Positions 1 through 64,000 of a stretch of DNA of 64,000 bases are shown here, piece by piece; the stretch's first letter is position 1; the number at the start of each line of letters is the position of its first letter. This stretch comes from Lysobacterales bacterium. Its GTDB lineage: Bacteria; Pseudomonadota; Gammaproteobacteria; Xanthomonadales; SZUA-5. The stretch spans positions 31,021 to 95,020 of the forward strand of contig JALHMG010000001.1 of the NCBI GenBank assembly GCA_022844135.1. Reading direction: 5' to 3'. Both the position numbers and the translations under genes were made by a program. Under the pieces are notes generated by a model. It saw only the letters and a program-made list of their open reading frames with translations, had not been told where the DNA came from and did no database searches.

Positions 1-6
1 GACTGG

Positions 7-438
7 GTGATCGTGAAGAACATTCGCTTGCCGATGCTTCCGGGCGAGGCCTTCCGATGGTTTGCCGAGCAAGCCAGACTGGAGTCGTGGTTGTGCTTGC
101 GAGCTGTGGTCGGTAACGCCGTTGGCGAGCCTTACGAGCTGTTCTGGGATTTGGCTAATCCAGAGGACGACAGCACCATCGGTTGCCGAATGACCGCTCT
201 CGCGCCGCCTTTTCTGCTTGCCTTCCAATGGCGCAGTCCGAAGCAGTTCAAGTCGTTCGCCAATGTGGCCGATCCGCTTACCCACGTGGTTGTCAGCTTT
301 CATGAGATCGAGGCAGGCACCTCGATTACGCTGATTCATAGCGGTTGGCGCGCTACCGATGAGTGGCGCCAGGCCGCAGCGTGGCAGGATAAGGCCTGGG
401 ATTTTGCGTTCCGTGCGCTGACCGCTCGCGCAGCATGA
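7..438 (+). CDS. SRPBCC/AHSA1-like domain protein (may start upstream of the window)
   Basis: 143-aa ORF with typical SRPBCC pattern (…LESW…, G..Y.L.W, T.V.V.F….GT.I.L.HSGW, final W..A..AL helix). The frame is open to position 1. Confidence 0.75.
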   Translation: MIVKNIRLPMLPGEAFRWFAEQARLESWLCLRAVVGNAVGEPYELFWDLANPEDDSTIGCRMTALAPPFLLAFQWRSPKQFKSFANVADPLTHVVVSFHEIEAGTSITLIHSGWRATDEWRQAAAWQDKAWDFAFRALTARAA

Positions 439-541
439 GCGGGTAACGAGTCGATTCTGTCTAACCGCGGGCCATCGGCAGCGTCGATCCACTCTGCATA
501 CTCGCCAATGCCGGGTTGATCGACGCCAACCAATTCGTACC

Positions 542-571
542 GGCTGGGCCGAGCTTGCGCTCGGCCCAGCC
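542..571. terminator. Perfect 13-bp stem hairpin between convergent genes
   Basis: GGCTGGGCCGAGC-TTGC-GCTCGGCCCAGCC, 7 nt past the S8 stop codon. No clear U-tract. Confidence 0.6.
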
Positions 572-577
572 ATCGCT

Positions 578-3500
578 TCAGCCGCCTGGAACAACCCGAC
601 GTCGCGAGATGTTCGTCGTTGCGTTCGCCTGATTGTTGCCGGCGTTGCCATCGTTGCTTGCCGCGGCAGTCACGGTAGCGTTCAGCGTACCGGTTGCGGT
701 GGCGGGCACGCGCACAACAATCGTCGCGATCCGGTTCGCACCGGAGGGCGTCGCACCGGCCCAGGTGCAGACCACCGGCAAGCCGCTGCACGAGCCGCCA
801 TTGTCCGCGGTCGCGGAAATCAATGTGGTCGTGCCCGGCAGTGGCAGCGAAACGCTGGCGTTGTTGGCGCTGCCGGGACCATTGCTGGTCAACGTCGCCA
901 CGTAGGTCAACGAACCGCCGGGCGCGACCGGATCCGGCGCGTCGGTCAGCGTCACACTGACATCGCCGCCGCCCGGCGCCGCCGCCACCTCATGCGGTTC
1001 GGTGTCGTTGCTGCCCAGGAAAGACCCGGACGGCGCATACGTGGCGGTCAGCGTCAGATTGCCGACGGTATTGCTGGTCAGATTGCACGAGGCTGTGCTC
1101 GTCGGCGCCGGGCCGGCAACCAGCACCACCGGACCGCAGCTGCTCGTGCCATCGCTGATCGTCACGCTGCCCGTTGGCGACGCGCTGGCGCTCGCCACCG
1201 TGACGCTGACCGTGTACGCCTGTCCTGGCGCCGATGGATCTGGTGTGTCGCTGGTGATGGTCGTTGTCGTTGCGATGGCGTTGTCGTCATTGAGAATGGT
1301 TCCGATGCCATCGGGATCCGATAGCGCCACGCCGCCAGTGATCGCACTCAGCTGTGCGAACACCGTTTCGTTGGTCTCAACGTCGGTATCGCCGTTCACG
1401 GACACCGTAAAGCTCTGAGTGGTCTGAACGCCGCTGAAGGTCAACGTCGTCGGACCAACGGCTGTGAAGTCGACCGGCGCCGTAGCGGTGCCGCCAGCGA
1501 TCGTCTGCGCGCTGACCGACTGTGTGAGCAGGGGATTGCTGCGCGTCACCGTGTAGGTCATCGACGTAGTGCTGCTGTTGCCTTCGCTGACGCTCACATC
1601 ATTGATCGACATCGTTGTGCCCTGGCATCCCAACACGCACGTGCGCCCGGACGATATCTGAATGGAATCGACGAACCAGCCGGTCGCATTGACCAGGTTA
1701 TCCGTTCCAAAGCGCCAGCGCAGCACGATGTTCTGGCCGTTGGCGCTGAGGGGCAGCGTGACCTGCACCGTGCCGAATGCGGCCTGTGTGCCCGTCCAGG
1801 CCGAGCGCCCTGCGAGCGGATTGGTCGTTGAGAGATCCGCTCTCAGCGTATTGGTGTAGCCGCCGGCAACGAAAGTACCGCCCGACGTGATGATGTCAGC
1901 GAAAGCGCCACCGCCGATGGAGATCTCTAACACGCCACCATCGAATCGATTCTCAGCCAAGAAGCGGTGGCGGAACACGAGCACCGATGCAGTCGGCCCG
2001 GCCGGAATGGCGACCGATGGCGAGTCGATCCGACTGTCGGAGGGCGTCGCGGGATTCGGCGTAAAGATCTTGTTGGTTCCGCTGTCGCTGGGCAGCGTAG
2101 TTGTCGTCGTCCAGGTCGGGCCGCTGCCGAGCGGCAGCGACGCGGTCCAGCCAGCCGGCAAGGCCGGGGCAACCACCCCGTCGAAGTTCTCAGCCAACGG
2201 AATGTTGGCTACGCCTGTGATCTGGGTGTTCAAGCTCTGATCCTGATTCACGACGGCGCCACCATCGTTCATGCGCACGATCGGCGTGAAGCTGTTGCCG
2301 CAGACCAGGGCTGGATCCACGCGCAGACCGTGCGCACGAGCAACAGAAGCACCACCGGCGACGAGCGTGCCGTAGTTGACGGGCGTGCCCGAGGCCAGCG
2401 TGACGCCGCTCTGGTTCAGCAGTTGCACGTTCAGGTTGCCGGTGTTGGCCGTACCAATGTTTTGCAGCGCAATGCTGACTTCAAGGGTCTCGCCCGGATC
2501 GGGCGCCGTGCCGTTGGCAGGACAGGTTCCGCCGACGATCGTGGCCGTTCCCTGGATCACCGGCAACGACGCGGTCGCGCCGTTGTAGACGACCAGCGCA
2601 AAGTCCTGGTCCGTCGGGTCGGCGGCGCCGTCGTTCGGAATGCCATTCGCGGTGATGTTGGTGGCCCTGACGGTGACCAAAAATGGCGTACCAACCGGAA
2701 AGCCGGCCGGCAGGAAGACGCTTTCGAGGTTGTTAGCGATATCAGCCGAACCGCCAGGCACCGACAGTGCGCCCGAAAAAACGTTGCCTCGATAGGTTTG
2801 GCCAGCGATCGTAACCGTCAGATCCAAATTGTTGCTGAAGCTGTTTCCAGTGGTCGCACCCGGTGCGTCGGTCCACGCCAACGACACGCGGAACGGCCGC
2901 GATGCGTCGCTGACACTGCCGGTGAACACTCGCAATTCGCCCGTGTTGGCAAACGCTTGCGCTGCCACCTGGTCGCGAATGATGCGCGGCGTGGTGTCGA
3001 ATGCCCGGCCGAGATCCATCAGGCCCATGCCTTGGTTATTCGAGTACAAGTTGTCGTTCGCGCTCACCCCGGTCATGTAGCGCGTGGTATTGGTCAAATA
3101 GGCCTTGACCATTGCCGGGCTCGGCGGTTGGGCGCCGGCCGGCAGACGATCGGACAGGTACGTCGGGTTGTTGAGGAACTGCTGGTACACCAGCGACGCG
3201 CCGCCAGCGACGGCGGGTGTGGAGTGGCTGGTGCCCGAGGAGGCCGTGTAGAACTGCTGGCCCAGCGGCCAGAAATCGCTGGCGCCAGGGCCGGCACAAA
3301 CCCCGCTCGCGTCGAAACAGGCGGCTGCCGCGCCGTTGCCGGCATCGGAGTGCGTCGCTTGAAAGACGCCGCCGGAGACATGCGTACCGGGCGCGACGAT
3401 GTCCGGCTTGACACGACCGTCGTCGGTCGGGCCGCGCGAGCTGAAAGCGATAATGTCGTTGAGGTTATCGGCGCCGCTGTCCGTGGTGCCGCATTGGTCC

Positions 3501-5242
3501 GCGGCGCCAAAGGGATGGACGTTCTCGGACGCGCCCACCGTGATCACGTTTTTGGCCGTTCCCGGGGCGCCCATCGTATCAACGCCGGGTCCGCTGTTGC
3601 CGGCCGCAAACAGCACCACCATTTGTTGGTTTCCGGCGTTGGCGAAGGTGCTTCCGGTGGGTTGGGCGTCGCGCGTGAGCGCGTCGAAGGTTTGCGATGT
3701 TGTGGTGTAGGCGCCGTTAGCGGCGGAACCCCAACTGTTGCTGCTCAGCCGCATCTGATCGTTGTAAGCGCGCGATTGCAGATTCGGCAGATTGGGGTTC
3801 GTGAAGGTACTGGGATCGAAAATCACGCTGCTGCCGATCCGATTGATGAACGGGTTGACGCCCAATCCATAGCGGAAACCTTGTGCGTCGGCATGCGGTG
3901 CCGCGGTTCGCGATCCGGTGTGGCCGCCGATGATGTGCGCGTTGAGATTGCCGTGGCCATCGCATCCTTGCAGCGTCGAACCCACGTTCGCCGTGCCTTC
4001 GAGGCGATTGTAGACAACGCGGCTGGTGCCGCCGATCGCGCCGGCGAGTCGCAGCCCAAAGTGGTTCGGTGTGGTGGTGGCGTTGTCGATGCCGCTGTCC
4101 GAGACATCGACGCCGAAGTTGGACGTGGTGAACTGCGCCTGGTTGAAGCCCCAGGTAGAGAGCAAACTGAAGTAGTCGCCTGGCGTTGGGCCGTTACCAG
4201 TGATATTGCCGGCGACGATCATGTTCTGGCGTTCGTCGAGTTTGGTGGGCGCGATGTACGGCTCGACCACCACCACGTCCGGGCGCGCAGCGATCTCGCG
4301 CAGACTGTCGACCGACAGCGGCAGTGTGATGTTGGTGAAGTCGAGAATTTCGTACTCGTTGATGACCCGTCCGTTGGAATTGCTCGACAGCAGCGCCCGC
4401 GTCTGCGAATTCATCGGCGAGTTGGTCAGGATTTGAATCGTGTAGATGCCGGTCGGTGCCGGCACGCCTGGACGCAGAGATTTCAGATGCTCGACCGCGC
4501 CCAGCGTCAGCTTGTCTTCGATCAGGACGGGACCTTGCCACTGCACGTAGCTAGCTTCGCGGGCGAAACGCTGCACGCGCGCCAATTCCTTGGCGTCGCC
4601 CGAGAGCACATAGGCATTGCTTGGCAGGTAGTTGACGATGCGCGCGCCGGTCGCCTGCATGGCGGCATACCACTCGTCCTTGATCGGACCGGCGAATTGG
4701 ACGATCCATTGGCCGGTTTCGCTGACTTGGTTGGCGCTTGCCTTCGCGCTCGCGTCGGTGGTGTCGATCAGGCGCTGGCCGATCTGGATCAAGTTCTGGT
4801 AGTCGAGATATTCAGGCTCCGCGGCGCTCAGCGATTTCAGTGCCGACAGTTGCTGCGCTTCAGCGTCGACCACCTGAAAGCTGTCGTAGTCGAATATGCG
4901 ATCGATGCCGATGCGCTTGAGCGCACTGTGGCTGGCGCCGCGCAACAGGACCTTATGCCGCCCGCTGCTGCTCCGGTAGTCGCTTCGAATCGCCAAGTCG
5001 GGGCTCGGTACCGTTTTGCCTTCGACAGTCTGGTTGCCGCCTTTCGGCAAGCCCATTTTCATCGCGCCCGCGCTCGGCGGGCAGCTCAGGATGCGCTGTG
5101 CCAGTTCGGCGCCGAACAGCGGCGGCTGGCTGGAGATCGACAGCGCTCTGGCCAGCGGATTCAGTTTCTCGTCGTGGTCGACTTGCGCAAGCGCCCATGA
5201 CGGGCACAGCACAGAGATCGCAGCTAAGGCAACAATTCGCAT
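578..5242 (-). CDS. Secreted S8 (subtilisin-like) serine peptidase with C-terminal Calx-beta, Ig-like and DUF11-like domains
   Basis: Signal peptide MRIVALAAISVLCPSWALAQ with GGGGGA RBS. Catalytic motifs DVSDSGID, GHGNLNAH, FAAGNSG, SGTSHSTP; SSRGPTDDGRVKPDIVAPG. Calx-beta-like 'SINDVSVSEGNS…DTDVETNETV' and DUF11-like 'DVSVTLTDAPDPVAPGGSLTY'. Confidence 0.92.
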   Translation of the reverse strand: MRIVALAAISVLCPSWALAQVDHDEKLNPLARALSISSQPPLFGAELAQRILSCPPSAGAMKMGLPKGGNQTVEGKTVPSPDLAIRSDYRSSSGRHKVLLRGASHSALKRIGIDRIFDYDSFQVVDAEAQQLSALKSLSAAEPEYLDYQNLIQIGQRLIDTTDASAKASANQVSETGQWIVQFAGPIKDEWYAAMQATGARIVNYLPSNAYVLSGDAKELARVQRFAREASYVQWQGPVLIEDKLTLGAVEHLKSLRPGVPAPTGIYTIQILTNSPMNSQTRALLSSNSNGRVINEYEILDFTNITLPLSVDSLREIAARPDVVVVEPYIAPTKLDERQNMIVAGNITGNGPTPGDYFSLLSTWGFNQAQFTTSNFGVDVSDSGIDNATTTPNHFGLRLAGAIGGTSRVVYNRLEGTANVGSTLQGCDGHGNLNAHIIGGHTGSRTAAPHADAQGFRYGLGVNPFINRIGSSVIFDPSTFTNPNLPNLQSRAYNDQMRLSSNSWGSAANGAYTTTSQTFDALTRDAQPTGSTFANAGNQQMVVLFAAGNSGPGVDTMGAPGTAKNVITVGASENVHPFGAADQCGTTDSGADNLNDIIAFSSRGPTDDGRVKPDIVAPGTHVSGGVFQATHSDAGNGAAAACFDASGVCAGPGASDFWPLGQQFYTASSGTSHSTPAVAGGASLVYQQFLNNPTYLSDRLPAGAQPPSPAMVKAYLTNTTRYMTGVSANDNLYSNNQGMGLMDLGRAFDTTPRIIRDQVAAQAFANTGELRVFTGSVSDASRPFRVSLAWTDAPGATTGNSFSNNLDLTVTIAGQTYRGNVFSGALSVPGGSADIANNLESVFLPAGFPVGTPFLVTVRATNITANGIPNDGAADPTDQDFALVVYNGATASLPVIQGTATIVGGTCPANGTAPDPGETLEVSIALQNIGTANTGNLNVQLLNQSGVTLASGTPVNYGTLVAGGASVARAHGLRVDPALVCGNSFTPIVRMNDGGAVVNQDQSLNTQITGVANIPLAENFDGVVAPALPAGWTASLPLGSGPTWTTTTTLPSDSGTNKIFTPNPATPSDSRIDSPSVAIPAGPTASVLVFRHRFLAENRFDGGVLEISIGGGAFADIITSGGTFVAGGYTNTLRADLSTTNPLAGRSAWTGTQAAFGTVQVTLPLSANGQNIVLRWRFGTDNLVNATGWFVDSIQISSGRTCVLGCQGTTMSINDVSVSEGNSSTTSMTYTVTRSNPLLTQSVSAQTIAGGTATAPVDFTAVGPTTLTFSGVQTTQSFTVSVNGDTDVETNETVFAQLSAITGGVALSDPDGIGTILNDDNAIATTTTITSDTPDPSAPGQAYTVSVTVASASASPTGSVTISDGTSSCGPVVLVAGPAPTSTASCNLTSNTVGNLTLTATYAPSGSFLGSNDTEPHEVAAAPGGGDVSVTLTDAPDPVAPGGSLTYVATLTSNGPGSANNASVSLPLPGTTTLISATADNGGSCSGLPVVCTWAGATPSGANRIATIVVRVPATATGTLNATVTAAASNDGNAGNNQANATTNISRRRVVPGG

Positions 5243-5465
5243 AATTCCCCCAATCAATGAAATCGAATCTGCAGCGCACGAAAGTGCAGCGCTCTGAGCA
5301 ACCTCTCGCGCAGTCGGATCATATTCCGCGCAGAGCCCAGGGTGTCCATCGCTCTGCGGTTTGCAGCAAAATTTACGCCGCTACGCTTGATTTTCTGCCG
5401 CTTGCGGCCGCGGCGTAGGCTTGCGTGGGTGAAAAAGCACGATGCAATGCCAAGATACCGGCAGA

Positions 5466-6443
5466 TTAAAGTGCCACGAGCGCCTTGCCGATATTCTCGC
5501 CGCGCATCAGTCTGGCGAAGGCTGCAGGCGTGGACTCGATGCCCTGGGCGATGTCTTCCAGGTACTTGAGCTCGCCGGCTTTCACCAGTGGCACCAGCTC
5601 GTCGAGCATCGCGGGCAGGCGATGGAAATGGTCGTAGACCACGAGGCCGGTCAGCGTAGCGCGGGCGGCGATGACGGGGCCTAGATTGGGGCCGGGTGGG
5701 CGCTCGGCTTTGTTGTATTGATCGATCAAACCGCACAACGCGACGCGGGCGTGCAGGTTCAGGTGTCCGAGTGCGGCTTCGAGCACGCGGCCGCCGACGT
5801 TGTCGAAATAAGCGTCGATGCGGTTCGGGCAGGCGCGGTGCAGGGCGGCGACGAAGTCCTCACTGCGATAGTCGATGCAGTCATCAAAGCCAAGTACGCT
5901 CAGCGCCAACTCGCATTTCCTCGCCCCGCCGGCGATGCCGACGACGCGCGCGCCAGCGCGCTTGGCGAGTTGCCCGACTGTGCTGCCCACCGGACCGAGT
6001 GGGGCGGATACGACAATCGTTTGCCCAGCGCCGGGCTGGAGGATGTCGTTGACGCCAGCGTAAGCTGTGAGCCCGGGCATGCCGAGTACGCCGAGCGCGG
6101 TACTCGGCGCAACGCCGCTCGGCAACTTACGCACCTGACCGACGGGAATGATTGCGTCCTCGCGCCAGCCGAACTCCCCTTGCACCCAATCGCCCGGCGC
6201 GAAGTCGAGCGAAGTCGATTCGACAACCTCGCCAACACCGCCGCCCGGCACGATGTCGCCTGGCGCCATCGAATGGCCGACATGGCGGCCGCTCATTACG
6301 CTGCGCAGATAGGGGTCGAGCGACAGGAATCGCACACGGACGCGTACGCCGTCGCCACCCGTGGCCGCGGGCGCCGCGACCACCGCGAAATCGTCGCTGC
6401 AGGGAATGCCGTCGGGAAAGCGCTTGAGGACAACGGCCCGCAT
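5466..6443 (-). CDS. NADP-dependent oxidoreductase (MDR, prostaglandin reductase/CurA-like)
   Basis: LSLDPYLR, LGVLGMPGLTAY, GPVGSTVGQLAK, YFDNVGG, ENIGKALV motifs. Confidence 0.92.
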   Translation of the reverse strand: MRAVVLKRFPDGIPCSDDFAVVAAPAATGGDGVRVRVRFLSLDPYLRSVMSGRHVGHSMAPGDIVPGGGVGEVVESTSLDFAPGDWVQGEFGWREDAIIPVGQVRKLPSGVAPSTALGVLGMPGLTAYAGVNDILQPGAGQTIVVSAPLGPVGSTVGQLAKRAGARVVGIAGGARKCELALSVLGFDDCIDYRSEDFVAALHRACPNRIDAYFDNVGGRVLEAALGHLNLHARVALCGLIDQYNKAERPPGPNLGPVIAARATLTGLVVYDHFHRLPAMLDELVPLVKAGELKYLEDIAQGIESTPAAFARLMRGENIGKALVAL

Positions 6444-6458
6444 CTGCGCTGCGCCCGG

Positions 6459-6938
6459 TTACAGGGCGCCCAGGACGTGATCGGCGCTCGACACTTTGAA
6501 CTCGCCCGGCGCTTCGACGAAGAGGTGTGTGACCACGCCATCTTTGGCAATCAGCGCGAAGCGCTGGCTGCGCGTGCCCATGCCGAATTTACTGGCATCG
6601 AGTTCCAGGCCCAGGGCTTTGGCGTACACCGCGTTGCCGTCGGCCAGCATGTACACCTCATCCGGCACAGTCTGGCTCTTGCGCCAGGCGTCCATGACGA
6701 ACGCATCGTTCACCGACAAACACACGATCGCATCTACACCTTTAGCTTTCAGCGCATCGAGCTGATCGACGTAGCCCGGCAAGTGGCGCGCGGAGCAAGT
6801 CGGAGTGAAGGCGCCGGGTACGGCAAACATCACCACCGTTTTGCCAGCGAAAAGCTCGTCGGTGTTGATTTGCTGCACGCCATCTTTCAGATACGCCAGG
6901 GTGCCGGAGGGCAGGCGGTCGCCAACTTGAATGGTCAT
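6459..6938 (-). CDS. Peroxiredoxin (Prx5/Redoxin type)
   Basis: VPGAFTPTCSARHLPGY, VNDAFVM..W, RSQRFA motifs. Confidence 0.95.
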   Translation of the reverse strand: MTIQVGDRLPSGTLAYLKDGVQQINTDELFAGKTVVMFAVPGAFTPTCSARHLPGYVDQLDALKAKGVDAIVCLSVNDAFVMDAWRKSQTVPDEVYMLADGNAVYAKALGLELDASKFGMGTRSQRFALIAKDGVVTHLFVEAPGEFKVSSADHVLGAL

Positions 6939-7113
6939 GGGGGTTTCCTGTGCTTGAGGGGTGGATTGTGGTTTGAGAATGGTCTAAAGGTTGTCGTGCC
7001 GGAGACGCAATCTTCGGGCTGCGCGTCTGTGTTGGAGCTTCGCGTGCCAGCGTCCGAGCGTGAACCGCGAGAGACTCAACACGCGAAGCGCTGCGACTGG
7101 GGAGAAGGCGAAC

Positions 7114-7653
7114 TTATTGCCCCTTGAACCAGCCGAGGATGCGCGACCACAGGCTGCGCTTGGGCGCAGGCGGGGCGCCCAGCAAATTCCCGGCGTGACG
7201 CCCAACATCCGCCGAACGCGGCGCGGGTTTGGATGCGCTGCCGCCAGCGCCGAGCAGGTCGGCGGCGGTGCGCGAAACGCGCGCCGAGGGCGAGGAGGGT
7301 GTGGCCGCCGCCACGTCGCCGCGCAGCGCGGCGTCAAGATCGCTGGCGATATGGAACAGCTTGGAGAAACCTGAGAGATCGAAGACCTGGCGCACGGTGC
7401 TGCTCATGCCCGAAAGCCGCAGCACTCCGCCGGAGGTGTCGTCGGTTTGCTTGGCGAGCGCCAGCAGTACACGCAAGCCCGCCGAACTCACGTAGCTGAT
7501 CTCCGACAGATCGACGATGAAGCGCTTGTCGCCGGCTTCGGTCAGATCGTGCGCGGCCAGCTCGAAATCGGCGCTGGTTTCGGTGTCGAGCCGGCCCTTT
7601 AGCCGCAACACGCGAAAATCGCTGATGGTTTCATTGCCGATCTCAAGCGCCAT
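7114..7653 (-). CDS. STAS-domain anti-sigma-factor antagonist with C-terminal extension
   Basis: GRLD…, DLSEISYVSSAGLRVLL (phospho-Ser motif), VRQVFDLSGF. Confidence 0.9.
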   Translation of the reverse strand: MALEIGNETISDFRVLRLKGRLDTETSADFELAAHDLTEAGDKRFIVDLSEISYVSSAGLRVLLALAKQTDDTSGGVLRLSGMSSTVRQVFDLSGFSKLFHIASDLDAALRGDVAAATPSSPSARVSRTAADLLGAGGSASKPAPRSADVGRHAGNLLGAPPAPKRSLWSRILGWFKGQ

Positions 7654-7685
7654 GGTGTCCTCAAGAAAATGCCGATTGCTTTACG

Positions 7686-8696
7686 CTACATCAAGCGGAA
7701 ACCGAACTGTGCAGGTCCTACACTCAGAGTGTCGCCGTCGACGAGCACGCGCTCGCTGATGGCCTCGCCGTTGACCTTCACGACCTTGGAGCCAGCCAGA
7801 TCGCGTACCTGGAAACCGGCCCGCGTCATGCTGATCTCGACATGCTTCTTGGAGATTCCAGAGGCTGTGAGCTGCACATCGCACGCCGCGTCGGCGCCGA
7901 TGCTAACCGGCCTTAGCCCTAGCGTTTGCACTACCGACCCGGCATCGCCATTGCGCGGCTCCAATCGCCCCTGGCGAAACACCACGGTGGCGTCCGGATT
8001 GCGGGCTTTGGTTGGCTTGGGTGTCGGGGCTGGCATTGCCATGGTCTGTGCCGGCGCTTGCGGCGGCAGTGCGCCAGTCGGCACGGTCGAGAGCGGCGGC
8101 GGCGTCGGCGGCACGGGCGCAGCAACGATGGTAGCGGAGTAGTCGCCCGCCGGCGGTGACGCCACCGGCACCGCGATCACCGTGGCCGAGTGTCCGTCGG
8201 GCGGCGCCATCGCCGTCATGCGTGCGGTATCGCCGTCGTCGATGTCGAGTTCGGCTTCGCTGCTCACGACAGCCAGAAAGCGCGCTTTCAGCGCCAACGC
8301 TTTTTCGCGCCGCGTACCTTGTGCGCCGAGTCGCTCGGCGACCGCCGCCAGGCGCTCTTTCAGACCGCTCGCGTCGAACTCGCCGAGGCTGTGACGGAAC
8401 TCGATTTCCTCGCGATCGATGGCCGCGGTGGCCACAGCGGCATCCAGATGCTCAAGTTCTGCTTTCAGCGAGCGATACACCTCGCCGGCCTTCAGTTTGA
8501 GCGGCGTGGCTTGCTGCGCGAGTTCGTCGAAGCGACGTCGATAGTCGTCGTGCACGCGCGCAAAAACCTCGGGCGAGACCTGATCGCGACGCTGGGCCAT
8601 CGTCTTGAGCCGCTCGCTGAGTTGGTCCTGCTCGGTTTTCAGCGTCGACAAGGCATCGACAGCCGATAGGTCCAGAGTCTCGAGATCCAACGCCAT
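7686..8696 (-). CDS. Coiled-coil + Pro/Ala linker + C-terminal FHA domain protein
   Basis: N-terminal heptad-rich helix; C-terminal SIG…ISKKH…VRDLAG…VKVNG…DGDTLSVG. FHA-like, but it lacks the canonical GR arginine. Confidence 0.75.
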   Translation of the reverse strand: MALDLETLDLSAVDALSTLKTEQDQLSERLKTMAQRRDQVSPEVFARVHDDYRRRFDELAQQATPLKLKAGEVYRSLKAELEHLDAAVATAAIDREEIEFRHSLGEFDASGLKERLAAVAERLGAQGTRREKALALKARFLAVVSSEAELDIDDGDTARMTAMAPPDGHSATVIAVPVASPPAGDYSATIVAAPVPPTPPPLSTVPTGALPPQAPAQTMAMPAPTPKPTKARNPDATVVFRQGRLEPRNGDAGSVVQTLGLRPVSIGADAACDVQLTASGISKKHVEISMTRAGFQVRDLAGSKVVKVNGEAISERVLVDGDTLSVGPAQFGFRLM

Positions 8697-8749
8697 CGTT
8701 TGTCCCCTATGTGATCCGCAGCTTCGAATCGAGCGGGCGGGTTGCCGCG

Positions 8750-9589
8750 CTAGATCGCCTGTACAACCAATTCGACAGAACCAAAGCGCAATTGGTCGCC
8801 CGGCGCCAGCGGTCGCGCCTGCCCGGTGGCGATGCGCTCATTGTTGACGAAGGTGCCGTTGGTGGTACCAACCTCTTCGCGAAGGAAAAAAATGCCGGCC
8901 TCGTTGATGATTTTCGCATGCCGCCGCGACAAGCTGCGCTGCGTATCGAGCGGCCCCAGATTGATTTCCGGCAGCAAGCCGGTCACCGGGTCTGGGCGGC
9001 CGATCAGCATCTCGGGTTTGCCGGTGGCCAAGGCAAACTCGCTGCCGCTGGCCGCATGCACCAGCTTGATCGGCTTGCCGATCGCTGCCGGGTTGATCGG
9101 GGCGATACGTTTGCTCGGCGTTGGCGAGGATTTCGGCGCTTCCGCCTTGATGGTGTCGCGCGGCGTGGGCGCGCTCTTGGGAATGGCGGCGGGACTCGGT
9201 GCGCCGCGGCGCAGCAAATCGAGATCCGACTGGGCCTGCTGCAACAGCTCCTCGGTGCGGCGAAGGCGCGCGACCAGTTTGCGCATGATGCGCACCGCGA
9301 TCTCGAAATTGTCGCGCAACATGCCTGCGAAGGCGGCGCGATCGACTTTCAACAAGCGGGCAGCGGTCGTCGCGCGGACCGCCGCGAATCGCGGCTGGTC
9401 TTCCAGGATGGCCATTTCGCCGAAGAAATCGCCGGCGCCCAGAACCGCTATCGGCTCTCCACCGCGCGCCTCGCGCAGCACTTCGACGGTTCCGGTCTCG
9501 ATGATGTACATATCGGTGCCGATATCGCCCTCGCGGAAAACAAAGGCGTTCGGCGCAATTTCGATGAAAACGGGCTTTGAATCGCTCAT
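8750..9589 (-). CDS. Cyclic-nucleotide-binding domain + FHA domain protein
   Basis: cNMP motifs FREGD..MYIIETG.VEV and GDFFGEMAIL…PRFAAVRA. FHA motifs IGRPD…SRRHA…NGTFVN. Start chosen at the ATG with an AAGGA RBS. Confidence 0.9.
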   Translation of the reverse strand: MSDSKPVFIEIAPNAFVFREGDIGTDMYIIETGTVEVLREARGGEPIAVLGAGDFFGEMAILEDQPRFAAVRATTAARLLKVDRAAFAGMLRDNFEIAVRIMRKLVARLRRTEELLQQAQSDLDLLRRGAPSPAAIPKSAPTPRDTIKAEAPKSSPTPSKRIAPINPAAIGKPIKLVHAASGSEFALATGKPEMLIGRPDPVTGLLPEINLGPLDTQRSLSRRHAKIINEAGIFFLREEVGTTNGTFVNNERIATGQARPLAPGDQLRFGSVELVVQAI

Positions 9590-9720
9590 GCGTAAGTTCC
9601 TTGCCTGGGCCCTCGATTGGCCGTCGGCGATAGCCACGGAGTATGCCGACGCAGCTGCCTAAGCAAAAGCGTTGCTCGTCGCTGCCATACTTGCAATTTC
9701 ATGGAATTGGATGCAGCAGC

Positions 9721-10191
9721 ATGATTCTGGCGAGTTACCGCATTGCGCCATCGCGCATTCCAGGCGCTGGACAGGGCGTGTTCCTGGACGAACGGGTTGC
9801 GGCGGGTCAGATCATCGTAGCTCCGGACGCAATTCCCCGCGTTTATCGCCTTGCCGACATCGAAACGCATCCCGATGCCGCTGAGTTGCTGCCAGCCACG
9901 GTGCGCTGGTTCGAGGAGTGGTACACCGCCACGCCCGAATGGCCGGACGAGTGTTACATCAACCATGCTTTCGAACCCACGGGACTTTGGCACTTGGGGT
10001 TCGTCTTCGCGCGTCGAGCGTTGGCAAGCGGCGAGGAGCTGACCGTCGACTATCGCCACTTGTTGGCGCCCGGACAGCGCGAAGCCTTCGACGACGCACT
10101 CAGCGGCGAACCGATCATCGGTTTGCCATGGAATGACAGCCTGCGGCAAACCAGCGCCGAGCTGCTCGCCCTGATGCAGGCGCGCCTATGA
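9721..10191 (+). CDS. SET-domain protein (putative protein-lysine methyltransferase)
   Basis: SRIPGAGQGVF, YINHAFEP, GEELTVDY SET motifs. Confidence 0.85.
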   Translation: MILASYRIAPSRIPGAGQGVFLDERVAAGQIIVAPDAIPRVYRLADIETHPDAAELLPATVRWFEEWYTATPEWPDECYINHAFEPTGLWHLGFVFARRALASGEELTVDYRHLLAPGQREAFDDALSGEPIIGLPWNDSLRQTSAELLALMQARL

Positions 10192-10733
10192 AAATTGCTG
10201 CCATCGCCCCAGAGACGCAATCACTGAGCGCATGGCGTCATGGCACGAGCCGCGAGGTTGCGCGTACCGGGCAATGGCGTGCGAGTGTGGCGCGTATCGA
10301 TGAGCCCGGCGCATTCACGGCTTTTCCCGGTATGCGGCGTCAGATCGCATTGCTCGATGGCGGTCCACTGACACTGGATTGGGTCGAGCATTCGGTGGCT
10401 GTCGAACCGCGCTTGACAGCGAAGGCCTTCGAGGGCGATCCGCCGCCCATCGCTGCCGGCGAGTTCCCGTGCACTGTTTTCAATCTCATCTACCGCCAGG
10501 TGGAGGCCAAGCTCTTGCCCCGCCCGTTGGTCGGCGCCATGGTGTTGTTCAATGAGCCAGCCGTGGATTGGCTGGTATATCTGCACAGCGGCGAAGCCAC
10601 ATTGCGCTGGGGCGAGAATAACCTTTGGCTTGGCAGTCAACATGCTGCGCTGATCGAAGGCGACCACAGCGGCGGGCGTGCGGTTCTCGATGGCGGTGGC
10701 GAAGTGGTGTTGTGTCGCCTGGGTCGGGCCTGA
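10188..10733 (+). CDS. hutD: HutD/Ves family protein
   Basis: W…T.EVA…WR.S.A.I…G.F..FPG..R.I.LL.G pattern; 4-nt ATGA overlap with the SET gene. Confidence 0.8.
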   Translation: MKIAAIAPETQSLSAWRHGTSREVARTGQWRASVARIDEPGAFTAFPGMRRQIALLDGGPLTLDWVEHSVAVEPRLTAKAFEGDPPPIAAGEFPCTVFNLIYRQVEAKLLPRPLVGAMVLFNEPAVDWLVYLHSGEATLRWGENNLWLGSQHAALIEGDHSGGRAVLDGGGEVVLCRLGRA

Positions 10734-10771
10734 AGCGCGCGGCGCCTCGCGGCGAGGTGATCGCAGGACGA

Positions 10772-12109
10772 TTACTCGAAACCGTTCGTCAGCAGCACAT
10801 CCGACGGCGCTCTATCTAGCAAATGCTGCGCCAGCACCGCCGCATTCATGCGCAGGATTCGCGGCCCCAGCTGCTGCGCATTGGTAATGTTAGACGGGAT
10901 GTCGGTGGTGTTGTGATAGTGCGCGCCGTACTGGGCAAAATCGCCTTGAATGCTGAGCATCCCCGGTGCGCCGCGGGCTAGAAACGGCATATGGTCGGAG
11001 CAGCACGGCATCAAGTCTTGCACCACTCGTAAATCCGGTACATAGGTCGCTGCGGCCAGCGCGAACTGGCTGAGAATGGTCTCGAACTCAGGCTCTGTTT
11101 CGATGACGACATCGAAGTCGTTGTCCGCCGAGTAGCCGATCATGTCGAGATTTATAACGAGGCGCGTGTTCGCCAAGCGCCCGTCGTTCATCATCGTTTG
11201 CGCCACGTCGCCGCCGCCTTGCAGGCCCTGCTCCTCGCCAGATACGCACACAAACAGCACACTGCGCACGAGGTTTCGGGTCGACATCACGTCGGCCAGC
11301 TCGACAACGCCGCTGCATCCCGACGCGTTGTCCTCGGCGCCGGGGGCAGGCGACGGACTTTGAATGTTGCGATTGCGCGAGTCGTAGTGGCCAATCACAA
11401 CGATCCATTGATTCGGATACTGCGACCCGACGCGGGTGGCCAGAACATTCTGTCGGGTCGCGTTGCTTGGGCTGAAAACGACCGTGAAGCTTGGCGTAGC
11501 GACGGTGTAACCCAAAGCGTTGAATTGCCCGGCCAACCAATCGCGAGCTGCCGTGCTGCCGAGATCGTTGAACGATGAACGATCGAAACTGGCGAGCGTG
11601 GACAGGCGCGAGAACCAGCGCGAGGCGTCGACGGCATCGACTGCCGCTTGCACGACCGGATCGGACGCGGTCGCCTTGCGCGCATCCCCGGACAGATCGC
11701 GCAACACCACGTTATGCGCCTTGAGTGTTCGGAATTCGCCGCCCGGCGGCGCATAAGGGACAAAGCGTTTGGGCGCCTCGATCAGCGCCTGATTGCCATC
11801 GCTGGCGATGACGCGGCCTTCGATCCCTGCGCCGCTGCCGCCGCAGCCGCGTTTGTGCACCAGCAAGCGTTCCTTATCGACATCCATGATTTGGCTGACG
11901 GGCAGGTCGCCCCAAGCGCTTGGATCGAGAGCGCCGCCGAGCACCAGCAGCGATCCCATCTCGACACTGAAATCGGCGCCGCTGCGCTCTACTAACTCGC
12001 CCATCGCCACGCTATCGAGTTTGCTGACCTGGACGATAGTCAGCGTTTCGGCGTTCGCGACTGCAGACGCCAATCCGAGTAAACAGCAAATGAGCGGGCG
12101 CACCTTCAT
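10772..12109 (-). CDS. Secreted M28 family metallopeptidase
   Basis: Signal peptide; IGHYDS, PGAEDNASG, GEEQGL, NLDMIGY, SDHMPF, YHNTTD motifs. C-terminus SDVLLTNGFE. Confidence 0.92.
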   Translation of the reverse strand: MKVRPLICCLLGLASAVANAETLTIVQVSKLDSVAMGELVERSGADFSVEMGSLLVLGGALDPSAWGDLPVSQIMDVDKERLLVHKRGCGGSGAGIEGRVIASDGNQALIEAPKRFVPYAPPGGEFRTLKAHNVVLRDLSGDARKATASDPVVQAAVDAVDASRWFSRLSTLASFDRSSFNDLGSTAARDWLAGQFNALGYTVATPSFTVVFSPSNATRQNVLATRVGSQYPNQWIVVIGHYDSRNRNIQSPSPAPGAEDNASGCSGVVELADVMSTRNLVRSVLFVCVSGEEQGLQGGGDVAQTMMNDGRLANTRLVINLDMIGYSADNDFDVVIETEPEFETILSQFALAAATYVPDLRVVQDLMPCCSDHMPFLARGAPGMLSIQGDFAQYGAHYHNTTDIPSNITNAQQLGPRILRMNAAVLAQHLLDRAPSDVLLTNGFE

Positions 12110-12133
12110 ACGCTCAGCGTAACAAACATCTGC

Positions 12134-12166
12134 GGCCCGCGGCGCGCCAAAAGTGCGCCGCGGGCC
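12134..12166 (-). terminator. Intrinsic terminator-like hairpin after the CHRD gene
   Basis: Perfect 12-bp stem GGCCCGCGGCGC / GCGCCGCGGGCC followed on the minus strand by GCAGAUGUUUGUU. Confidence 0.6.
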
Positions 12167-12182
12167 TCGTTTCGGGTTGGAG

Positions 12183-12983
12183 TTATGGGCAGCTCAGGCC
12201 ACGGATTCGCGTGATGCGCGACAGCCGCATCAGGCCACTGCCGAATCCCTGGATCGAGTCGTACGCCACTCGGCCGTTGTTGCAGTCGTCGAAGGTGATC
12301 ACCAGGGTGCCCCACGGCGGTTGCGTGACATTGGTCGGAATGAAGTTGGGGATGAAACGCCCGCCGGTGGGGCGCACGGCATTGATCGTGGCGACATTGT
12401 TGACCACCGATCCGACGCCGAAGAACCAGGCTTGTTGCGCCTCAGGATTGAACGTGTACCACGTCGCCAGGATTTGATTGTTATCCAGCACTTCGATCAT
12501 CAGGCCGTGTCCATCCTGAGCCGGGTCGTACCACGAACCCGAATGCGCGCCGATGATCGATCGTGGAGACAGGATCTGGCCGCGAATCTCTCCGCCGGGG
12601 AAGGCGGTCGAGTGCACGTTGAAGTACCAAAGTCCATTGCGCAGATCGACGGTTTGCTGCGCGGTCATCGGAAACGTCAGATTCAGAAACTGTGCGGAGC
12701 GTCCGCCCAGGCTGCCGATGTTGAACAGCACCGGCGCGTTGGCGCCGGCCGCCGCGTTGCCGTGGATGTGCGCCATCGTCTGATTGCTGCCGAGACCGGA
12801 AAACTGCAGCGAAACACTGATCTGGTTCTGGTTGGCATTCAACACCACCGTGCCCACGCCCACAGCGGTGGTCGAGTTTGGCGGGACCTCTTGCGTGCCG
12901 GTCAGCGTTGCGACGAAGGTTTCTTGGGCAGCCAACGGGCTGCACATGAGTAATGCCAGAAACACCACATGCCACTTAGTCAT
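12183..12983 (-). CDS. Secreted CHRD-domain protein with C-terminal beta domain
   Basis: Signal peptide; L.G.QEVPP, AHIHG, LRNGLWYFNVHSTAFPGGEIRGQI (CHRD), then SGSWYDPAQDGHG domain. Confidence 0.9.
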   Translation of the reverse strand: MTKWHVVFLALLMCSPLAAQETFVATLTGTQEVPPNSTTAVGVGTVVLNANQNQISVSLQFSGLGSNQTMAHIHGNAAAGANAPVLFNIGSLGGRSAQFLNLTFPMTAQQTVDLRNGLWYFNVHSTAFPGGEIRGQILSPRSIIGAHSGSWYDPAQDGHGLMIEVLDNNQILATWYTFNPEAQQAWFFGVGSVVNNVATINAVRPTGGRFIPNFIPTNVTQPPWGTLVITFDDCNNGRVAYDSIQGFGSGLMRLSRITRIRGLSCP

Positions 12984-13206
12984 AAAGACCTCCTTGATGG
13001 AAACGAACTACCAGCGCTTGCTGCTCAAGTGTACAGCGGCGAACGGTCTGTTCTGTGCGATGCCGAACGATTCGGGCCAAGCTCGCGCCAACAACTCTAA
13101 CCGGCTTCGCTTCATACGTTTGGCACTCACGGCTCGGATGCAACATGCGACAAAACCCCTCATGCAGGGCAATCGGCTGCGGCCCGATGCAAACGCATAG
13201 GCCGCC

Positions 13207-14502
13207 TCAGCGCCGCATCCGTTCGCCGCGAATGACCACGTCGGCCACGGTCTTCAATGTTGCAAGATCGCTGAGCGGGTCGTTGTCGAGCGCGACCAAA
13301 TCTGCCGACTTGCCCGCCTCGATGGTGCCGATTTCGTCGCCCAAGCCAAGTAAGCCGGCGGCATGGATGGTCGCCGCGATCAGCGCTTCCTGGGCGCTCA
13401 TCCCATGCTTGACCATCAACTCGAATTCGTCGGCGTTACGGCCATGCAAGCTCACGCCCGCGTCGGTGCCAAAAGCGATCTTGACGCCCGCATCGTGCGC
13501 GCGTTTGAGCGCCTGCCCGGTGATCGAGATGCGCCATTCGATCTTCTTTTTCACTGCGGGCGAATAGGCATCCGGATCGGCCGCCAGGCGCTCAAGGTAG
13601 CCATTGATCGTGGACAGCGTGGGCACGTAATACGCGCCCGATTGTTTGAACAGCTTCAAGCCAGCGTCGTTGAGCAATGTCCCGTGTTCGATGGAATCCG
13701 CGCCGAGTTTGAGCGCCAGATTGATGCCATCGTGACCGTGCGCATGGACCGCGACTTTCTTGCCATAAAGATGCGCGGTTTCGATGATTGCGCGCGCCTC
13801 GTCCTCAAACATCTGTGCGCCCAACCCCAACCCGATGCGGCTGTTGACGCCACCGGTGGTCGCAAACTTGATCAGATCCGCGCCGCGTGCGATTTGCAGC
13901 CGCACCGCGCGACGGCAGTCATCCGCGCCGTCGCATAAGTTGCCGTTGTCGTTGAGCGCGCTGCGCAAATCGTCGCGAAAGCCGAGCGCCGCGTCCATAT
14001 GTCCCGTGGTCGCTGAGATCGACATCCCCGCATCGAGAATGCGCGGCCCTTGCACCTTGCCGGCGGCTATCGCATCGCGCAGCGCCAGCGTCACGCCATC
14101 GGCGTCGCCCAAGTTGCGGACCGTGGTGAATCCGGCACGCAGCGTCTTTTGCGCGTTGACCAGCGCATCGAAGGCTTTGGCGGGCGGACTCAGCGTGAGC
14201 TGATTCAATTGCGCCTCCACGCCGGCGCGATCGCTGCTCAAGTGCACGTGGCAATCGATCAATCCGGGAAGCACGGTTTTGTCCGACCAATCGATCAGCT
14301 GTGCATCCTCGGCCAGACCTGCTTCAGCCAGCGTCACGAAGCCGGCCTCAACTTCCCGCACCCGGCCGTTGTCCACAACCACCGAAACGCGTTCGGTGGG
14401 CGCGGCGTCCATGCGCGAGTACAGGCGACCCGCGTGGATCACCGCGTCCTGAGCGGAGGCCGTTGTTGCGACCAATACCATCGATGCGATCAGCGCCTTC
14501 AC
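13207..14502 (-). CDS. Secreted amidohydrolase (prolidase/Xaa-Pro dipeptidase-like)
   Basis: PGLIDCHVHL, GFTTVRNLG, VHAHG, SIEHG, FGTDAG, G.IEAGKSADLV motifs. Confidence 0.92.
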   Translation of the reverse strand: MKALIASMVLVATTASAQDAVIHAGRLYSRMDAAPTERVSVVVDNGRVREVEAGFVTLAEAGLAEDAQLIDWSDKTVLPGLIDCHVHLSSDRAGVEAQLNQLTLSPPAKAFDALVNAQKTLRAGFTTVRNLGDADGVTLALRDAIAAGKVQGPRILDAGMSISATTGHMDAALGFRDDLRSALNDNGNLCDGADDCRRAVRLQIARGADLIKFATTGGVNSRIGLGLGAQMFEDEARAIIETAHLYGKKVAVHAHGHDGINLALKLGADSIEHGTLLNDAGLKLFKQSGAYYVPTLSTINGYLERLAADPDAYSPAVKKKIEWRISITGQALKRAHDAGVKIAFGTDAGVSLHGRNADEFELMVKHGMSAQEALIAATIHAAGLLGLGDEIGTIEAGKSADLVALDNDPLSDLATLKTVADVVIRGERMRR

Positions 14503-14754
14503 GGGTTCTCCAATCGCAAGCTCACGGGTTCTGGATCATGCATCGGACGCGCGGCAGTTTGAAGAGGTGCAGTTGCGGCGCGACGGCTTGGTTTGCTGCG
14601 ATTACCCGCACTGAACTGACCTCATTCAACGGATGATGGATTTCAGCCGTCCCGACCGTTGGGTCGGCTGCGGCCTCCGGCCGTGCATTTTCGTCCCTTC
14701 TCAGGCGTGGTTAGCGCCGGCGCGCTGTTGTGAGGTTCGCGAGAATGACGTGGC

Positions 14755-14784
14755 TCAGTGTCCGGCTCTGAAACCGGACACTGA
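14755..14784. terminator. Perfect 11-bp stem hairpin downstream of the AhpD/CMD gene
   Basis: TCAGTGTCCGG-CTCTGAAA-CCGGACACTGA, 10 nt past the stop codon. No U-tract. Confidence 0.45.
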
Positions 14785-14793
14785 TGCCTCGGT

Positions 14794-15333
14794 TTACGCT
14801 GCCAGCGCCACCGGCTCGAAATCGACCGGCACATCGAGCGCAACGTTGATGTAGTTGGTGTAGAGGTTCAGCGCCGTGTGTGCGATCAGCTCGACGATTT
14901 CCTCGTCCGAGAAGCCGGCGCTGCGCACTGCAGCAACATCGCTGGCAGAGGCGGCTCCGCGTGCGTCGACGAGCTTCAACACGAACGAGAGTGCGGCCTG
15001 GGTGCGCGGATCGCCGCTTTGTCCGCGTTGCGCCGCTGCCAGCGTTGCGCCGCTCAATCCCGCGCCCTGACCGAGCGCAGTGTGCGCGGCCAAGCAGTAC
15101 TCACAGCGATTGCGATTGGCGATCGCGACGGCCAGTTGCTCGCCCAACGCTGCGCCGAGCTTGCCGCCGCCGAGTGCGCCGAAGCTGCCCCACATGCTCT
15201 TCAATGCAGCAGGCGAGTTCGCCACGGCGCGGAACATGGCCGGCCGGGCGCCCATTACGCGCTCGATTTGCGCGAGCAACTCGGCGCTCGGTTTGGTGGC
15301 TGTTTGCTCATCCAACAAGGCAACTCGTGACAT
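14794..15333 (-). CDS. Carboxymuconolactone decarboxylase/AhpD-family peroxidase-related protein
   Basis: A.RNRCEYCLAAH CxxC motif; GFSDEEIVELIAH.ALNLYTNYIN. Confidence 0.9.
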   Translation of the reverse strand: MSRVALLDEQTATKPSAELLAQIERVMGARPAMFRAVANSPAALKSMWGSFGALGGGKLGAALGEQLAVAIANRNRCEYCLAAHTALGQGAGLSGATLAAAQRGQSGDPRTQAALSFVLKLVDARGAASASDVAAVRSAGFSDEEIVELIAHTALNLYTNYINVALDVPVDFEPVALAA

Positions 15334-15427
15334 GGTTTATCTCCTAAAGGCACCGCGAAGTGCGGTGAGGAGAAAACTAGCGATGAAACCGGTACTATTC
15401 GTATCGGATAGTTCGATGTTCATTGCA

Positions 15428-16270
15428 ATGAGTACGAAATTAGATCGCCTGGACGCTCTGTTGTCTCGGTTTGCGTTGTCTGCGGAGATGTTTCACTCCG
15501 GGCCGCTGTGCGGCCTGACCGAGTTCGCGCCGCTCCCCGGCGTGGGCCAACTGCATCTGGTGCGGCGTGGCGCGGTGGTGGTCATGCATGAGCACTACGC
15601 CGCGCGCATCGATGTGCCGAGTCTGCTGTTCTATCCGCGCCCTATGGCGCACCGTTTCGTCACAGAGGGACAAGGCGCAGATATGGCGTGCGCCAATGTG
15701 CGTTTCGCCGACAACGATCGCCATCCGATCGCGCTGGGTTTGCCGTCGTTCGTGGTTCTGCCGTTAGGCCAGCTCAGCGGCTGCGATGCCGTGCTGGAGG
15801 TGCTTTTCGGCGAAGCCTTTGCGCCGCGCTGCGGCAGCCGGCAACTGGTCAATCGTTTGTTCGAAGTGGTGTTGATTTATATCTTGCGCGCGCTGATCGA
15901 CGGCGGTCGTGTCGAGCAGGGGGTGCTCGCCGGTCTGGCCGATGCCAGGCTTTGCCGCGCGCTGGTGGCCATGCACGAGGACATCGCCCGGCCTTGGTCG
16001 TTGCCATTATTGGCGCAATATGCGGGCCAGTCGCGCACGCAGTTCGCCAATCACTTCAAGCGAGTTGTCGGCATCACACCGGGCGAATACCTGACCTCGC
16101 ACCGGATGCGTGTTGCGCAAAGCTTGCTTCGCGAGGGCCGGTCGCTCGAACAAGTGGCTGCGGCCGTCGGCTATAGCGGCCAGAGCGCGTTCTCGCGTGC
16201 GTTCATCGATACGCTTGGCGTTGCGCCGAGCACATGGCGTCGCGCGCGACCTTCTGCATTTCCTGATTGA
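15428..16270 (+). CDS. AraC-family regulator (cupin + HTH, RclR-like), divergent from the AhpD gene
   Basis: D.L..LL.RF, SGPLCG, CANVRF in the sensor domain; SRTQFANHFKRVVG.TPGEYL, VGYSGQSAFSRAF HTH. Confidence 0.88.
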   Translation: MSTKLDRLDALLSRFALSAEMFHSGPLCGLTEFAPLPGVGQLHLVRRGAVVVMHEHYAARIDVPSLLFYPRPMAHRFVTEGQGADMACANVRFADNDRHPIALGLPSFVVLPLGQLSGCDAVLEVLFGEAFAPRCGSRQLVNRLFEVVLIYILRALIDGGRVEQGVLAGLADARLCRALVAMHEDIARPWSLPLLAQYAGQSRTQFANHFKRVVGITPGEYLTSHRMRVAQSLLREGRSLEQVAAAVGYSGQSAFSRAFIDTLGVAPSTWRRARPSAFPD

Positions 16271-16405
16271 ACCTGTCGGCAGGTTCATGACGAAGCGGGA
16301 TCCGGCGTTTGAGTGTTTTCCACAGAACGGCTTCTTCTGTTGAAGCTTCCTTGCGCAAAAAGGGTGCGAATCCGCGCTGGCAAACGGAGCTCTAGTAGAT
16401 TGAGT

Positions 16406-17002
16406 TCACTCGGGTGGCCGCAAGGCCAGCCCGATCATCGCCAGCACTTGCTCGCTCGCCGTTTCTGCCACCGCAGAATCGATGGCCAAGTGCTGCATCA
16501 CGTCGCCAGCGCGTATTCCGGACAACCCATGCATGCACGACCAGATGAAGAGCGCGCGCTGATCGATCTGCGCTGCAGGCATGTGTTCTCCCAAGCGCCT
16601 CAAGACGCCGCGAAGTACATCGAATGCATACACCGCATTGCGGACCAGGTCGGGGTGCTCGGCGGGAGCCGGCCAGGGCGTGCCGAACATCAGCCGATAC
16701 TCCAGAGAGTGGCTGCGCGCATAGCTCAAGTACGCGCGTCCAAGTTCCCCCAGGTCCTGATCGGGATTGTCGCTTGCCTGCCGCGCTTCCAGGTGAGCAC
16801 GAAAGTCGATAAAGCACTTAGACATTACGGCGGCCAGAAGATGGTCGCGCGATGGATAGTGCCGATAGGGCGCTTGATGCGAAACGCCGAGCTTGCGAGC
16901 GACCTCACGCAAGCTCAGCGCTTCCAGGCCGGACTCGGCGATCACTTCGCGTGCGGCATCGACGCAGGACTCTTTCAGTGGAACCGTTGTCTTCTTGCGC
17001 AT
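16406..17002 (-). CDS. TetR/AcrR family regulator (WHG-type C-terminus)
   Basis: LSLREVARKLGVSHQAPYRHY; IWSCMHGL. Confidence 0.92.
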   Translation of the reverse strand: MRKKTTVPLKESCVDAAREVIAESGLEALSLREVARKLGVSHQAPYRHYPSRDHLLAAVMSKCFIDFRAHLEARQASDNPDQDLGELGRAYLSYARSHSLEYRLMFGTPWPAPAEHPDLVRNAVYAFDVLRGVLRRLGEHMPAAQIDQRALFIWSCMHGLSGIRAGDVMQHLAIDSAVAETASEQVLAMIGLALRPPE

Positions 17003-17031
17003 TCCCGGTGTTTGCGGCGGCCCGTGCTCGC

Positions 17032-17829
17032 TTAGGATGATCGCTCACGATTCGTCATTCCGGCCATGATGTTGCGCATGATGTTCACACGCAGGGCGCG
17101 CGGCGCGGTTGCCAGCGAGTAGCCGAGTAGTTTCGACAACAGACCAGGTCTTACGAGGCGCCGTTTGCCCAGTGCATCGATCGTTTCGCGCGCCACCGTT
17201 TGAGCGCTCTCTGTGGCGCCAAGGCGCATACCGGCGCGACGCGCAAAACCGCTGGCCACCGGTCCCGGCGCGGATGCCAGCACATCCACACCGAATGGGG
17301 CCAATTCCGATGCCAGTCCTTCGGCCAGGCTTTGCACGTAGGCCTTCGTCGCTGCGTAATTGCTGGCGCGAGGTACGCCCTGGAAGGCGACGATGGAACT
17401 CAGCATGATCATGCCGCCGCGACCGCGGGCGGCCATACCTGGTGCGAGCGCTTTGCAGAGGGCCAGAACCGCGCGGCAATTGACGTCGACTTGCGACAGC
17501 TCATCCTCCAGTTCGGTGTCGAGAAAGGCGCCGGAGGTGCCGAATCCTGCCGCAGCAACAAGTAACCCGATTGGGCGCTGGCGGGTCGCAGCGATCACAG
17601 CGCTCAACTCCGATTCGGCCCCGAGATCGGCAGGCAATGGCACGCATTCGATGCCGTGGCGGGCGCCAAGGTTGCTGGCGAGATGCTGGAGCAGCTCGCG
17701 CCTTCGCGCGGCGAGCAGCAGGTTCAGTCCGCGGCCCGCAAGGTCCTCGGCCATCGCTCTGCCGATTCCGTCTGATGCGCCGGTAACCAGGGCCCAGGGC
17801 CCATAGCGATCTTTGAACGCCGCGCTCAT
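17032..17829 (-). CDS. Short-chain dehydrogenase/reductase
   Basis: TGASDGIG and YAATK motifs. Confidence 0.92.
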   Translation of the reverse strand: MSAAFKDRYGPWALVTGASDGIGRAMAEDLAGRGLNLLLAARRRELLQHLASNLGARHGIECVPLPADLGAESELSAVIAATRQRPIGLLVAAAGFGTSGAFLDTELEDELSQVDVNCRAVLALCKALAPGMAARGRGGMIMLSSIVAFQGVPRASNYAATKAYVQSLAEGLASELAPFGVDVLASAPGPVASGFARRAGMRLGATESAQTVARETIDALGKRRLVRPGLLSKLLGYSLATAPRALRVNIMRNIMAGMTNRERSS

Positions 17830-18251
17830 TGCACAACCTCGATTGTCAAGGTCAACGGCCAGCCGTCGTAGTCGATTGCCGCCTCATCGAAACGCGGCGC
17901 GCGAAACGATGGACGCATCCCACGCGAGACGCCCCAAGCTTCTTTAGGGATGCCGAGGAAATTCGTATCGAGTTTGCCGTTGGCGTTGGCATCGTGGCTG
18001 ACTGCGATCGCGATTCGCCCCGCAGGCAGGTCTTCGAAGCGACACACGAGCGGTTGCGTTTGTGCCGAAAGAACGCTCAATCGCGCTTGCGACGCGTCGT
18101 CTGGAAAGCCCTCTGGGCTGACGAAGACCGCACATCGAATTGAGCCGGCGGGTGCGATGGCTCCGGCGATCTGCACGTCAAGACTTGTTGCTGTCGCGCT
18201 TCCGCTACAGGCCAGGTAAAGCGCTATCGCGTGAATCTTCAGAAATCTCAT
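17826..18251 (-). CDS. DUF2141-family exported protein
   Basis: Signal peptide; AVSHDANANGKLDTNFLGIPKEAWGVS…PRFDEA. Confidence 0.88.
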   Translation of the reverse strand: MRFLKIHAIALYLACSGSATATSLDVQIAGAIAPAGSIRCAVFVSPEGFPDDASQARLSVLSAQTQPLVCRFEDLPAGRIAIAVSHDANANGKLDTNFLGIPKEAWGVSRGMRPSFRAPRFDEAAIDYDGWPLTLTIEVVQ

Positions 18252-18264
18252 GTTGGTTTCTCGT

Positions 18265-18311
18265 TGTTGACGGTGTCTACATTGGACGCTATCTTGTTGA
18301 CACTGTCAACA
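18265..18311. promoter_or_regulatory. Two palindromic operator sites in the divergent promoter (likely TetR sites)
   Basis: TGTTGACA-C-TGTCAACA (18295-18311, perfect) and TGTTGACG-G-TGTCTACA (18265-18281, imperfect), 30 bp apart. Confidence 0.7.
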
Positions 18312-18326
18312 GCGAGGGTCAGAAAA

Positions 18327-18800
18327 ATGCGTCGAAGTCTGCGTTTTGCCGTCATTGGTGCACTCGGTGCTTGGTTAGCTGGATGCGCCGTGTCGACGCC
18401 GATGCAATGGAAGGATGTGGCGAGCGATGTTCGGGTAGAGATCTCGTTGACCCACGCAATCCTCGATCCGCAAAAACGCACCGCTTTCGACGCCTACACC
18501 GATCAGATTCGATCGCAGCTGGGCAAGCAGCCTGGCCTTGTCGGTCACTCCGTGCGGCGCGAGCTTTTCGGCAACCAAGTTTGGACCTACACCGTCTGGG
18601 CGTCAGCCGCTGATCGACAAGCGTTCGTCAGCTCCGACCTGCACCTGCGCGCGATGCAGCAGGCCGCCCATGCCATCGTCGACATGCGCGTGAGGCGCTT
18701 TACGGTCAAGCGCAACGAAGCTCCGCAATCTTGGGGAGAGGTTCTGATCTGGTTGGATCGTCCGACTGGCGAGGATGCGCTGGACAGTGCGGGACCATGA
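18327..18800 (+). CDS. Lipoprotein with ABM/DUF3291-like dimeric alpha-beta barrel
   Basis: Lipobox LAGC; QPGLVGHS, WTYTVW…AFV.S..H..AM pattern. Confidence 0.65.
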   Translation: MRRSLRFAVIGALGAWLAGCAVSTPMQWKDVASDVRVEISLTHAILDPQKRTAFDAYTDQIRSQLGKQPGLVGHSVRRELFGNQVWTYTVWASAADRQAFVSSDLHLRAMQQAAHAIVDMRVRRFTVKRNEAPQSWGEVLIWLDRPTGEDALDSAGP

Positions 18801-19124
18801 GGCAAGGGTCACAGGCCCAGGCACAGGCAAGAGAATAACGCGCCATTGCCTCCGCACGCGGCAGACTGAACCGACGAGCATTGCCTGCCTCGTTCGACGG
18901 CGTATTTGCTGCAAACCTGCGGTAGACCTTGACTCAAGTGGGGCTTCTAAAGAAAAGCCGCCTCGCAGACCCTTTCATTCAGGCGACCGGATCCCGCTTC
19001 ATCAAGAACGCCAGTACCGCTGAGGTTGCAGACACTGTCGATTGCGTTGCAACTGCGCGGCGTCGCGACCCAGTTCCGCGCGCCGCGCGTGACAATGGCT
19101 TAGCTGAGGCAACAGGGGCGTTGA

Positions 19125-19322
19125 ATGGCCATCGTGCAGAACATCGCGGAGCGGCTGGAACAGGTGATGGAGGTGGTGCGCGAGCAGCACCTGGATGTAG
19201 AAACGGCGGCGCGGGAGTTTGGTTTCCCCTCGCTCGATGCGTTCTTTACGGCGTTCGACAAGCACTATGGCGTGCGCGTCGAAACCGTTTCGCTGAGCAG
19301 CGCCGATGGTGCGCAGCCATAG
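19125..19322 (+). CDS. 65-aa protein resembling a single AraC C-terminal HTH (copy 1)
   Basis: AGGGG RBS; DVETAAREFGFPSLDAFFTAFDKHYG matches the AraC second-HTH pattern. Confidence 0.6.
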   Translation: MAIVQNIAERLEQVMEVVREQHLDVETAAREFGFPSLDAFFTAFDKHYGVRVETVSLSSADGAQP

Positions 19323-19553
19323 CGTTTGCGGAAGACCTGAGAGAAGTAGGACAGGTTGTCGAACCCGCTGGCGTAAGCGACCTCAGACACGCTGCCGCGG
19401 CGCTCGCGGAGCAGCGCCTCGGCGCGCTGCAGGCGATGTTCGCGCAGGATTTCGCTGGGAGTTGCCTCAAGCGTTTGCTTGCAGCGGCGGAACAGGGTAG
19501 CGCGGTCCATGTGCAGCGCATGAGCCAGTTCGGCAACGCCGAAGGTTGGATCA
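19265..19553 (-). pseudogene. Duplicated 3' fragment (AraC domain only) of the hybrid sensor gene at 34350-38273
   Basis: Encodes the same C-terminus (…DPTFGVAELAHALHMDRATLFRR…TVSTRTP*) but is truncated at 19553, where the island begins. Confidence 0.9.
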
Positions 19554-19566
19554 TGAGGCAGTAGTT

Positions 19567-20142
19567 TTAGAGGTCATGATCAAGCTTTGCGCATATTGCA
19601 TGCAAAGCAATTAGGTGAGCCTCTTGGATAAAAGCCGTCCGATGTGATGATGCGACGAAGGTCACATCGCATAGACTGGGGAAGGACGTCTCATTATCGC
19701 CAGTAAACCCGAGGCGAGAAAGCCCGAGATCTCGCGCGGTTTCCAACGCACAGAGTACGTTGCGGGACTTCCCGGACGTCGAGAAGGCAAGCAGCAGGTC
19801 GCCAGGTCGAGCAAAGGTCGAGATCGAGCGAGCGAAGATTTGGTCAAAGCCAAAGTCATTCGACAATGCGGTCAATGCCACTCCGTCGGATCCAAGCGCA
19901 ATTGCTCGAAAGCCCGGCCGCGACGATTCAAATCGAACCGAAATTTCCGCCGCAAAATGCTGGGCCATGGCAAACGATCCGCCGTTTCCGCAGGTGAACA
20001 CCGTGCCTTGAGCTTGGATTGTCCTCTTAATAAGTGCACTCATTCGTACAAGGACGGGTGATGCGTTCAATAGGGTTCGACTTGATTCAACGCTTTGGCT
20101 TAGGTACTTATCAATAACTGAATCCACGACTATCTCCATCAT
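19567..20142 (-). CDS. gmhA: Phosphoheptose isomerase (SIS domain)
   Basis: CGNGGS..MAQHFAAE, SNDFGFDQIFAR, FSTSGKSRNV, IQEAH…H.IC. ATGA overlap with gmhB. Confidence 0.92.
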   Translation of the reverse strand: MMEIVVDSVIDKYLSQSVESSRTLLNASPVLVRMSALIKRTIQAQGTVFTCGNGGSFAMAQHFAAEISVRFESSRPGFRAIALGSDGVALTALSNDFGFDQIFARSISTFARPGDLLLAFSTSGKSRNVLCALETARDLGLSRLGFTGDNETSFPSLCDVTFVASSHRTAFIQEAHLIALHAICAKLDHDL

Positions 20143-20678
20143 ATTATCCCCGCTCTTGTCGAAAATATTGCTCGTCCGATAACATCGGATAAGTCGCTGC
20201 CTGGTGTGTACAAATACGAACCTATGCCTGCCGCAGTTCCCGCTGCGAGGTCGCAAGGCTTATCCCCCACGACAAAGCATTTCGAACGAACCACGAGGTC
20301 TGTCGGACAATGCCGTAAAATCATCCCAGGATTGGGTTTCCGGTCAGGGTGATTGGCAGATCGATATCGCAAGACCGAAGCATCAGGGTGGTAAGGACAG
20401 TACTCAAATCCGTGGATTACGGCTCCTTCGGAGAGCGCCAAACTGGCTAACGCCTGATGGAATGATTGAACTTCCAATTCTGAGCAGAAACCTCGTGCGA
20501 CAGCGGATTGATTACTTACCACAACGATACGCCATCCCTCTTGGTTGAGTCGCTGCAACGCTGCCAATGCTCCGGGCTGCCACTCAATGCGACTGGCGTC
20601 AAAACGGTACACCTGATCCACGATAAGTGTTCCGTCGCGGTCGAGAAACGCGACTGGCTGGGCGAACATGGGCGTCAT
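20139..20678 (-). CDS. gmhB: Heptose-1,7-bisphosphate phosphatase (HAD-IIIA)
   Basis: FLDRDGTL, VVSNQSAVARG, CPYHP, RKPNPGM, VGDKPCD..AG.AAG. Confidence 0.92.
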   Translation of the reverse strand: MTPMFAQPVAFLDRDGTLIVDQVYRFDASRIEWQPGALAALQRLNQEGWRIVVVSNQSAVARGFCSELEVQSFHQALASLALSEGAVIHGFEYCPYHPDASVLRYRSANHPDRKPNPGMILRHCPTDLVVRSKCFVVGDKPCDLAAGTAAGIGSYLYTPGSDLSDVIGRAIFSTRAGII

Positions 20679-20727
20679 TTGTTTTCGTAACTCTTCGAAC
20701 GCCAGTGGGCTTCTGTACCTATCATAC

Positions 20728-20952
20728 TGCTTTTCGCTGAGTTCCTTGGACCCGATGAATTGTGAGGAAACCATTGAGGAAGATGCCAAAGCGAAGCGAG
20801 TTGCCCGCGTCGAAGCGGGTCGAGGTGGCATTGGCGCTGTTGCGCAAGGAAGAGCCAGCGGCGCAGATAGCATGCTGGCACGGAATCAGCGAGCAGACGT
20901 CGTATCGCTGGAAGGACGAGTTAGTTGCTGGCGGCAATGCACGTATGGCCTG
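20728..20952 (+). mobile_element. Truncated, diverged IS3-family left end with partial orfA
   Basis: IRL TGCTTTTCGCTGAGTTCCTTGGACCCG (4 mismatches in 27 vs the neighbouring IS). orfA from 20783 (MPKRSELPASKRVEVALALLRKEEP…) breaks off after ~55 codons. Confidence 0.85.
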
Positions 20953-21012
20953 TGTCTTGCGCTGAGTCCCTTGGACCCGATGGAGTGTTAGTAAACCATC
21001 GAGGACAGGAAG

Positions 21013-21315
21013 ATGCCAAAGCAAAGCGAGTTGCCCGCGTCGAAGCGGGTCGAGGCGGTATTGGCGCTGTTGCGCAAGGAGGAGCCGGCGGTGCAGATTG
21101 CACGGCGCTACGAGATCAGCGAGCAAACGTTGTACCGGTGGAAGGACGAATTCATTGCCGGCGGTAGTGCGCGCATTGAGGGCAAGGATGGCGATTCGTC
21201 GCAGGCTAAAGAGGTAGGCCGCTTGCAGCGCGAGATCGAGACGCGCGAGCAGGTGATCGGTGAGCTGACGATCGCGAACCGCATCCCAAAAAAGCTCTCG
21301 GGCCCGTCCGTCTGA
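21013..21315 (+). CDS. IS3 transposase OrfA (HTH)
   Basis: VQIARRYEISEQTLYRWKDEF HTH, leucine-zipper-like tail, in-frame A AAA AAG heptamer. Confidence 0.9.
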   Translation: MPKQSELPASKRVEAVLALLRKEEPAVQIARRYEISEQTLYRWKDEFIAGGSARIEGKDGDSSQAKEVGRLQREIETREQVIGELTIANRIPKKLSGPSV

Positions 21316-22336
21316 CGCCGGAAGTGCGGGCCATGCTGGTTGAGGAGCAAAAGCAGGCGGCCAAGAAGGAGTCGGCAACGGCGCCACGCTGGAAAGCGGT
21401 GCTGCGAGCCGTGGGTATTCGATTGCCAATGCAATCGGACTTGCGCCGTCGAGCCGGTACCACAAGCCGCCGGAGACGACCAAGCGGCCTCGGCCAGCGC
21501 CCAAGCCCTTGGATGAGGCGCAGCGAGCGAAGGTGATCGAGTTCGCCGAGCGCTATCCGTGGTGGGGCTACAAACGCGTCGCCATCGTCATGCGGCGCGC
21601 TGGGATCGAGGTGAGCAAGAAGTTCGTGCGCGCGGTGTACAAGGCCGAGGGCTTGATGCAGAAGCGGCGGCCGAGCAAAGCGGAGCTGTATCAGAGCGCC
21701 AAGTTGTACGAGCTGCTGCCGACGCGCTGCAATGCGCTGTGGCAAGCGGACGTCACCTACATCCATATTCCCGGCCACGGCTGGTGGTACGCGGTGACGG
21801 TGATCGACTACTACAGCCGCTATCTGCTGGCCTGCCATCTGACCAGCAGCTTCTCGGCAGTCGAGGTCGGCGCCGGGATCGATTTGGCAATGAAGGAAGC
21901 CGAGCGCGTGCATGGGAAACTTGAGCGCATACCGTTCTTAGTGACCGACAATGGCAGCAGTTTTCTGGCGCGTCGATTCCAGGCGCAGATCAAAGACCGT
22001 TTCAAGCACGTCCGGACGCGCTACCGGACGCCCGAGCAGCTTGGGTTATTGGAGCGTTTTCATCAGACGCTCAAGCGCGAAGAGGTGTATTGGCAGCTCT
22101 ACGACAACCCGCAGGATGCACGAACCAAGCTAGATGCATTCCGCCAGCGATACAACGACATCCGGCCGCACTGGGCGCTGCAGCCGGCCATCGGGGGCGA
22201 CGTTGTGACGCCCGCCGACGTCTATGTTCGCAACGAAGCTATCGTGTTGCCGAAGTGGCAAGGATGGGCAAAGGCGGCAAAGAAAAAGCTTGACGATGCC
22301 ATGGCGCAGGATGCGCAGTTGAGGCAAGCCGCGTGA
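21288..22336 (+). pseudogene. IS3 transposase OrfB (DDE integrase core) with an extra frameshift near 21411-21437
   Basis: The -1 frame after the slippery site stops at 21536. The DDE part (WQADVTY…TVIDYYSR…TDNGSSF…LERFHQTLKRE) is in a third frame, entered at ~21437 (GLAPSSRYH). Confidence 0.8.
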
Positions 22337-22419
22337 ACCGGTGCGGTCTCACAAAAACCGGTTGGGCGGGTCCAAGGGAATTGGGAGGCAAGACATCAGG
22401 TCGGTTCCAAGCGCGGTGG

Positions 22420-22545
22420 TCACCGACACGGGCAGCGCGTTGATCGAGACTTTGTTCGGCAGAGCTGTGGCGAGAGGAGTGTCGTTGGCAAATCGCTCAG
22501 GACGACGTTTGAAAGCGACATCCAGAGCCGCCGCGCATGTTGACG
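22420..22545 (-). pseudogene. C-terminal remnant of another IS3-type transposase
   Basis: AAALDVAFKRRPERFANDTPLATALPNKVSIN resembles the recalled 'LDAAYAAHPERF…P.LP..VWIN' tail of some IS3-family transposases. Confidence 0.6.
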
Positions 22546-22695
22546 GCGATGGCAATATCAAACGCAGACTGCCAATGAACGCCTGCCTAAGGTCGGCGCC
22601 GGGAGGGTCACGGGAGCGAAGTAAGCGATGACTCTGTATAAGACGGGTTGCCCTGATTAACGTCAGTTACAATGGCTGCTTAAGGGAACCTTCAG

Positions 22696-23631
22696 TTGGA
22701 GCGAGCGAGGATTTGCGTGACATCTTTTCGGAGCAAGCCTTTTTTCGTTGTAGGTGATGTCATGTTGGACAGATTCGTTCATGGACAGGTGACGCGCCTG
22801 TCGCCCGAGGCGCCCGTCCCCGTCCTTACGGTCTCGGGGCACGAGGATGTTCCAGGTGGAAGTGCAAACGTTGCCGTCAACTGCCGCGCGCTGGGACGAG
22901 AAGTGAGGCTCTTCGGATTGGTAGGACAGGATGCAGAGGCCACAATTCTCACTGATGCCCTAGAGTCCAAAGGTATAAGAACGCGGCTCTTTCCAACCGC
23001 AGCACCGACCATCTTAAAAACCCGACTGATTGATGGAAGAAGGCACTTGTTTCGCTTTGATCTTGAGCAGCGCTTTGTTCCTGGCGATGCTGCTGCGCTT
23101 GCTCGGGCTGTCTTCGCTGAATTAAATGAGGCAGGCGCCGTGCTCCTGTCGGACTATGCCAAAGGAACCTTGGCTGAGCCGCAAGCATATATTCGCGCTG
23201 CCCGAAGCGCGGGATTGCGAATATGCGTTGATCCCAAACATGTGCCGTTTGATAGGTATTTCGGGGCACACGTTTTGACCCCCAATGCCATTGAGTTCGA
23301 AGCCGCGACAGGCACAATAGTGGGTGGTTCCGGCTTTAATGATATCGCAGCCGCTCTATGCGCATCGCTCTCTCTTGAGGCACTGCTTGTTAAAGCGGGC
23401 AATCGAGGTATGTACCTGATTCAACCATACAAGCCGGTTCGACACATCGAGGCGCGCCCGGTCGTCGCAGTCGACGTGACCGGTGCGGGTGATGTAGTCC
23501 TCGCGGTCCTGTCGGATGGCTTGGCACGCGGACTGAGCTACGAAGACGCCGCTGTGCGCGCAAATTCAGCAGGTGCCATATCGGTAACGCGCAGAGGAAC
23601 TGGGGTGGTGGCAAATCATGAACTTGACTAG
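22696..23631 (+). CDS. hldE: D-glycero-manno-heptose-7-phosphate kinase (HldE/RfaE domain I, PfkB fold)
   Basis: VGDVMLDRF..G…RLSPEAPVPV, PGGSANVA, TILKTR, SDYAKG, DPK, TPN..EF, DVTGAGD. TTG start uncertain. Confidence 0.92.
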   Translation: MERARICVTSFRSKPFFVVGDVMLDRFVHGQVTRLSPEAPVPVLTVSGHEDVPGGSANVAVNCRALGREVRLFGLVGQDAEATILTDALESKGIRTRLFPTAAPTILKTRLIDGRRHLFRFDLEQRFVPGDAAALARAVFAELNEAGAVLLSDYAKGTLAEPQAYIRAARSAGLRICVDPKHVPFDRYFGAHVLTPNAIEFEAATGTIVGGSGFNDIAAALCASLSLEALLVKAGNRGMYLIQPYKPVRHIEARPVVAVDVTGAGDVVLAVLSDGLARGLSYEDAAVRANSAGAISVTRRGTGVVANHELD

Positions 23632-24148
23632 CGCCGAAATCTTGCGAAACAAAGCTTTTAACGAGATTGAGATTGCCAGAAAAGCTGGAAAGCGGGTCGT
23701 CTTCACCAACGGTTGCTTCGATCTTTTGCACCCCGGTCATGTGAGAAACCTACAAGAAGCACGCTCGCTAGGCGACTGCTTGGTCGTCGGCTTAAATACT
23801 GACGAGTCCGTTGCTCGATTAAAGGGCAGTAATCGCCCTATTCTGCCCCTCAACGCCCGAATTGAGATCCTCTCCGCGCTTTCCTGCGTGAACTGGGTAA
23901 TACCTTTTGGCGATCAAGCTGACGACACGCCCAAGAAATTGATCAGCGAAATAATGCCACATGTTCTCGCGAAAGGTGGGGATTATGAGATGACAGAGAT
24001 TGTGGGCGCCGACACCGTGACTGCAGGCGGCGGTGAAGTAGTTCGTCTAACGTACCATCACGATTGGTCCACGACCAGCTTAATTCGCGCGATCAAATCC
24101 GGGAGCGCTATTCGGCGCGTTCTTCACCCAGCGGATTACGAGAGCTAA
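23618..24148 (+). CDS. hldE: Heptose-1-phosphate adenylyltransferase (HldE/RfaE domain II)
   Basis: VFTNGCFDLLHPGHV, VVGLNTDESVARLKG..RP, KGGDY, STT. Confidence 0.92.
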   Translation: MNLTSAEILRNKAFNEIEIARKAGKRVVFTNGCFDLLHPGHVRNLQEARSLGDCLVVGLNTDESVARLKGSNRPILPLNARIEILSALSCVNWVIPFGDQADDTPKKLISEIMPHVLAKGGDYEMTEIVGADTVTAGGGEVVRLTYHHDWSTTSLIRAIKSGSAIRRVLHPADYES

Positions 24149-25139
24149 TAATGCGATTCAGAGGGTAATACAATTTTCGTGTCGGATATCCTTCCTTATC
24201 CACACACTTGGCACAAAGCGGAATACCACTTAGCGAATGGCTCGCGTGCGCACCCCTGAATCGGCGCAAATTCTCGCTATTCCAAATTTCACGCAAAGAC
24301 TGGTTATTTACGTTTCCGAGTACTTGTTTGCCGTCATAATCGAAGCAACAGGGTACGACACGCCCATCCCACAGCACAGTTAAGGATGTCCACGGTTTGT
24401 CGCAAACAAAATCAGGCGGCTGAATCTCATGAACCCGCAGCGATTTTATCCGTTCGTTTGTATTATCCCACGCTACATAACGCTTGACCTTCACTCTGTC
24501 AATGCCTGGCCAATTCTTCCACTTACGCAACCAATCATTCACTTCGTGGCGGTTCTCTCCCTGCTCAACGATTTGTAGGATGACTCGAGGCCGGGATCTA
24601 CCCGCCTCGGCCTTGTAATCCAGGAGCTTCCTCAACCTTGATTCGGCTAATTCGAGATTGCCGGCGGCACGCCCGCGCACTCGCTCATTGGTCGCCGCCG
24701 TCACGCCATCGAGAGAAAGAACTAGCTCTTCGAGTCCGCTATCTACCAAAGAAGCAATCCGATGATCAGTAAGGAGTATCGGATTAGCGGATAGAAATCC
24801 CTTGACCCCAGACTGGGAAGCATAATTCAGGATTCTTGCGATATCCGGATGAAGCAAGCTGTCTCCGAAATGATGAAGCAGGACGGATCGAGTCGAATAT
24901 CGAGCTTCGTCGATGATCTTCTTGAAGACATCGAATTCCATGAATCCCAATGGTCGCGTCATCTGATTGGTGCGGGGGCACATCTCGCAAGTCATTGGGC
25001 AGTGATTTGTCAACTCGATCTGGAAGACTACTGGGTAACCTCCAGGCTCGATGCGCTGCCAGTTGTAATAGAACTGAAGAACCTCCGCGTTCACCCATTT
25101 GGCGAACGTGTCAAAGAATCGCGCATCCACTAGTCCCAC
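24108..25139 (-). CDS. Radical SAM enzyme with SPASM/twitch domain
   Basis: ELTNHCPMTCEMCPR (CxxxCxxC); CDKPW…WDGRVVPCCFD…LGN…W…CAKC. Confidence 0.92.
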   Translation of the reverse strand: MGLVDARFFDTFAKWVNAEVLQFYYNWQRIEPGGYPVVFQIELTNHCPMTCEMCPRTNQMTRPLGFMEFDVFKKIIDEARYSTRSVLLHHFGDSLLHPDIARILNYASQSGVKGFLSANPILLTDHRIASLVDSGLEELVLSLDGVTAATNERVRGRAAGNLELAESRLRKLLDYKAEAGRSRPRVILQIVEQGENRHEVNDWLRKWKNWPGIDRVKVKRYVAWDNTNERIKSLRVHEIQPPDFVCDKPWTSLTVLWDGRVVPCCFDYDGKQVLGNVNNQSLREIWNSENLRRFRGAHASHSLSGIPLCAKCVDKEGYPTRKLYYPLNRIISSRNPLGEERAE

Positions 25140-25993
25140 TCCCCCTCTGCGTTCCTCAGCAGATTACCACCGACGCCAGCAATAGAGCACGAAACCAGCG
25201 TAAGGCGCTTAGCCTCGTACATCGCTACGGTTGCTGCGACACCAGCATTTAGAGATTCAAGTCCCAGGTGGCCTCCCGGAATACTTACTAGTTCGCTGCA
25301 GTGCTTTCGTGTCCTTTGTCGCAAACCTTCCCCCTCGGCTCCAATGACAAATGCCAGCTTCTCATGGGATACAAGATCCGGAAGTATTCTGCTGCCTCTC
25401 TCATCCAGCCCGACCACATGGTATCCGATGTCCCGAAGTGTCTCGATGGCTAATACAAGATTAGCAACGCAGTAAAATTCAATTAACTCGGCGCCGCCGA
25501 CGGCGTACCTGACTACTTCTGCAGTAGGTGTCGCCGCTCGATGTCGCATATATATTATCGCATCAAATCCGAAAAAGGCCGCTGATCGAATTATTGTTGC
25601 CAAATTCTGAGGGTTCGAAACCTGATCCAGCAACAGGACTGATTTTGCGTTAACAAGATCTTGCAAGTCCCTCTCAACGCCTATAATCCGCGGATTGGCA
25701 AAGCAGAAGATGCCTTGGTGGTTGTCTTCGCCAACGAGTTGTCCAGCCCTCCTGAACTCTGGCCATGAAAGAAAAGCCACAGGTATATTGTGCCGCTGAG
25801 CAAGGGAAATCGCTTCTTGATGGTAGTCGGGCTTGCCCGCGAGCACGAGCTTTAGGACGTCGCCAGGACGCATCATCAGAGCGGCACGAACCGAATGCTT
25901 ACCATAAATTTTTTCTTTTCCACTACGTTCCGAATCGGTATCGGCCCCAGGCACGGAGTTCGCGTCGGTTCGCGGCTGAAACTGCTTGCGCAT
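25130..25993 (-). CDS. TrmH/SpoU-family RNA 2'-O-methyltransferase, RlmB-like
   Basis: IYGKHSV, LDQVSNPQNLATIIRSA, IGAEGEGLRQRTRKHCSELVSIP, ESLNAGVA. Confidence 0.88.
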   Translation of the reverse strand: MRKQFQPRTDANSVPGADTDSERSGKEKIYGKHSVRAALMMRPGDVLKLVLAGKPDYHQEAISLAQRHNIPVAFLSWPEFRRAGQLVGEDNHQGIFCFANPRIIGVERDLQDLVNAKSVLLLDQVSNPQNLATIIRSAAFFGFDAIIYMRHRAATPTAEVVRYAVGGAELIEFYCVANLVLAIETLRDIGYHVVGLDERGSRILPDLVSHEKLAFVIGAEGEGLRQRTRKHCSELVSIPGGHLGLESLNAGVAATVAMYEAKRLTLVSCSIAGVGGNLLRNAEGEWD

Positions 25994-26191
25994 GACTGTA
26001 TGCTTCTCAAAGTTTGCACTACGATGCCGAAAAGGACGAGCCGCCAAAGCGGTGAGAATTTCTCTTCTAACGTTCGTCGGGTGAACTGCTTAGCCTACTG
26101 CAACATCCGCATCGCCGCAAGGGCTGGATGCGAGTTGAGCAGACTAGGCCAAGAGAAATCCCTCCGATAATGTATCTCGACGTTTTCAACA

Positions 26192-27565
26192 TTGCAAGAG
26201 GACTCAATTGAAGTTATCGTTCTGGAACATTGTGCCAGCCCCAGGGTTGTGACGGTTATGGATAGGAAGGAATGTCAAGCATTGTGGGAGCGCTGCCAGA
26301 CGGAAAAATCAAAGATGTTTGCCGAGAATGGCAGCGAGAAGTTCTCACAGATCAGGGCAGCCAAGGTCTGGAATTATTGGGCTCTTTCAATGGTGAGCGA
26401 GCGCAAATCCCTTGAGCGTCAGGGGCGGTTTTTCGGGCGCATGCGCTGGCTTTGGGAAAGCCAAGCTCGTGTCGACTTCAGTGATTCGGTTTTCAGGCGG
26501 GCTTTGCGTGACCGAGCTCGAAGTGACCGTCCGCATTCCGAACGGAAATTTTCGCTGGCATCGTCGGGGGAGGCCATTGATTTCCGTTGGTTCGTTTTCC
26601 CTGGTTTAGTTGATTTTTCAAGATGCGCTTTCGATTCCTGGGTTTGGTTTGGAGCGACCAGATTCTGCGGACGCACCGAATTCCGCGATTGCAATTTCGC
26701 GGATTGGGTAGGATTTCTTAGTAGTCAAGCACAAGAATCACCTTGCGAGTTCCATGATATTTGCCGGTTCGATGGCTGCACCTTTTCTGATGATACCTAC
26801 TTCAGAAGTGCTGTTTTTCACGGTTTAGTATATTTCAGCGGCTGCGACTTCGCGGGAAAGGCGGATATGTCCCTCGCTCAATTCAACAAAGGCGCGAGTT
26901 TTTTCGGAGCGCGGTTTAATCAGGGAGTTATCTTAAATGGCGTCGCTTTTCGGCGAGTTCCGGACTTCTCCTTTGCGACTTTTAGTGTCGCACCATCAAT
27001 TCCGAAGAAGGTTGTGATGGAAGGTCTTGGAAAGCCGATCAATTACGTGAGAGAGAAGGAGGGCATGCAGCCCGTTCTAGAGGAATGTTACCGTGCGCTT
27101 AGAAGGATTGCCTCGGACAGCCGTGATTGGGGGGCGGAGCGCGATTACCTTGTGCTGGAACAGGAGTCCCGGGCTGATGCGTCGTTGACTTTTCGGGTTT
27201 TGCTTCGCTGCTTCGCACTAGGTTGCGATTACGGACGAAGTGCGGTTCGTCCATTGTGTTTTTGGTTCATAAATGCATTAGTGTTCTCGGGAGTATACGA
27301 GGCTATGCGGTATTCGATTGGGTCATTCACCTGGCGTGGTTTTTTCCGTGAGAGTTTTTACATCGCCGTTTGCCGGAACTTTCCGGTTCTCGGGCAAGCA
27401 AATTCACGCGCTTATGATACGGCAGTAACCGGTCTCCTGGGGAGCTCGGATGTTCGAATGGCATGGTTTGATTTCCTTGTAGTTCTGCAGAGCACGCTCG
27501 CTGCGATATTTTTGTTCTTGGTTGCTATGTGTATTCGAAACGCACTGCGCTATGACAGCGAATAG
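26192..27565 (+). CDS. Pentapeptide-repeat protein with C-terminal membrane helices (start uncertain; ATG at 26258 possible)
   Basis: Repeated F-x4-F pattern (VDFSRCAF…FGATRF…FRDCNF…FDGCTF…FRSAVF…FSGCDF…); DYGRSAVRP followed by hydrophobic segments. Confidence 0.75.
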   Translation: MQEDSIEVIVLEHCASPRVVTVMDRKECQALWERCQTEKSKMFAENGSEKFSQIRAAKVWNYWALSMVSERKSLERQGRFFGRMRWLWESQARVDFSDSVFRRALRDRARSDRPHSERKFSLASSGEAIDFRWFVFPGLVDFSRCAFDSWVWFGATRFCGRTEFRDCNFADWVGFLSSQAQESPCEFHDICRFDGCTFSDDTYFRSAVFHGLVYFSGCDFAGKADMSLAQFNKGASFFGARFNQGVILNGVAFRRVPDFSFATFSVAPSIPKKVVMEGLGKPINYVREKEGMQPVLEECYRALRRIASDSRDWGAERDYLVLEQESRADASLTFRVLLRCFALGCDYGRSAVRPLCFWFINALVFSGVYEAMRYSIGSFTWRGFFRESFYIAVCRNFPVLGQANSRAYDTAVTGLLGSSDVRMAWFDFLVVLQSTLAAIFLFLVAMCIRNALRYDSE

Positions 27566-27592
27566 CACGATCTCGGCGAAGAACAGCTGATA

Positions 27593-28525
27593 CTAAAGGG
27601 ATTCGAGAAAGCGCAGGAGATTCGGCATGTGTTCGCCCCAGGCAATGACACTGGGATCATGCCGCACGCACGGTTTGGCACTAGCTTCGGCCAGTGCGCC
27701 AATGAAGGCAATTGTGTCCTCTGGCGTCGTGACCACATTCGGTAGGCCGAGAATGTGGCTGTGTTGGAGTTTGTTTACAACAACCATTTGAGTGCCTGAG
27801 GCATATTGATCAGATACCACTCCGCTGGCATAGGGCGACGATGGTGCGGCGGTCCAACACCAAAGCAGATCGCATGCTCGAAGGCGGTCAAAACGGTCTC
27901 GATTGCTCCATTGCGAGTACGCAAGATGAAGTCGACTGGGATATAAGGCTGCTATCGAGGCTAATTCTTCGAGCACGCCCGGGGAGGGTTGCTTCCATGG
28001 GCTCAAGACTAGGTAGATTGCGACGGCGGGGATCTGATGGAGGATTGCCTCACTGATTCTCGGGTATTCGCGTTCATATCTGAGAAACCCGTTCGTTCCA
28101 ATTAGAAATCTGTCCAAGGGTAATCCAAACTGGGTGCGTAATCTCCTTCGCGTCGTGTTTTCCGAAAAAGTCTCTGACGGATGAGGGAACCAATGACCGC
28201 GCTTTGCGCCTTCAATGAGCGAGGGTACCATAGCCACTATCGCAGCAACGGAGTCGTAAAGCGCCCTCGCATCATCGGAGTGTGGCATTAGTACAACGGG
28301 TTGCCGACAATCCATAATAAAATCATGTGCACTGTTTATTGGTAATACTTCCCCATGGTAATGAAGAAAAACGATATCGGCGCGGTCGGCGCGGAGTTCT
28401 GCACTACATTTCACTTTCGCACCAGCGCGGCGAAGTGCTGTCGCCATTCGTTTAGAGAAATAACCGATGCCACAACGATCATTTAGAGTGGTAGCGATCT
28501 GGAGTATGTGTAGGGGACGACGCAT
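27593..28525 (-). CDS. Glycosyltransferase-like protein (GT-B/GT4-like)
   Basis: N-terminal HILQI…CGIGYF…A.ALR and central IGTNGFLRYER. Last gene of the six-gene operon. Confidence 0.6.
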   Translation of the reverse strand: MRRPLHILQIATTLNDRCGIGYFSKRMATALRRAGAKVKCSAELRADRADIVFLHYHGEVLPINSAHDFIMDCRQPVVLMPHSDDARALYDSVAAIVAMVPSLIEGAKRGHWFPHPSETFSENTTRRRLRTQFGLPLDRFLIGTNGFLRYEREYPRISEAILHQIPAVAIYLVLSPWKQPSPGVLEELASIAALYPSRLHLAYSQWSNRDRFDRLRACDLLWCWTAAPSSPYASGVVSDQYASGTQMVVVNKLQHSHILGLPNVVTTPEDTIAFIGALAEASAKPCVRHDPSVIAWGEHMPNLLRFLESL

Positions 28526-28540
28526 GGGAATGGTGAATAG

Positions 28541-29353
28541 TTACGTTTCGTTGAAGGGATTGCATGGTCTGCCTTTTGCGTCGCGGACTGTCAGTTCGTG
28601 AGCAATCGGCGTAACACTAACTTCACGACGCCTCCAAAAAACGTCCAGGTCCGATCCACTGGCGATCTGGTCGGAAGTGTAGTTGGAGGCGAATGTGTAA
28701 CGATCGGAACTTGTTTTCGCGCTGCTGTTTTTCAACTGGAGACGATAAGGGTCCAGTCGACTTTGTTCGCACAAGCGCCATTCTGTACGCATTTCAACGC
28801 AGCTTGGAATGTTGATGTTGAGGCATGACACGTTTGGATTTAATCCCCTTAAGGCCAACCGCGCCAATTGGGAGGTCACTGTCATCGCGGGCTTCCAAAC
28901 CTCAGGATCAAAGGTCTTGCCGAAGTGCGAGTCATCTTCTTCCATGCTTACTGCCATACTAGGCACTCCGTGGCTGCCTGCCTGGGCGGCCGCTGCTATA
29001 GTTCCGCTTAAGTGTACGGTGTACCCAAGGTTCTCGCCGGCGTTTATCCCACTTATACATAGATCTGGTGGCTTCGAAACAAGTTCCAGAAGTGCAATGC
29101 TAATAACTTGCGATGGGGCTCCGGCGATGGTGTAACCTTTAACCATCCCTTCTGATAGATGAAAATTGTGGGGCGAAACATTGCCGATGTCGGGTCCGCG
29201 AAGGAAGGCGCGTGACATGCATGTCTGATTAACACGTGGGCAAACAACCAACACCTCGCCAAGTGTTTGAGCTACTTCAATCGCGGCGCGAAGGCCAAAC
29301 GAATCTGGACCGTCGTCGTTGGTTACGAGGATGTAGGGTGGTCTAGTTGACAT
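28541..29353 (-). CDS. surE: SurE-family 5'/3'-nucleotidase
   Basis: ILVTNDDG, SGINAGENLG…SGTIAAA, NINIP, VSVTPI. Confidence 0.9.
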   Translation of the reverse strand: MSTRPPYILVTNDDGPDSFGLRAAIEVAQTLGEVLVVCPRVNQTCMSRAFLRGPDIGNVSPHNFHLSEGMVKGYTIAGAPSQVISIALLELVSKPPDLCISGINAGENLGYTVHLSGTIAAAAQAGSHGVPSMAVSMEEDDSHFGKTFDPEVWKPAMTVTSQLARLALRGLNPNVSCLNINIPSCVEMRTEWRLCEQSRLDPYRLQLKNSSAKTSSDRYTFASNYTSDQIASGSDLDVFWRRREVSVTPIAHELTVRDAKGRPCNPFNET

Positions 29354-30353
29354 GATTCGCGTTCTGGTTTTGGGATGTGGCTTTAGCGAATGCGTTAACG
29401 ACGTCCTTGGTCGTGATCGCTTCTAAGCCTGGATCGATGGTCTCGCCGTATGGGTTGTGTTCTTGTCCTTTCCAGATCGTGATGTGTTCGGTGCAGGTTT
29501 TAGGTGGCCCCCAACAACCGGGCGAGACAGGACCGAACAGTGTCACCGCGCTCGTTCGGGTTGCCGTTGCTAAGTGCGCGACACCACTGTCAACAGACAG
29601 AACGAGTCCAGCGGCGGCGACGCGATGAAGCAAGTCGCAAGCCGTCGTATTGAGTGAAACGCTGGTAACGTCGACTCCCGCTTGGTTGGCAATCGTGAGA
29701 GCACGATCTCGCTCCCGCAGCGTGCCTGTTAGCTGCAACTTCCATCCCATGGCCTGGACTTTTCTTGCCACCTCCGTCCAACGATCTTGCGGCCAAAGGC
29801 GAGCCGGGCTTCCGGCGCCAGCGTGCAGAATTACGGGTGCATTTCTGTCCAGAGGACGCGGAGTACGCAGAAAGAGGTCGTTGGCGTCGAGATCGATACC
29901 CAAAAGGCCAAGCAGGCGAGCCCATCGGGAGAAAATGTGATCGGCAAAATCAAGGAACGGAGCACTTGATGTTTCGGGTATCGCGGGGTGACGGTAGCTC
30001 AATATTTGACTCGGTCGGAGTGCTCGGAGCAAGGGCAACAGCTCATGACCGGGAGTCCTTAGGGAAACGATTAGCTCAACCCTTTCTTTCAGCTCCAATA
30101 CGGAAGCCAGTACATTTGAATCAGCGGCTCGGTGATCTGTGGGACCAATTGTGTCTGGATTCGAGCGATCGGAGAGGATTAAGTCGCACAGATTCAAATA
30201 TCCAGCAAGATCCTTGAGCCACGACGGGCACGTCATTATTATCTTCTGGGTTGGGTAGGTTCGACGCAAAGCGCGCATTGCGGGAATCCCCGTCATCAGG
30301 TCGCCGAGCCCATTGTGTCGTAAAACCAAGATAGCGCCCTTTCGGCCCATCAT
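29343..30353 (-). CDS. Glycosyltransferase family 9 (heptosyltransferase-like)
   Basis: LVLRHNGLGDLMTGIPAMRALRR, LHAGAG…RLWP..RW, VDSGVAHLA.A…TLFGP. Confidence 0.88.
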   Translation of the reverse strand: MMGRKGAILVLRHNGLGDLMTGIPAMRALRRTYPTQKIIMTCPSWLKDLAGYLNLCDLILSDRSNPDTIGPTDHRAADSNVLASVLELKERVELIVSLRTPGHELLPLLRALRPSQILSYRHPAIPETSSAPFLDFADHIFSRWARLLGLLGIDLDANDLFLRTPRPLDRNAPVILHAGAGSPARLWPQDRWTEVARKVQAMGWKLQLTGTLRERDRALTIANQAGVDVTSVSLNTTACDLLHRVAAAGLVLSVDSGVAHLATATRTSAVTLFGPVSPGCWGPPKTCTEHITIWKGQEHNPYGETIDPGLEAITTKDVVNAFAKATSQNQNANHVN

Positions 30354-30354
30354 G

Positions 30355-31473
30355 CTAGTCACTCAGCCTCGATTTGTAGGGCGCCAAACATGCTTGGCGA
30401 ATGATTTGTGCAACCTGATGGGCTCCTCGGCCAGAGTTATGACTGACAGTCCTGCGCACGTGTCCAGCCATTTGTAACGGGGATAGTCCAGAGCGTAAAG
30501 ACTCCGTTATTTCGGCCCGCTTGGCAGGATCCTTGCGAGCCTCCGCCAAAGCGCTGTAGATTGCATTCACTACCTTTTCCTCACCTGCAGGTCGTAACGC
30601 TTCTATCATTCCGGTCGACAGCACGCTATCCGGCCAATTGAGTGCGGAGCACTCGGGATCCACAAACAGGCGCGTATTTAGGATCTGACTCAGATTTTGT
30701 GGCGGCAACAAGATGGACGGCAAGCCTATTTGCATTGCTTGGAAGATAGTCGTGCTGCCCGGTGAGGTGAGTAGAAGGTCACAAGTCCTTAGCAACTGCT
30801 CAAAGACATGACCGCTCTGCACACCGACGACAACGTCATTTCCGAAGCGCTGCCGTATATTGCTTAACCAGTCGGACCCGATGTTGCCGCATACGCCAGC
30901 GATGGAAACCGAAGCCGCCTCAAGCGCGCCAAGCACGCCAGGCAAGACAAGATCGACATAGTCCAGAGTTCCACAAAGGTGGCTATGCACACCTCCCACG
31001 TTCACTACAACTCCGGCGCCGCCTGTGCGACGCCTCGGCTGCGGAACGATAGGCTCCACCCAACAAAAGTCGCGTCTATTTCGAAGGCACGAGGCTAGTG
31101 GCAAAATCTCGTCCGGGTATCGCTGTGCGCAATAACATACCGTGGCGTTAGGCAACGGGACCTCATTTCCATTAGCCCACAGGTACGGCAAACTATCAAC
31201 ATAAACAACAGGTATTCCAAGCGATCCGAGGTAATTCGCTCGTTCTGGGTCGTTAATCACGAGCGCCGCGTTCGCGTCAGCAAGGGGCGCATCAACAAAC
31301 TCGTGATTGAAGTCGTCGAGCGCTAGTATTTGTGTCGACATCGGCGGCGGTTCATGAAGTATGATCCGGTGCGGTGGGAGGTGCTTGAGAATTAAGCGAA
31401 GTTTGCCCAGACTGCCCCAGCCGAAGTGACAAGCAGAAACTACCAGCATCGCGCTGTTGCGTGTTGAACCCAT
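30355..31473 (-). CDS. blsD: Cytosylglucuronate (CGA) synthase-like glycosyltransferase (BlsD/MilC-like)
   Basis: N-terminal FGWGSLGKL motif as recalled for CGA synthases; YVDSLPYLW, VVNVGG, SPGSTT, LPPQNLSQ. Operonic with the BlsE-like gene and an aminotransferase. Confidence 0.65.
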   Translation of the reverse strand: MGSTRNSAMLVVSACHFGWGSLGKLRLILKHLPPHRIILHEPPPMSTQILALDDFNHEFVDAPLADANAALVINDPERANYLGSLGIPVVYVDSLPYLWANGNEVPLPNATVCYCAQRYPDEILPLASCLRNRRDFCWVEPIVPQPRRRTGGAGVVVNVGGVHSHLCGTLDYVDLVLPGVLGALEAASVSIAGVCGNIGSDWLSNIRQRFGNDVVVGVQSGHVFEQLLRTCDLLLTSPGSTTIFQAMQIGLPSILLPPQNLSQILNTRLFVDPECSALNWPDSVLSTGMIEALRPAGEEKVVNAIYSALAEARKDPAKRAEITESLRSGLSPLQMAGHVRRTVSHNSGRGAHQVAQIIRQACLAPYKSRLSD

Positions 31474-31477
31474 GGAA

Positions 31478-32722
31478 TTAATCTCGTGTCCCGGCGAAGT
31501 GTCGCCACACCTTCAGTGTTCCTTCGCAGCTCATCTCGGCCTCTTGCATCGGAAGCCAGGGCCCTGTTTCCAATTCAAAAAGCCGTGAGTGGGCGTCGCG
31601 CGCCACAGGACAATCATCTGCGGTCATCGCTGCCGAATTTTTGCGGAGATAACTGGTTAGCCAGTCTATTCGAAACAAAGGCCGATGCGGGATGCGGCAG
31701 CTTATATTTTCGGCGGAAATCGCCTTTACCAAATCGTCGCGTATTGATCGCGCGCCATCAGGGACAAGAACAGGGCATTTAAAGTAGACACTCTCGCCCC
31801 ATTCCGGTTCTTTGATCGTCAGAAGCCCATGACTCAAGAAAGATCGACCATAATACCGGCCGGCGTTCTGGCGATCCGAGATCTCTTCCGTCAGTCTGGA
31901 TAATCCATCCAGACCGATTATTGCTGGGAATTCTGCCATTCGGCAACTGAAACCTAATCTCTCATAGTCGTCCCAGTCGGGGCCTTTGCCGTAGTTAGAC
32001 AAAGTCCGTAATGTGTTGTAACGTGAATGGTCGGCGCAGATAACCATTCCGCCCTCACCACAAGAAATATGCTTTCGTACTGAAAATGCGAAAGCGGCGT
32101 AGTCGCCAAACGTGCCTACCCTGCGTCGTCGTACTGTGGCGCCAAACGCTTGCGCACAGTCTTCGATCAAAGTGAGGCCTTCGGTTGAGCACAACGTTGA
32201 AATACTGTCCATATCTGCAGGATAGCCCCAGAAATGAACCACCAAGACGGCTTTGGTGCGCGGACTAATTAGTTCGCGCGCCCGAGTCGCCGACATGGTT
32301 AACGATTGAGGTTCAACATCGCAGATCACGGGTATGGCGTTGTTTTGCACGATAGCGGAAGCTGCCGCTACGAAGCAAAACGCAGGTACAATCACCTCGT
32401 CCCCCGGGCCGATACCTGCCGCTGAGAGCGCTAAGCTCAGCGCTGACGTCCCAGAATTCACGGAGACCCCGCGGATGTCCGCTCCGAAAAATGCAGCGAA
32501 TTCGGTTTCGAATCTACGTGCCCATGGCCCTGAGTAATACAAGGACAGGAGACCAGAATCCATCATTTCAAGAACCCGGGCCCGAGCAGTCGTGGATATG
32601 CGGACTCCTGTGGGCAAAGGCAGCTGGCGAGTTGGCGTACCACCGAATATTGCCAGCGGATTCTGGTTTGTTTTGCGCATACCATTAGGCATTGGTGATT
32701 TCCGAAATTTCAATATTCCCAT
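31478..32722 (-). CDS. DegT/DnrJ/EryC1/StrS PLP aminotransferase (BlsH-like by context)
   Basis: NSGTSAL, PAFCF.A, VHFWG, IEDCAQAFG, FSVRKHISCGEGG (PLP lysine). Confidence 0.92.
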   Translation of the reverse strand: MGILKFRKSPMPNGMRKTNQNPLAIFGGTPTRQLPLPTGVRISTTARARVLEMMDSGLLSLYYSGPWARRFETEFAAFFGADIRGVSVNSGTSALSLALSAAGIGPGDEVIVPAFCFVAAASAIVQNNAIPVICDVEPQSLTMSATRARELISPRTKAVLVVHFWGYPADMDSISTLCSTEGLTLIEDCAQAFGATVRRRRVGTFGDYAAFAFSVRKHISCGEGGMVICADHSRYNTLRTLSNYGKGPDWDDYERLGFSCRMAEFPAIIGLDGLSRLTEEISDRQNAGRYYGRSFLSHGLLTIKEPEWGESVYFKCPVLVPDGARSIRDDLVKAISAENISCRIPHRPLFRIDWLTSYLRKNSAAMTADDCPVARDAHSRLFELETGPWLPMQEAEMSCEGTLKVWRHFAGTRD

Positions 32723-33684
32723 GGGTCAACATTTCCCACATCATCAATCCGATTGCTGTAGGCGGCCGCTGTCGTGGAACAGCCTTTGCAGGTTCGATGT
32801 CCGTCGGTACGGTAATAGCGAACATGCTCATTCCATTCTGAATTGGTCAGCGACCACGTGTCATCGTTCTGGACGACAGCGCCGTCGGTTGCGTCTTCAC
32901 CAGTTCGATGCGGAAGCAAACTGCAGCCAAAAGCCTTTTTGATTTTTGGGTCTATATATATAACATTCCCGACGACATTACAGAGGCTGCCGGTGGGTTT
33001 CGGACATACTCCAGCGTCGAAGAACAAATCCTGGGCTGAGCGGCTCTCGCCGTAAAAGCGCAGACCCATTGGAACCAAGAGGCCTGGCTCAGTGTGATAA
33101 AGGCGGTCGCACGAATCAATCACAGCTTGCCGATCAGGATAGACGATTGGGCGGTCAAGCTTTAACGCGGTTAGCTCCCATTGATTGATTCCCACATCGG
33201 TGAAGAGTTTTTGTAATTCGAGCATATCTTGATAGTTGTGAGGTCCAACCACAGTATTTACTCGCGTGCGGATGCCTAGTTCTTTAGCCTTGCTGATCCC
33301 GTCGATACAACGGTCGAATAGGCCCGGAAATCCTCTTATTTTGTCGTGATTATCCCGTGTGCCGTCAATGCTGACAACGATCTGATCCAGGCCGCTGGCG
33401 GATAGTTCTGAAATTTTGGTTGGTAAGGAAGCTCCGTTTGTAATTATGGAGCTCTTCAATTCGAATTGCTTTATAATCCTCACGAATTCTGAGATTTCCA
33501 GGTGCAAAAGTGGCTCTCCACCTGTCAGACGAACGTACTCGACCCCAACTCCTTTGGCCTTGTCTAGTATCGCGAACAAATCACTCTTACTAAATCTATA
33601 TTGATCCTTGGAGCGAGCAAAGACGCACATGAAGCAATCTGCGTTACATGCCTCCAGGATTCGTATGAACAAGTACTTTTTCAT
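32710..33684 (-). CDS. blsE: Radical SAM cytosylglucuronate dehydratase/decarboxylase (BlsE/MilG-like)
   Basis: YLFIRILEACNADCFMC.FA.S.D.YRF and YVRLTGGEPL.H match recalled BlsE N-termini closely; C-terminal Cys for an auxiliary cluster. Confidence 0.78.
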   Translation of the reverse strand: MKKYLFIRILEACNADCFMCVFARSKDQYRFSKSDLFAILDKAKGVGVEYVRLTGGEPLLHLEISEFVRIIKQFELKSSIITNGASLPTKISELSASGLDQIVVSIDGTRDNHDKIRGFPGLFDRCIDGISKAKELGIRTRVNTVVGPHNYQDMLELQKLFTDVGINQWELTALKLDRPIVYPDRQAVIDSCDRLYHTEPGLLVPMGLRFYGESRSAQDLFFDAGVCPKPTGSLCNVVGNVIYIDPKIKKAFGCSLLPHRTGEDATDGAVVQNDDTWSLTNSEWNEHVRYYRTDGHRTCKGCSTTAAAYSNRIDDVGNVDPWEY

Positions 33685-34200
33685 TATTTCCCGACTTCTG
33701 AGCATTGGTGTAGTTGGCAAATTGCTAATCGACTTGCTCAGATGATCTGAAAGGCTGAGCGATGTTTCTTCGTTTCCATGGTCTGATCGAGTTCTGGCGA
33801 GAGCTTGCGTTGCGATTCGCGCTTACGCTTAGATGAGCACTTGAGCTGCACCGAATGCTCGCTCAATCGGAAGCGTTTTCGCTATCTGGGAATTCTCGCA
33901 AATTCTGACTTTGGCTTTCTGCTTAGCTGACCGGCGCCGTCCTGGGGTTGAGACCTCAATGGAGGCCACTTTCTACGCTGGGCATCGGTCAGTTGCACTT
34001 GGCTAGGTGCGGGGGATGTCTGGTACGAGTCGTGTCTGGCGCGCATCGATGTGCCGAGCTTCTTGTTCTACCTGCGATCCACTGATGCGACGCAGTGCTG
34101 TTATCGTCGTTGGGAACGTCTTCGACCGCGTTGCAAAAACTGAAGATTGGCAACCAACGCCGTATTGCGCGCGCGACAATTCGTCAGTGGTGGTTCGGAA

Positions 34201-34638
34201 GGGCGTTGAATGGCCATCGTGCAGAACATTGCGGAGCGGCTGGAACAGGTGATGGAGGTGGTGCGCGAGCAGCACCTGGATGTAGAAACGGCGGCGCGGG
34301 AGTTTGGTTTCCCCTCGCTCGATGCGTTCTTTACGGCGTTCGACAAGCACTATGGCGTGCGCGTCGAAACCGTTTCGCTGAGCAGCGCCGATGGTGCGCA
34401 GCCATAGCGTTTGCGGAAGACCTGAGAGAAGTAGGACAGGTTGTCGAACCCGCTGGCGTAAGCGACCTCAGACACGCTGCCGCGGCGCTCGCGGAGCAGC
34501 GCCTCGGCGCGCTGCAGGCGATGTTCGCGCAGGATTTCGCTGGGAGTTGCTTCAAGCGTTTGCTTGCAGCGGCGGAACAGGGTAGCGCGGTCCATGTGCA
34601 GCGCATGAGCCAGTTCGGCAACGCCGAAGGTTGGATCA
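34201..34638. repeat. 438-bp direct repeat, copy 2 (right boundary of island)
   Basis: Matches 19116-19553 with 2 mismatches; lies within the intact hybrid sensor gene's 3' end. Confidence 0.97.
34210..34407 (+). CDS. 65-aa mini AraC-type HTH protein (copy 2)
   Basis: Protein identical to 19125-19322; overlaps the sensor gene's 3' end convergently by 58 nt. Confidence 0.6.
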   Translation: MAIVQNIAERLEQVMEVVREQHLDVETAAREFGFPSLDAFFTAFDKHYGVRVETVSLSSADGAQP

Positions 34639-37600
34639 GCAAGATGTTTGGATACGGCGTCGGACAGACGCTGCCGGAAGCGATCGTCGGCCGGGCCTTC
34701 AGTGCTCGCCGCCGGGGGCGGCGGTTGGAGGGTGGTTGGCGTCGGCGGCTCTGGCGCCGCAAGAAAGCTCTGCCGCAAACGCCGCCGGGCATCGAGCAGC
34801 GCTTCGATGCGCGCGATCAACTCGCTGGTGTCGAAGGGCTTGGTCAGATAATCATCCGCGCCCGCTTCCAACCCGGCGACGACGTCGCGCTTGTGCGACC
34901 TGGCGCTGAGCAAGAGCAATGGAACGCCGTGGGTTTCTGGATTACGCCGCAGCGCGTGCGCCAGCTGCAGACCATCCATACCCGGCATCATCACATCGCT
35001 GATCACGATGTCGGGAAGCGCCTCGCCGATCCGCTCCAGCGCCTCATCGCCATCGCTCGCCGTCATCACGCTGTAGTTGTCGCCGAGACGATCGGCCAGA
35101 TAGCGGCGTAGCTCGCTGTGATCGTCGACCACCAGAACCGTGGGGCGCACGCCGGCCGCTGGCCTGGAGAGTGTGGGCAAGCCTGCATCGTCGGATGCGA
35201 CGCCGGTGACGAACGCCGCTGCGCTGTCGAGCGCTGCTGGCGGAAAGTGCTGGTTGCCGCGTTTGAGCCAGAGCACGAAACAAGCGCCTTGTCCCGGTTC
35301 GCTGAGCAGCTCGATGCGCCCCTGATGCAGATCGATAAGCTCACGCACCAGCGCCAGACCGATGCCCGTACCTGGTGCGTCGCTGGGCGCGTTGCCGCCC
35401 TGATAGAAGCGCTCGAAAATCTTCGCCTGTTCCTCGACGGGAATACCGGGGCCACTGTCTTCGACCTCGATGCCCACCTCAGTCGGCGTAGGTACCAGGC
35501 GCAGCGTAACGCGGCCGCCGTTGGGCGTGAACTTGAGCGAATTGCCGAGCAGGTTGCTGACCATGCGCTCAAGCTGATCCTGGTCGAACCATAGCTGCAG
35601 CGGATCGTTCAAACCCTCGCCGCGGAGCGTGATGCTTTTTCCCGCCGCGCGCGGCATGAAAGCGTCGATTTCACGCCGCAGTTGCTCAGCCAGGTCATGC
35701 TCGGCGACGTGCAGCTCGAAGCGCCCGGCGGCGAGCCGACTCAGATCGAGAAGCTCGCTGACCATCTTGAGCAGGCGCTTTGCGTTCTCGCGGGCGCTTC
35801 CAAGAACGCTGCGCAGCGGCGCGCTCAAGGCGCCGAAGCGCTCGTTCAGGGCATCTCCAAGGGGCCCCAGGATCAACGTCAGCGGCGTGCGAAATTCATG
35901 GCTGACATGCGCAAAGAAGCGCGTGCGCGCCTCGGACAGCACGCGTATTTCTTCGGCTTGCGTGCGAATGTCCAGGGTACGATCGGCGATCACTCGCTCC
36001 AGACGCACGCGCTCGGCTTCCAGCTTGCGTGTACGCCAGCGTGCGTAGCTCCAGGCCAGCAGCGTGATCGCGATCAGCGCCGCGATCAGTGCGGCGGCCC
36101 GCGCGGCGGTGGTCTCGAACCAAAATGGGGCGACCTCGATCTCGAGGATCAGTGGCTCGATGCTGCGCGTGGCGCGCACTGATTGCGCGGATATCACAAG
36201 CTGATGCGTTCCGGCCGACAGGCTCGGCAACTGCACTTCGGGTTTCTCCAGCGTGGCGGCCCCGCCGTCGTCCAATCGATACGACCACGCGACGGCGTCG
36301 TTCTCCGCAAAGGCCGCCAGGGCCGCCTGCACGCGCACATCGCGAGTGGTGCTCGGCAGATCGACCCGCGCCGCAGATGAGCCGGCGAGCGTTTCGCCAC
36401 TGACCGCATCGGCAACGCTGCCTAGAAGCACATTCGATTGCAGCGCCGGTACGTCGGCCGGCGCTGCGACGCGCATCAGGCCGCGGTCTTCAGCAAGCCA
36501 GAGTGTGCCGTCGTCGTCGCGATAGAGGTGCCGCCACGGATGCCATACCAGGCTCAGCGGCCGCGCAGCCACGGCGTAACGGCCGTCGGCCTGACGGCGA
36601 AACGACTTTACCTCGTAGCGGTCGGCGGCCCAGCGCTGGCCGTCCAATGCGTCAGTCATTACCCGTAGCTCGCCGCTGAATCGGGGATCGCGAATCAAGG
36701 TCTCGCCGGACAGTCGGAAAACGCCTTCGGCAACGATCAGCGTCGCGCCGCCCTCGTCGTCGCGGGCGAAGGTAATGCGTCCAGCGGTCAGGCCATCGGC
36801 CGCCCCGAAGTTGCGAATCCGAACGCGCGGCCATGAGGCGAGTTGCTCGACGCTTTGCACGCCGACGTTGCCATCGCCGCTCAGCCACAGCCGATCGCCG
36901 CTGACATCGGCATGCAAATCGAATCCGGGGGCCAACGCGACCGAGCCTGGGTCCACTTCGATGCCCGCATCGCCTTCGCGGAAGCGGCGCAAACTGTTGC
37001 CGGAGATGCCGTAAATGTGGTCGCCGTGGCGCGCCAGCGAGGTGAATCGAAGGCCGCTCAGAATCTGAACCGGCGCGGCATTCTCGTCGGGCGGGAGCAG
37101 CGCCAGGCCATTTCCGACGCCGGCAAGAATCCCGTGTCTGGTTTTCAGCAGCGACCAGACACTGGCGCGATCGATTCGGTAAGGGCGCAGTTGCGCAGGA
37201 CTGTAATCGCCGCTCGGTCGGAGTGCCATCAGGCCGGTGCGGCCGGCGACGTACAGCACGCCGTCGATCCGCGTCAGGCGCTCGATCTGCATCGCGCCGT
37301 CGCTGCGCCCCCAGCGCGTCAGGCTGTTGTCCTGCTGCAGCCGCGCGATGCCGCCATCCAGCGTCAGCCAGACGCCGCCTTCGCGATCGGTCATGATGTC
37401 GGTGATGCGCTGGCCGGGCAGGCGCGCGAGCGCGATGTGGCGGCGCAATGCGCCATCCGGCGCCAATTGGTACAGGCCGCCGAACCGCGTGCCGATCGCG
37501 ATGTCGCCGTTCGGCAGTCGCGCCATCGACTCGATGCGCTCATCCACCATCCTTTGGCGCAGAGATTCCTCCAGCGGCACGGTGCGCCAGGCACCATCGA

Positions 37601-38273
37601 TGCGCTCGAAAATCCTTTCCGCGTCGCGCGCCAACCACGGCTCCCCGTCGTCGGCGGCGAAATCCAGCTCGCCCTCGGGCAGGCCGGTGTTGTCGCGTGG
37701 CTCGAAGGTCTGCGTTGCTTCGTTGTAGCGCATCAATCCCGAGCCGATTTCATGCAGCCAGATGCCGTCGGCGCGCTCGCGCAATTCGCCGCCGCCGCCA
37801 CTGCGTTGCCGCCAGGTCCATTGGCCTCGATCGTGGGTGACGAAATACGTTTGCGACAGGAAGAAAGATCGTGTTCCATGCTGCGCGACGCGGCCGATCG
37901 GGCCGACGTCGGGCGCATCGGGCGGCCGCTCGAAAGCGTTGAAAGCCCAGACGCCTTTTTCGTCCGGCCGAACTTCGCCGAGCGCCACTGCCGTGGCAAC
38001 GATCAAGCGGTCGTTGCGGACCGACACATCGTAGGTGCGATCGCCGGGAATGGCGACATCCACAAAGCGGGTGCCGTCGAAGAAATTCAATCCCGGGGAC
38101 GTGGCGATCACCAGCACGCCATCGCTGCGTTGGCGCATGCGCCAGACTTGTCCGATTTCCCGGCCGTTGGCTGCCGTGTGCGCACTGATGATTGGCGGGC
38201 CTTCTTCCGGGTGCGGCGCCGCACCGGCGACGGTGGCGAATGCCAGAAGCGCGAGCAGCGTGCTAACTCGCAT
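34350..38273 (-). CDS. Hybrid sensor histidine kinase / receiver / AraC regulator with periplasmic beta-propeller and YYY-like domain
   Basis: Signal peptide, propeller repeats (DREGGVWL…), PFWFET TM helix, SHEFRTPLT, NLLGNSLKFT, DSGPGI, GTGIGL, receiver SDVMMPGMDG…KPF, C-terminal AraC HTH. Confidence 0.95.
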   Translation of the reverse strand: MRVSTLLALLAFATVAGAAPHPEEGPPIISAHTAANGREIGQVWRMRQRSDGVLVIATSPGLNFFDGTRFVDVAIPGDRTYDVSVRNDRLIVATAVALGEVRPDEKGVWAFNAFERPPDAPDVGPIGRVAQHGTRSFFLSQTYFVTHDRGQWTWRQRSGGGGELRERADGIWLHEIGSGLMRYNEATQTFEPRDNTGLPEGELDFAADDGEPWLARDAERIFERIDGAWRTVPLEESLRQRMVDERIESMARLPNGDIAIGTRFGGLYQLAPDGALRRHIALARLPGQRITDIMTDREGGVWLTLDGGIARLQQDNSLTRWGRSDGAMQIERLTRIDGVLYVAGRTGLMALRPSGDYSPAQLRPYRIDRASVWSLLKTRHGILAGVGNGLALLPPDENAAPVQILSGLRFTSLARHGDHIYGISGNSLRRFREGDAGIEVDPGSVALAPGFDLHADVSGDRLWLSGDGNVGVQSVEQLASWPRVRIRNFGAADGLTAGRITFARDDEGGATLIVAEGVFRLSGETLIRDPRFSGELRVMTDALDGQRWAADRYEVKSFRRQADGRYAVAARPLSLVWHPWRHLYRDDDGTLWLAEDRGLMRVAAPADVPALQSNVLLGSVADAVSGETLAGSSAARVDLPSTTRDVRVQAALAAFAENDAVAWSYRLDDGGAATLEKPEVQLPSLSAGTHQLVISAQSVRATRSIEPLILEIEVAPFWFETTAARAAALIAALIAITLLAWSYARWRTRKLEAERVRLERVIADRTLDIRTQAEEIRVLSEARTRFFAHVSHEFRTPLTLILGPLGDALNERFGALSAPLRSVLGSARENAKRLLKMVSELLDLSRLAAGRFELHVAEHDLAEQLRREIDAFMPRAAGKSITLRGEGLNDPLQLWFDQDQLERMVSNLLGNSLKFTPNGGRVTLRLVPTPTEVGIEVEDSGPGIPVEEQAKIFERFYQGGNAPSDAPGTGIGLALVRELIDLHQGRIELLSEPGQGACFVLWLKRGNQHFPPAALDSAAAFVTGVASDDAGLPTLSRPAAGVRPTVLVVDDHSELRRYLADRLGDNYSVMTASDGDEALERIGEALPDIVISDVMMPGMDGLQLAHALRRNPETHGVPLLLLSARSHKRDVVAGLEAGADDYLTKPFDTSELIARIEALLDARRRLRQSFLAAPEPPTPTTLQPPPPAASTEGPADDRFRQRLSDAVSKHLADPTFGVAELAHALHMDRATLFRRCKQTLEATPSEILREHRLQRAEALLRERRGSVSEVAYASGFDNLSYFSQVFRKRYGCAPSALLSETVSTRTP

Positions 38274-38515
38274 AGTTGATGTGGCCGCTACAAAAGGGGT
38301 TGATTTTGTGCGCAGTGCGCGGAAAGTTGCTCATCGGCTGAAACGACCAGGTATTCGCTGCCATTTGTCCGCTGGCGCGACCCTGGCTCGAGCTTCGCGC
38401 CGGCTTCTTCGGTATTCGTCGTCGCAATGGAACAAACATTCCTCCTGCTCCTCCCGCCTCGATTCCAGCATCAGACCCGAGGCGATCATCCGCGTTTCCT
38501 TATCGAATATGCGGG

Positions 38516-39349
38516 CTAGACCAGTTCAAGCCACTCTCCCTCCGGGCCCGCGAGAACCCGGGCGCTCGGATCGTCTGCGGCTCGCAGCGGCTGGTTTTGC
38601 GCATCGCTGCGAGCGATGCTGAGCATGCGAATCCCGGCTCGGAGACTGGCGTCGGCGGCGGGCAGCCAGGGCAGGGCATCGAATTCGAGCAGATGCTGGC
38701 CGCGAAGCTGCGCGCAAGCCACCGGATGGCGTTCGCTGCAATCGCGGCCGTGTGCGCGATTGAGTGCGCCCAAACGCGTGTCGAAACGCCATCGATCGAC
38801 CAGACCCAGGCCTTCGTAAAACGCCAGCGTGCGCTCGCGGTCGCCGCAACCGAGCACGCCGACGAATAGCTGATCCACCTCATGCAGCGCTTGCGGTAAG
38901 GCGAATGGCGGAACCGGGCGTTTCACTTGCGTCAAATACAGGACCTCGCCGTCTGGGCCCGCCACTTGCATCGCGCGAATCGCATCGGAAACGTCCAGAT
39001 TCGCCGGCGCACCCAGCACGCGAAAGTGCTTATCGGACAAACGCGCGGCCAGTGCATCCACATCGCGCACGCCCACCTCCAGCGCCAGCCAGCCGCGTCG
39101 CCCGAACGGCGTAGATTGGCTGGCGCCGGGCGCTTCGATCAGTTGCAGCCAGGCACAATCGGTCGCGCCCAGGCGCGCACAGCGTGCATCCGCCAGCGCC
39201 GCCTCGCCCATCGCCAGCGCGCGCGAGCGAGCGAGCGCGCCGCGCTCGACGAGCGGCAATCCCAAATGCGCGTAGGCGGCCAATGAGCGATCGAGATCGC
39301 GGCAGATCACGGTGGCGGAAACGATAGGTCCGAGGCGCATCTGATCCAT
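38516..39349 (-). CDS. VOC/glyoxalase-family protein (two domains)
   Basis: ATV.CRDLDRSLAAY…GL, GWLALEVGV.DVD, GPDGEVLYL, GPEGEWLELV. Start uncertain by a few codons. Confidence 0.75.
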   Translation of the reverse strand: MDQMRLGPIVSATVICRDLDRSLAAYAHLGLPLVERGALARSRALAMGEAALADARCARLGATDCAWLQLIEAPGASQSTPFGRRGWLALEVGVRDVDALAARLSDKHFRVLGAPANLDVSDAIRAMQVAGPDGEVLYLTQVKRPVPPFALPQALHEVDQLFVGVLGCGDRERTLAFYEGLGLVDRWRFDTRLGALNRAHGRDCSERHPVACAQLRGQHLLEFDALPWLPAADASLRAGIRMLSIARSDAQNQPLRAADDPSARVLAGPEGEWLELV

Positions 39350-39595
39350 CCGGTGCACAGAAAACGCCTAACTCTATCAAGCAACAACAACACTCGCGCT
39401 TTGTCGAGTAGCGAAGGATCTGTCTTTCGCGCGCTGACTGACCACGAGATACTGACTGCGCACGTTCCGTGACCTGGTACTTTGCATCGAATTGTTGATC
39501 AAACGGCGTATCGACGTGACTTTTCTTTCGCACGCTTGCGCCTGTCTACAGGGCTCGCGTATGGTCCGTTCACCGCGTGAACACATGGTCTTACG

Positions 39596-40099
39596 TTGCA
39601 GTCCTGGTTTGCCGTGATGACCAAACCTCGGCAGGAAGCCGAGGCACAGATTTGCTTGATGCGCCAAGGCTTTAGATGCCTGTTCCCGCGCGTTCGGCGC
39701 CGCGTCCGCGCTGCCTCAGGCATGATCGTGCGCACCGAATCGCTCTTCCCGCGCTACATCTTCCTCGCCTCCGACCCCGACCTGCAGTCGCTTGAACCGG
39801 TGCGCTCAACACGCGGCGTGTCAGGGATCGTACGTTTTGGCGGTTGGCCGGCAATGGTGCCGCAGGCGGTGATCGATGCCATCGTCTCGCGTATCGACGC
39901 AGACGACGGTTTCGTGAAACTGGTTGCGCCGGATCTGGTTCCCGGCGCGCGTGTGCGTATCAACGAGGGCCCGTTCAGTGGGCTGGACGCCATCTTCCAA
40001 TGCGCCGTGGGGACCGATCGGGTGGCACTGCTGCTCAATATGCTCGGTCAGGACCGACGCGTGGTAGTCGAACGCCAGGCACTCGGACAAAGAATCTAA
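39596..40099 (+). CDS. rfaH: Transcription antiterminator RfaH (NusG family)
   Basis: WFAVMTKPRQE, LFPRYIF, VRSTRGV..IVRFG, KOW-like VRINEGPFSGL…RV.LLLN.LG. TTG start. Confidence 0.9.
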   Translation: MQSWFAVMTKPRQEAEAQICLMRQGFRCLFPRVRRRVRAASGMIVRTESLFPRYIFLASDPDLQSLEPVRSTRGVSGIVRFGGWPAMVPQAVIDAIVSRIDADDGFVKLVAPDLVPGARVRINEGPFSGLDAIFQCAVGTDRVALLLNMLGQDRRVVVERQALGQRI

Positions 40100-40245
40100 C
40101 AGGCTGTTGAGAAACAGCCTGCTAGCGCGAACCAGGATGGTTCGCGCATGGATCAAGTATGTAAGTGCTTGATCAATGGTGTGCGAGTCCGGACATGCGC
40201 TGGACTCGCGACTTGAGAAACGCACATGAAGTGCGCTTTTCGACA
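40096..40245. repeat. Array of short inverted repeats (MITE-like or structured RNA)
   Basis: Stems at 40100-40121 (9 bp, GAGA loop, flanked by CTAA/CTAG), 40125-40147 (10 bp), 40151-40174 (7 bp), 40183-40209 (8 bp), plus a weaker one to ~40240. Confidence 0.6.
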
Positions 40246-40292
40246 TCGAGCTAAGTTCTCGGCAATTGCCTTGAATCGGTGCAATTCGAGCC

Positions 40293-40323
40293 TTACGGAG
40301 CTACACCGTAGGGCGGCAGCCTG
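40293..40323 (+). promoter_or_regulatory. JUMPStart-like element with ops variant
   Basis: TACGG-AGCTACA-CCGTA hairpin followed by GGCGGCAGCCTG (40312-40323), one mismatch to ops GGCGGTAGnnTG, 45 nt before the operon's first gene. Confidence 0.75.
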
Positions 40324-40368
40324 TGCAAACAGCTCCCTTCCGATCTTCGAGCTGACTCCGCCAAACTC

Positions 40369-40728
40369 ATGTCCAGCGTCCTCGACGACGACACGCGCTA
40401 TCGCTTGCTGCGGCTCCTGACCGAGCAACCGGCATTGTCGCAGCGCGAACTGGCGAGCGAGCTGGGTCTATCGCTGGGCAAGACGCACTACTGCCTGCGC
40501 GCGCTGATCGAGCGCGGTTGGGTCAAAGCGCAAAACTTCCGCAACAGCCAGAACAAACTGGCGTATGCGTATGTGTTGACGCCCGCCGGGGCGGTGGCAA
40601 AGGTCCGCACCACCATCGAGTTCTTACGCCGCAAGCAGTTGGCGTTCGATCAGTTGGCGCAAGAGATCGAGCGGCTTCGCGCGGAGGTCGATGGCGCGCG
40701 CGGGACTGATCCGGACGCGTTTCGTTGA
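40369..40728 (+). CDS. MarR-family EPS-associated transcriptional regulator
   Basis: SQRELASELGLSLGKTHYCLRALIERGWVKAQNFRNSQNKLAYAYVLTP.G. Confidence 0.92.
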   Translation: MSSVLDDDTRYRLLRLLTEQPALSQRELASELGLSLGKTHYCLRALIERGWVKAQNFRNSQNKLAYAYVLTPAGAVAKVRTTIEFLRRKQLAFDQLAQEIERLRAEVDGARGTDPDAFR

Positions 40729-42374
40729 GCGGCGTTCGGGTCGGCGAGTTGTCGCGGCGATTCCTTGCTTTCGTCGGCGCGCGCAAGCATTACCAGGTGC
40801 TGGCGTTGACCCTCGCGGCGGTCAGCATGGAAGCCATCGGCATCGGCATGGCCCTGCCTCTGCTGCAATCGATGGATCGCCCGGCTGCCGAGCAGATGCT
40901 ATGGCTGGCAGCGATCACGGCACTGGTTTGCGCCAAGGCCGGCTTGGCGTATCTGGCTTTCGAGCGTCTGGGCGCGTTGCGCGCGCAGCTGGGCCTGACT
41001 TTGCAGGACCGCCTGCAAACCGCGCTGACGCAAACCGAATTCGCGCAGTACCTCAGCGATGGCAACGCGCGCTGGCAGCATGCATTCGAACAAGTGCCGT
41101 ATGCAGTGGGCGCTTATCAGAGTTTCTGCGGGTTGCACGTGAGCTTGATTCACGCCGGCGTGTATTTGCTGGCGGCGTGTTGGGTGAGTCCCATGTTTGG
41201 CGTGGCGGCGCTGCTGCTAGCAGCGTGCATTTATCTGGGCTTTCGCGCGCTGCACCGGAACACCGAAATCCAGGCGCAAAGCCTCATGGCGCAGCAAGTG
41301 CACCTGACCGCGTTGGGATTGCAATGGCTGCGCGGCATGCGCTACCTGCGCGCTACGGGTTCGGTCGATGTCATGGCCGAAGAGCGCCGCGACGTTGCGC
41401 GGGAGGTGGCGGCTGGGGAAAGCAGACTCGCCCGTCAGTTGGCCGTCAGCCTGTCATTGCGCGAGCCGATCGCATTGGTGGCGCTGTTGGCATTGGTTGC
41501 GATCGCGCTTGCGACCGGGCAAGCCACGCTCGCAGCAGTGCTGGTGGCACTGGTGCTGTTTTATCGCGCTGCCAATGCCTTGCTGGCGGTGCAGCAGAGC
41601 TGGCACGGTTTGCTCTCGCAGGTGCCAGCGCTGGATGCGATCGATGCACAGACGACGCGGCGCGCCTCGATCCAGGCAGGGCGGCGGTTGCCCAACGGTT
41701 TCGACATGACGCTGCGAGGCGTGAGTTTCGCGCATGGCGAGTCGCAGCCGCTATTGAATTCAGTAGACTGGCATTTGCCGACCGGGCGCTGGCTCGGACT
41801 GAGTGGCGAATCGGGGATCGGAAAATCGACGCTTTTCGACGTGCTGCTGGGCCTCCAGGCGCCGCAATCCGGGCGCGTTGAGATCGGCGGCGTGGCGCTC
41901 GACGACCTTGATCCTGAGCGTTGGCGTTCGAGCGTCGGATTGGTTCCGCAAGAGCCATGGATCAAAGCCGATACCGTGGAGCGCAACATCGCGTTGCGCG
42001 CCATTGGCGATGCCGGCTTGCATCAGCTTCGACTGGCAAAAGCCTGCCGCGTTACCGATCTGGCCGCAACGTTAGCAGCGCTACCGGCAGGTTTGGCCAC
42101 GCGCATCGGCGAGGGAGGGGTGGAACTCTCCGGCGGTGAGCGGCAGCGAGTCGCACTGGCGCGAGAGTTGTACCGACAGCCAAAGTTGTTGTTGCTCGAT
42201 GAGGCTACCAGCGCATTGGATGAGGACAGCGAGGGGCGCATTTTGACCGCGCTGCGCGCCGAGCAGGGCGATATGTGCGTGGTTCACGCCTCGCATCGGC
42301 CCCGGCCGTTGGCGCTCGCGGATGAAGTCTGGCGTCTTGCGAACGGCACACTGACTTTGGAGTCGACACGATAA
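40725..42374 (+). CDS. ABC transporter permease/ATP-binding protein (MsbA/PglK-like)
   Basis: N-terminal TM segments; GESGIGKST, LSGGERQR, LLLLDEATSALD. Confidence 0.88.
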   Translation: MSGVRVGELSRRFLAFVGARKHYQVLALTLAAVSMEAIGIGMALPLLQSMDRPAAEQMLWLAAITALVCAKAGLAYLAFERLGALRAQLGLTLQDRLQTALTQTEFAQYLSDGNARWQHAFEQVPYAVGAYQSFCGLHVSLIHAGVYLLAACWVSPMFGVAALLLAACIYLGFRALHRNTEIQAQSLMAQQVHLTALGLQWLRGMRYLRATGSVDVMAEERRDVAREVAAGESRLARQLAVSLSLREPIALVALLALVAIALATGQATLAAVLVALVLFYRAANALLAVQQSWHGLLSQVPALDAIDAQTTRRASIQAGRRLPNGFDMTLRGVSFAHGESQPLLNSVDWHLPTGRWLGLSGESGIGKSTLFDVLLGLQAPQSGRVEIGGVALDDLDPERWRSSVGLVPQEPWIKADTVERNIALRAIGDAGLHQLRLAKACRVTDLAATLAALPAGLATRIGEGGVELSGGERQRVALARELYRQPKLLLLDEATSALDEDSEGRILTALRAEQGDMCVVHASHRPRPLALADEVWRLANGTLTLESTR

Positions 42375-43645
42375 TGGAAACGAAAGACGCGGTTGTTGCC
42401 GTGATTGGCCTGGGTTACGTCGGCTTGCCGCTGGCGCTCGCATTTGGCGCCCGCCGCGCGACCATCGGCTTCGACATCGATGCCAGCCGGATCGCCGAGT
42501 TGGAGCTATGCATCGATCGCACCGGCGAGTACGCGGAAAACGAGCTGCGCGCCGCAACAGAACTTGCACTTGCCTACGACGCCAAGGATTTGCGTGCAGC
42601 GACGGTGTTCATCATTGCCGTTCCCACGCCGGTCAATCAACACAAATGGCCGGACTTGACGCCCCTGATTTCGGCGTCGGAAACCGTCGCCTCCGTGCTC
42701 AAGCGTGGCGATGTGGTGATTTTCGAGTCCACCGTGTATCCAGGCGCGACCGAAGAGGTTTGCGTTCCAGTGCTGGAGAAGCACTCCAGGCTCAAGTTTC
42801 GCAAGGACTTCGAAGTCGGCTACAGCCCCGAGCGCATCAATCCGGGCGATCGCACCCGACGCTTGCCGGACATCGTCAAAGTCACGTCAGGTTCCAGCCC
42901 CGAGACGGCGCAATTCGTCGATGCGTTGTATCGCGAAATCGTGCCCGCGGGCACGCACCTGGCGCCAAGCATTCGCGTCGCCGAAGCCGCCAAGGCCATT
43001 GAAAACACACAACGCGACGTCAACATCGCACTCGTCAACGAGTTCGCCCAACTGTTTTCGAAGTTGGGCATCGACACCGAAGCCGTGCTTCGTGCCGCTG
43101 GTACAAAATGGAATTTCCTGAAGTTCTGGCCGGGGTTGGTCGGCGGCCATTGCATCGGCGTCGACCCGTATTATCTGGTGCACAAGGCGCAAGAGGTCGG
43201 TTACCACCCGGAACTGATCCTTGCCGCGCGCCGGATCAACGAAGGCATGAGCGCTCACGTCACGAGCGAAGTGCTCAAGCTCATGGCGCAACGCCGCATC
43301 AACATCGTCGGATCGCGCATCCTGATTCTCGGATTGACCTTTAAGGAAAACTGCGCAGATTTGCGCAACACGCGTGTGGTCGACATCGTTCGTGCGCTCG
43401 AGAGTTACCATGCCAACGTGGACGTGCACGATCCCTGGGTGAACGCCGAAGAGGTCAGGCGTGAGTACGGGATCGCATTGACTGAGGCACCTGCGGCCGG
43501 GGACTATGACCTTGTGCTGCTGACCGTAGCCCATCACCAGTTCGTGGATTTGCAGTCCAATGTACGCAGTTTTCTCAAGCCGGGTGGACTGGTTTTCGAT
43601 GTCAAGTACGCGCTTCCAACGGGTTCGGTCGACGGGAGGCTTTGA
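42374..43645 (+). CDS. Nucleotide-sugar dehydrogenase (WbpO/TviB-like UDP-HexNAc 6-dehydrogenase)
   Basis: IGLGYVGLP, ESTVYPG, YSPERINPG, KAIENTQRDVNIA, PGLVGGHCIGVDPYY, GLTFKENC.D.RN. Confidence 0.92.
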   Translation: METKDAVVAVIGLGYVGLPLALAFGARRATIGFDIDASRIAELELCIDRTGEYAENELRAATELALAYDAKDLRAATVFIIAVPTPVNQHKWPDLTPLISASETVASVLKRGDVVIFESTVYPGATEEVCVPVLEKHSRLKFRKDFEVGYSPERINPGDRTRRLPDIVKVTSGSSPETAQFVDALYREIVPAGTHLAPSIRVAEAAKAIENTQRDVNIALVNEFAQLFSKLGIDTEAVLRAAGTKWNFLKFWPGLVGGHCIGVDPYYLVHKAQEVGYHPELILAARRINEGMSAHVTSEVLKLMAQRRINIVGSRILILGLTFKENCADLRNTRVVDIVRALESYHANVDVHDPWVNAEEVRREYGIALTEAPAAGDYDLVLLTVAHHQFVDLQSNVRSFLKPGGLVFDVKYALPTGSVDGRL

Positions 43646-43650
43646 GCGCG

Positions 43651-44658
43651 ATGAAAGTTCTGGTCACGGGCACCGCAGGCTTCATCGGCTACCACGTCGC
43701 TGAGGTGCTGCTGGCGCGAGGCGATCGAGTGGTCGGCATCGACAACTTGAACGACTACTATGACGTGGGGCTGAAACGAGCGCGCCATCAGCGGCTCGCG
43801 CAGCACGACGGATTTACGCCGGTGATTGCCGATCTGGCCGATCGCAATGCCGTCGAACAGGTCTTCGCCACGCATCGCCCGCAGCGCGTGATCAATCTCG
43901 CCGCCCAAGCGGGCGTGCGTTACGCTGCGCAAAACCCGCACGTGTATATCCAGAGCAACGTCGTAGGCTTTCTGCATCTCCTTGAAGGTTGTCGCCATCA
44001 TGGTGTCGAACATCTGGTGTACGCCTCCACGAGCTCTGTTTACGGCGCCAACACCTCGATGCCGTTTTCCGAGCATCAGCCCACCGAACATCCCTTGACG
44101 CTGTATGCCGCCAGCAAGAAGTCGAATGAGTTGATGGCGCATAGCTACGCGCATCTGTATGGCCTGCCTTGCACGGGGCTGCGCTTTTTCACCGTGTACG
44201 GTCCTTGGGGCCGTCCGGACATGGCCTTGTTCCTGTTCACGCGAGCGATCCTCGCGGGCGAGCCGTTAAAGCTGTTCAACCACGGCCGGCATCGTCGCAG
44301 CTTCACCTATGTGGACGACATCGTTGCCGGAATCGTCCGCGCGCTGGATTGCCCGGCGGGCGGAAACCCGGATTGGAACGGCGCAAGACCCGATCCAGCC
44401 ACCAGCGCCGCTCCGTATCGCATCTTCAATATCGGCAGCCGCGAGAGCGTGGAACTGACGCGCTACATCGAGGTGCTGGAAGACTGCCTGGGCCGCAAAG
44501 CCACGTTCGATTTGCTGCCGCTGCAGGCTGGCGATGTGCCCGACAGCCACGCCGACTGCACCGATCTGGCGGAGCTACGCGGTTACGAGCCGCGAGTAAC
44601 GGTAGAGCAGGGCGTGCCGCGCTTTGTGGAGTGGTATCGGACGTATTACCGGTGTTGA
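43651..44658 (+). CDS. NAD-dependent epimerase (UDP-glucuronate 4-epimerase-like)
   Basis: VTGTAGFIG, NLAAQAGVRY, YAASKK, LRFFTVYGPWGRPDMA. Confidence 0.92.
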   Translation: MKVLVTGTAGFIGYHVAEVLLARGDRVVGIDNLNDYYDVGLKRARHQRLAQHDGFTPVIADLADRNAVEQVFATHRPQRVINLAAQAGVRYAAQNPHVYIQSNVVGFLHLLEGCRHHGVEHLVYASTSSVYGANTSMPFSEHQPTEHPLTLYAASKKSNELMAHSYAHLYGLPCTGLRFFTVYGPWGRPDMALFLFTRAILAGEPLKLFNHGRHRRSFTYVDDIVAGIVRALDCPAGGNPDWNGARPDPATSAAPYRIFNIGSRESVELTRYIEVLEDCLGRKATFDLLPLQAGDVPDSHADCTDLAELRGYEPRVTVEQGVPRFVEWYRTYYRC

Positions 44659-44717
44659 GCCGCCGACGCCAACAAACACCGCGTTCGCACACAGCAAAAC
44701 TGAACTGCGAATGCCGG

Positions 44718-45170
44718 TCAATCGATCAGTTCTACCCAACGCTTCCGTTCTTCTTCACCCGGCAGCAATTGCGCAACGCCGCCATCCAACGTCGCCAGTC
44801 TGCAATTGTGATGCATCGCCAACAACAACAGGTACAGATCTGTTACCTGCGAGTGTCCAAGCAATTGTTTGCTCGAGAAGAGTGCGGCGCTAGTGACCGG
44901 CGGCAGATCCGACAGGAATCGATGACCGGGCAGGGCCACGAATTGGGTCAGAAGCTCCACGGCCGCGCGGGGGGTTACGCCTGCGACCGTAATTCGTGGA
45001 TTGGCCGAAATTCGGACAAACCCAAGTTGCGTTATCGCGCAACTGGCCCATGCGCCCACGTGCTGGAACCAGTTGTGGGCGCGGCGATGGTGCAGATGCT
45101 GCGGCCAGGCCAGGGCCAGCAATACATTGATATCAAGGAGTGGAACTTCCGTTCGGCCACCAGTCACCAC
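44718..45170 (-). CDS. vapC: PIN-domain toxin (VapC-like)
   Basis: LLDINVLLAL, ITQLGFVR, QVTD.YLL.LA, LAT.D. Confidence 0.88.
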   Translation of the reverse strand: MVTGGRTEVPLLDINVLLALAWPQHLHHRRAHNWFQHVGAWASCAITQLGFVRISANPRITVAGVTPRAAVELLTQFVALPGHRFLSDLPPVTSAALFSSKQLLGHSQVTDLYLLLLAMHHNCRLATLDGGVAQLLPGEEERKRWVELID

Positions 45171-45388
45171 TCGCTATCCTCCCTGCGAATATCTTCGAGC
45201 GAGAATGGCTTACTGTTGGCCGGCACATCGAAGACTGGTACCCCCGAGACCCGCGTAATCGGTGGCGGCGACTCCAGCCCGCGGCGGGCAAGTTCGCAAA
45301 TGACTTCGCTAACGGTTCGTGCATTGGCTGCGGCGAGGCGCTTGGCCGCCTCTAGGAGATCGGGGTCGACGTTGAGAGTGGTGCGCAT
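45164..45388 (-). CDS. vapB: RHH antitoxin (VapB-like)
   Basis: MRTTLNVDPDLLEAAK…SEVICELARRGL; GGAGG RBS; overlaps the toxin start. Confidence 0.85.
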   Translation of the reverse strand: MRTTLNVDPDLLEAAKRLAAANARTVSEVICELARRGLESPPPITRVSGVPVFDVPANSKPFSLEDIRREDSEW

Positions 45389-45401
45389 GGCGAGCCTCCG
45401 T

Positions 45402-45417
45402 TGATGCGTGTGCATCA
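45402..45417. promoter_or_regulatory. Palindrome upstream of vapB (likely autoregulatory operator)
   Basis: TGATGC-GTGT-GCATCA, 14 nt upstream of the vapB ATG. Confidence 0.55.
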
Positions 45418-45453
45418 TTGCATCTTAGCATCTGTCTTCGGTATCGCAACAAA

Positions 45454-45491
45454 CCTTGCAAAATCTACATCGATAGTCCAGATTTGCAAGG
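45454..45491. promoter_or_regulatory. Inverted repeat abutting the AAA-DUF4143 start codon
   Basis: CCTTGCAAAATCT-N13-AGATTTGCAAGG (one bulge). The right arm contains the AAGG RBS. Confidence 0.55.
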
Positions 45492-46664
45492 ATGATACAC
45501 CGTCGACTCCATCATCGGGTTTTCAAGGCGCTCGCCGAGACGCCGGCAGTGGCCTTGCTGGGGCCACGTCAAGTCGGCAAAACGACTCTGGCACTAAAGA
45601 TCGCCAGCGGCACGCCATCGGTCTACCTCGATTTAGAGTCGGAGCGAGACCGGGCCAAACTCGACCAAGCAGAGCTTTATCTCGCCGATCACGCCGACAA
45701 ATTGGTCGTCATCGACGAAGTGCATCGCGCGCCTGGATTGTTTCCCGTCTTGCGTGGACTGATCGATCACGCGCGCAGGCAACAGCGTGGCAATGGTCGA
45801 TATCTGCTTCTGGGCTCGGCCAACCTTGATCTGCTCAAGCAATCGGGCGAAAGCCTTGCGGGACGAGTCTCCTACCTTGAGCTTGGCCCGTTGGACGTAC
45901 TCGAAATTGGACCCGGACAACGGGACGATTTGTGGGTCCGCGGTGGCTTCCCGGAGAGCTTGCTGGCCTCAAGCGAGCAGTCCAGCTTGCGTTGGCGCAA
46001 CGACTTCATCCGCACTTACCTGGAGCGGGATATCCCTCAGTTCGGCCCTCGCATTGCCGCGCAAACGCTGCGGCGATTTTGGACGATGCTCGCCCATCAC
46101 CAGGGTGGGCTGCTCAACGCAGCGCAATTCGCGCGCAACCTGGGTGTCGATGGGCGAACGGTCTCAGGTTACCTCGATTTGCTCTCGGACCTGCTGTTGG
46201 TGCGGCAGTTGCCGCCCTGGCACGAGAACCTCGGCAAACGACTGGTGAAGTCGTCCAAGGTGTACCTTCGCGATAGCGGCTTGCTTCACGCGCTAGTGGG
46301 AATCTCCGACAAGGACGGGCTTCTCGGCCATCCGCTGGTTGGGGGTAGTTGGGAAGGTTTCGTCATCGACAATCTCTTGGCCATGAGCGCCGGCAAGGCG
46401 CAAGCGCACTTCTATCGGACCTCCGCTGGCGCCGAAGTCGATCTGCTGCTGACATGGCCAGGCAACGAAAGCTGGGCCATCGAAGTGAAGCGCAGCTTGA
46501 ATCCCAAACCCGAGAGGGGCTTTCATCAAGCGTGTGCGGACCTGCAACCAGACCGCCGCTTCGTGGTGTATCCCGGCGACGAGCGATTTCGAGTTGGTGA
46601 AGCCATCGAGGCGATCCCGCTACGTCAGCTTGCCGACGAAGTTCAGACGCGTGCGGCGCGGTGA
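45492..46664 (+). CDS. AAA+ ATPase (AAA_14) with DUF4143 domain
   Basis: GPRQVGKTT, VIDEV, LLGSA, SLAGR, RGGFPE, YLERDI, KVYLRDSGL, EVD, IEVK. Confidence 0.92.
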   Translation: MIHRRLHHRVFKALAETPAVALLGPRQVGKTTLALKIASGTPSVYLDLESERDRAKLDQAELYLADHADKLVVIDEVHRAPGLFPVLRGLIDHARRQQRGNGRYLLLGSANLDLLKQSGESLAGRVSYLELGPLDVLEIGPGQRDDLWVRGGFPESLLASSEQSSLRWRNDFIRTYLERDIPQFGPRIAAQTLRRFWTMLAHHQGGLLNAAQFARNLGVDGRTVSGYLDLLSDLLLVRQLPPWHENLGKRLVKSSKVYLRDSGLLHALVGISDKDGLLGHPLVGGSWEGFVIDNLLAMSAGKAQAHFYRTSAGAEVDLLLTWPGNESWAIEVKRSLNPKPERGFHQACADLQPDRRFVVYPGDERFRVGEAIEAIPLRQLADEVQTRAAR

Positions 46665-46695
46665 GTTGCTGACCATTCAGCGTCAAGCCCCGTGG

Positions 46696-46713
46696 GTCGC
46701 GCCATGGCGCGAC
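46696..46713. other. Perfect 18-bp palindrome between the AAA gene and wzm
   Basis: GTCGCGCCATGGCGCGAC; function unknown. Confidence 0.5.
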
Positions 46714-46788
46714 GCTTTCGCTTTCCCGAACAGTTCGGAACACCAAAGTCGGCGGCTACGCCATCTGTCCACATAAACAAAGATAGCA

Positions 46789-47658
46789 ATGCCTAACCCC
46801 ACACAAAACCTCGGCGTCGAGAGCGAGTTCTTCGGCCATCGCCACGTGACGCAAATCGATAGCCGAATGCGCACGCTGGCGACCGATATGCGCGAGGCGT
46901 GGGCCTATCGAGATCTCTTGGTCATGCTCATCCAGCGCGATGTCACCGTGCGCTACAAGCAAAGTGTGGTTGGCATCGCCTGGGCGGTGATCCAGCCATT
47001 GACGATGATGCTCATCTTCACAGTGGTTTTCGGTGGTTTTGCGAAGCTGCCGTCCGATGGCGTGCCCTATCCGCTGTTCGCGATGGCGGCACTCATGCCC
47101 TGGCTGTATTTCTCGCGTGCGCTCACCGGCAGCGGCGACAGCCTGGTGGGTTCGGCGCATCTGGTCAGCAAAGTCTATTTCCCGCGCATCATTCTGCCGA
47201 TCGGCAAAGCGATTTCCAGTCTGGTCGACTTTGCGATCACGCTCGGTCTCGCGGCCTTGCTGTTGGCGTGGTACGGAATCAATCCGGGCTGGAAAGTGCT
47301 GACCTTGCCGCTGTTCGTGCTGATGGCGATGTTCACGTCGTTGGCCGTTGGTCTTTGGCTCACTGCGCTCAACGTCCGCTATCGCGATGTCGGTCTGGTG
47401 ACGCCTTTCATCATCCAGATCTGGATGTATGTCTCGCCGATCGCGTATTCGACGTCGATCGTTCCCGAAGCCTGGCGCTGGCTGTATGCGCTCAATCCGA
47501 TTGTCGGCGTTGTTGAGGGCTTTCGCTGGGCGCTTTTTGGACGTGAGCTGCCGGCGCTCGAACCCATTCTGATTTCTTACAGCGTCGTGGCGCTGCTGTT
47601 CGTAACTGGCCTTCGCTATTTCCGGCGCGTCGAGCAAACCATGGTCGACGTGGTATGA
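46789..47658 (+). CDS. wzm: ABC polysaccharide exporter permease
   Basis: RDLL..LIQRDVTVRYKQS.VG.AW..IQPL, KVYFPR, LNVRYRDV, LNP.VGVVEGFR. Confidence 0.93.
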   Translation: MPNPTQNLGVESEFFGHRHVTQIDSRMRTLATDMREAWAYRDLLVMLIQRDVTVRYKQSVVGIAWAVIQPLTMMLIFTVVFGGFAKLPSDGVPYPLFAMAALMPWLYFSRALTGSGDSLVGSAHLVSKVYFPRIILPIGKAISSLVDFAITLGLAALLLAWYGINPGWKVLTLPLFVLMAMFTSLAVGLWLTALNVRYRDVGLVTPFIIQIWMYVSPIAYSTSIVPEAWRWLYALNPIVGVVEGFRWALFGRELPALEPILISYSVVALLFVTGLRYFRRVEQTMVDVV

Positions 47659-48923
47659 GCGATCTGGCGATACGCATCGAGAATCTCGGCAAACGCTATG
47701 TGCTTGGCGAGACTCACGAACAGACATTGACCGAGCAGCTGGGGCGCTGGATTAGAGCGCCGTTTCGAGCACGCGCGGCAGCACGCGCCGGGCACAGCGA
47801 ATTCTGGGCGCTGAAGAGCATTTCGCTTGATGTCAAGCAGGGCGAAGCGCTGGGCATCGTCGGCGGCAACGGTGCCGGTAAATCGACGCTGTTGAAGATC
47901 CTGTCGCGGATCACTCCGCCAACGACCGGGCGTGCGCATGTGCGCGGGCGGCTATCGAGTCTGCTCGAGGTCGGCACCGGCTTTCATCCGGAACTGACCG
48001 GTCGCGAAAACGTGTTTCTCAACGGCACGATCCTGGGCATGCGCAAGAGCGAAGTGGCCCGCAAGTTCGACGAAATCGTGGCGTTTTCGGGCGTCGAGAA
48101 GTTTATAGACACGCCGGTCAAACGTTACTCATCTGGCATGTACGTGCGCCTCGCGTTTGCGGTCGCCGCACATCTTGAGCCAGATGTGCTGATCATCGAC
48201 GAAGTGTTGGCGGTCGGCGATGCGGAATTCCAGAAGCGGTGCCTGGGAAAGATGAGCGATGTCGCGCAGCAAGGACGTACGGTGCTGTTCGTCAGCCATA
48301 ACATGGCGGCAGTGCAGAAACTCTGCTCGCGCGCGGTGTGGCTCGCGCAGGGACAGGTGCAGCAGGCGGGCAATCCAGCCGACATCATTGGCGCGTACAT
48401 CGCCTCGACGTCGCGCTCGTCGGGATCCGGCCCAGCCATGCCGGGTTTTTCGTACTGGCAATCGCCTTGCCCTTCGCGCACCGAGGTTACGGCGGTGCGC
48501 TTTTTCAGTCCAGACAGTGGCGAGGCGATCGAAGAGGCCGCCACCGGTCAATCGTTGGCTGTCGAAATAGAGTTCAATACGGCGCAAGCGTTTCGAAGTT
48601 TTTCGGTAGTCCTGCAGATCGCGACCCTGGACGGTACACCTTTGATTCTCACCTCCACCACACCAGATCGCGATCTGGCGTTCGGTACGTCCGCCGGACG
48701 GCATCGGATTCGTTGCATTTTCGATGCTTTGCCGCTCGCGGCGGGCGAATACGTGTTTGGCGCCGGTTTGGCAATTCCCAATGTCGAGTACGTCTGGCGC
48801 GATGACTCGCTGTGTCGGCTGCACGTGGCCCCGCGCGATGTTTACGGCTCGGGTCTGGCGCCGACGGCCGCGCGCTATTTGCTGGCCACGCAGCATGTCT
48901 GGCAGGCGCCTGAGTCGCTATGA
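47655..48923 (+). CDS. wzt: ABC polysaccharide exporter ATPase with C-terminal carbohydrate-binding domain
   Basis: GGNGAGKST, YSSGMYVRLAFAVA, IIDEVLAVGD; ~150-aa Wzt_C extension. Confidence 0.95.
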   Translation: MSDLAIRIENLGKRYVLGETHEQTLTEQLGRWIRAPFRARAAARAGHSEFWALKSISLDVKQGEALGIVGGNGAGKSTLLKILSRITPPTTGRAHVRGRLSSLLEVGTGFHPELTGRENVFLNGTILGMRKSEVARKFDEIVAFSGVEKFIDTPVKRYSSGMYVRLAFAVAAHLEPDVLIIDEVLAVGDAEFQKRCLGKMSDVAQQGRTVLFVSHNMAAVQKLCSRAVWLAQGQVQQAGNPADIIGAYIASTSRSSGSGPAMPGFSYWQSPCPSRTEVTAVRFFSPDSGEAIEEAATGQSLAVEIEFNTAQAFRSFSVVLQIATLDGTPLILTSTTPDRDLAFGTSAGRHRIRCIFDALPLAAGEYVFGAGLAIPNVEYVWRDDSLCRLHVAPRDVYGSGLAPTAARYLLATQHVWQAPESL

Positions 48924-49813
48924 GCTGTCGCCATTGCGGGAGCGGTCAACTCGAACGGCTCGGCATTTGCGCATTCGGCGAGCGCGACTCGACCTTGCTG
49001 CGCTGTCGCCAGTGCGATCTCACGCAGCGTCAGCCGATCCCCGACGAGACGGCGCTGGCAGCGATGTATGCCGACACATCGCCCGATGCGATGGATTACG
49101 CGATCGCCGAACATCCCGCGTGGTCTGACGCGCGTTCATTGCTCGGCGCACGTGCTGTGGGCGCAGCGCTACGCGTGCTCGACATCGGCTGCCACACAGG
49201 CGCGTTCCTGGCGGCATTGCCGGGCCACTGGCGACGCTTCGGGATCGAAAGCGCGACGGCTGCTTGCGCCGTCGCGCGTTCGCGGCAGGTCGAGATCATT
49301 GCTCCGCGCCTGCAGTCGGTCGACGCGGACTGGTGCGGGCAATTCGATGCGGTCACGGCCTTCGACGTGCTTGAACATCTGCCGGATCCAGCTTTGGCGC
49401 TGCGTTCGGCAGCGCGCTTGTTGAAGCCCGGCGGCGTGATGATCGTCAGCACCGGCGACATCGATCGCTGGACGTTTCGAGCCCTGCGCGGCGCGCATTG
49501 GTATTGGCAAACCGAGCAACACATCAGCGCCGTGTCGCGGCGCTTCCTTGCGCTCGCCGGTCGCGACAGCGGCCTGGTACTCTCGCAATTTCGAACCATC
49601 GCACATCGTCGCGCGCCGCTGGGCCTGCGCCTGCATGAGGCGATGCAAGTCTGCTATTGGTATTGCCGACTGCGCCGCGGTGTCTGGCGCGCGCCGCAAC
49701 GCCTGTTACAGGCGCTGCCGACGTTACGCCACTTGCGCCATGCGCAACTGCCGGCCTGGACCATGACGCTCAAAGACCATTGCCTCGCCGTGCTTGAGCC
49801 TGTGTCCAGATGA
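48920..49813 (+). CDS. Class I SAM-dependent methyltransferase (N-terminal Cys pairs)
   Basis: CRHC…CRQC, VLDIGC.TG.F, FDAVTAFDVLEH.PDP. Confidence 0.88.
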   Translation: MSCRHCGSGQLERLGICAFGERDSTLLRCRQCDLTQRQPIPDETALAAMYADTSPDAMDYAIAEHPAWSDARSLLGARAVGAALRVLDIGCHTGAFLAALPGHWRRFGIESATAACAVARSRQVEIIAPRLQSVDADWCGQFDAVTAFDVLEHLPDPALALRSAARLLKPGGVMIVSTGDIDRWTFRALRGAHWYWQTEQHISAVSRRFLALAGRDSGLVLSQFRTIAHRRAPLGLRLHEAMQVCYWYCRLRRGVWRAPQRLLQALPTLRHLRHAQLPAWTMTLKDHCLAVLEPVSR

Positions 49814-50571
49814 GAGAACTGCTGCGTTCGATGCTACAAGCCGTTGGCCTGGACATCCGGCTCACTCGCAAGCTGCATGCCGCGGCGATCGCGGTACGCA
49901 AGGATCAGGAGTTTCAGGCGTGGACGCTATTGCAACACCGCCCGATCGCCAGCGTACTCGACATCGGTGCAAACGAGGGGCAATTTGCCGCGATCGCAAG
50001 GCGCCTTTGGCCGCAGGCACAAATCCATTCGTTCGAGCCTCTGCCAGGAGTTTACGATCGATTACTGCAAACGCTGCACGGTCTGGGCGATGCGCATGCT
50101 CATAAACTGGCCATCAGCGATCGCGCGGGACAGACGGCGATGCACGCGAGTGCTTTTTCTCCCAGTTCTTCGCTGTTGCCGATGGCCGAACTGCACCGCA
50201 GGGAATGGCCGGAGTCGGCACCGCACTCCACTGTCGAGGTGACGCTGGCGCGCCTCGATGACTGGACGGCAGCGCATCGGATCGCGATAGGGCCGCAGCT
50301 CATCAAGATCGATGTGCAAGGCCATGAGAAAGCGGTGATCGATGGCGGCCGGCAAACCCTTCGTTGCGCCGATGTCGTGGTACTGGAAGTGTCGTTTTAC
50401 GAGTTCTACGAGCGGCAACCGTTGTTTGCCGAGATCTTCGATGCGATGCGCGAGCTTGGCTTCGCGTATCGCGGGAACATCGAACAATTCCGCAGCAGGG
50501 ATGGTCGGCGGGTCTTATATGCAGATGCAGTGTTTGAGAATCTGGAGCGAGTGAGTACCGATGAGCCATAA
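49810..50571 (+). CDS. FkbM-family methyltransferase
   Basis: [27 protein letters not shown]. Confidence 0.9.
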
Positions 50572-51625
50572 GCGACTGCTGGTGACGGGTTCCGCAGGAC
50601 TGATCGGTTCGGAGGCCGTGCATCACTTCTCCAGGCTCGGCTGGCAGGCGATCGGCATCGACAACAACATGCGCGCGGATTTCTTCGGCGCCGATGGCGA
50701 TACGCGCTGGAATTTAGAGCGCCTGCAGCGACGTTGGCCCGCTTACCGTCATTTCGATCTCGATATCCGCCAGCGCGACAGCGTGCTCGGTTTTATGGCT
50801 AACCATCCGGTCGATTTGATCGTGCACGCCGCAGCGCAACCGTCGCACGATCTCGCCGCGAAACGGCCGTTCGATGACTTCGACGTTAATGCGGCTGGTA
50901 CCTTGAACTTCCTGGAGGCCACGCGCCGTTCGTGCCCTGAAGCCACGTTTTGCTATCTCAGCACCAACAAAGTTTATGGCGATGCGCCCAACGAATTGCC
51001 GTTGGTGGAACTGGCGTCGCGCTGGGACTACGCGCGCGCCGAAGATCGCTTCGGTATCAGCGAGTCGATGCGCATCGATCAGTCCAAACACAGCCTGTTT
51101 GGTGCCAGCAAACTGGCGGCCGATGTGATGGTGCAGGAGTACGGGCGCTACTTCGGCATGAAAACGGTATGCCTTCGCGGTGGATGCCTCACGGGTTCGG
51201 CGCACAGCGGCGCCGAGCTGCATGGATTCCTGGCTTATCTGGCGCGCTGCGTGGTCGAGGGTCGACCTTATCGCGTGTTCGGATACCTCGGCAAACAAGT
51301 GCGCGACAATATCGATGCCAGCGATGTCTGCAGTTTCATCGAAGCTTTTCACGCCGCGCCACGCGTGGCCGAGGTGTACAACATCGGTGGCGGGCGCGGT
51401 AACAGCATTTCGATGCTCGAAGCGATAGCGCGGATCGAGTCCATCGCCGAACGCAAGCTGGATTGGACCTATGTCGACGAGGCGCGCTCAGGCGATCACA
51501 TTTGCTACATCTCCGATTTGCGCAAGATCCAGGCGCATTATCCCAACTGGGGCGTGACGGTCGATCTGGATCAGATCTTGACCAGCATCGTGCGCATGTT
51601 GGTCGAAGAGCGCCGTGCTCGCTGA
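50561..51625 (+). CDS. NAD-dependent epimerase/dehydratase (CDP-paratose 2-epimerase-like)
   Basis: [36 protein letters not shown]. Confidence 0.88.
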
Positions 51626-52844
51626 AGGCCCGTCGGTAGTGGCCTCGGCCGGCAGGGAGGCTCAGATGCCCCAGACCCTGCTGGTGACTTGCACCGCGCC
51701 TGGCCAAAACGGTGTCGGCGCCATCATCCTCGACGATCTGATCAGGCTATTTCCGGCCGATCGCTTGACCGTAGCTGTGGTCGACACGGATCCGACAACC
51801 TCATCCGACGTACGCCACGGCATTCGCGTCGAGCGTTTCGGGCGCCGTTATCGATTATCCGGCGGTGCCCGGTTCGGCCGGATGGGTCGGGTTGCGGCGA
51901 TGCCGGTGGTGGCGCATTTGCAAGCGGCCGCTACGCGCGCGAATGCGGCCAGCGTACGCGCGTTGATGGCGCAAAATCGCTTCGAGCGGATCTGGTTGGT
52001 TCTGAGCAGCCCATGGGTCATCGATCTTGCCGCCGAACTTATCGATGAAGGCGTCCCGCTTGTCGCACTGGTGTGGGACGACGTGGAGCACAACCTCGGA
52101 TACTTCGGCGCCGATGCCGGCACCCGGCGGCGCTTAAGGGCGAGATTCGATCAGGTGTTGAGGCGTGCGCATCGCGTGGCTGTCATAGGCGAGACGATGC
52201 GCGAGGAGTACCGTTCGCGTTATGCGCGCGATAGCGTCATTGTTCGCCACGGGTTGGCGCCGGCGTCGCCGCCGCAACAAAACGAAAGCGAAGGGCGTGT
52301 GCGGATCGGTTTTGCCGGCAGCGTAACAGCTCGCTCAGCCTTCGATCTGTTGCTGTCTACGCTCGACGATATGAACTGGCGAGTGGGCGATCGCGACATC
52401 GAGTTGTGTGTGATGGGCGGCCGGTTCGATATTTGGTCGCGCGTGCCGCGACGGATACTCTGCCTGGGCTGGCGGGATGTGGCCGACACTGTGGCCGAGC
52501 TTGCGCAGTGTACGTTCAATTACTTGCCGCAGCCCTTCGAAAGCGACTGGATGAATTTCGCATCGCTGTCGTTTCCGTCCAAGACCACTACTTATCTGGC
52601 GGCCGGCGCGCCGCTGCTGATCCACGCGCCGGCGCATGCATCTCTGCCGCGGTTTGTTGCCGATCATCCGATCGCGCACATCGTTGGCGACCTGGAAACT
52701 GCTTCTGTGCGCAGCGCGATCGAATCCCTGTCTACCGATGCCAAGTTACGCAAGCGTCTGTCCGAAGCCGGCCGGGTCGCGCTTGCAGACGTATTCTCTC
52801 CTGCCACCTTTCGGCGATCGTTTCTCGAGTTCCTAGACGCCTGA
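51615..52844 (+). CDS. Glycosyltransferase (GT4-like)
   Basis: GT-B pattern; IGFAGSV, PSK.TTYLAAG.P. Start uncertain. Confidence 0.7.
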
Positions 52845-54697
52845 TGTGCGGCATCTCCGGGCAGCTCTGGTTTGGCGGCCGCATGGCCGACACGGCGCTT
52901 GCTGCCGCGATGAACGCGCGCCTAGCGCATCGCGGCCCGGACGGTGGCGCGCTGCACATCGCCGGTCCCGTGGCCCTCGGCCATCGCCGGCTGGCGATTA
53001 TCGATCCTAAATCCGGGCAACAACCGCTGTACAACGAAGATCGCACGATCGTCGCCATCGTCAACGGCGAGATCTACAACTTCCAGGAACTGCGTCGGCA
53101 GCTGATTGAGCTCGGGCATCGCTTCCAGACTGCTGGCGACTGCGAAACGATCGTCCACGGTTATGAGCAGTGGGGGCCATCCGTGGTCGAGCGCTTGCGC
53201 GGCATGTTTGCCTTCGCGCTGTGGGACAATCGAGCGGGGCGGCTGCTGCTGGCGCGCGACCGCTTCGGCATCAAACCGCTCTGTTACACGCTGAACGATC
53301 AGCGCCTGCTATTTGCCTCCGAGCTGCAGGCGCTGACCGCTGCGCCGGATTTCGACAAGCACATCGATCTTGATGCGCTCGATGCCTATCTCCATCTGCA
53401 GTACATTCCCGCGCCCAAAACGATTTACGCGAACGCACGCAAAATCGAGCCCGGGCATTTGATGGAGGCCGACGCCTCAGGGCGCATCTCCACGCCGCGG
53501 CGCTGGTGGTCGCTGCGCTGGCAGCCCGATCGGCATCGTTCGGAAGCGGAGTGGGCCGAGGCGGTCGACGCCGCACTTCGCGACGCCGTAGGCTCGCACC
53601 TGGTCGCAGATGTGCCGTTCGGCGCATTCCTGTCTGGCGGCGTCGATTCGAGCGCGGTCGTCGCGTACGCGGCGCAGGCGCTGCCTGAGCCGCTGACGAC
53701 GTTCACCATCGGCTTCGACTTGCCGGCCCTGGATGAGCGCGCCGAGGCGCGTCGCTTCGCCGACAGGCTGCGCACCCGCCATCGCGAGCAACTTGTCGGC
53801 ATCGATGCGTTGTCGCTGCTGCCGTCGATCGCGCGGCATTACGGCGAGCCGTTCGCCGACAGCTCTGCGGTCTGCACCTGGCGTGTGTGCGCACAGGCCC
53901 GCCGCGAAGTGCCGATGGTGTTGTCGGGCGATGGCGGCGATGAAGTATTTGCCGGCTACGGTTATTTCCCGAAGCTGGTCGAAACCTATCCGCAACGATC
54001 CGGCTGGCAGCAATTTCGACAAAAGGTTGGCAATCTGCTGCGCGCCGTTGGCGCCATTGAAGCTGCACCGTCCTTAATCGATGCGTGGTACGGGCGTTCA
54101 CCGTTTTTTGGCGAGGCGGAACGGCGTCGATTATGGCGGCCTGAACATCAAGAACGAACGGAGGCGACCTGCATCTGGAATGCACAGCAGTTCGCTTCGA
54201 GCATCGGACTGCACACGCTGTCGCGCACGCAGGACGTCGATATCAAGACCTATCTGCCGAACAACAACCTGGCGAAAGTCGATATCGCCAGCATGGCAAA
54301 CGGTCTTGAGGTTCGAGTGCCGCTACTGGACCACTTGCTGGTGGAAACCATTGCATCGATGCCAGTCGACCAACGTCTGCGCCGCACTGCGAGCGGCTGG
54401 TGCACCAAATTCGCGCTGAAATCGGCGGCCAGCCGCTTTTATCCGTGGGAATGGCTCAACACGCCCAAACGCGGTTTCTCCGTGCCTGTGGGGCAATGGA
54501 TGAACCAGATGGGCGGCGAGCTGCGCGCGCGCCTGACCGACAGGCAGGGCCCGGTGTATCAGTATTTCGATCCCGGTGCAGTAACGCGTTTGCTGGATGA
54601 GCATGCGGCTGGTCTGGACCACGGGCATCGCTTGTGGAGCCTGCTGGTGCTCGATGAATGGCATCAGCAGTTTTCGATGCCTGGAAATGGCCTGTGA
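52844..54697 (+). CDS. asnB: Asparagine synthase (glutamine-hydrolysing)-like amidotransferase 1
   Basis: MCGI, HRGPD, HRRLAIID, NGEIYNF, FLSGGVDSS, SGDGGDE, EVRVPLLDH. ATG overlaps the upstream TGA. Confidence 0.93.
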   Translation: MCGISGQLWFGGRMADTALAAAMNARLAHRGPDGGALHIAGPVALGHRRLAIIDPKSGQQPLYNEDRTIVAIVNGEIYNFQELRRQLIELGHRFQTAGDCETIVHGYEQWGPSVVERLRGMFAFALWDNRAGRLLLARDRFGIKPLCYTLNDQRLLFASELQALTAAPDFDKHIDLDALDAYLHLQYIPAPKTIYANARKIEPGHLMEADASGRISTPRRWWSLRWQPDRHRSEAEWAEAVDAALRDAVGSHLVADVPFGAFLSGGVDSSAVVAYAAQALPEPLTTFTIGFDLPALDERAEARRFADRLRTRHREQLVGIDALSLLPSIARHYGEPFADSSAVCTWRVCAQARREVPMVLSGDGGDEVFAGYGYFPKLVETYPQRSGWQQFRQKVGNLLRAVGAIEAAPSLIDAWYGRSPFFGEAERRRLWRPEHQERTEATCIWNAQQFASSIGLHTLSRTQDVDIKTYLPNNNLAKVDIASMANGLEVRVPLLDHLLVETIASMPVDQRLRRTASGWCTKFALKSAASRFYPWEWLNTPKRGFSVPVGQWMNQMGGELRARLTDRQGPVYQYFDPGAVTRLLDEHAAGLDHGHRLWSLLVLDEWHQQFSMPGNGL

Positions 54698-55947
54698 AGA
54701 TCGCCCATGTCCACGCCGCCGATCTCGGCGGCGGCGCCGAACGCAGTGTGATTTCGCTGCATCGGGCGCTGCTTGCGGCTGGCCACGAGTCCAGGGTTTT
54801 TGTTGGCGAACGGCGCACCGACGAGCCTGGCGTTTTCGAGATTCCGTATGTCCGCGGGGTTCCGGGTGCGCGGCGACTGGCGCGCGCCATTGAGCATCGT
54901 CTGGGCTGGCAAGATATCTATAACCCGAGCTTTCGGGCGCTGTCCGAGCACCTTGCCGATGTCGATGTGGTGCACTTCCACTCGCTGTGGGGATCTCAGG
55001 GTTACGCCGATCTCGCAGCGCTGCCGAGGATCACGGCACGTGCTCCTGGCGTGCTGACCTTGCGCGATGAGTGGATGCTCACAGGCCATTGCGCCTGCTC
55101 GTTTCACTGCCAACGGTGGCGCAGCGGTTGCGGGGCGTGCCCAGATCTTGCCATTCCGCCGGCAGTGACGACCGACGGCACCGCCTTCAATTGGCGGCGA
55201 AAAAAGCGCTACGTTGGGCGTTCGCGTCTGCACATCGTGGCGATCTCCGAACATCTGAAAAGTCTGGCGGAGGCAAGCCCGATCCTCTCGCAGCATCCGG
55301 TCAGCCGCATCTACAACGGCATCGATCTGACCTGTTTCTTGCCCCTCGATGCGCAGCAGCGCAGCGCAGCGCGCCTGGACCTTGGATTCGGCGACGACGA
55401 GTATGTGGTGATCATCGCCGGACAGACCGTCGAGGGCATTCGTCAGAACATCGCCAGCCACCACGCAATTTCGGCGCTCAATGGCCTGTCGCCGCGCCTT
55501 CCAGCGCTGCGCGTGCTTGCGATCGGTCATTCTGCCGAGCGCGTCGCCGCAGCGATCGACGCCCCCGTTCGATGTCTGCCATTCCAAACCGCGCCGATGG
55601 CGATGGCGCGATTGTTTGCGCTTGCCGATGTGTGTTTGGTGACCAGCGAAACCGAAGCTTTCGGTCGCATTGGTGCTGAGGCGCAAGCGTGCGGCACGCC
55701 GGTGGTGGCGTTGGCAGTGGGCGGTATTCCAGAGGTTGTGGTCGATGGCGTCGGCGGCATCGTTGTTCCGCCGTCCAGTCCGAACGGCTTGACCGACGCG
55801 CTGCACAAGCTGGCCGATCGCAGGATTCGGGGCGATTTCGCCGCCAGCGGCCTGGCGCACGTCCGGCGCCATTTCGACCAGCGCAGGGTTGCCGACGCTT
55901 ATCTTGGTCTCTACCAGCAAGTTGCCGGGCGTGGATCGCAGCATTGA
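54694..55947 (+). CDS. Glycosyltransferase family 4 (WcaC-like)
   Basis: GGGAERS, TLRDEWMLTGHC, EAFG….EAQACGTPVV…GGIPEVV. Confidence 0.88.
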   Translation: MKIAHVHAADLGGGAERSVISLHRALLAAGHESRVFVGERRTDEPGVFEIPYVRGVPGARRLARAIEHRLGWQDIYNPSFRALSEHLADVDVVHFHSLWGSQGYADLAALPRITARAPGVLTLRDEWMLTGHCACSFHCQRWRSGCGACPDLAIPPAVTTDGTAFNWRRKKRYVGRSRLHIVAISEHLKSLAEASPILSQHPVSRIYNGIDLTCFLPLDAQQRSAARLDLGFGDDEYVVIIAGQTVEGIRQNIASHHAISALNGLSPRLPALRVLAIGHSAERVAAAIDAPVRCLPFQTAPMAMARLFALADVCLVTSETEAFGRIGAEAQACGTPVVALAVGGIPEVVVDGVGGIVVPPSSPNGLTDALHKLADRRIRGDFAASGLAHVRRHFDQRRVADAYLGLYQQVAGRGSQH

Positions 55948-56896
55948 TGTGGTTATTCCGGCGTTCAACGCCGAGCGCTATCTGGAACGCGCGGTTGCGT
56001 CGGTCTTTGGTCTTGGGCGCGTGGGTGTGCGTGCGATCATTGTCGACGATGGGTCCACCGATGGCACCGCAACGATCGCGCAGCGGTTTGCGGACCGCGA
56101 ACCAGATCGCTGTCGGCTGCTCCGTAGCGATCGCAATTGCGGCGTCAGTGTCGCGCGCAATCTCGGAATCGAAGCGGCGACGGCGACCTGGGTGGCGTTC
56201 CTGGATGCAGACGACTACTTCCTGCCAAATCGTCTCGACGCTTTCGATGCGCTCCCCGACAGCGATCTGGAACAACTCGACGGCTTGTATCAGAGCACAC
56301 GCATCCTGGCCGCAGCGGCGAGCGACCTCGAAGGCGCCAACGGCGATGCGTCGACCTTCGGAATCCAGCGGCCACTGACCGGCGTGGCGCTACTGGCCGA
56401 GTTGTTGACCGGTTACTGCTGGGCGACCAGCGGAATCGTTGTGCGGCGTTCGCTGCTCAAGCGCTGCGGAGGGTTCGATCCGGCACGGAAGATTGCCGAA
56501 GACTGCCATTTGTGGTTTCGCCTGGCGTCGTTCGCTGCGCTGCGCGCCGGATCCCTGGACGCGCCAGTCAGCGTCTACTGGCGCCACGAGCAAAATACTT
56601 TCACGCCGCGCATCGAGCATCGAGTGCCGATGCTGGATGCGATGCTCGATGCCTGGGGTTTTGCGCAGAGGCAGCGAGCCGCGCCACCCGTGTTGCAGAC
56701 CTTCGCTGCAGCTGTTCCCGCCTACGCGCTGCGCAGCATCGTCGCCGCTCGTGAAGCGCATGCACCTGCCATTGCTCGCAGGTTGCTGCTGATGTTGGCC
56801 CGATCTCGTCCACGCGCCGCGCTGCGAACGCCATTTTTGCGCCAGGCCTGGGCTTTGCTCCGAGCGCATCAGCCTGTCGCTGCGGGTGCGCGATGA
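55931..56896 (+). CDS. Glycosyltransferase family 2
   Basis: VVIPAFNAERYL, VDDGSTD, GVSVARNLG, FLDADD. Confidence 0.9.
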   Translation: MDRSIDVVIPAFNAERYLERAVASVFGLGRVGVRAIIVDDGSTDGTATIAQRFADREPDRCRLLRSDRNCGVSVARNLGIEAATATWVAFLDADDYFLPNRLDAFDALPDSDLEQLDGLYQSTRILAAAASDLEGANGDASTFGIQRPLTGVALLAELLTGYCWATSGIVVRRSLLKRCGGFDPARKIAEDCHLWFRLASFAALRAGSLDAPVSVYWRHEQNTFTPRIEHRVPMLDAMLDAWGFAQRQRAAPPVLQTFAAAVPAYALRSIVAAREAHAPAIARRLLLMLARSRPRAALRTPFLRQAWALLRAHQPVAAGAR

Positions 56897-57771
56897 TCTC
56901 GGCGCTGAAATCGGTTGCGCGCTTTATCGTTCGCTCGCTGGTGTACGCCTACCTCGCACGCCGACACTGGACGCTTCCCGATGCGGAACGTTGGGCTGAG
57001 CGACTCAAGGCATGGCCAGCTTTCTTCGCGCAGCGCCCATTCTCGAAGCGCATTCGCGTTCGCGGCGGAGCGCTGATCGAGGTGGGGTTGATCGATGTCA
57101 TCGAACGCCATTTGCTGGTTGCCGGTCGGTGGGAAGAACATGTCGAATCGACGCTGGAAAGCATGCTGCAACCGGGCGAGTGCTTTCTCGACGTCGGCAG
57201 CAACATCGGTCACTTCACCTTGATCGCGGCAGAACGCGTCGGCGCATCAGGCACGGTGGTCGCGGTGGAGCCCTGTTGGCAGAACCTGTCGAAGCTCGCG
57301 CGCAATCTGGCCTTGAATCAGGCCGACAACGTTTACCTGACATCGAGCGCCGCAGGGGCCTTGCCTGCGCTGGGCGCGATCGCATTTCCCACCTTGAACA
57401 ACGCCGGTGCAGCAACCATGCGCGCGGTGGCGACAGAAATGGCGCGCCAGCGCGTCCTGATCGGCGCTCTGGACGATAGTCTGGAGCGCTGCGGTTTCCG
57501 GCCGTCGCTGATCAAGATCGATGTCGAAGGCTTTGAGCTACAGGCGCTGCGTGGCTTAAAGCGATGCCTTGAGCAACTGCGGCCTGCCGTCATTCTGGAG
57601 CTGACTCCAGCGTTCTTGCGTCAGGCGGGCGACAGTGCCACTGCATTGCTGCAGTTCATGGCCGATCTTGGCTATCGCTGCGATACCTTGGTCGGAGGGC
57701 GCCGTATCGATGCGCAACACGTCGATATTGAGCACCTGGGTCAGGTCGACGTGATTTTTCGGCCACAATGA
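56893..57771 (+). CDS. FkbM-family methyltransferase 2
   Basis: DVGSNIGHF, AVEP, KIDVEGFEL..LRG. Confidence 0.9.
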   Translation: MISALKSVARFIVRSLVYAYLARRHWTLPDAERWAERLKAWPAFFAQRPFSKRIRVRGGALIEVGLIDVIERHLLVAGRWEEHVESTLESMLQPGECFLDVGSNIGHFTLIAAERVGASGTVVAVEPCWQNLSKLARNLALNQADNVYLTSSAAGALPALGAIAFPTLNNAGAATMRAVATEMARQRVLIGALDDSLERCGFRPSLIKIDVEGFELQALRGLKRCLEQLRPAVILELTPAFLRQAGDSATALLQFMADLGYRCDTLVGGRRIDAQHVDIEHLGQVDVIFRPQ

Positions 57772-58922
57772 CGCCGTTTGCGCCGGTCCGCGATTGGCTC
57801 GAACGCCGCCAGCTTGAGCGCGCGTTGTCGGCACTCGCGGGTCGCGAGCGCCCGCGCGTCGCGCTGGTGAAGCAAGACTGCAACGAGGATTTGTACTGTT
57901 GCCCGCCAGGGACAGCGCCCGCGCCCATGCTGCAGAGCACACTGCTGCGCTCCGGGCCGATCAGTCTTTTCACCGAGTTCGACGCCAGGTTTTGCATGGT
58001 GCGCACCGACGCGGCGCCCGAATGCTCGATCTGGCGCGAGAAGTCCGACGATCTGAAATGGGCGCCGGCGGAGTGGTTCAGGTCGTTCCAGGATCGCGTT
58101 CCGGGCCGGGCGCACGGGCAATCGGCATTCGCTCAGGCCGTTGATGCCATCGACTGGTCGGCGTTTGATCTGGTGGTCAGTGTCGACGTCGCCGTGCCGG
58201 CGCGCGTGACCACGCAATATCCGAATGTCGTTTGGGCCTATTACGTTCGCGAGGTCAAGGCACCGAGTTATGCCCGGTCGTACTCGGCGCCATTGCCGGG
58301 GCAGGATTTGTTTCTCAGCCAGAATTTTGCGCCGAAGCGCTCCAGTCGCCCGACGCACGTGCTCGATGTTCCCTATCACTTCCAGCGCTGCGGTGTTTTC
58401 CACGCGCTGCATGGGCGCAACTGGGACTCGCCGCGCCGCGGCGTATTCGTCGAGTATCACTCGGCACGAGACGCTGCCGACGATGAATTGAAGGCCTTGG
58501 AAGCATTCGGGCCGGTGTTCGCCAGGCGCGTCGGCGACGATGCCTTCGATCGCGGCGAGCGCATTCCGCCGCGCAGCATGGTCGATCCAGATTTCAGCGC
58601 CTTGATCGGCTCGAAATACCACATCAAGTGGCGCGGCCGCAGTGTGCTCGGCACCGCCAAGGTGGAGGCGATCGCCGCCGGTTGTCTGGCGCTCACCGAT
58701 CCAGACCTGGATTCCACGCCTTTTTTGCACTCTGAGTCGTCGATGGCTCGCGGATTCCGATCGCTGCTGGCACGGATGGAAGCGTTCGAATCGTCGCCTG
58801 TGCGATTCGAGCGCGAGCTGCAGCGCCAACGCCGACGTGTCGACTACTTGTGCTTTGCGCGGCCGGCGAACGATCTGATCAATGCCTGGCAACGGGTCCG
58901 CGCCGCGCGCGCCCACAACTGA
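57768..58922 (+). CDS. Uncharacterised protein in polysaccharide operon (possibly glycosyltransferase-like)
   Basis: 384-aa ORF translationally coupled to both neighbours; EAIAAGCL resembles a GT-B donor-site motif. Confidence 0.55.
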   Translation: MTPFAPVRDWLERRQLERALSALAGRERPRVALVKQDCNEDLYCCPPGTAPAPMLQSTLLRSGPISLFTEFDARFCMVRTDAAPECSIWREKSDDLKWAPAEWFRSFQDRVPGRAHGQSAFAQAVDAIDWSAFDLVVSVDVAVPARVTTQYPNVVWAYYVREVKAPSYARSYSAPLPGQDLFLSQNFAPKRSSRPTHVLDVPYHFQRCGVFHALHGRNWDSPRRGVFVEYHSARDAADDELKALEAFGPVFARRVGDDAFDRGERIPPRSMVDPDFSALIGSKYHIKWRGRSVLGTAKVEAIAAGCLALTDPDLDSTPFLHSESSMARGFRSLLARMEAFESSPVRFERELQRQRRRVDYLCFARPANDLINAWQRVRAARAHN

Positions 58923-58939
58923 CCGAGGAACGCTACACC

Positions 58940-59680
58940 GTGAATCCCAAACACCTGCTGCCGATGCCGCTACGCGACGTGCTGCGACCGACCTATCAGA
59001 AAGCGCTGCGCGCCTGGCAAGAGAGCCGCCTGTCGCCGAAACCACAGTCCTGGCGCGAGGGGCGCGCGAAAGCCTGGTCCAGCCCGTCGGCCGAGGCGCT
59101 TCTCGAACAAGCGGGCACCGATTTCGGCATCACCCAGGTGCCCTTCGAAATCCTGGGCTTGCTCGACAAGTTGCGGGCGCTGCAGCCAAAAACCGTGGTG
59201 GAGGTCGGCACGCACAAGGGCGGCAATTCGTTTCTCTTTTGCCATGCGCTCGCCAGCACCGAGCGCGTGGTGGGCGTCGATCTTTGTGTGCAGAACGCCG
59301 CCAGACTGATCCACTATGCGCGGCCGGGGCAGCGCTATTTCGCGCTGCATGGCGACTCGCAAACCCAGGCGATGAAGGCACGCGTGGCGCAACGTCTCGC
59401 TGGGCGGTCGGTGGACTTCCTGTTTATCGATGGCGATCACAGCTACGCCGGCGTCAAGGCGGACTTTGAGCTGTATGCGCCGCTGGTTCGCCGCGGCGGC
59501 ATTATCGCGCTGCACGATATCGTTGCCGATCATCGCACTCGATATGGTCGTGACACCGGCTGCTACGCGGGCGAGGTGTATCGCTATTGGGCGGAGTTGA
59601 AGTCGCGCTATCGCACCGACGAGCTGGTGCGCGACCCGGAACAGGATGGCTTCGGCATCGGAGTGGTCTATGTCGACTAA
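58940..59680 (+). CDS. Class I SAM methyltransferase (Methyltransf_24/CmcI-like)
   Basis: VEVGTHKGG, DFLFIDGDHSY..VKADFELY..LV..GG.IALHD; GAGGA RBS. Confidence 0.88.
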   Translation: MNPKHLLPMPLRDVLRPTYQKALRAWQESRLSPKPQSWREGRAKAWSSPSAEALLEQAGTDFGITQVPFEILGLLDKLRALQPKTVVEVGTHKGGNSFLFCHALASTERVVGVDLCVQNAARLIHYARPGQRYFALHGDSQTQAMKARVAQRLAGRSVDFLFIDGDHSYAGVKADFELYAPLVRRGGIIALHDIVADHRTRYGRDTGCYAGEVYRYWAELKSRYRTDELVRDPEQDGFGIGVVYVD

Positions 59681-60698
59681 GCTCTGCGCCGTCGTCACGA
59701 CCATCCAGTTGCCAACGCCGGCAGTGCTGCAGTTGAGCGAACGATTGACGGCGCTCGATGCGCAGCTGATCGTCGTCGGCGATCGCAAGGGACCGGCGAG
59801 TTTCGATGTTGCCGGCGCAGAGTTTTTCGATTTGGCGCGGCAGTTTGCATCGCCCTTCGACCTGGCGCGGCGTGGACCCACGGGCCACTACACGCGCAAG
59901 AACGTGGGCTACCTGGAAGCGATCGCCCGCGGCGCAGAGTGCATTTACGAGACCGACGACGACAACGCTCCGCTCGCGTCCTGGCAGCTGCGCGAGGCGC
60001 AGGCCACCGCGTTCGATGCGACTGCGCAAGGCTGGATAAATGCCTACCGATGCTTCAGCGCCCAGCGCATCTGGCCGCGCGGCTTGCCACTCGCCGAGAT
60101 CGTGCCATCGATGGCGGCGCCGATCGCGCTGGCGCCGCAAGCGAGCACGATGCGCGCGGCGATCCAGCAGGGTTTGGCGAATGGCTCGCCCGACGTCGAT
60201 GCCATTTGGCGACTGACGCTGGATGCACCGTTCTATTTCGACCTAGCACCAAGCGTACGCTTGCGGCGCGGCGCGTGGTGCCCATTCAACAGTCAAAGCA
60301 CCTGGTGGTGGCCGGAGGCGTTTCCGTTGATGTATCTGCCCAGCCACTGCTCGTTCCGGATGACCGATATCTGGCGCAGCTTCGTCGCCCAGCGCTGCCT
60401 GTGGGAGATAGGACAGGGCGTGGTATTCCATGCGGCCGAGGTTATCCAGGATCGCAACGCGCACGACCTGATGCGCGACTTCGGCGACGAGATTCCGGGT
60501 TACCAGGGCAACGAACGCATCCGCCAGGTGCTGGAGGATTTGGCATTGCCGACGGGCGTCGAACATGTCGGCGCCAATCTGCTGACATGTTATCGCGCAC
60601 TGGTGGCCGCAGGGTTCTTCTCGAACGATGAGTTGACGCTGGTCGATACCTGGCTTGCGGACCTTGCAACGGCCCTCCGTCAGCCGCAAGAGGCCTGA
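59670..60698 (+). CDS. STELLO/DUF288-family glycosyltransferase-like protein
   Basis: VVTTI..PT, VVGDRKGP, RKNVGYL.AI, IYETDDDN, QQGLANG.PDVDAI, PFNSQ.T.W, FRMTDIWRS. Confidence 0.85.
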   Translation: MSTKLCAVVTTIQLPTPAVLQLSERLTALDAQLIVVGDRKGPASFDVAGAEFFDLARQFASPFDLARRGPTGHYTRKNVGYLEAIARGAECIYETDDDNAPLASWQLREAQATAFDATAQGWINAYRCFSAQRIWPRGLPLAEIVPSMAAPIALAPQASTMRAAIQQGLANGSPDVDAIWRLTLDAPFYFDLAPSVRLRRGAWCPFNSQSTWWWPEAFPLMYLPSHCSFRMTDIWRSFVAQRCLWEIGQGVVFHAAEVIQDRNAHDLMRDFGDEIPGYQGNERIRQVLEDLALPTGVEHVGANLLTCYRALVAAGFFSNDELTLVDTWLADLATALRQPQEA

Positions 60699-60699
60699 A

Positions 60700-61614
60700 G
60701 TGACCGCACAGCCATTGGTCTCGATCATCGTGCCCAGTTACAACCAGGGGCACTTTATCCGACGTACCCTGGAGTCGATTTTCGCGCAGGACTATCGGCC
60801 GCTCGAAGTGCTGGTGATCGATGGCGCTTCGACCGACAACACCGTGGCGATTCTCAAAGAGTTTTCCGATCGGCCAGAGCTGCAGTGGGTGTCCGAACGC
60901 GACCGTGGCGTCGTCGATGCGGTCAACAAAGGCTTCGCACGAGCGACTGGCACCATCGGCGCGATTCAAAGTTCTGACGATTTTTACCTGCCAGGAGCGA
61001 TCGCTACCGCGGTCTCAGCGCTCTGCGCCGACCCAGCGCTGGCCTTCGTGTTCGGCGATATCAAGAGCGTGGATGCCAGCGGCAAGGAGCTGGATCGCAC
61101 CGCGTTTACGCCTTATTCCCTGCAGGCTGTGTTGACTAAGGAGATTTGGATCCCACAGCCCTCAACGTTCTTCCGGATGGATCTGGCCAAAGCGCTCGGC
61201 GGCTGGCGCGAAAGCGTGCCGTATTCGGCGGACACCGATTTATGGCTGCGCATGGCGCTGAAGCATCCGGCGCGCAAGATCGATGCGCTGATGGCCGAAC
61301 GTTCGATCCACGACGCGCAGCGCGACACGCAGGGCAAGAAGATCGCTCGCGACTACCGACTGTCCATCGACACATTGCCCGGACTGAGCGAGGCCCCCCG
61401 GGCGATCCGTCGCGCAGCGCGAGCGAGCCAGGCGCTCATGGAGCTGCGTTACGACCACAACGTCGGCGAGTTGACGCGAGCGGGCCGCTATTGGCGCGCT
61501 GCTTTGGCATGGCCACCCCTGTTCCGCCGCGAATCGGCGTATCAGTTCGTGCCCTTCGGGCCTCTGGCGCGCGCGTTGGCGAGCCGCCTGGCGCGCACGC
61601 TGGGGTTGCGCTGA
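60700..61614 (+). CDS. Glycosyltransferase family 2
   Basis: VSIIVPSYNQG.FI..T..SI, IDGASTD, A.NKGF, SSDD. Confidence 0.9.
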   Translation: MTAQPLVSIIVPSYNQGHFIRRTLESIFAQDYRPLEVLVIDGASTDNTVAILKEFSDRPELQWVSERDRGVVDAVNKGFARATGTIGAIQSSDDFYLPGAIATAVSALCADPALAFVFGDIKSVDASGKELDRTAFTPYSLQAVLTKEIWIPQPSTFFRMDLAKALGGWRESVPYSADTDLWLRMALKHPARKIDALMAERSIHDAQRDTQGKKIARDYRLSIDTLPGLSEAPRAIRRAARASQALMELRYDHNVGELTRAGRYWRAALAWPPLFRRESAYQFVPFGPLARALASRLARTLGLR

Positions 61615-63452
61615 TGTGCGCGATTTTCGGCGTGGTTGGCCGATCCGATCACCGCGGATTGCGCGAGGCGGCATTGACCTTGCGCCATCGGGGACCGGAT
61701 GGCTTCGGCGACTACTCCTCGCCCGACCGACTGGCATATCTGGCGCATTGTCGGCTCGCGATCATCGATCTGTCCGACGCTGGCCGTCAGCCGATGGCCA
61801 ATGCGGACGGCTCGATCCAGCTCACGTTCAATGGCGAGATCTACAACTTCCAGGAATTGCGCGCACAGCTCATCGCCGCCGGCCATCGATTTGTCTCGAA
61901 TACCGATTCGGAAGTCATCGTTCATGGCTATGCCCAGTGGGGCGAACGTGTTGTCGAGCGTTTGCGTGGGATGTTCGCGTTTGCGATCTGGGACAGCGTG
62001 CGTCAGCGACTGTTCCTGGCGCGCGACCATCTTGGTATCAAGCCCCTTTATTACCGATTGCGCGGTGGCGAGCTGCACTTCGCTTCTGAGCCCAAAGCCA
62101 TCCTGCGGGCCTCGACGAATGTGCCGACGATCGATGTGGATTCGTGCCTGCAGTTCCTGCGCCTGGGTTACACGCACGGCCCGCGCACCGTATACGAAGG
62201 CATCGAACGATTGCCGCCGGGAAGTACCCTGAGCTTGGACGCTGCCACCGGCGTCGTCGAGCGGCGCGTCTTCTGGCGAGCCGAAGCAGCGGCACCGATC
62301 CAGTCGGAACAGGTCGCAACCGAGACCCTGCAGGCGCTGCTGGCTGCGACGGTGCGCGAGCAGATGATCAGCGATGTCAAGCTGGGCGTGTTCTTGAGCG
62401 GCGGCATCGATTCCTCGTTAGTGGCGGCGTTCGCGGCGCAGGCTCGGCCCGACATCGACAGCTATTTCGTCGATGTGCTGGGCTGGGAAGGGAGCGAACG
62501 CGGCGACGCGGCGACTGCGGCACAGCACTTGCGCACGCGGCACCACGTTCGCGAGATCGACGGCAGCCAATTCCGACTCGCCGATCCCGATCAAGCCGGG
62601 CGCATCTTCGCCACGTTCGATGAGCCCATGTCCGATGCGGCGATCATTCCCAACTGGCACCTCGCGGCGCTGATGAAGCGCGATGTCGGCGTCGCATTGT
62701 CGGGCGATGGTGGCGACGAATTGTTCGGCGGGTATGCCTGGTATCGCCAGGTGCAGGCCACGCCGCGGCGTCGTGTTGCGTGGCGCACCGAACGCCTGCG
62801 CCGAAGCATCGGCCTTGGCCGCGAATGGCCGCAAGGCTGTGCCAGTCAGCACGAGTACTATCACTTGCTGCAATGTCCATCGTTTACTCGCAGCGAGCTA
62901 AATCAACTGTTTCCAGCGTGGCGCAAGTGGATCGATACGCTTGGAACGGGCGTCGATCCGGGTGCGAGCGATCTTGCCGAGCACGACCAGCGCTATTGGC
63001 AAAACCTGGACTTTCGCACCTTCCTGGTGGACAACAACCTGGCGCGCATGGATCGCGCATCGATGGCGCATGGATTGGAGGTGCGCGTGCCGCTGCTCGA
63101 TCACCGCGTGGCCGAACTCAGCATGTCTCTGCCTGCTGCGCTGATCGACGCCTCGCGCGACGGCGGCAAGCCCTTGCTGCGGCGCCTCGCGCAATCGCTG
63201 TTGCCGAGTGCCGTGGTCGCGAAACGCAAACAAGGGTTCTCGTTTCCGGTCGATCGGCTGATTTCGATGCCCGAGATGAGCCGGGCAATCAGCTCCGGTG
63301 TGCTGCTACGCTCGGGCGTCATCGATCGCGCCGGATGGGAATCCTGGTCCGCACAGGCGCCGCGCAGCAATCGGCAAGCGCAACTGTGGCAGCTCTTCAT
63401 CTTCGAAACCTGGGCGTCGCGCTGGATGCCTGGCGTGGCGCGCGCGGCATGA
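61614..63452 (+). CDS. asnB: Asparagine synthase-like amidotransferase 2
   Basis: MCAIFG, HRGPD, NGEIYNF, FLSGGIDSS, SGDGGDE, EVRVPLLDH. Confidence 0.92.
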   Translation: MCAIFGVVGRSDHRGLREAALTLRHRGPDGFGDYSSPDRLAYLAHCRLAIIDLSDAGRQPMANADGSIQLTFNGEIYNFQELRAQLIAAGHRFVSNTDSEVIVHGYAQWGERVVERLRGMFAFAIWDSVRQRLFLARDHLGIKPLYYRLRGGELHFASEPKAILRASTNVPTIDVDSCLQFLRLGYTHGPRTVYEGIERLPPGSTLSLDAATGVVERRVFWRAEAAAPIQSEQVATETLQALLAATVREQMISDVKLGVFLSGGIDSSLVAAFAAQARPDIDSYFVDVLGWEGSERGDAATAAQHLRTRHHVREIDGSQFRLADPDQAGRIFATFDEPMSDAAIIPNWHLAALMKRDVGVALSGDGGDELFGGYAWYRQVQATPRRRVAWRTERLRRSIGLGREWPQGCASQHEYYHLLQCPSFTRSELNQLFPAWRKWIDTLGTGVDPGASDLAEHDQRYWQNLDFRTFLVDNNLARMDRASMAHGLEVRVPLLDHRVAELSMSLPAALIDASRDGGKPLLRRLAQSLLPSAVVAKRKQGFSFPVDRLISMPEMSRAISSGVLLRSGVIDRAGWESWSAQAPRSNRQAQLWQLFIFETWASRWMPGVARAA

Positions 63453-64000
63453 GCGCTTTGCGCTGGCTGCGCGATTTGCCCGGTGTGGCGTTGCGCGATC
63501 TGCCGCTGTATCGAAAAGCATTCGCGCACTCCGGGCCGGGATTTCGTAGCGATCCCAGCGGCTGGATAGCGCTCAGCAATCGGGCCGAGAGATTACGTCG
63601 TGCGGGGCCTGGCTACGAATGCGATTGGGCGTGGGGCAGCGAGCTCCGGGCTGCTGCCGTGTTGCCGCCGCTGGCTCGTCGCCTGATGCATCTGGCATTG
63701 GCGGAATGGCCGATCGCGTTTTGCGACGCGCCACGCGCGGGCGCGCCGCAGGTGTCGTTCATCTTCGCGCACGCCGGGCGCGATCGTCTTGCACAGTTGC
63801 GGCAGACCATTCGTGCGGTGTTCGCTCAGGATCTTCCGTGCGAGGTGGTGGTGGTCGATCAGAGCGAGACGCCGCTGTTGGCTGATCTCCCGGCTGCGGT
63901 GCGCTATCGACATCTGGCCAAAGACGCCATCGCGCCAGGTTGGTACAAGTCCTGGGCATACAACATCGGGGCACGCATCGCGACCGCGCCGATTCTGGTG
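63449..64000 (+). CDS. Glycosyltransferase family 2-like, truncated by the window end (missing from the ORF track)
   Basis: ATG overlaps the asnB TGA; 184 open codons to 64000 including VSFIF…EVVVVDQS…KSWAYNIGAR. Confidence 0.8.
   Translation, partial: MSALRWLRDLPGVALRDLPLYRKAFAHSGPGFRSDPSGWIALSNRAERLRRAGPGYECDWAWGSELRAAAVLPPLARRLMHLALAEWPIAFCDAPRAGAPQVSFIFAHAGRDRLAQLRQTIRAVFAQDLPCEVVVVDQSETPLLADLPAAVRYRHLAKDAIAPGWYKSWAYNIGARIATAPILV

Follow-up and report, generated by a model that had tools for sequence, protein, structure and literature searches.

An RlmB-like rRNA methyltransferase gene recurs in heptose-linked, BlsE-type nucleoside clusters and may serve ribosome self-protection

The window, the whole 64,000-nt stretch of DNA analysed here, carries an intact gene for an RlmB-like SpoU/TrmH-type 2'-O-methyltransferase (SpoU), which is an extra copy in its genome and is statistically associated with a family of heptose-type biosynthetic clusters. 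SpoU is a predicted active RlmB-type 23S rRNA ribose 2'-O-methyltransferase that would travel with a mobile, heptose-linked, BlsE-type nucleoside biosynthetic cluster as one of its functional accessories. Most likely, SpoU would shield or support the ribosomes of its own producer, acting at the P site of the peptidyl-transferase centre through methylation of the P-loop at G2251 or a close neighbour. On our analysis, this reading stands at about an even chance. We infer that the cluster product is a P-site-binding nucleoside, that the substrate of SpoU is 23S rRNA and that the outcome is resistance or tolerance.

Table 1 Features of the SpoU-bearing island in the window.
Feature	Coordinates	Strand	Remarks
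Left copy of 300-nt perfect direct repeat	19116..19415	.	Brackets the island
GmhA (~19567-20178) and GmhB (20139-20873)	19567..20873	-	ADP-heptose pathway genes
IS3-family transposase (rve)	21509..22336	+	Inserted between gmhB and hldE
Split HldE: heptose kinase (22696-23631) and adenylyltransferase (23618-24148)	22696..24148	+	
Radical SAM/SPASM enzyme gene of the cluster	24108..25139	-	Start overlaps SpoU stop codon
RlmB-like SpoU/TrmH 2'-O-methyltransferase gene	25130..25993	-	287 aa
Divergent intergenic region, SpoU gene/pentapeptide-repeat gene	25994..26191	.	
Orphan pentapeptide-repeat protein, hydrophobic C-terminal part	26192..27565	+	EF-P position of the closest cluster, L041
Conserved 310-aa protein, no Pfam domain	27593..28525	-	Marker of the heptose-type cluster family
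SurE-family nucleotidase/phosphatase	28541..29353	-	
GT9 (heptosyltransferase-family) glycosyltransferase	29343..30362	-	
BlsD-like cytosylglucuronate-synthase relative	30355..31473	-	TIGR04467 208 bits, below the 300-bit cut-off
DegT/DnrJ/EryC1-family sugar aminotransferase	31478..32722	-	
BlsE-like radical SAM enzyme	32710..33720	-	TIGR04466 387 bits, cut-off 400
Right copy of 300-nt direct repeat	34201..34500	.	Within the 3'-terminal part of a host gene for a sensor kinase

The SpoU gene is enclosed in a minus-strand open reading frame (26047..25130), and its start at the ATG at 25993 agrees with the N-terminus of the closest homologue (P0002). A disordered N-terminus (residues 1-20) precedes an L30e-like RNA-binding domain (~27-101) and a SPOUT catalytic domain (~119-263); the protein ends in a 22-aa C-terminal tail that its relatives lack. 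Pfam assigns SpoU_methylase (PF00588) with 110.2 bits (E 1e-31; gathering score 29.7) and SpoU_sub_bind (PF08032) with 29 bits. All three SPOUT motifs are present, with the catalytic Arg and the Asn/Glu/Ser/Asn residues of the SAM site, and N130, R136, E220, S247 and N249 show no variation when SpoU is aligned with E. coli RlmB and 38 homologues. The top Foldseek match to the AF2 model (pLDDT 86) is E. coli RlmB (1GZ0; TM 0.86-0.89, rmsd 2.2 Å over 244 columns), which is also the best PDB match by sequence (95.6 bits). The initial annotation had described a SpoU methyltransferase with RlmB-like motifs; the motif it quoted, GAEGEGLRQRTRKHCSELVSIP, is present in the protein, and the best NCBIfam match is RlmB (TIGR00186), at 141.4 bits below the equivalog cut-off of 160.15. 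The gene is an intact 2'-O-methyltransferase gene with conserved catalytic residues and an RlmB-like fold.

The placement of the gene inside an island, likewise claimed from the start, is confirmed by the low GC content (0.52 vs 0.63 in the flanks) and by the perfect direct repeats on either side. Its proposed coupling to the second radical SAM gene holds for the window, where the SpoU stop codon (TAG, 25132-25130) overlaps the start of the radical SAM/SPASM gene by 10 nt (GTG 25139) or 1 nt (GTG 25130), but is specific to it: in the closest cluster, L041, a gene for an FkbM-type methyltransferase intervenes. A role of the radical SAM/SPASM enzyme as an RNA-modifying partner of SpoU was considered and rejected, as the enzyme occurs in clusters without SpoU (L049, L069, L056) and the adjacency is not conserved; it is probably biosynthetic. 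Promoter and terminator counts between 23900 and 27700 did not exceed those of shuffled sequence, no attenuator-like leader was found 5' of SpoU, and a permissive Rfam search of 18000-35500 gave no match. No close homologues of the pentapeptide-repeat protein were found.

The cluster family combines relatives of BlsE, BlsD and an aminotransferase with a GT9 glycosyltransferase, a radical SAM/SPASM enzyme and the 310-aa protein. SpoU is encoded within nine of the ten heptose-type clusters (the window, L041, L030, L053, L054, L060, L066, L074 and L075), in hosts labelled as or resembling Gammaproteobacteria, Alphaproteobacteria, Actinomycetota, Acidobacteriota and Desulfobacterota. It is co-inherited with the biosynthetic genes; gene order varies among these clusters, and the biosynthetic proteins are 41-69% identical. 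None of 76 canonical blasticidin-type (bls-type) loci contains it (Fisher p = 2e-11), a recurrence that bears out the assignment of SpoU to the nucleoside cluster. In L060, a gene for an RlmA/TlrB-family 23S methyltransferase lies divergent to SpoU, which adds to the case for self-protection.

BlsE is the one close bls relative, 46-51% identical to its homologues in the blasticidin S/arginomycin-type clusters of Streptomycetaceae (blsD, E, F, G, H, M), whereas the kinship of the BlsD-like and aminotransferase genes with blsD and blsH is only remote. Sister clusters also contain a BlsM-like gene (Pfam Nuc_deoxyrib_tr), which is absent from the window island. The BlsM family frees the nucleobase in blasticidin synthesis. 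The canonical clusters have MFS exporters and peptide-ligase genes, and EF-P, like SpoU, occurs in 0 of the 76; the window family, unlike them, has ADP-heptose genes, GT9, a second radical SAM/SPASM enzyme, SurE and the 310-aa protein. As the core enzymes other than BlsE are only distantly related to their bls counterparts, P-site binding of the product is an extrapolation. Literature searches on hikizimycin/hikosamine biosynthesis, on cytosylglucuronic acid with heptose and on EF-P in biosynthetic clusters returned nothing on this cluster family.

A full-length gene for elongation factor P (EF-P) accompanies SpoU in at least six clusters of the family, and one is also present in two truncated clusters; all five copies tested pass TIGR00038. 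The window island lacks efp, as does L030, and a search of the island for remnants of efp, BlsM or the FkbM methyltransferase found none, even at E = 1. The Streptomyces version of the cluster, L049, has neither SpoU nor EF-P; the slot is taken by an APH(6)-family (APH(6)-like) kinase, flanked by the genes for the 310-aa protein and the radical SAM/SPASM enzyme, a replacement that speaks for self-protection. Gm2251 is the product of RlmB (PMC9508554). Blasticidin S, bound at the P-loop, displaces C75 (PMC8287960), and EF-P contacts this nucleotide of the P-site tRNA, with its modification reaching the C75 ribose (PMC11514478). The RlmB target G2251 and EF-P thus meet at C75, where blasticidin-type drugs bind, and this convergence supports a putative ribosome self-protection. 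The EF-P genes of most sister clusters may be regarded as an independent clue for the P-site logic of the initial annotation. No precedent for EF-P in the self-resistance of biosynthetic clusters was found in a full-text literature search. We also asked whether the cluster might be a pathway that glycosylates EF-P, and rejected this because the tip residue of EF-P differs among clusters (K, or PGNLRA), sister clusters have a BlsM-like gene and the Streptomyces version has an antibiotic-kinase homologue.

Ribose methylation by SPOUT enzymes is an established means of producer resistance, as exemplified by TsnR/NshR and AviRb (PMC9508554). SpoU belongs to the same structural clade as TsnR/NshR (Am1067; thiostrepton, nosiheptide) and AviRb (Um2479; avilamycin), with an N-terminal domain followed by SPOUT (Foldseek E ~1e-15), and shows the same genomic logic of an rRNA ribose methyltransferase encoded within a cluster, in the window one for a putative ribosome-targeting product. 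It lies outside both families (NF000477, 36.3 against a 425-bit cut-off; NF000035, 20.7 against 500; AviRb 1X7O, 37.8 bits), and its presumed target is the P-loop, whereas theirs are the GTPase centre or H89/H91. In elfamycin producers, resistant copies of EF-Tu provide cluster-borne immunity by a duplicated translation factor. The present clusters likewise contain a second copy of a housekeeping translation component, EF-P in sister clusters and the RlmB-like enzyme; unlike EF-Tu, neither EF-P nor RlmB would be the direct target of the drug.

The initial annotation took SpoU for an extra paralog and noted that its reading would fail if this were the only rlmB of the genome. A canonical RlmB is encoded on another contig of the same assembly (99.8% complete) and scores higher against TIGR00186 than the island copy (229.7 vs 141.4 bits); the two are about 36-37% identical (37% in the direct comparison). 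With the canonical enzyme elsewhere and a foreign GC content, the island gene is not the housekeeping copy. SpoU shares with E. coli RlmB (YjfH; PDB 1GZ0; 23S G2251) the L30e-like N-terminal domain, the SPOUT knot domain and the catalytic motifs, but at 30-33% identity it represents a distinct subfamily, encoded here by a second copy on a mobile biosynthetic island and scoring below the equivalog cut-off (141 vs 160). Between the subfamily and E. coli-type RlmB, 32-35 of 81 subfamily-conserved columns differ. The subfamily is mostly chromosomal, which counts against self-protection: 29 of its 31 genome loci have no cluster within 10 kb, so that its members are not confined to places where the cluster is found, and a search of a plasmid collection with SpoU returned only housekeeping rlmB matches of ≤36% identity.

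The reading that competes best with self-protection, which we nevertheless consider unlikely, is that SpoU makes Gm2251 or aids P-loop/H80 assembly like any RlmB, and that a cluster with its own SpoU and EF-P has a raised or guaranteed supply of both in any host and sustains the work or assembly of drug-stressed ribosomes without blocking drug binding. The cluster-linked copies retain almost every residue that is conserved among subfamily members outside clusters, and the subfamily alignment revealed no substitutions common to these copies that would indicate a new specificity; judged by their sequences, the cluster copies look like ordinary members of the RlmB-like subfamily. TIGR00186 scores across the subfamily (132-177 bits) fall on both sides of the cut-off, and some cluster-linked copies, such as those of L075 (177 bits) and L066 (171 bits), pass it. 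The suggestion that SpoU modifies a different nearby target therefore finds no support in sequence. The cluster-linked copies are polyphyletic in the phylogeny and group near sequences of similar lineages, a pattern that may stem from several captures of adjoining housekeeping efp and rlmB genes and that also counts against self-protection, and the EF-P copies are canonical and of the host-lineage type, with an actinobacterial-type loop in L053 and L055 and the alphaproteobacterial type in L041. Against an ordinary function stands the canonical RlmB that the host of the window already has. Three alphaproteobacterial genomes hold both a subfamily member and a higher-scoring RlmB, a co-occurrence that hints at non-redundancy of the two. 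Moreover, we know of no evidence that RlmB dosage changes drug sensitivity. The same redundancy weighs on self-protection: if Gm2251, which the host RlmB supplies anyway, is all that SpoU makes, it is difficult to envisage how a steric block would arise.

Rather less probable is that SpoU merely hitch-hikes, as a housekeeping rlmB-like gene, once the partner of efp, that the forming island took up from a donor chromosome; it would be irrelevant to the product and in slow decay in its host. The closest relatives of the gene are indeed found in divergent efp-spoU pairs in alphaproteobacterial chromosomes without a cluster nearby (L045, L012-L019), efp has been lost from the window and the SpoU C-terminus is altered. 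The window branch is also accelerated relative to its L041 sister (42 vs 16 unique changes, p = 0.0006), which may reflect relaxed constraint in this host. On the other hand, a passenger would hardly be expected in nine of ten clusters, through many rearrangements and across phyla, against none of the canonical loci; in L066 the gene sits between the biosynthetic genes and the terminal transposase, and in the window the reading frame is intact with all catalytic residues in place. We consider it least probable that SpoU methylates a substrate other than 23S rRNA, such as tRNA (perhaps close to its CCA end), a protein (EF-P, for instance) or a nucleoside intermediate of the biosynthesis: the SPOUT clade acts on tRNA as well as rRNA and includes one enzyme with a protein substrate (PMC9508554), and SpoU often adjoins efp, but by sequence and by structure alike its best matches are without exception enzymes of 23S rRNA with the same N-terminal domain, small molecules have methyltransferases of their own in these clusters (FkbM-type or class I), and SpoU occurs in clusters without efp (the window and L030).

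Self-protection at the P site, the reading that we prefer, would be of interest beyond this island. Known resistance to blasticidin-type nucleosides proceeds by drug deamination, acetylation or export, and to our knowledge no resistance by rRNA methylation or by a translation factor has been described for blasticidin-type P-site nucleosides. If SpoU or its EF-P partner protects ribosomes, this would define a new way of resisting drugs at the ribosome's most conserved site. The combination of BlsE, GT9, radical SAM/SPASM, RlmB-like and EF-P genes would then offer a genome-mining handle for unexplored, phylum-spanning nucleoside clusters, and the RlmB-like subfamily, which some Alphaproteobacteria have in addition to canonical RlmB, would gain its first phenotype. 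Should SpoU only make Gm2251, it would still be a clear example of how a mobile biosynthetic island retains a housekeeping gene for rRNA modification.

A bolder extension, which we put forward as a speculation with a low chance of being correct, is that an RlmB-like P-loop methyltransferase and a dedicated EF-P form an undescribed two-part module for ribosome self-protection in producers of a new class of heptose-linked nucleoside inhibitors. These drugs would occupy the site at which P-site tRNA pairs, through C75, with G2251; the P-loop would be changed by the methyltransferase, and EF-P would push the CCA end back to its position. By the same token, stand-alone efp-spoU pairs in Rhizobiaceae-like genomes would be orphan immunity cassettes of non-producers. 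In marine Rhizobiaceae-like genomes, the EF-P of these stand-alone pairs carries an unusual KTGKSG loop.

The gene under study, SpoU, is a minus-strand open reading frame (26047..25130) whose best start is ATG 25993, level with the N-terminal end of protein P0002, the closest homologue; the product then has 287 aa. It contains the RlmB-like motif GAEGEGLRQRTRKHCSELVSIP quoted in the initial annotation. Pfam places SpoU_sub_bind at residues 29-101 and SpoU_methylase at residues 119-259 (110 bits). The top NCBIfam model is RlmB TIGR00186, with 141.4 bits under a cut-off of 160.15, and the NshR/TsnR resistance-enzyme models reach only 36 bits. A sequence comparison with solved structures puts E. 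coli RlmB (1GZ0) far ahead, with 95.6 bits against at most 40 for any other. An AlphaFold model with 39 homologues as input (pLDDT 86, pTM 0.82), predicted to be disordered at residues 1-20 and in the C-terminal tail, superposes on 1GZ0 with an rmsd of 2.2 Å (TM 0.86-0.89). The next structural matches, RlmR (Um2552), NshR/TsnR (Am1067), AviRb (Um2479) and YsgA, are rRNA enzymes of the same architecture whose targets differ. N130, R136, E220, S247 and N249 align with RlmB motifs and are invariant. With these domains, the fold match and the invariant motif residues, SpoU appears to be an active RlmB-type RNA ribose 2'-O-methyltransferase. Of the known kinds it comes closest to RlmB in chemistry and fold and to TsnR/NshR and AviRb in genomic logic, and formally it belongs to none of them.

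SpoU lies inside a low-GC block (0.51-0.56 vs 0.63), as first proposed, and is coupled to the radical SAM/SPASM gene: its stop codon, TAG 25132-25130, overlaps the start of that gene (GTG 25139 or GTG 25130). No conspicuous promoter, terminator, leader or Rfam element was found around it. Within the island, only BlsE is close to its blasticidin (bls) counterpart, BlsD and the aminotransferase being distant relatives. A BlsM-like gene (nucleoside 2-deoxyribosyltransferase family) was not found anywhere in the island, including window 33721-34200, and is found in the homologous loci L041, L030, L049, L054, L057, L060 and L066. For the window pathway to be active, a host enzyme would have to supply the free base. 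The right repeat copy lies within the 3' end of a gene for a 1307-aa hybrid sensor kinase/AraC protein, and an imperfect tandem duplication (window 20732-21176; unit ~225-230 nt, 85-86% identity) lies in the island on the 5' side of gmhB.

Features of the window island and of homologous loci (L numbers) in other genomes and metagenomes
Feature	Position	Strand	Remark
Perfect direct repeats, 300 nt	window 19116-19415 and 34201-34500		flank low-GC island on both sides
gmhA and gmhB	window		in island
IS3-family transposase gene	window		in island
hldE	window		in island; split
Radical SAM/SPASM gene	window		in island; start overlaps SpoU stop
SpoU gene	window 25130-25993	-	in island
Pentapeptide-repeat gene (PF13576)	window 26192-27565	+	orphan; strand opposite to SpoU
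310-aa gene	window		in island; no Pfam domain
surE	window		in island
GT9 glycosyltransferase gene	window 29343-30362	-	in island
BlsD-like synthase gene	window		in island; 208 bits vs cut-off 300
DegT aminotransferase gene	window		in island
BlsE-like radical SAM gene	window		in island; 387 bits vs cut-off 400
EF-P gene	L041:7306-7869	-	in cluster
EF-P gene	L053:11025-11630		in cluster
EF-P gene	L054:2299-2847		in cluster
EF-P gene	L060:12444-13010		in cluster
EF-P gene	L066:17057-17632		in cluster
EF-P gene	L075:2570-3133		in cluster
APH(6)/hydroxyurea-kinase family gene	L049:10994-12055	-	PF04655 76 bits, NF012171 93 bits
RlmA/TlrB-family 23S rRNA guanine-N1 methyltransferase homologue	L060:529-1299	-	Zn_ribbon_RlmA and methyltransferase domain; NF008300 138 bits

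SpoU is not the sole rlmB of the genome but an extra copy. The host assembly (99.8% complete) has four TIGR00186 matches, the best of which lies on another contig (229.7 bits), scores 283 bits with NF008386, a model of E. coli-type RlmB, and shares only 37% identity with SpoU. The initial annotation of an additional RlmB-like gene in the island is confirmed. The closest proteins (50-66% identity) are mostly from Alphaproteobacteria (Rhodospirillales, Rhizobiaceae-like MAGs), with further close relatives in Poribacteria, Acidimicrobiia, Gemmatimonadota and Dormibacterota. TIGR00186 scores across this subfamily range from 132 to 177 bits, on both sides of the cut-off. Of its 81 conserved columns, 32-35 differ from the consensus in the RlmB of E. 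coli and in that of the host. Three alphaproteobacterial genomes carry a higher-scoring RlmB (171-183 bits) plus a subfamily member (145-157 bits); in Algihabitans the top RlmB-like match is itself a subfamily member.

Scanning genomes and metagenomes with the 310-aa protein, the radical SAM/SPASM enzyme and BlsE recovered one cluster type from many contexts. We counted only clusters with the BlsE, aminotransferase and BlsD core and sufficient flanking sequence, leaving out L069 and L056, a more distant variant that lacks the BlsD and aminotransferase core. Subfamily SpoU is present in 9/10 (the window, L041-44, L030, L053, L054, L060, L066, L074 with L050, and L075), from sources that include MAGs labelled Mycobacteriaceae (L030), Vicinamibacterales (L074 with L050) and Desulfatitalea (L075); the sole exception is L049 (Streptomyces sp. 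MMS24-I2-30). In the control set of canonical BlsE-containing actinomycete loci, neither SpoU nor EF-P is encoded within 10 kb (0/76; SpoU presence, p = 2e-11, Fisher's exact test), and two annotated canonical loci have MFS exporters instead. Gene order varies: SpoU lies upstream of BlsE in L060, L074 and L075, is flanked by the 310-aa and BlsM-like genes in L030, follows the radical SAM/SPASM gene in L053 and L054, and adjoins a terminal transposase in L066. In L030 (4484-4700), the SpoU frame is extended upstream, in frame, by ~50 aa that correspond to the N-terminal end of a class I methyltransferase, which L050 and L057 carry whole; a deletion seems to have left this remnant joined to SpoU. 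Comparative genomics points to ribosome self-protection as the best explanation of the role of SpoU, a reading we hold with middling confidence.

A full-length EF-P gene accompanies 6/10 clusters, and L055 and L057, both truncated contigs, have one too. All five cluster EF-Ps scanned pass the efp equivalog model TIGR00038, with tip loops KTGKSG (L041), NPGKGQ, of actinobacterial type (L053, L055), and PGNLRA (L054, L057, L060). No earlier report of EF-P in a biosynthetic cluster turned up in our literature search, and of all leads from the analysis its pairing with SpoU in sister clusters is the most novel. The window island has no EF-P gene. In its closest relative, L041, the order is 310-aa gene, efp (-), SpoU (+), FkbM-type methyltransferase (-) and radical SAM/SPASM gene, whereas in the window the pentapeptide-repeat gene occupies the exact place of efp and the FkbM gene is missing, a loss that accounts for the new C-terminal tail of SpoU and its overlap with the radical SAM gene. 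The pentapeptide-repeat protein has a hydrophobic C-terminal part and is essentially without homologues among 5.8 billion proteins (best 28% identity). In L049, which lacks both SpoU and EF-P, a kinase gene fills the slot between the 310-aa and radical SAM/SPASM genes, and in L060 an RlmA/TlrB-family gene is divergently oriented relative to SpoU. Judged by these two gene families, the slot gathers gene kinds that producers use for self-protection.

C75 pairs with G2251. With RlmB acting at G2251 and EF-P at C75, SpoU and EF-P would share one ribosomal spot, so that both housekeeping-type genes kept by the cluster family probably act within the same few angstroms. Gm2251 in the P-loop is the product of RlmB (PMC9508554), and the modified tip of EF-P comes within hydrogen-bond distance of the C75 ribose and aligns the CCA end (PMC11514478). 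Blasticidin S binds the P-loop via its cytosine, by Watson-Crick pairing in bacteria, and displaces P-site tRNA C75 (PMC8287960); amicetin shares the cytosine pocket (PMC12856912). This inferred convergence on the P site agrees with the initial proposal of P-loop protection and does not hinge on it.

That proposal is supported in part: SpoU is an extra, intact, cluster-dedicated RlmB-like methyltransferase; a target other than G2251 finds no sequence support. Cluster-linked copies retain nearly all residues conserved in non-cluster members, and comparison between the two found no diagnostic substitution common to the former. Their deviations from consensus are slightly more numerous (median 5 vs ~1.5; Mann-Whitney p = 4e-4, with kinship ignored). 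The cluster-linked copies are polyphyletic: those of the window and L041 are sisters (100/96) nested in an alphaproteobacterial clade beside the efp-paired L045, and the rest group close to Longimicrobium or Poribacteria sequences or sit at the unresolved base of the tree. The polyphyly is consistent with copies matched to their lineage having been recruited, or having replaced others, time and again. It speaks for a need for ordinary RlmB-like activity no less than for a new target.

With L045 as outgroup, SpoU has 42 unique changes in the window and 16 in L041 (p = 0.0006). GT9 is also faster in the window (32 vs 12, p = 0.003), and the aminotransferase, radical SAM/SPASM and BlsD-like proteins evolve at symmetric rates in the two lineages. 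SpoU may have sped up because it adapted to a gammaproteobacterial ribosome or because constraint on it was relaxed.

Outside the clusters, a subfamily gene and efp form a divergent pair in many Rhizobiaceae-like loci. The pair is conserved in L012-L017, L019, L024, L045-L047 and L081:7258-8912, on marine Rhizobiaceae/Hyphomicrobiales-like MAG chromosomes with no cluster nearby, and its EF-P has KTGKSGAYNQVEMKN, an unusual loop, where PGKG is the usual motif. The stand-alone pair may be an accessory efp2-rlmB2 module, since the L019 genome has another RlmB elsewhere that scores higher than the SpoU of the pair.

Follow-up and report, generated by a model that had tools for sequence, protein, structure and literature searches.

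Does a compact operon in a gammaproteobacterium encode the core of a blasticidin/mildiomycin-type nucleoside pathway outside Streptomyces? The question is raised by a 64,000-nt stretch of DNA (the window) from a Lysobacterales bacterium, a host related to Ahniella. The original prediction had placed here six minus-strand genes whose junctions lie between a 13-nt overlap and a 15-nt gap, and every ORF and junction (−13, +4, −8, −11 and +15 nt) was recovered where it had been reported. Our reading, to which we assign a probability of roughly 0.6, is that these genes form the core operon within an island gained by horizontal transfer, and that the island's probable product is a glycosylated cytosine nucleoside with a 4'-amino group. 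The gene functions named beforehand were likewise borne out by matches to the Radical_SAM, DegT aminotransferase, CGA synthase, Glyco_transf_9 and SurE families and, for the last gene, by a GT fold, in the following order:

32710–33684, minus strand: BlsE-family radical SAM enzyme (rSAM), predicted CGA 4'-oxidase/3'-dehydratase (TIGR04466, PDB 7VOB/7VOC)
31478–32722, minus strand: DegT-family PLP aminotransferase, predicted 4'-transaminase, not BlsH-type (PF01041)
30355–31473, minus strand: divergent glycosyltransferase (GT) of the cytosylglucuronic acid (CGA) synthase family (TIGR04467)
29343–30362, minus strand: GT9 heptosyltransferase-family GT (PF01075, E = 2e-19)
28541–29353, minus strand: SurE-family nucleotidase/phosphatase paralogue (PF01975, E = 1e-40)
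27593–28525, minus strand: compact GT-B (GT4-like) glycosyltransferase (AlphaFold2 and Foldseek)

This gene order is kept in at least seven independent loci and is therefore far beyond chance.

Enzymes of the six-gene operon

In NCBIfam profile searches, the best family for the rSAM was BlsE (TIGR04466), at 386.6 bits against an NCBI equivalog cut-off of 400 bits. The protein aligned to the solved BlsE structure (7VOB/7VOC) over its full length (residues 2–324, E = 7e-103) and shared 48–51% identity with Streptomyces BlsE orthologues from canonical bls loci. The ATG at 33684, where both BlsE and the nearest homologues start to align, was taken as the start codon; the CxxxCxxC cluster motif then reads CNADCFMC at residues 13–20, and lies within the motif YLFIRILEACNADCFMC quoted in the original prediction. 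The predicted match to BlsE thus holds at the level of family and identity, but the score is below the cut-off and the protein falls outside the canonical actinomycete BlsE clade, in a sister clade of 40 GT9-linked, mostly metagenomic members (SH-aLRT 98% for the split).

A similar qualification applies to the GT at 30355–31473. Its best family was CGA synthase (TIGR04467, E = 2.7e-61), its relatives carry the annotation CGA synthase, and the motifs FGWGSxGKL (as FGWGSLGKL, the second motif quoted beforehand), VDSLPxxW, YCAQ, TSPGxTT, LPPQNLSQ and GAxQVA are invariant between it and BlsD of the Streptomyces blasticidin S reference loci (blsD–blsM; L014 and L015). Nevertheless, it scored 207.8 bits against an NCBI cut-off of 300 bits, and identity to BlsD orthologues was only ~30% (E about 1e-40), which leaves room for a different specificity towards the base or the sugar.

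The aminotransferase matched PF01041 (DegT/DnrJ/EryC1, E = 1.2e-83), carried the PLP-lysine motif SVRKHISCGEGG and had perosamine synthetase as its best PDB match. Orthology to BlsH was rejected: identity to three BlsH orthologues was 31–32% over 218–251 aa, and an unrelated DegT protein encoded on C44 of the host genome equals it in BlsH similarity. Identity reached 59–69% to orthologues in GT9-type loci and 51.5% to the aminotransferase of a Stackebrandtia CGA cluster, and the same lineage is also found beside a CGA synthase in a further type of cluster, which likewise has a BlsE-like rSAM. By sequence, the enzyme is a member of another lineage associated with CGA clusters.

The GT9 gene comes after the CGA-synthase gene in every related locus, and a second GT9 was not found anywhere in the host genome. 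The SurE paralogue contains the NDDG motif and is kept in related loci; the housekeeping SurE of the host is encoded elsewhere, on C3. No Pfam or NCBIfam match was obtained for the compact GT, whose AlphaFold2 model (pLDDT 78.9) has a GT-B/GT4-like fold and was matched by Foldseek to TreT, BshA, SenB and PimA (probability 1.0). A search of 1.84 billion proteins recovered only 62 representative clusters for it (E ≤ 1e-30), and it appears to form a very small, cluster-specific family.

The surrounding island and its heptose genes

The operon belongs to an island of ~15 kb (about 19554–34200) with a GC content of 51–54% vs about 63%, which contains or is bounded by these further features:

19116–19553: left copy of a ~438-bp direct repeat bracketing the island
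19567–20873, minus strand: gmhA (19567–20256) and a gmhB-like HAD phosphatase gene (within 20139–20873)
21509–22336, plus strand: IS3/IS481-type transposase fragment (rve core; PF00665, NF033516)
22696–24148, plus strand: split HldE, as heptose-7-phosphate kinase (22696–23631) and heptose-1-phosphate adenylyltransferase (23618–24148)
24108–25139, minus strand: second radical SAM/SPASM enzyme with BtrN-like auxiliary domain (PF04055 and PF13186)
25130–26047, minus strand: extra RlmB-like SpoU 23S rRNA 2'-O-methyltransferase (TIGR00186, PDB 1GZ0)
26192–27565, plus strand: pentapeptide-repeat protein with hydrophobic C-terminal region (PF13576, E = 8e-17)
33685–34200: non-coding gap, occupied in the closest relatives by a BlsM/MilB-like Nuc_deoxyrib_tr gene
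34201–34638: right copy of the ~438-bp direct repeat

The two repeat copies are nearly identical; a metagenome contig runs through the left repeat edge (19125–19619), and the right copy covers the 3' end of a hybrid sensor kinase/AraC gene (34350–38273, minus strand). An ABC-transporter-type polysaccharide locus lies ~6 kb from the island. BlsE-family genes were found neither in 40 relatives nor in a further 399 genomes sampled from the class, and this absence, together with the low GC and the bracketing repeat, marks the island as apparently foreign and horizontally acquired.

With GmhA, HldE kinase, GmhB and HldE adenylyltransferase, the island holds a complete ADP-heptose set plus the GT9 enzyme. 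GmhA scored 152.8 bits (TIGR00441) and the two HldE halves 282 bits (kinase, TIGR02198) and 182.5 bits (adenylyltransferase, TIGR02199), and the gmhB-like product matched NF006506 and TIGR00213; all heptose-pathway and GT9 proteins except the adenylyltransferase half fell under their equivalog cut-offs. The gmhA and split hldE genes are the sole copies in the host genome, the gmhB-like gene has weak HAD-family matches elsewhere in it, and an HldD epimerase gene was not found in the island.

Such genes could instead belong to a cell-envelope glycan module (LPS core, O-antigen or capsule), in which the GT9, GT4-like, DegT and ADP-heptose enzymes build a heptose/amino-sugar surface polysaccharide and the resemblances to BlsE and CGA synthase are misleading. 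By HMM, the GT9 and heptose genes belong to the same families as the LPS inner-core heptosyltransferases WaaC/WaaF (GT9) and the GmhA-HldE-GmhB pathway; LPS loci typically hold GT9 and ADP-heptose genes along with GT4-like enzymes and an aminotransferase resembling perosamine synthase, and the polysaccharide locus ~6 kb away fits the same picture. However, HldE is split here, HldD is missing, lipid A/core genes are absent nearby, and the island is devoid of Wzx/Wzy, WecA and lipid-carrier genes. The cluster is accompanied by genes for an rRNA methylase, an EF-P paralogue and a nucleotide hydrolase, and it is also found in Actinomycetota, a phylum that lacks LPS. With an rSAM ~50% identical to BlsE along its entire length and a GT bearing BlsD-specific motifs, we consider an envelope function very unlikely, and favour a nucleoside pathway.

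Three other island genes have counterparts in known families. The methyltransferase shares the SpoU fold and substrate-binding N-domain of RlmB (which methylates 23S rRNA Gm2251) and of the antibiotic self-resistance methylases NshR/TsnR, with RlmB as best match (PDB 1GZ0, E = 3e-26); its TIGR00186 score is under the cut-off (141.2 vs 160 bits), and its true start is likely near 25993. The best other SpoU-family gene of the host genome, on C26, was taken as the host's own RlmB, and the island gene appears to be a second copy. Kept in seven of nine related loci, it is a candidate self-resistance gene. The second radical SAM enzyme, for which BtrN was the best PDB match (E = 1e-11), has orthologues at 52–68% identity in L001, L004, L006, L007 and L008 and is predicted to oxidise or modify a sugar. 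The pentapeptide-repeat protein has an orthologue at 39% identity in L004 and possibly an immunity or membrane role.

Related loci, mobility and absent genes

The module occurs in metagenomes, MAGs of several phyla, one Streptomyces isolate and Rhodophyticola sp. CCM32, with rSAM–aminotransferase–CGA synthase–GT9 synteny in metagenomes, a Desulfatitalea MAG, a Mycobacteriaceae MAG, the Streptomyces isolate and Rhodophyticola. SurE, the GT4-like protein, rSAM/SPASM, SpoU, HldE/GmhAB and EF-P travel with this core. The module is mobile: it sits between two IS copies in Rhodophyticola sp. CCM32, adjoins integrase/relaxase or Mu-like genes in other copies, and in the present host has a low GC content and a repeat on either side.

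Glycosylation of EF-P, in the form of rhamnosylation, is known from some bacteria, and relatives of GT9 enzymes transfer heptose to proteins. With these precedents, and with an EF-P paralogue that often accompanies the module and is kept, like the RlmB-like methylase, in many related loci, the cluster might modify the translation apparatus, for example by placing an unusual sugar on the dedicated EF-P paralogue or on rRNA, with no diffusible compound. Yet the paralogue was not found in the host or Rhodophyticola copies, its tip-loop residues differ across loci, and the BlsM-like hydrolases and BlsE-type enzyme indicate a free small-molecule substrate; of the readings weighed, we rate this one the least probable. 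A cytosine nucleoside pathway remains our preferred interpretation.

A BlsM/MilB-type hydrolase was not found in the window or the whole host genome, and tblastn, even at E = 10, recovered no Nuc_deoxyrib_tr remnant from the gap at 33685–34200. The gene is present in L001, L004, L009, L010 and L016, which argues for a free-base substrate, and in the three closest relatives (L001, L004 and L016) it lies directly upstream of the rSAM gene, overlapping its start. The EF-P paralogue and methyltransferase of the nearest relatives were also not found in the host copy, and the IS3/IS481 fragment, covering only positions 132–361 of the NF033516 model, sits between the gmhB-like gene and hldE. On these grounds, the host copy could be silent or only partly preserved: a remnant in which gene identities are as they seem, but which lost its first gene, the EF-P paralogue and a methyltransferase and makes no nucleoside. 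Against this, none of the 13 ORFs for biosynthesis and resistance is disrupted or frameshifted, and the more distant loci L007 and L008 are complete while likewise having no Nuc_deoxyrib_tr gene, so the hydrolase is not obligatory. Substrates could plausibly be supplied, as the host genome also encodes a LOG-family protein of 470 aa, a possible source of free pyrimidine base, and two NDP-sugar dehydrogenases. We regard a non-producing remnant as rather unlikely, and a functional nucleoside pathway as the better account.

Genes of the peptidyl-tailoring type (aminomutase, ATP-grasp or ligase, guanidino-methyltransferase; BlsG, I, K, L types) were not found in the island. A tblastn search of the host genome with BlsD–M of L014 returned only the rSAM, the GT, generic DegT and one aminomutase-like gene, located on C6 beside one of the host's own EF-P genes. 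No exporter gene was seen in any locus examined. Since the peptidyl genes are absent, the cluster taken in full does not belong to the blasticidin/mildiomycin type: the label of a core operon of that type stands for the BlsE and CGA-synthase relatives, but the cluster is of a distinct, GT9/heptose-linked type.

Proposed product and comparison with antibiotic pathways

Drawing on published pathway chemistry (PMC12464687, PMC11784345, bioRxiv 10.64898/2026.02.25.707955), we propose that the CGA-synthase-family GT couples free cytosine with UDP-glucuronate to give CGA. In the nearest relatives, the BlsM/MilB-like hydrolase would free cytosine from CMP; with that gene missing here, cytosine would need to come from housekeeping metabolism. 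The BlsE-family rSAM would then catalyse C4' oxidation and C3' dehydration, and the DegT aminotransferase would yield a 3',4'-dideoxy-4'-amino nucleoside. The GT9 enzyme may transfer heptose from ADP-D,D-heptose, a donor whose putative source is the GmhA, split HldE and GmhB-like enzymes of the island itself, the compact GT4-like enzyme may attach a further sugar, and the BtrN-like radical SAM/SPASM enzyme and SurE phosphatase may tailor the product. The acceptors of the GT9 and GT4-like enzymes, like the functions given to SurE and to the second radical SAM enzyme, are guesses.

The predicted first steps (base plus UDP-glucuronate to CGA, radical 4'-oxidation, 3'-dehydration) are those of blasticidin S, with which the island shares a BlsE homologue (48–51%, 7VOB), a BlsD homologue (~30%, motifs) and, in its closest relatives, a BlsM-like CMP hydrolase. 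In contrast, the island has no BlsF, BlsG (aminomutase), BlsI (ATP-grasp), BlsK, BlsL or MFS exporter, its aminotransferase is not a BlsH orthologue and its rSAM is in a sister clade; it adds two GTs, the ADP-heptose pathway, SurE, rSAM/SPASM and the RlmB-like methylase, and the module is mobile and in a gammaproteobacterial host. Mildiomycin (MilB, MilC, MilG and MilD of Streptoverticillium rimofaciens) is comparable by enzyme class, although the island lacks the MilA hydroxymethylase and arginine- or serine-attaching genes. The trio of rSAM, aminotransferase and GT is best modelled on the MilG/MilD proposal (a 4'-oxo-3'-deoxy, then a 4'-amino-3',4'-dideoxy nucleoside), and the 4'-amino-deoxy CGA originally predicted as the product of the trio agrees with this currently proposed chemistry.

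The septacidin and hygromycin B clusters of Streptomyces make their own NDP-heptose from sedoheptulose-7-phosphate (PMC9978623) and, by description, resemble the island in having a private heptose pathway in a nucleoside or aminoglycoside cluster. Septacidin differs in carrying heptose on adenine N6 and using a tridomain synthetase, whereas the island pairs a CGA-type cytosine pathway with GT9. Judged by gene content, the island is a distinct GT9/heptose-linked CGA cluster type that is also found inside Streptomyces; the description "outside Streptomyces" is thus right for the gammaproteobacterial host but not for the cluster type.

With relatives of the blasticidin core enzymes retained and heptose genes replacing the peptide-adding genes, the product is probably an undescribed cytosine nucleoside. 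The RlmB-like methyltransferase and, in relatives, the dedicated EF-P paralogue suggest that its target would be the peptidyl-transferase/P site of the ribosome, against which both proteins may shield the producer from its own compound.

The six-gene operon and its signature enzymes

All six minus-strand open reading frames of the original prediction were found at their proposed positions, and the computed junctions (−13, +4, −8, −11, and +15 nt) reproduce its range from a 13-nt overlap to a 15-nt gap. In operon order, these are:

32710–33684, minus strand: radical SAM enzyme (rSAM); start codon supported as the ATG at 33684
31478–32722, minus strand: DegT/DnrJ/EryC1 aminotransferase (E = 1e−83)
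30355–31473, minus strand: glycosyltransferase resembling cytosylglucuronic acid (CGA) synthase
29343–30362, minus strand: Glyco_transf_9 protein (GT9)
28541–29353, minus strand: SurE
27593–28525, minus strand: GT4-like protein

Families were assigned by Pfam and NCBIfam searches, in which the rSAM (Pfam Radical_SAM) had TIGR04466 'rSAM_BlsE' as its top NCBIfam match (386.6 bits, cut-off 400) and the third protein had TIGR04467 'CGA_synthase' (207.8 bits, cut-off 300). The anticipated kinship with BlsE and CGA synthase thus stands at the level of best family, although both scores fall below the cut-offs; the NCBI equivalog models for these two enzymes lie right at the edge of the wider family. 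The sixth protein matched no family in either database. Its label as a glycosyltransferase nevertheless holds, because an AlphaFold2 model (pLDDT 78.9) matched compact GT-B/GT4-type glycosyltransferases (TreT, BshA, SenB, and PimA) with a Foldseek probability of 1.0. Among known anti-phage systems, PADLOC models gave only a generic radical-SAM likeness to viperins (81 bits versus 387 for BlsE), and this candidate was rejected.

The signature enzymes were compared with the CHARACTERISED ones, using as references the proteins of two Streptomyces loci (L014 and L015) with the canonical gene order blsD-E-F-G-H-I-J-K-L-M. The rSAM is 48–51% identical to BlsE and aligns end to end with its solved structures 7VOB/7VOC (E = 7e−103). 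The glycosyltransferase is about 30% identical to BlsD (E about 1e−40), with the blocks FGWGSxGKL, VDSLPxxW, YCAQ, TSPGxTT, LPPQNLSQ, and GAxQVA invariant between the two. Both motifs quoted originally, one in the rSAM and FGWGSLGKL in the glycosyltransferase, occur in the encoded proteins, and the original assignment of the latter to BlsD/MilC was correct, given these shared blocks. The aminotransferase matched BlsH at 31–32% identity over about 220 aa, no better than did an unrelated DegT protein from the same genome, and its closest solved relative is perosamine synthetase. It shares 51.5% identity with an aminotransferase of Stackebrandtia endophytica encoded between Nuc_deoxyrib_tr (BlsM/MilB-type hydrolase) and CGA-synthase genes, in a different CGA-type cluster that also encodes a BlsE-like rSAM. 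These similarities, together with the poor BlsH match, place the aminotransferase, as judged by sequence, in a CGA-pathway-associated lineage outside that of BlsH.

A maximum-likelihood phylogeny of 122 rSAM homologues was split in two with 98% SH-aLRT support. One clade (82 members, mostly Streptomyces/Kitasatospora) includes the bls-type loci; the other (40 members, mostly metagenomic) includes the window protein, and a GT9 gene is linked in every member whose context was examined. Placement of the rSAM with BlsE, as originally envisaged, is therefore borne out by its best family, TIGR04466, but not by the tree, where it lies outside the bls-type clade. A mildiomycin-type locus was sought for comparison with MilD, and the subclade selected (P0088) proved to be another bls-type locus.

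Island boundaries, content, and missing genes

The operon belongs to a longer, horizontally acquired island, a segment between about 19.5 and 34.2 kb with a GC content of 51–54% versus about 63% outside. This segment is flanked by a near-perfect direct repeat of about 438 bp (19116–19553 and 34201–34638). The repeat duplicates the final 289 bp of a hybrid sensor-kinase/AraC gene and the 149 bp that follow, a pattern expected from a single-crossover (Campbell-type) insertion. The island encodes an IS-type rve fragment but neither a tyrosine nor a serine integrase. In a genome of the same family (G003), the sensor-kinase orthologue was found, with the DNA past its 3′ end non-syntenic with the window's left flank, and this comparison yielded no clean empty site. 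Besides the operon, the island contains:

gmhA and a gmhB-like phosphatase gene
IS3/IS481 transposase fragment
split HldE (kinase and adenylyltransferase)
radical SAM/SPASM enzyme, auxiliary domain closest to that of the sugar dehydrogenase BtrN
RlmB-like SpoU methyltransferase
26192–27565: pentapeptide-repeat protein, 457 aa, C-terminal third hydrophobic

The 5.34 Mb genome has no further copies of the heptose genes or the GT9 gene, which therefore serve the island rather than LPS. Two tandem copies of a non-coding unit (20732–21176; about 85% identity at a period of about 228 bp) separate the gmhB-like gene from the IS fragment. An ordinary polysaccharide/O-antigen locus of the ABC-transporter type (40725–64000), lying some 6 kb rightward of the island, encodes Wzt with a C-terminal domain, a UDP-sugar dehydrogenase, an epimerase, and an asparagine-synthase-like protein. 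A flanking housekeeping protein is nearest to that of Ahniella affigens (70%; Lysobacterales, Gammaproteobacteria), and TIGR04466 matched none of 40 relatives and none of 399 further genomes sampled from the class.

A Nuc_deoxyrib_tr homologue is absent from the window, including the 516-bp gap 5′ of the rSAM gene, and from the whole genome; not even a BlsM-like remnant was detectable in that gap at E = 10. Two complete distant loci (L007 and L008) also lack this hydrolase, so the gene is not obligatory. Two NDP-sugar dehydrogenases are encoded in the genome (one of them at 42374–43645), as is a 470-aa LOG-family protein that might be a source of free base. Neither the window copy nor the genome encodes a cluster-type elongation factor P (EF-P). 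Of the genome's two EF-P genes, one adjoins a lysine-2,3-aminomutase-like gene, the genome's only BlsG-like match (contig C6, 116408–118014), probably an ordinary EpmB/EF-P pair unrelated to the island. No exporter gene was seen in any of the loci examined, which counts against a secreted antibiotic.

That the island is a silent remnant in this host seems to us rather unlikely. All its open reading frames are intact; a promoter/terminator scan of the operon gave counts no higher than chance, and no RNA runs contained the locus. Low-depth fragments of the locus, one spanning the left island junction, were present in an activated-carbon metagenome that may be the source sample of the genome.

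The same module in other genomes

The nearest rSAM relatives (61–62% identity) belong to metagenome loci L001 and L004, where the entire neighbourhood is kept at 55–69% protein identity, with a Nuc_deoxyrib_tr gene of the BlsM/MilB fold directly 5′ of the rSAM, an EF-P paralogue, and Methyltransf_21 as additional genes. The pentapeptide-repeat protein is conserved only between the window and L004 (39% identity). At about 50% identity, loci from an ENA metagenome, a 169-kb JGI contig, and a Desulfatitalea MAG retain the order rSAM–aminotransferase–CGA synthase–GT9, accompanied by rSAM/SPASM, SurE, the GT4-like protein, SpoU, an EF-P paralogue, and HldE/GmhAB, and often adjoin integrase/relaxase or Mu-like phage genes. 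The GT4-like protein belongs to a tiny family (62 representative clusters at E ≤ 1e−30 among 1.84 billion proteins); used as a marker to search 185,579 species genomes, it revealed full clusters in Streptomyces sp. MMS24-I2-30 and a MAG of an uncultured Mycobacteriaceae, plus a fragment in one from the Vicinamibacterales.

Among named organisms, the nearest carrier is a cultured alphaproteobacterium, Rhodophyticola sp. CCM32, in which a stand-alone seven-gene operon (locus L016, CP038492.1:971722–992855) begins with a BlsM-like gene and continues with counterparts of the window's six genes in identical order (55–67% identity). Two DDE-transposase IS copies in one orientation (L016:4710–5479 and 14003–14772, 99.6% identical) flank it, looking like a composite transposon, with chromosomal nuo genes directly afterwards. 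From this arrangement it follows that the six genes form a coherent, mobile unit. The Rhodophyticola genome has no rSAM/SPASM orthologue.

A role as a cell-envelope glycan module is improbable, since the cluster is also found in Actinomycetota and accompanies translation-related and nucleotide-hydrolase genes. Full-length EF-P paralogues occur in L001 (7306–7869), L004 (8293–8856), L006 (9413–9979), L007 (6772–7329), and L008 (6126–6689), at about 32% identity to the two EF-P genes of the window genome, with loop tips that vary by locus (GKSGA, GNLRA, GKGQA). A system for which EF-P or rRNA is itself the modification target would have to accommodate these differing tip residues and the lack of the paralogue in both the window and Rhodophyticola, and we regard it as marginally less probable still.

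Proposed product and significance

Blasticidin S, mildiomycin, and gougerotin are CGA-derived cytosine nucleosides that inhibit the ribosome and serve as agricultural fungicides; compounds of the blasticidin type target the P site or peptidyl-transferase centre. To our knowledge, the characterised CGA-nucleoside pathways are all actinomycete and all end in a peptidyl product. According to the literature, MilB/BlsM releases the base and MilC/BlsD forms CGA from UDP-GlcA; MilG/BlsE is proposed to carry out 4′-oxidation and 3′-dehydration, after which a DegT aminotransferase yields a 3′,4′-dideoxy-4′-amino nucleoside (PMC12464687, PMC11784345, bioRxiv 10.64898/2026.02.25.707955), BlsE having first been reported as a CGA decarboxylase (PMC3715490).

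The island would follow the same first three steps to a 4′-amino nucleoside (CGA formation; 4′-oxidation and 3′-dehydration; amination). GT9 would then add a heptose from ADP-D,D-heptose made by the island, the GT4-like enzyme a second glycosyl unit, and the BtrN-like rSAM and SurE would tailor the product last. The RlmB-like methylase and the relatives' EF-P paralogue would suit a product aimed at the P site or peptidyl-transferase centre, and the paralogue may act in ribosome protection or immunity. Other CGA-type clusters (S. endophytica L017 and the bls-type L023) encode an ABC-F-type protein (two ABC_tran domains), as might be expected if producers of this compound class resist it by ribosome protection. 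Our most far-reaching reading, at a probability of roughly 0.3, is that GT9-linked clusters, the window's included, make a previously unknown family of heptosylated 4′-amino cytosine nucleosides that block the P site/peptidyl-transferase centre, with self-protection by a dedicated RlmB-like 2′-O-methyltransferase and, in most relatives, a dedicated EF-P paralogue, and that the whole package travels by transposon, integrative element, and prophage across four or more phyla.

In MAGs, such proteins are already labelled 'cytosylglucuronate decarboxylase' or 'CGA synthase' by automated pipelines, so the family is visible in databases outside Streptomyces, and a sponge is mentioned in the literature as a source of a blasticidin-type compound. 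We found no paper on a heptose/GT9-linked CGA cluster, on any such cluster in Proteobacteria, or on a biosynthetic cluster that includes an EF-P paralogue; the closest precedent for a nucleoside antibiotic fed by ADP-heptose is septacidin (PMC9978623). Unlike the characterised pathways, the island would replace peptide tailoring with sugar tailoring (a heptose, one more glycosyl residue, and an additional radical enzyme) in a module mobile across phyla, and would thus represent a second architecture for CGA-type pathways. Its genome-mining value is moderate to high, tempered by the lack of the first gene in the window copy; Rhodophyticola sp. CCM32 and Streptomyces sp. MMS24-I2-30 offer cultured entry points to what would be a new nucleoside scaffold. 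The cluster also offers a test of an RlmB paralogue or the EF-P paralogue as an antibiotic-immunity factor and, if the proposed reading is true, the latter would represent a novel type of ribosome-protection factor.
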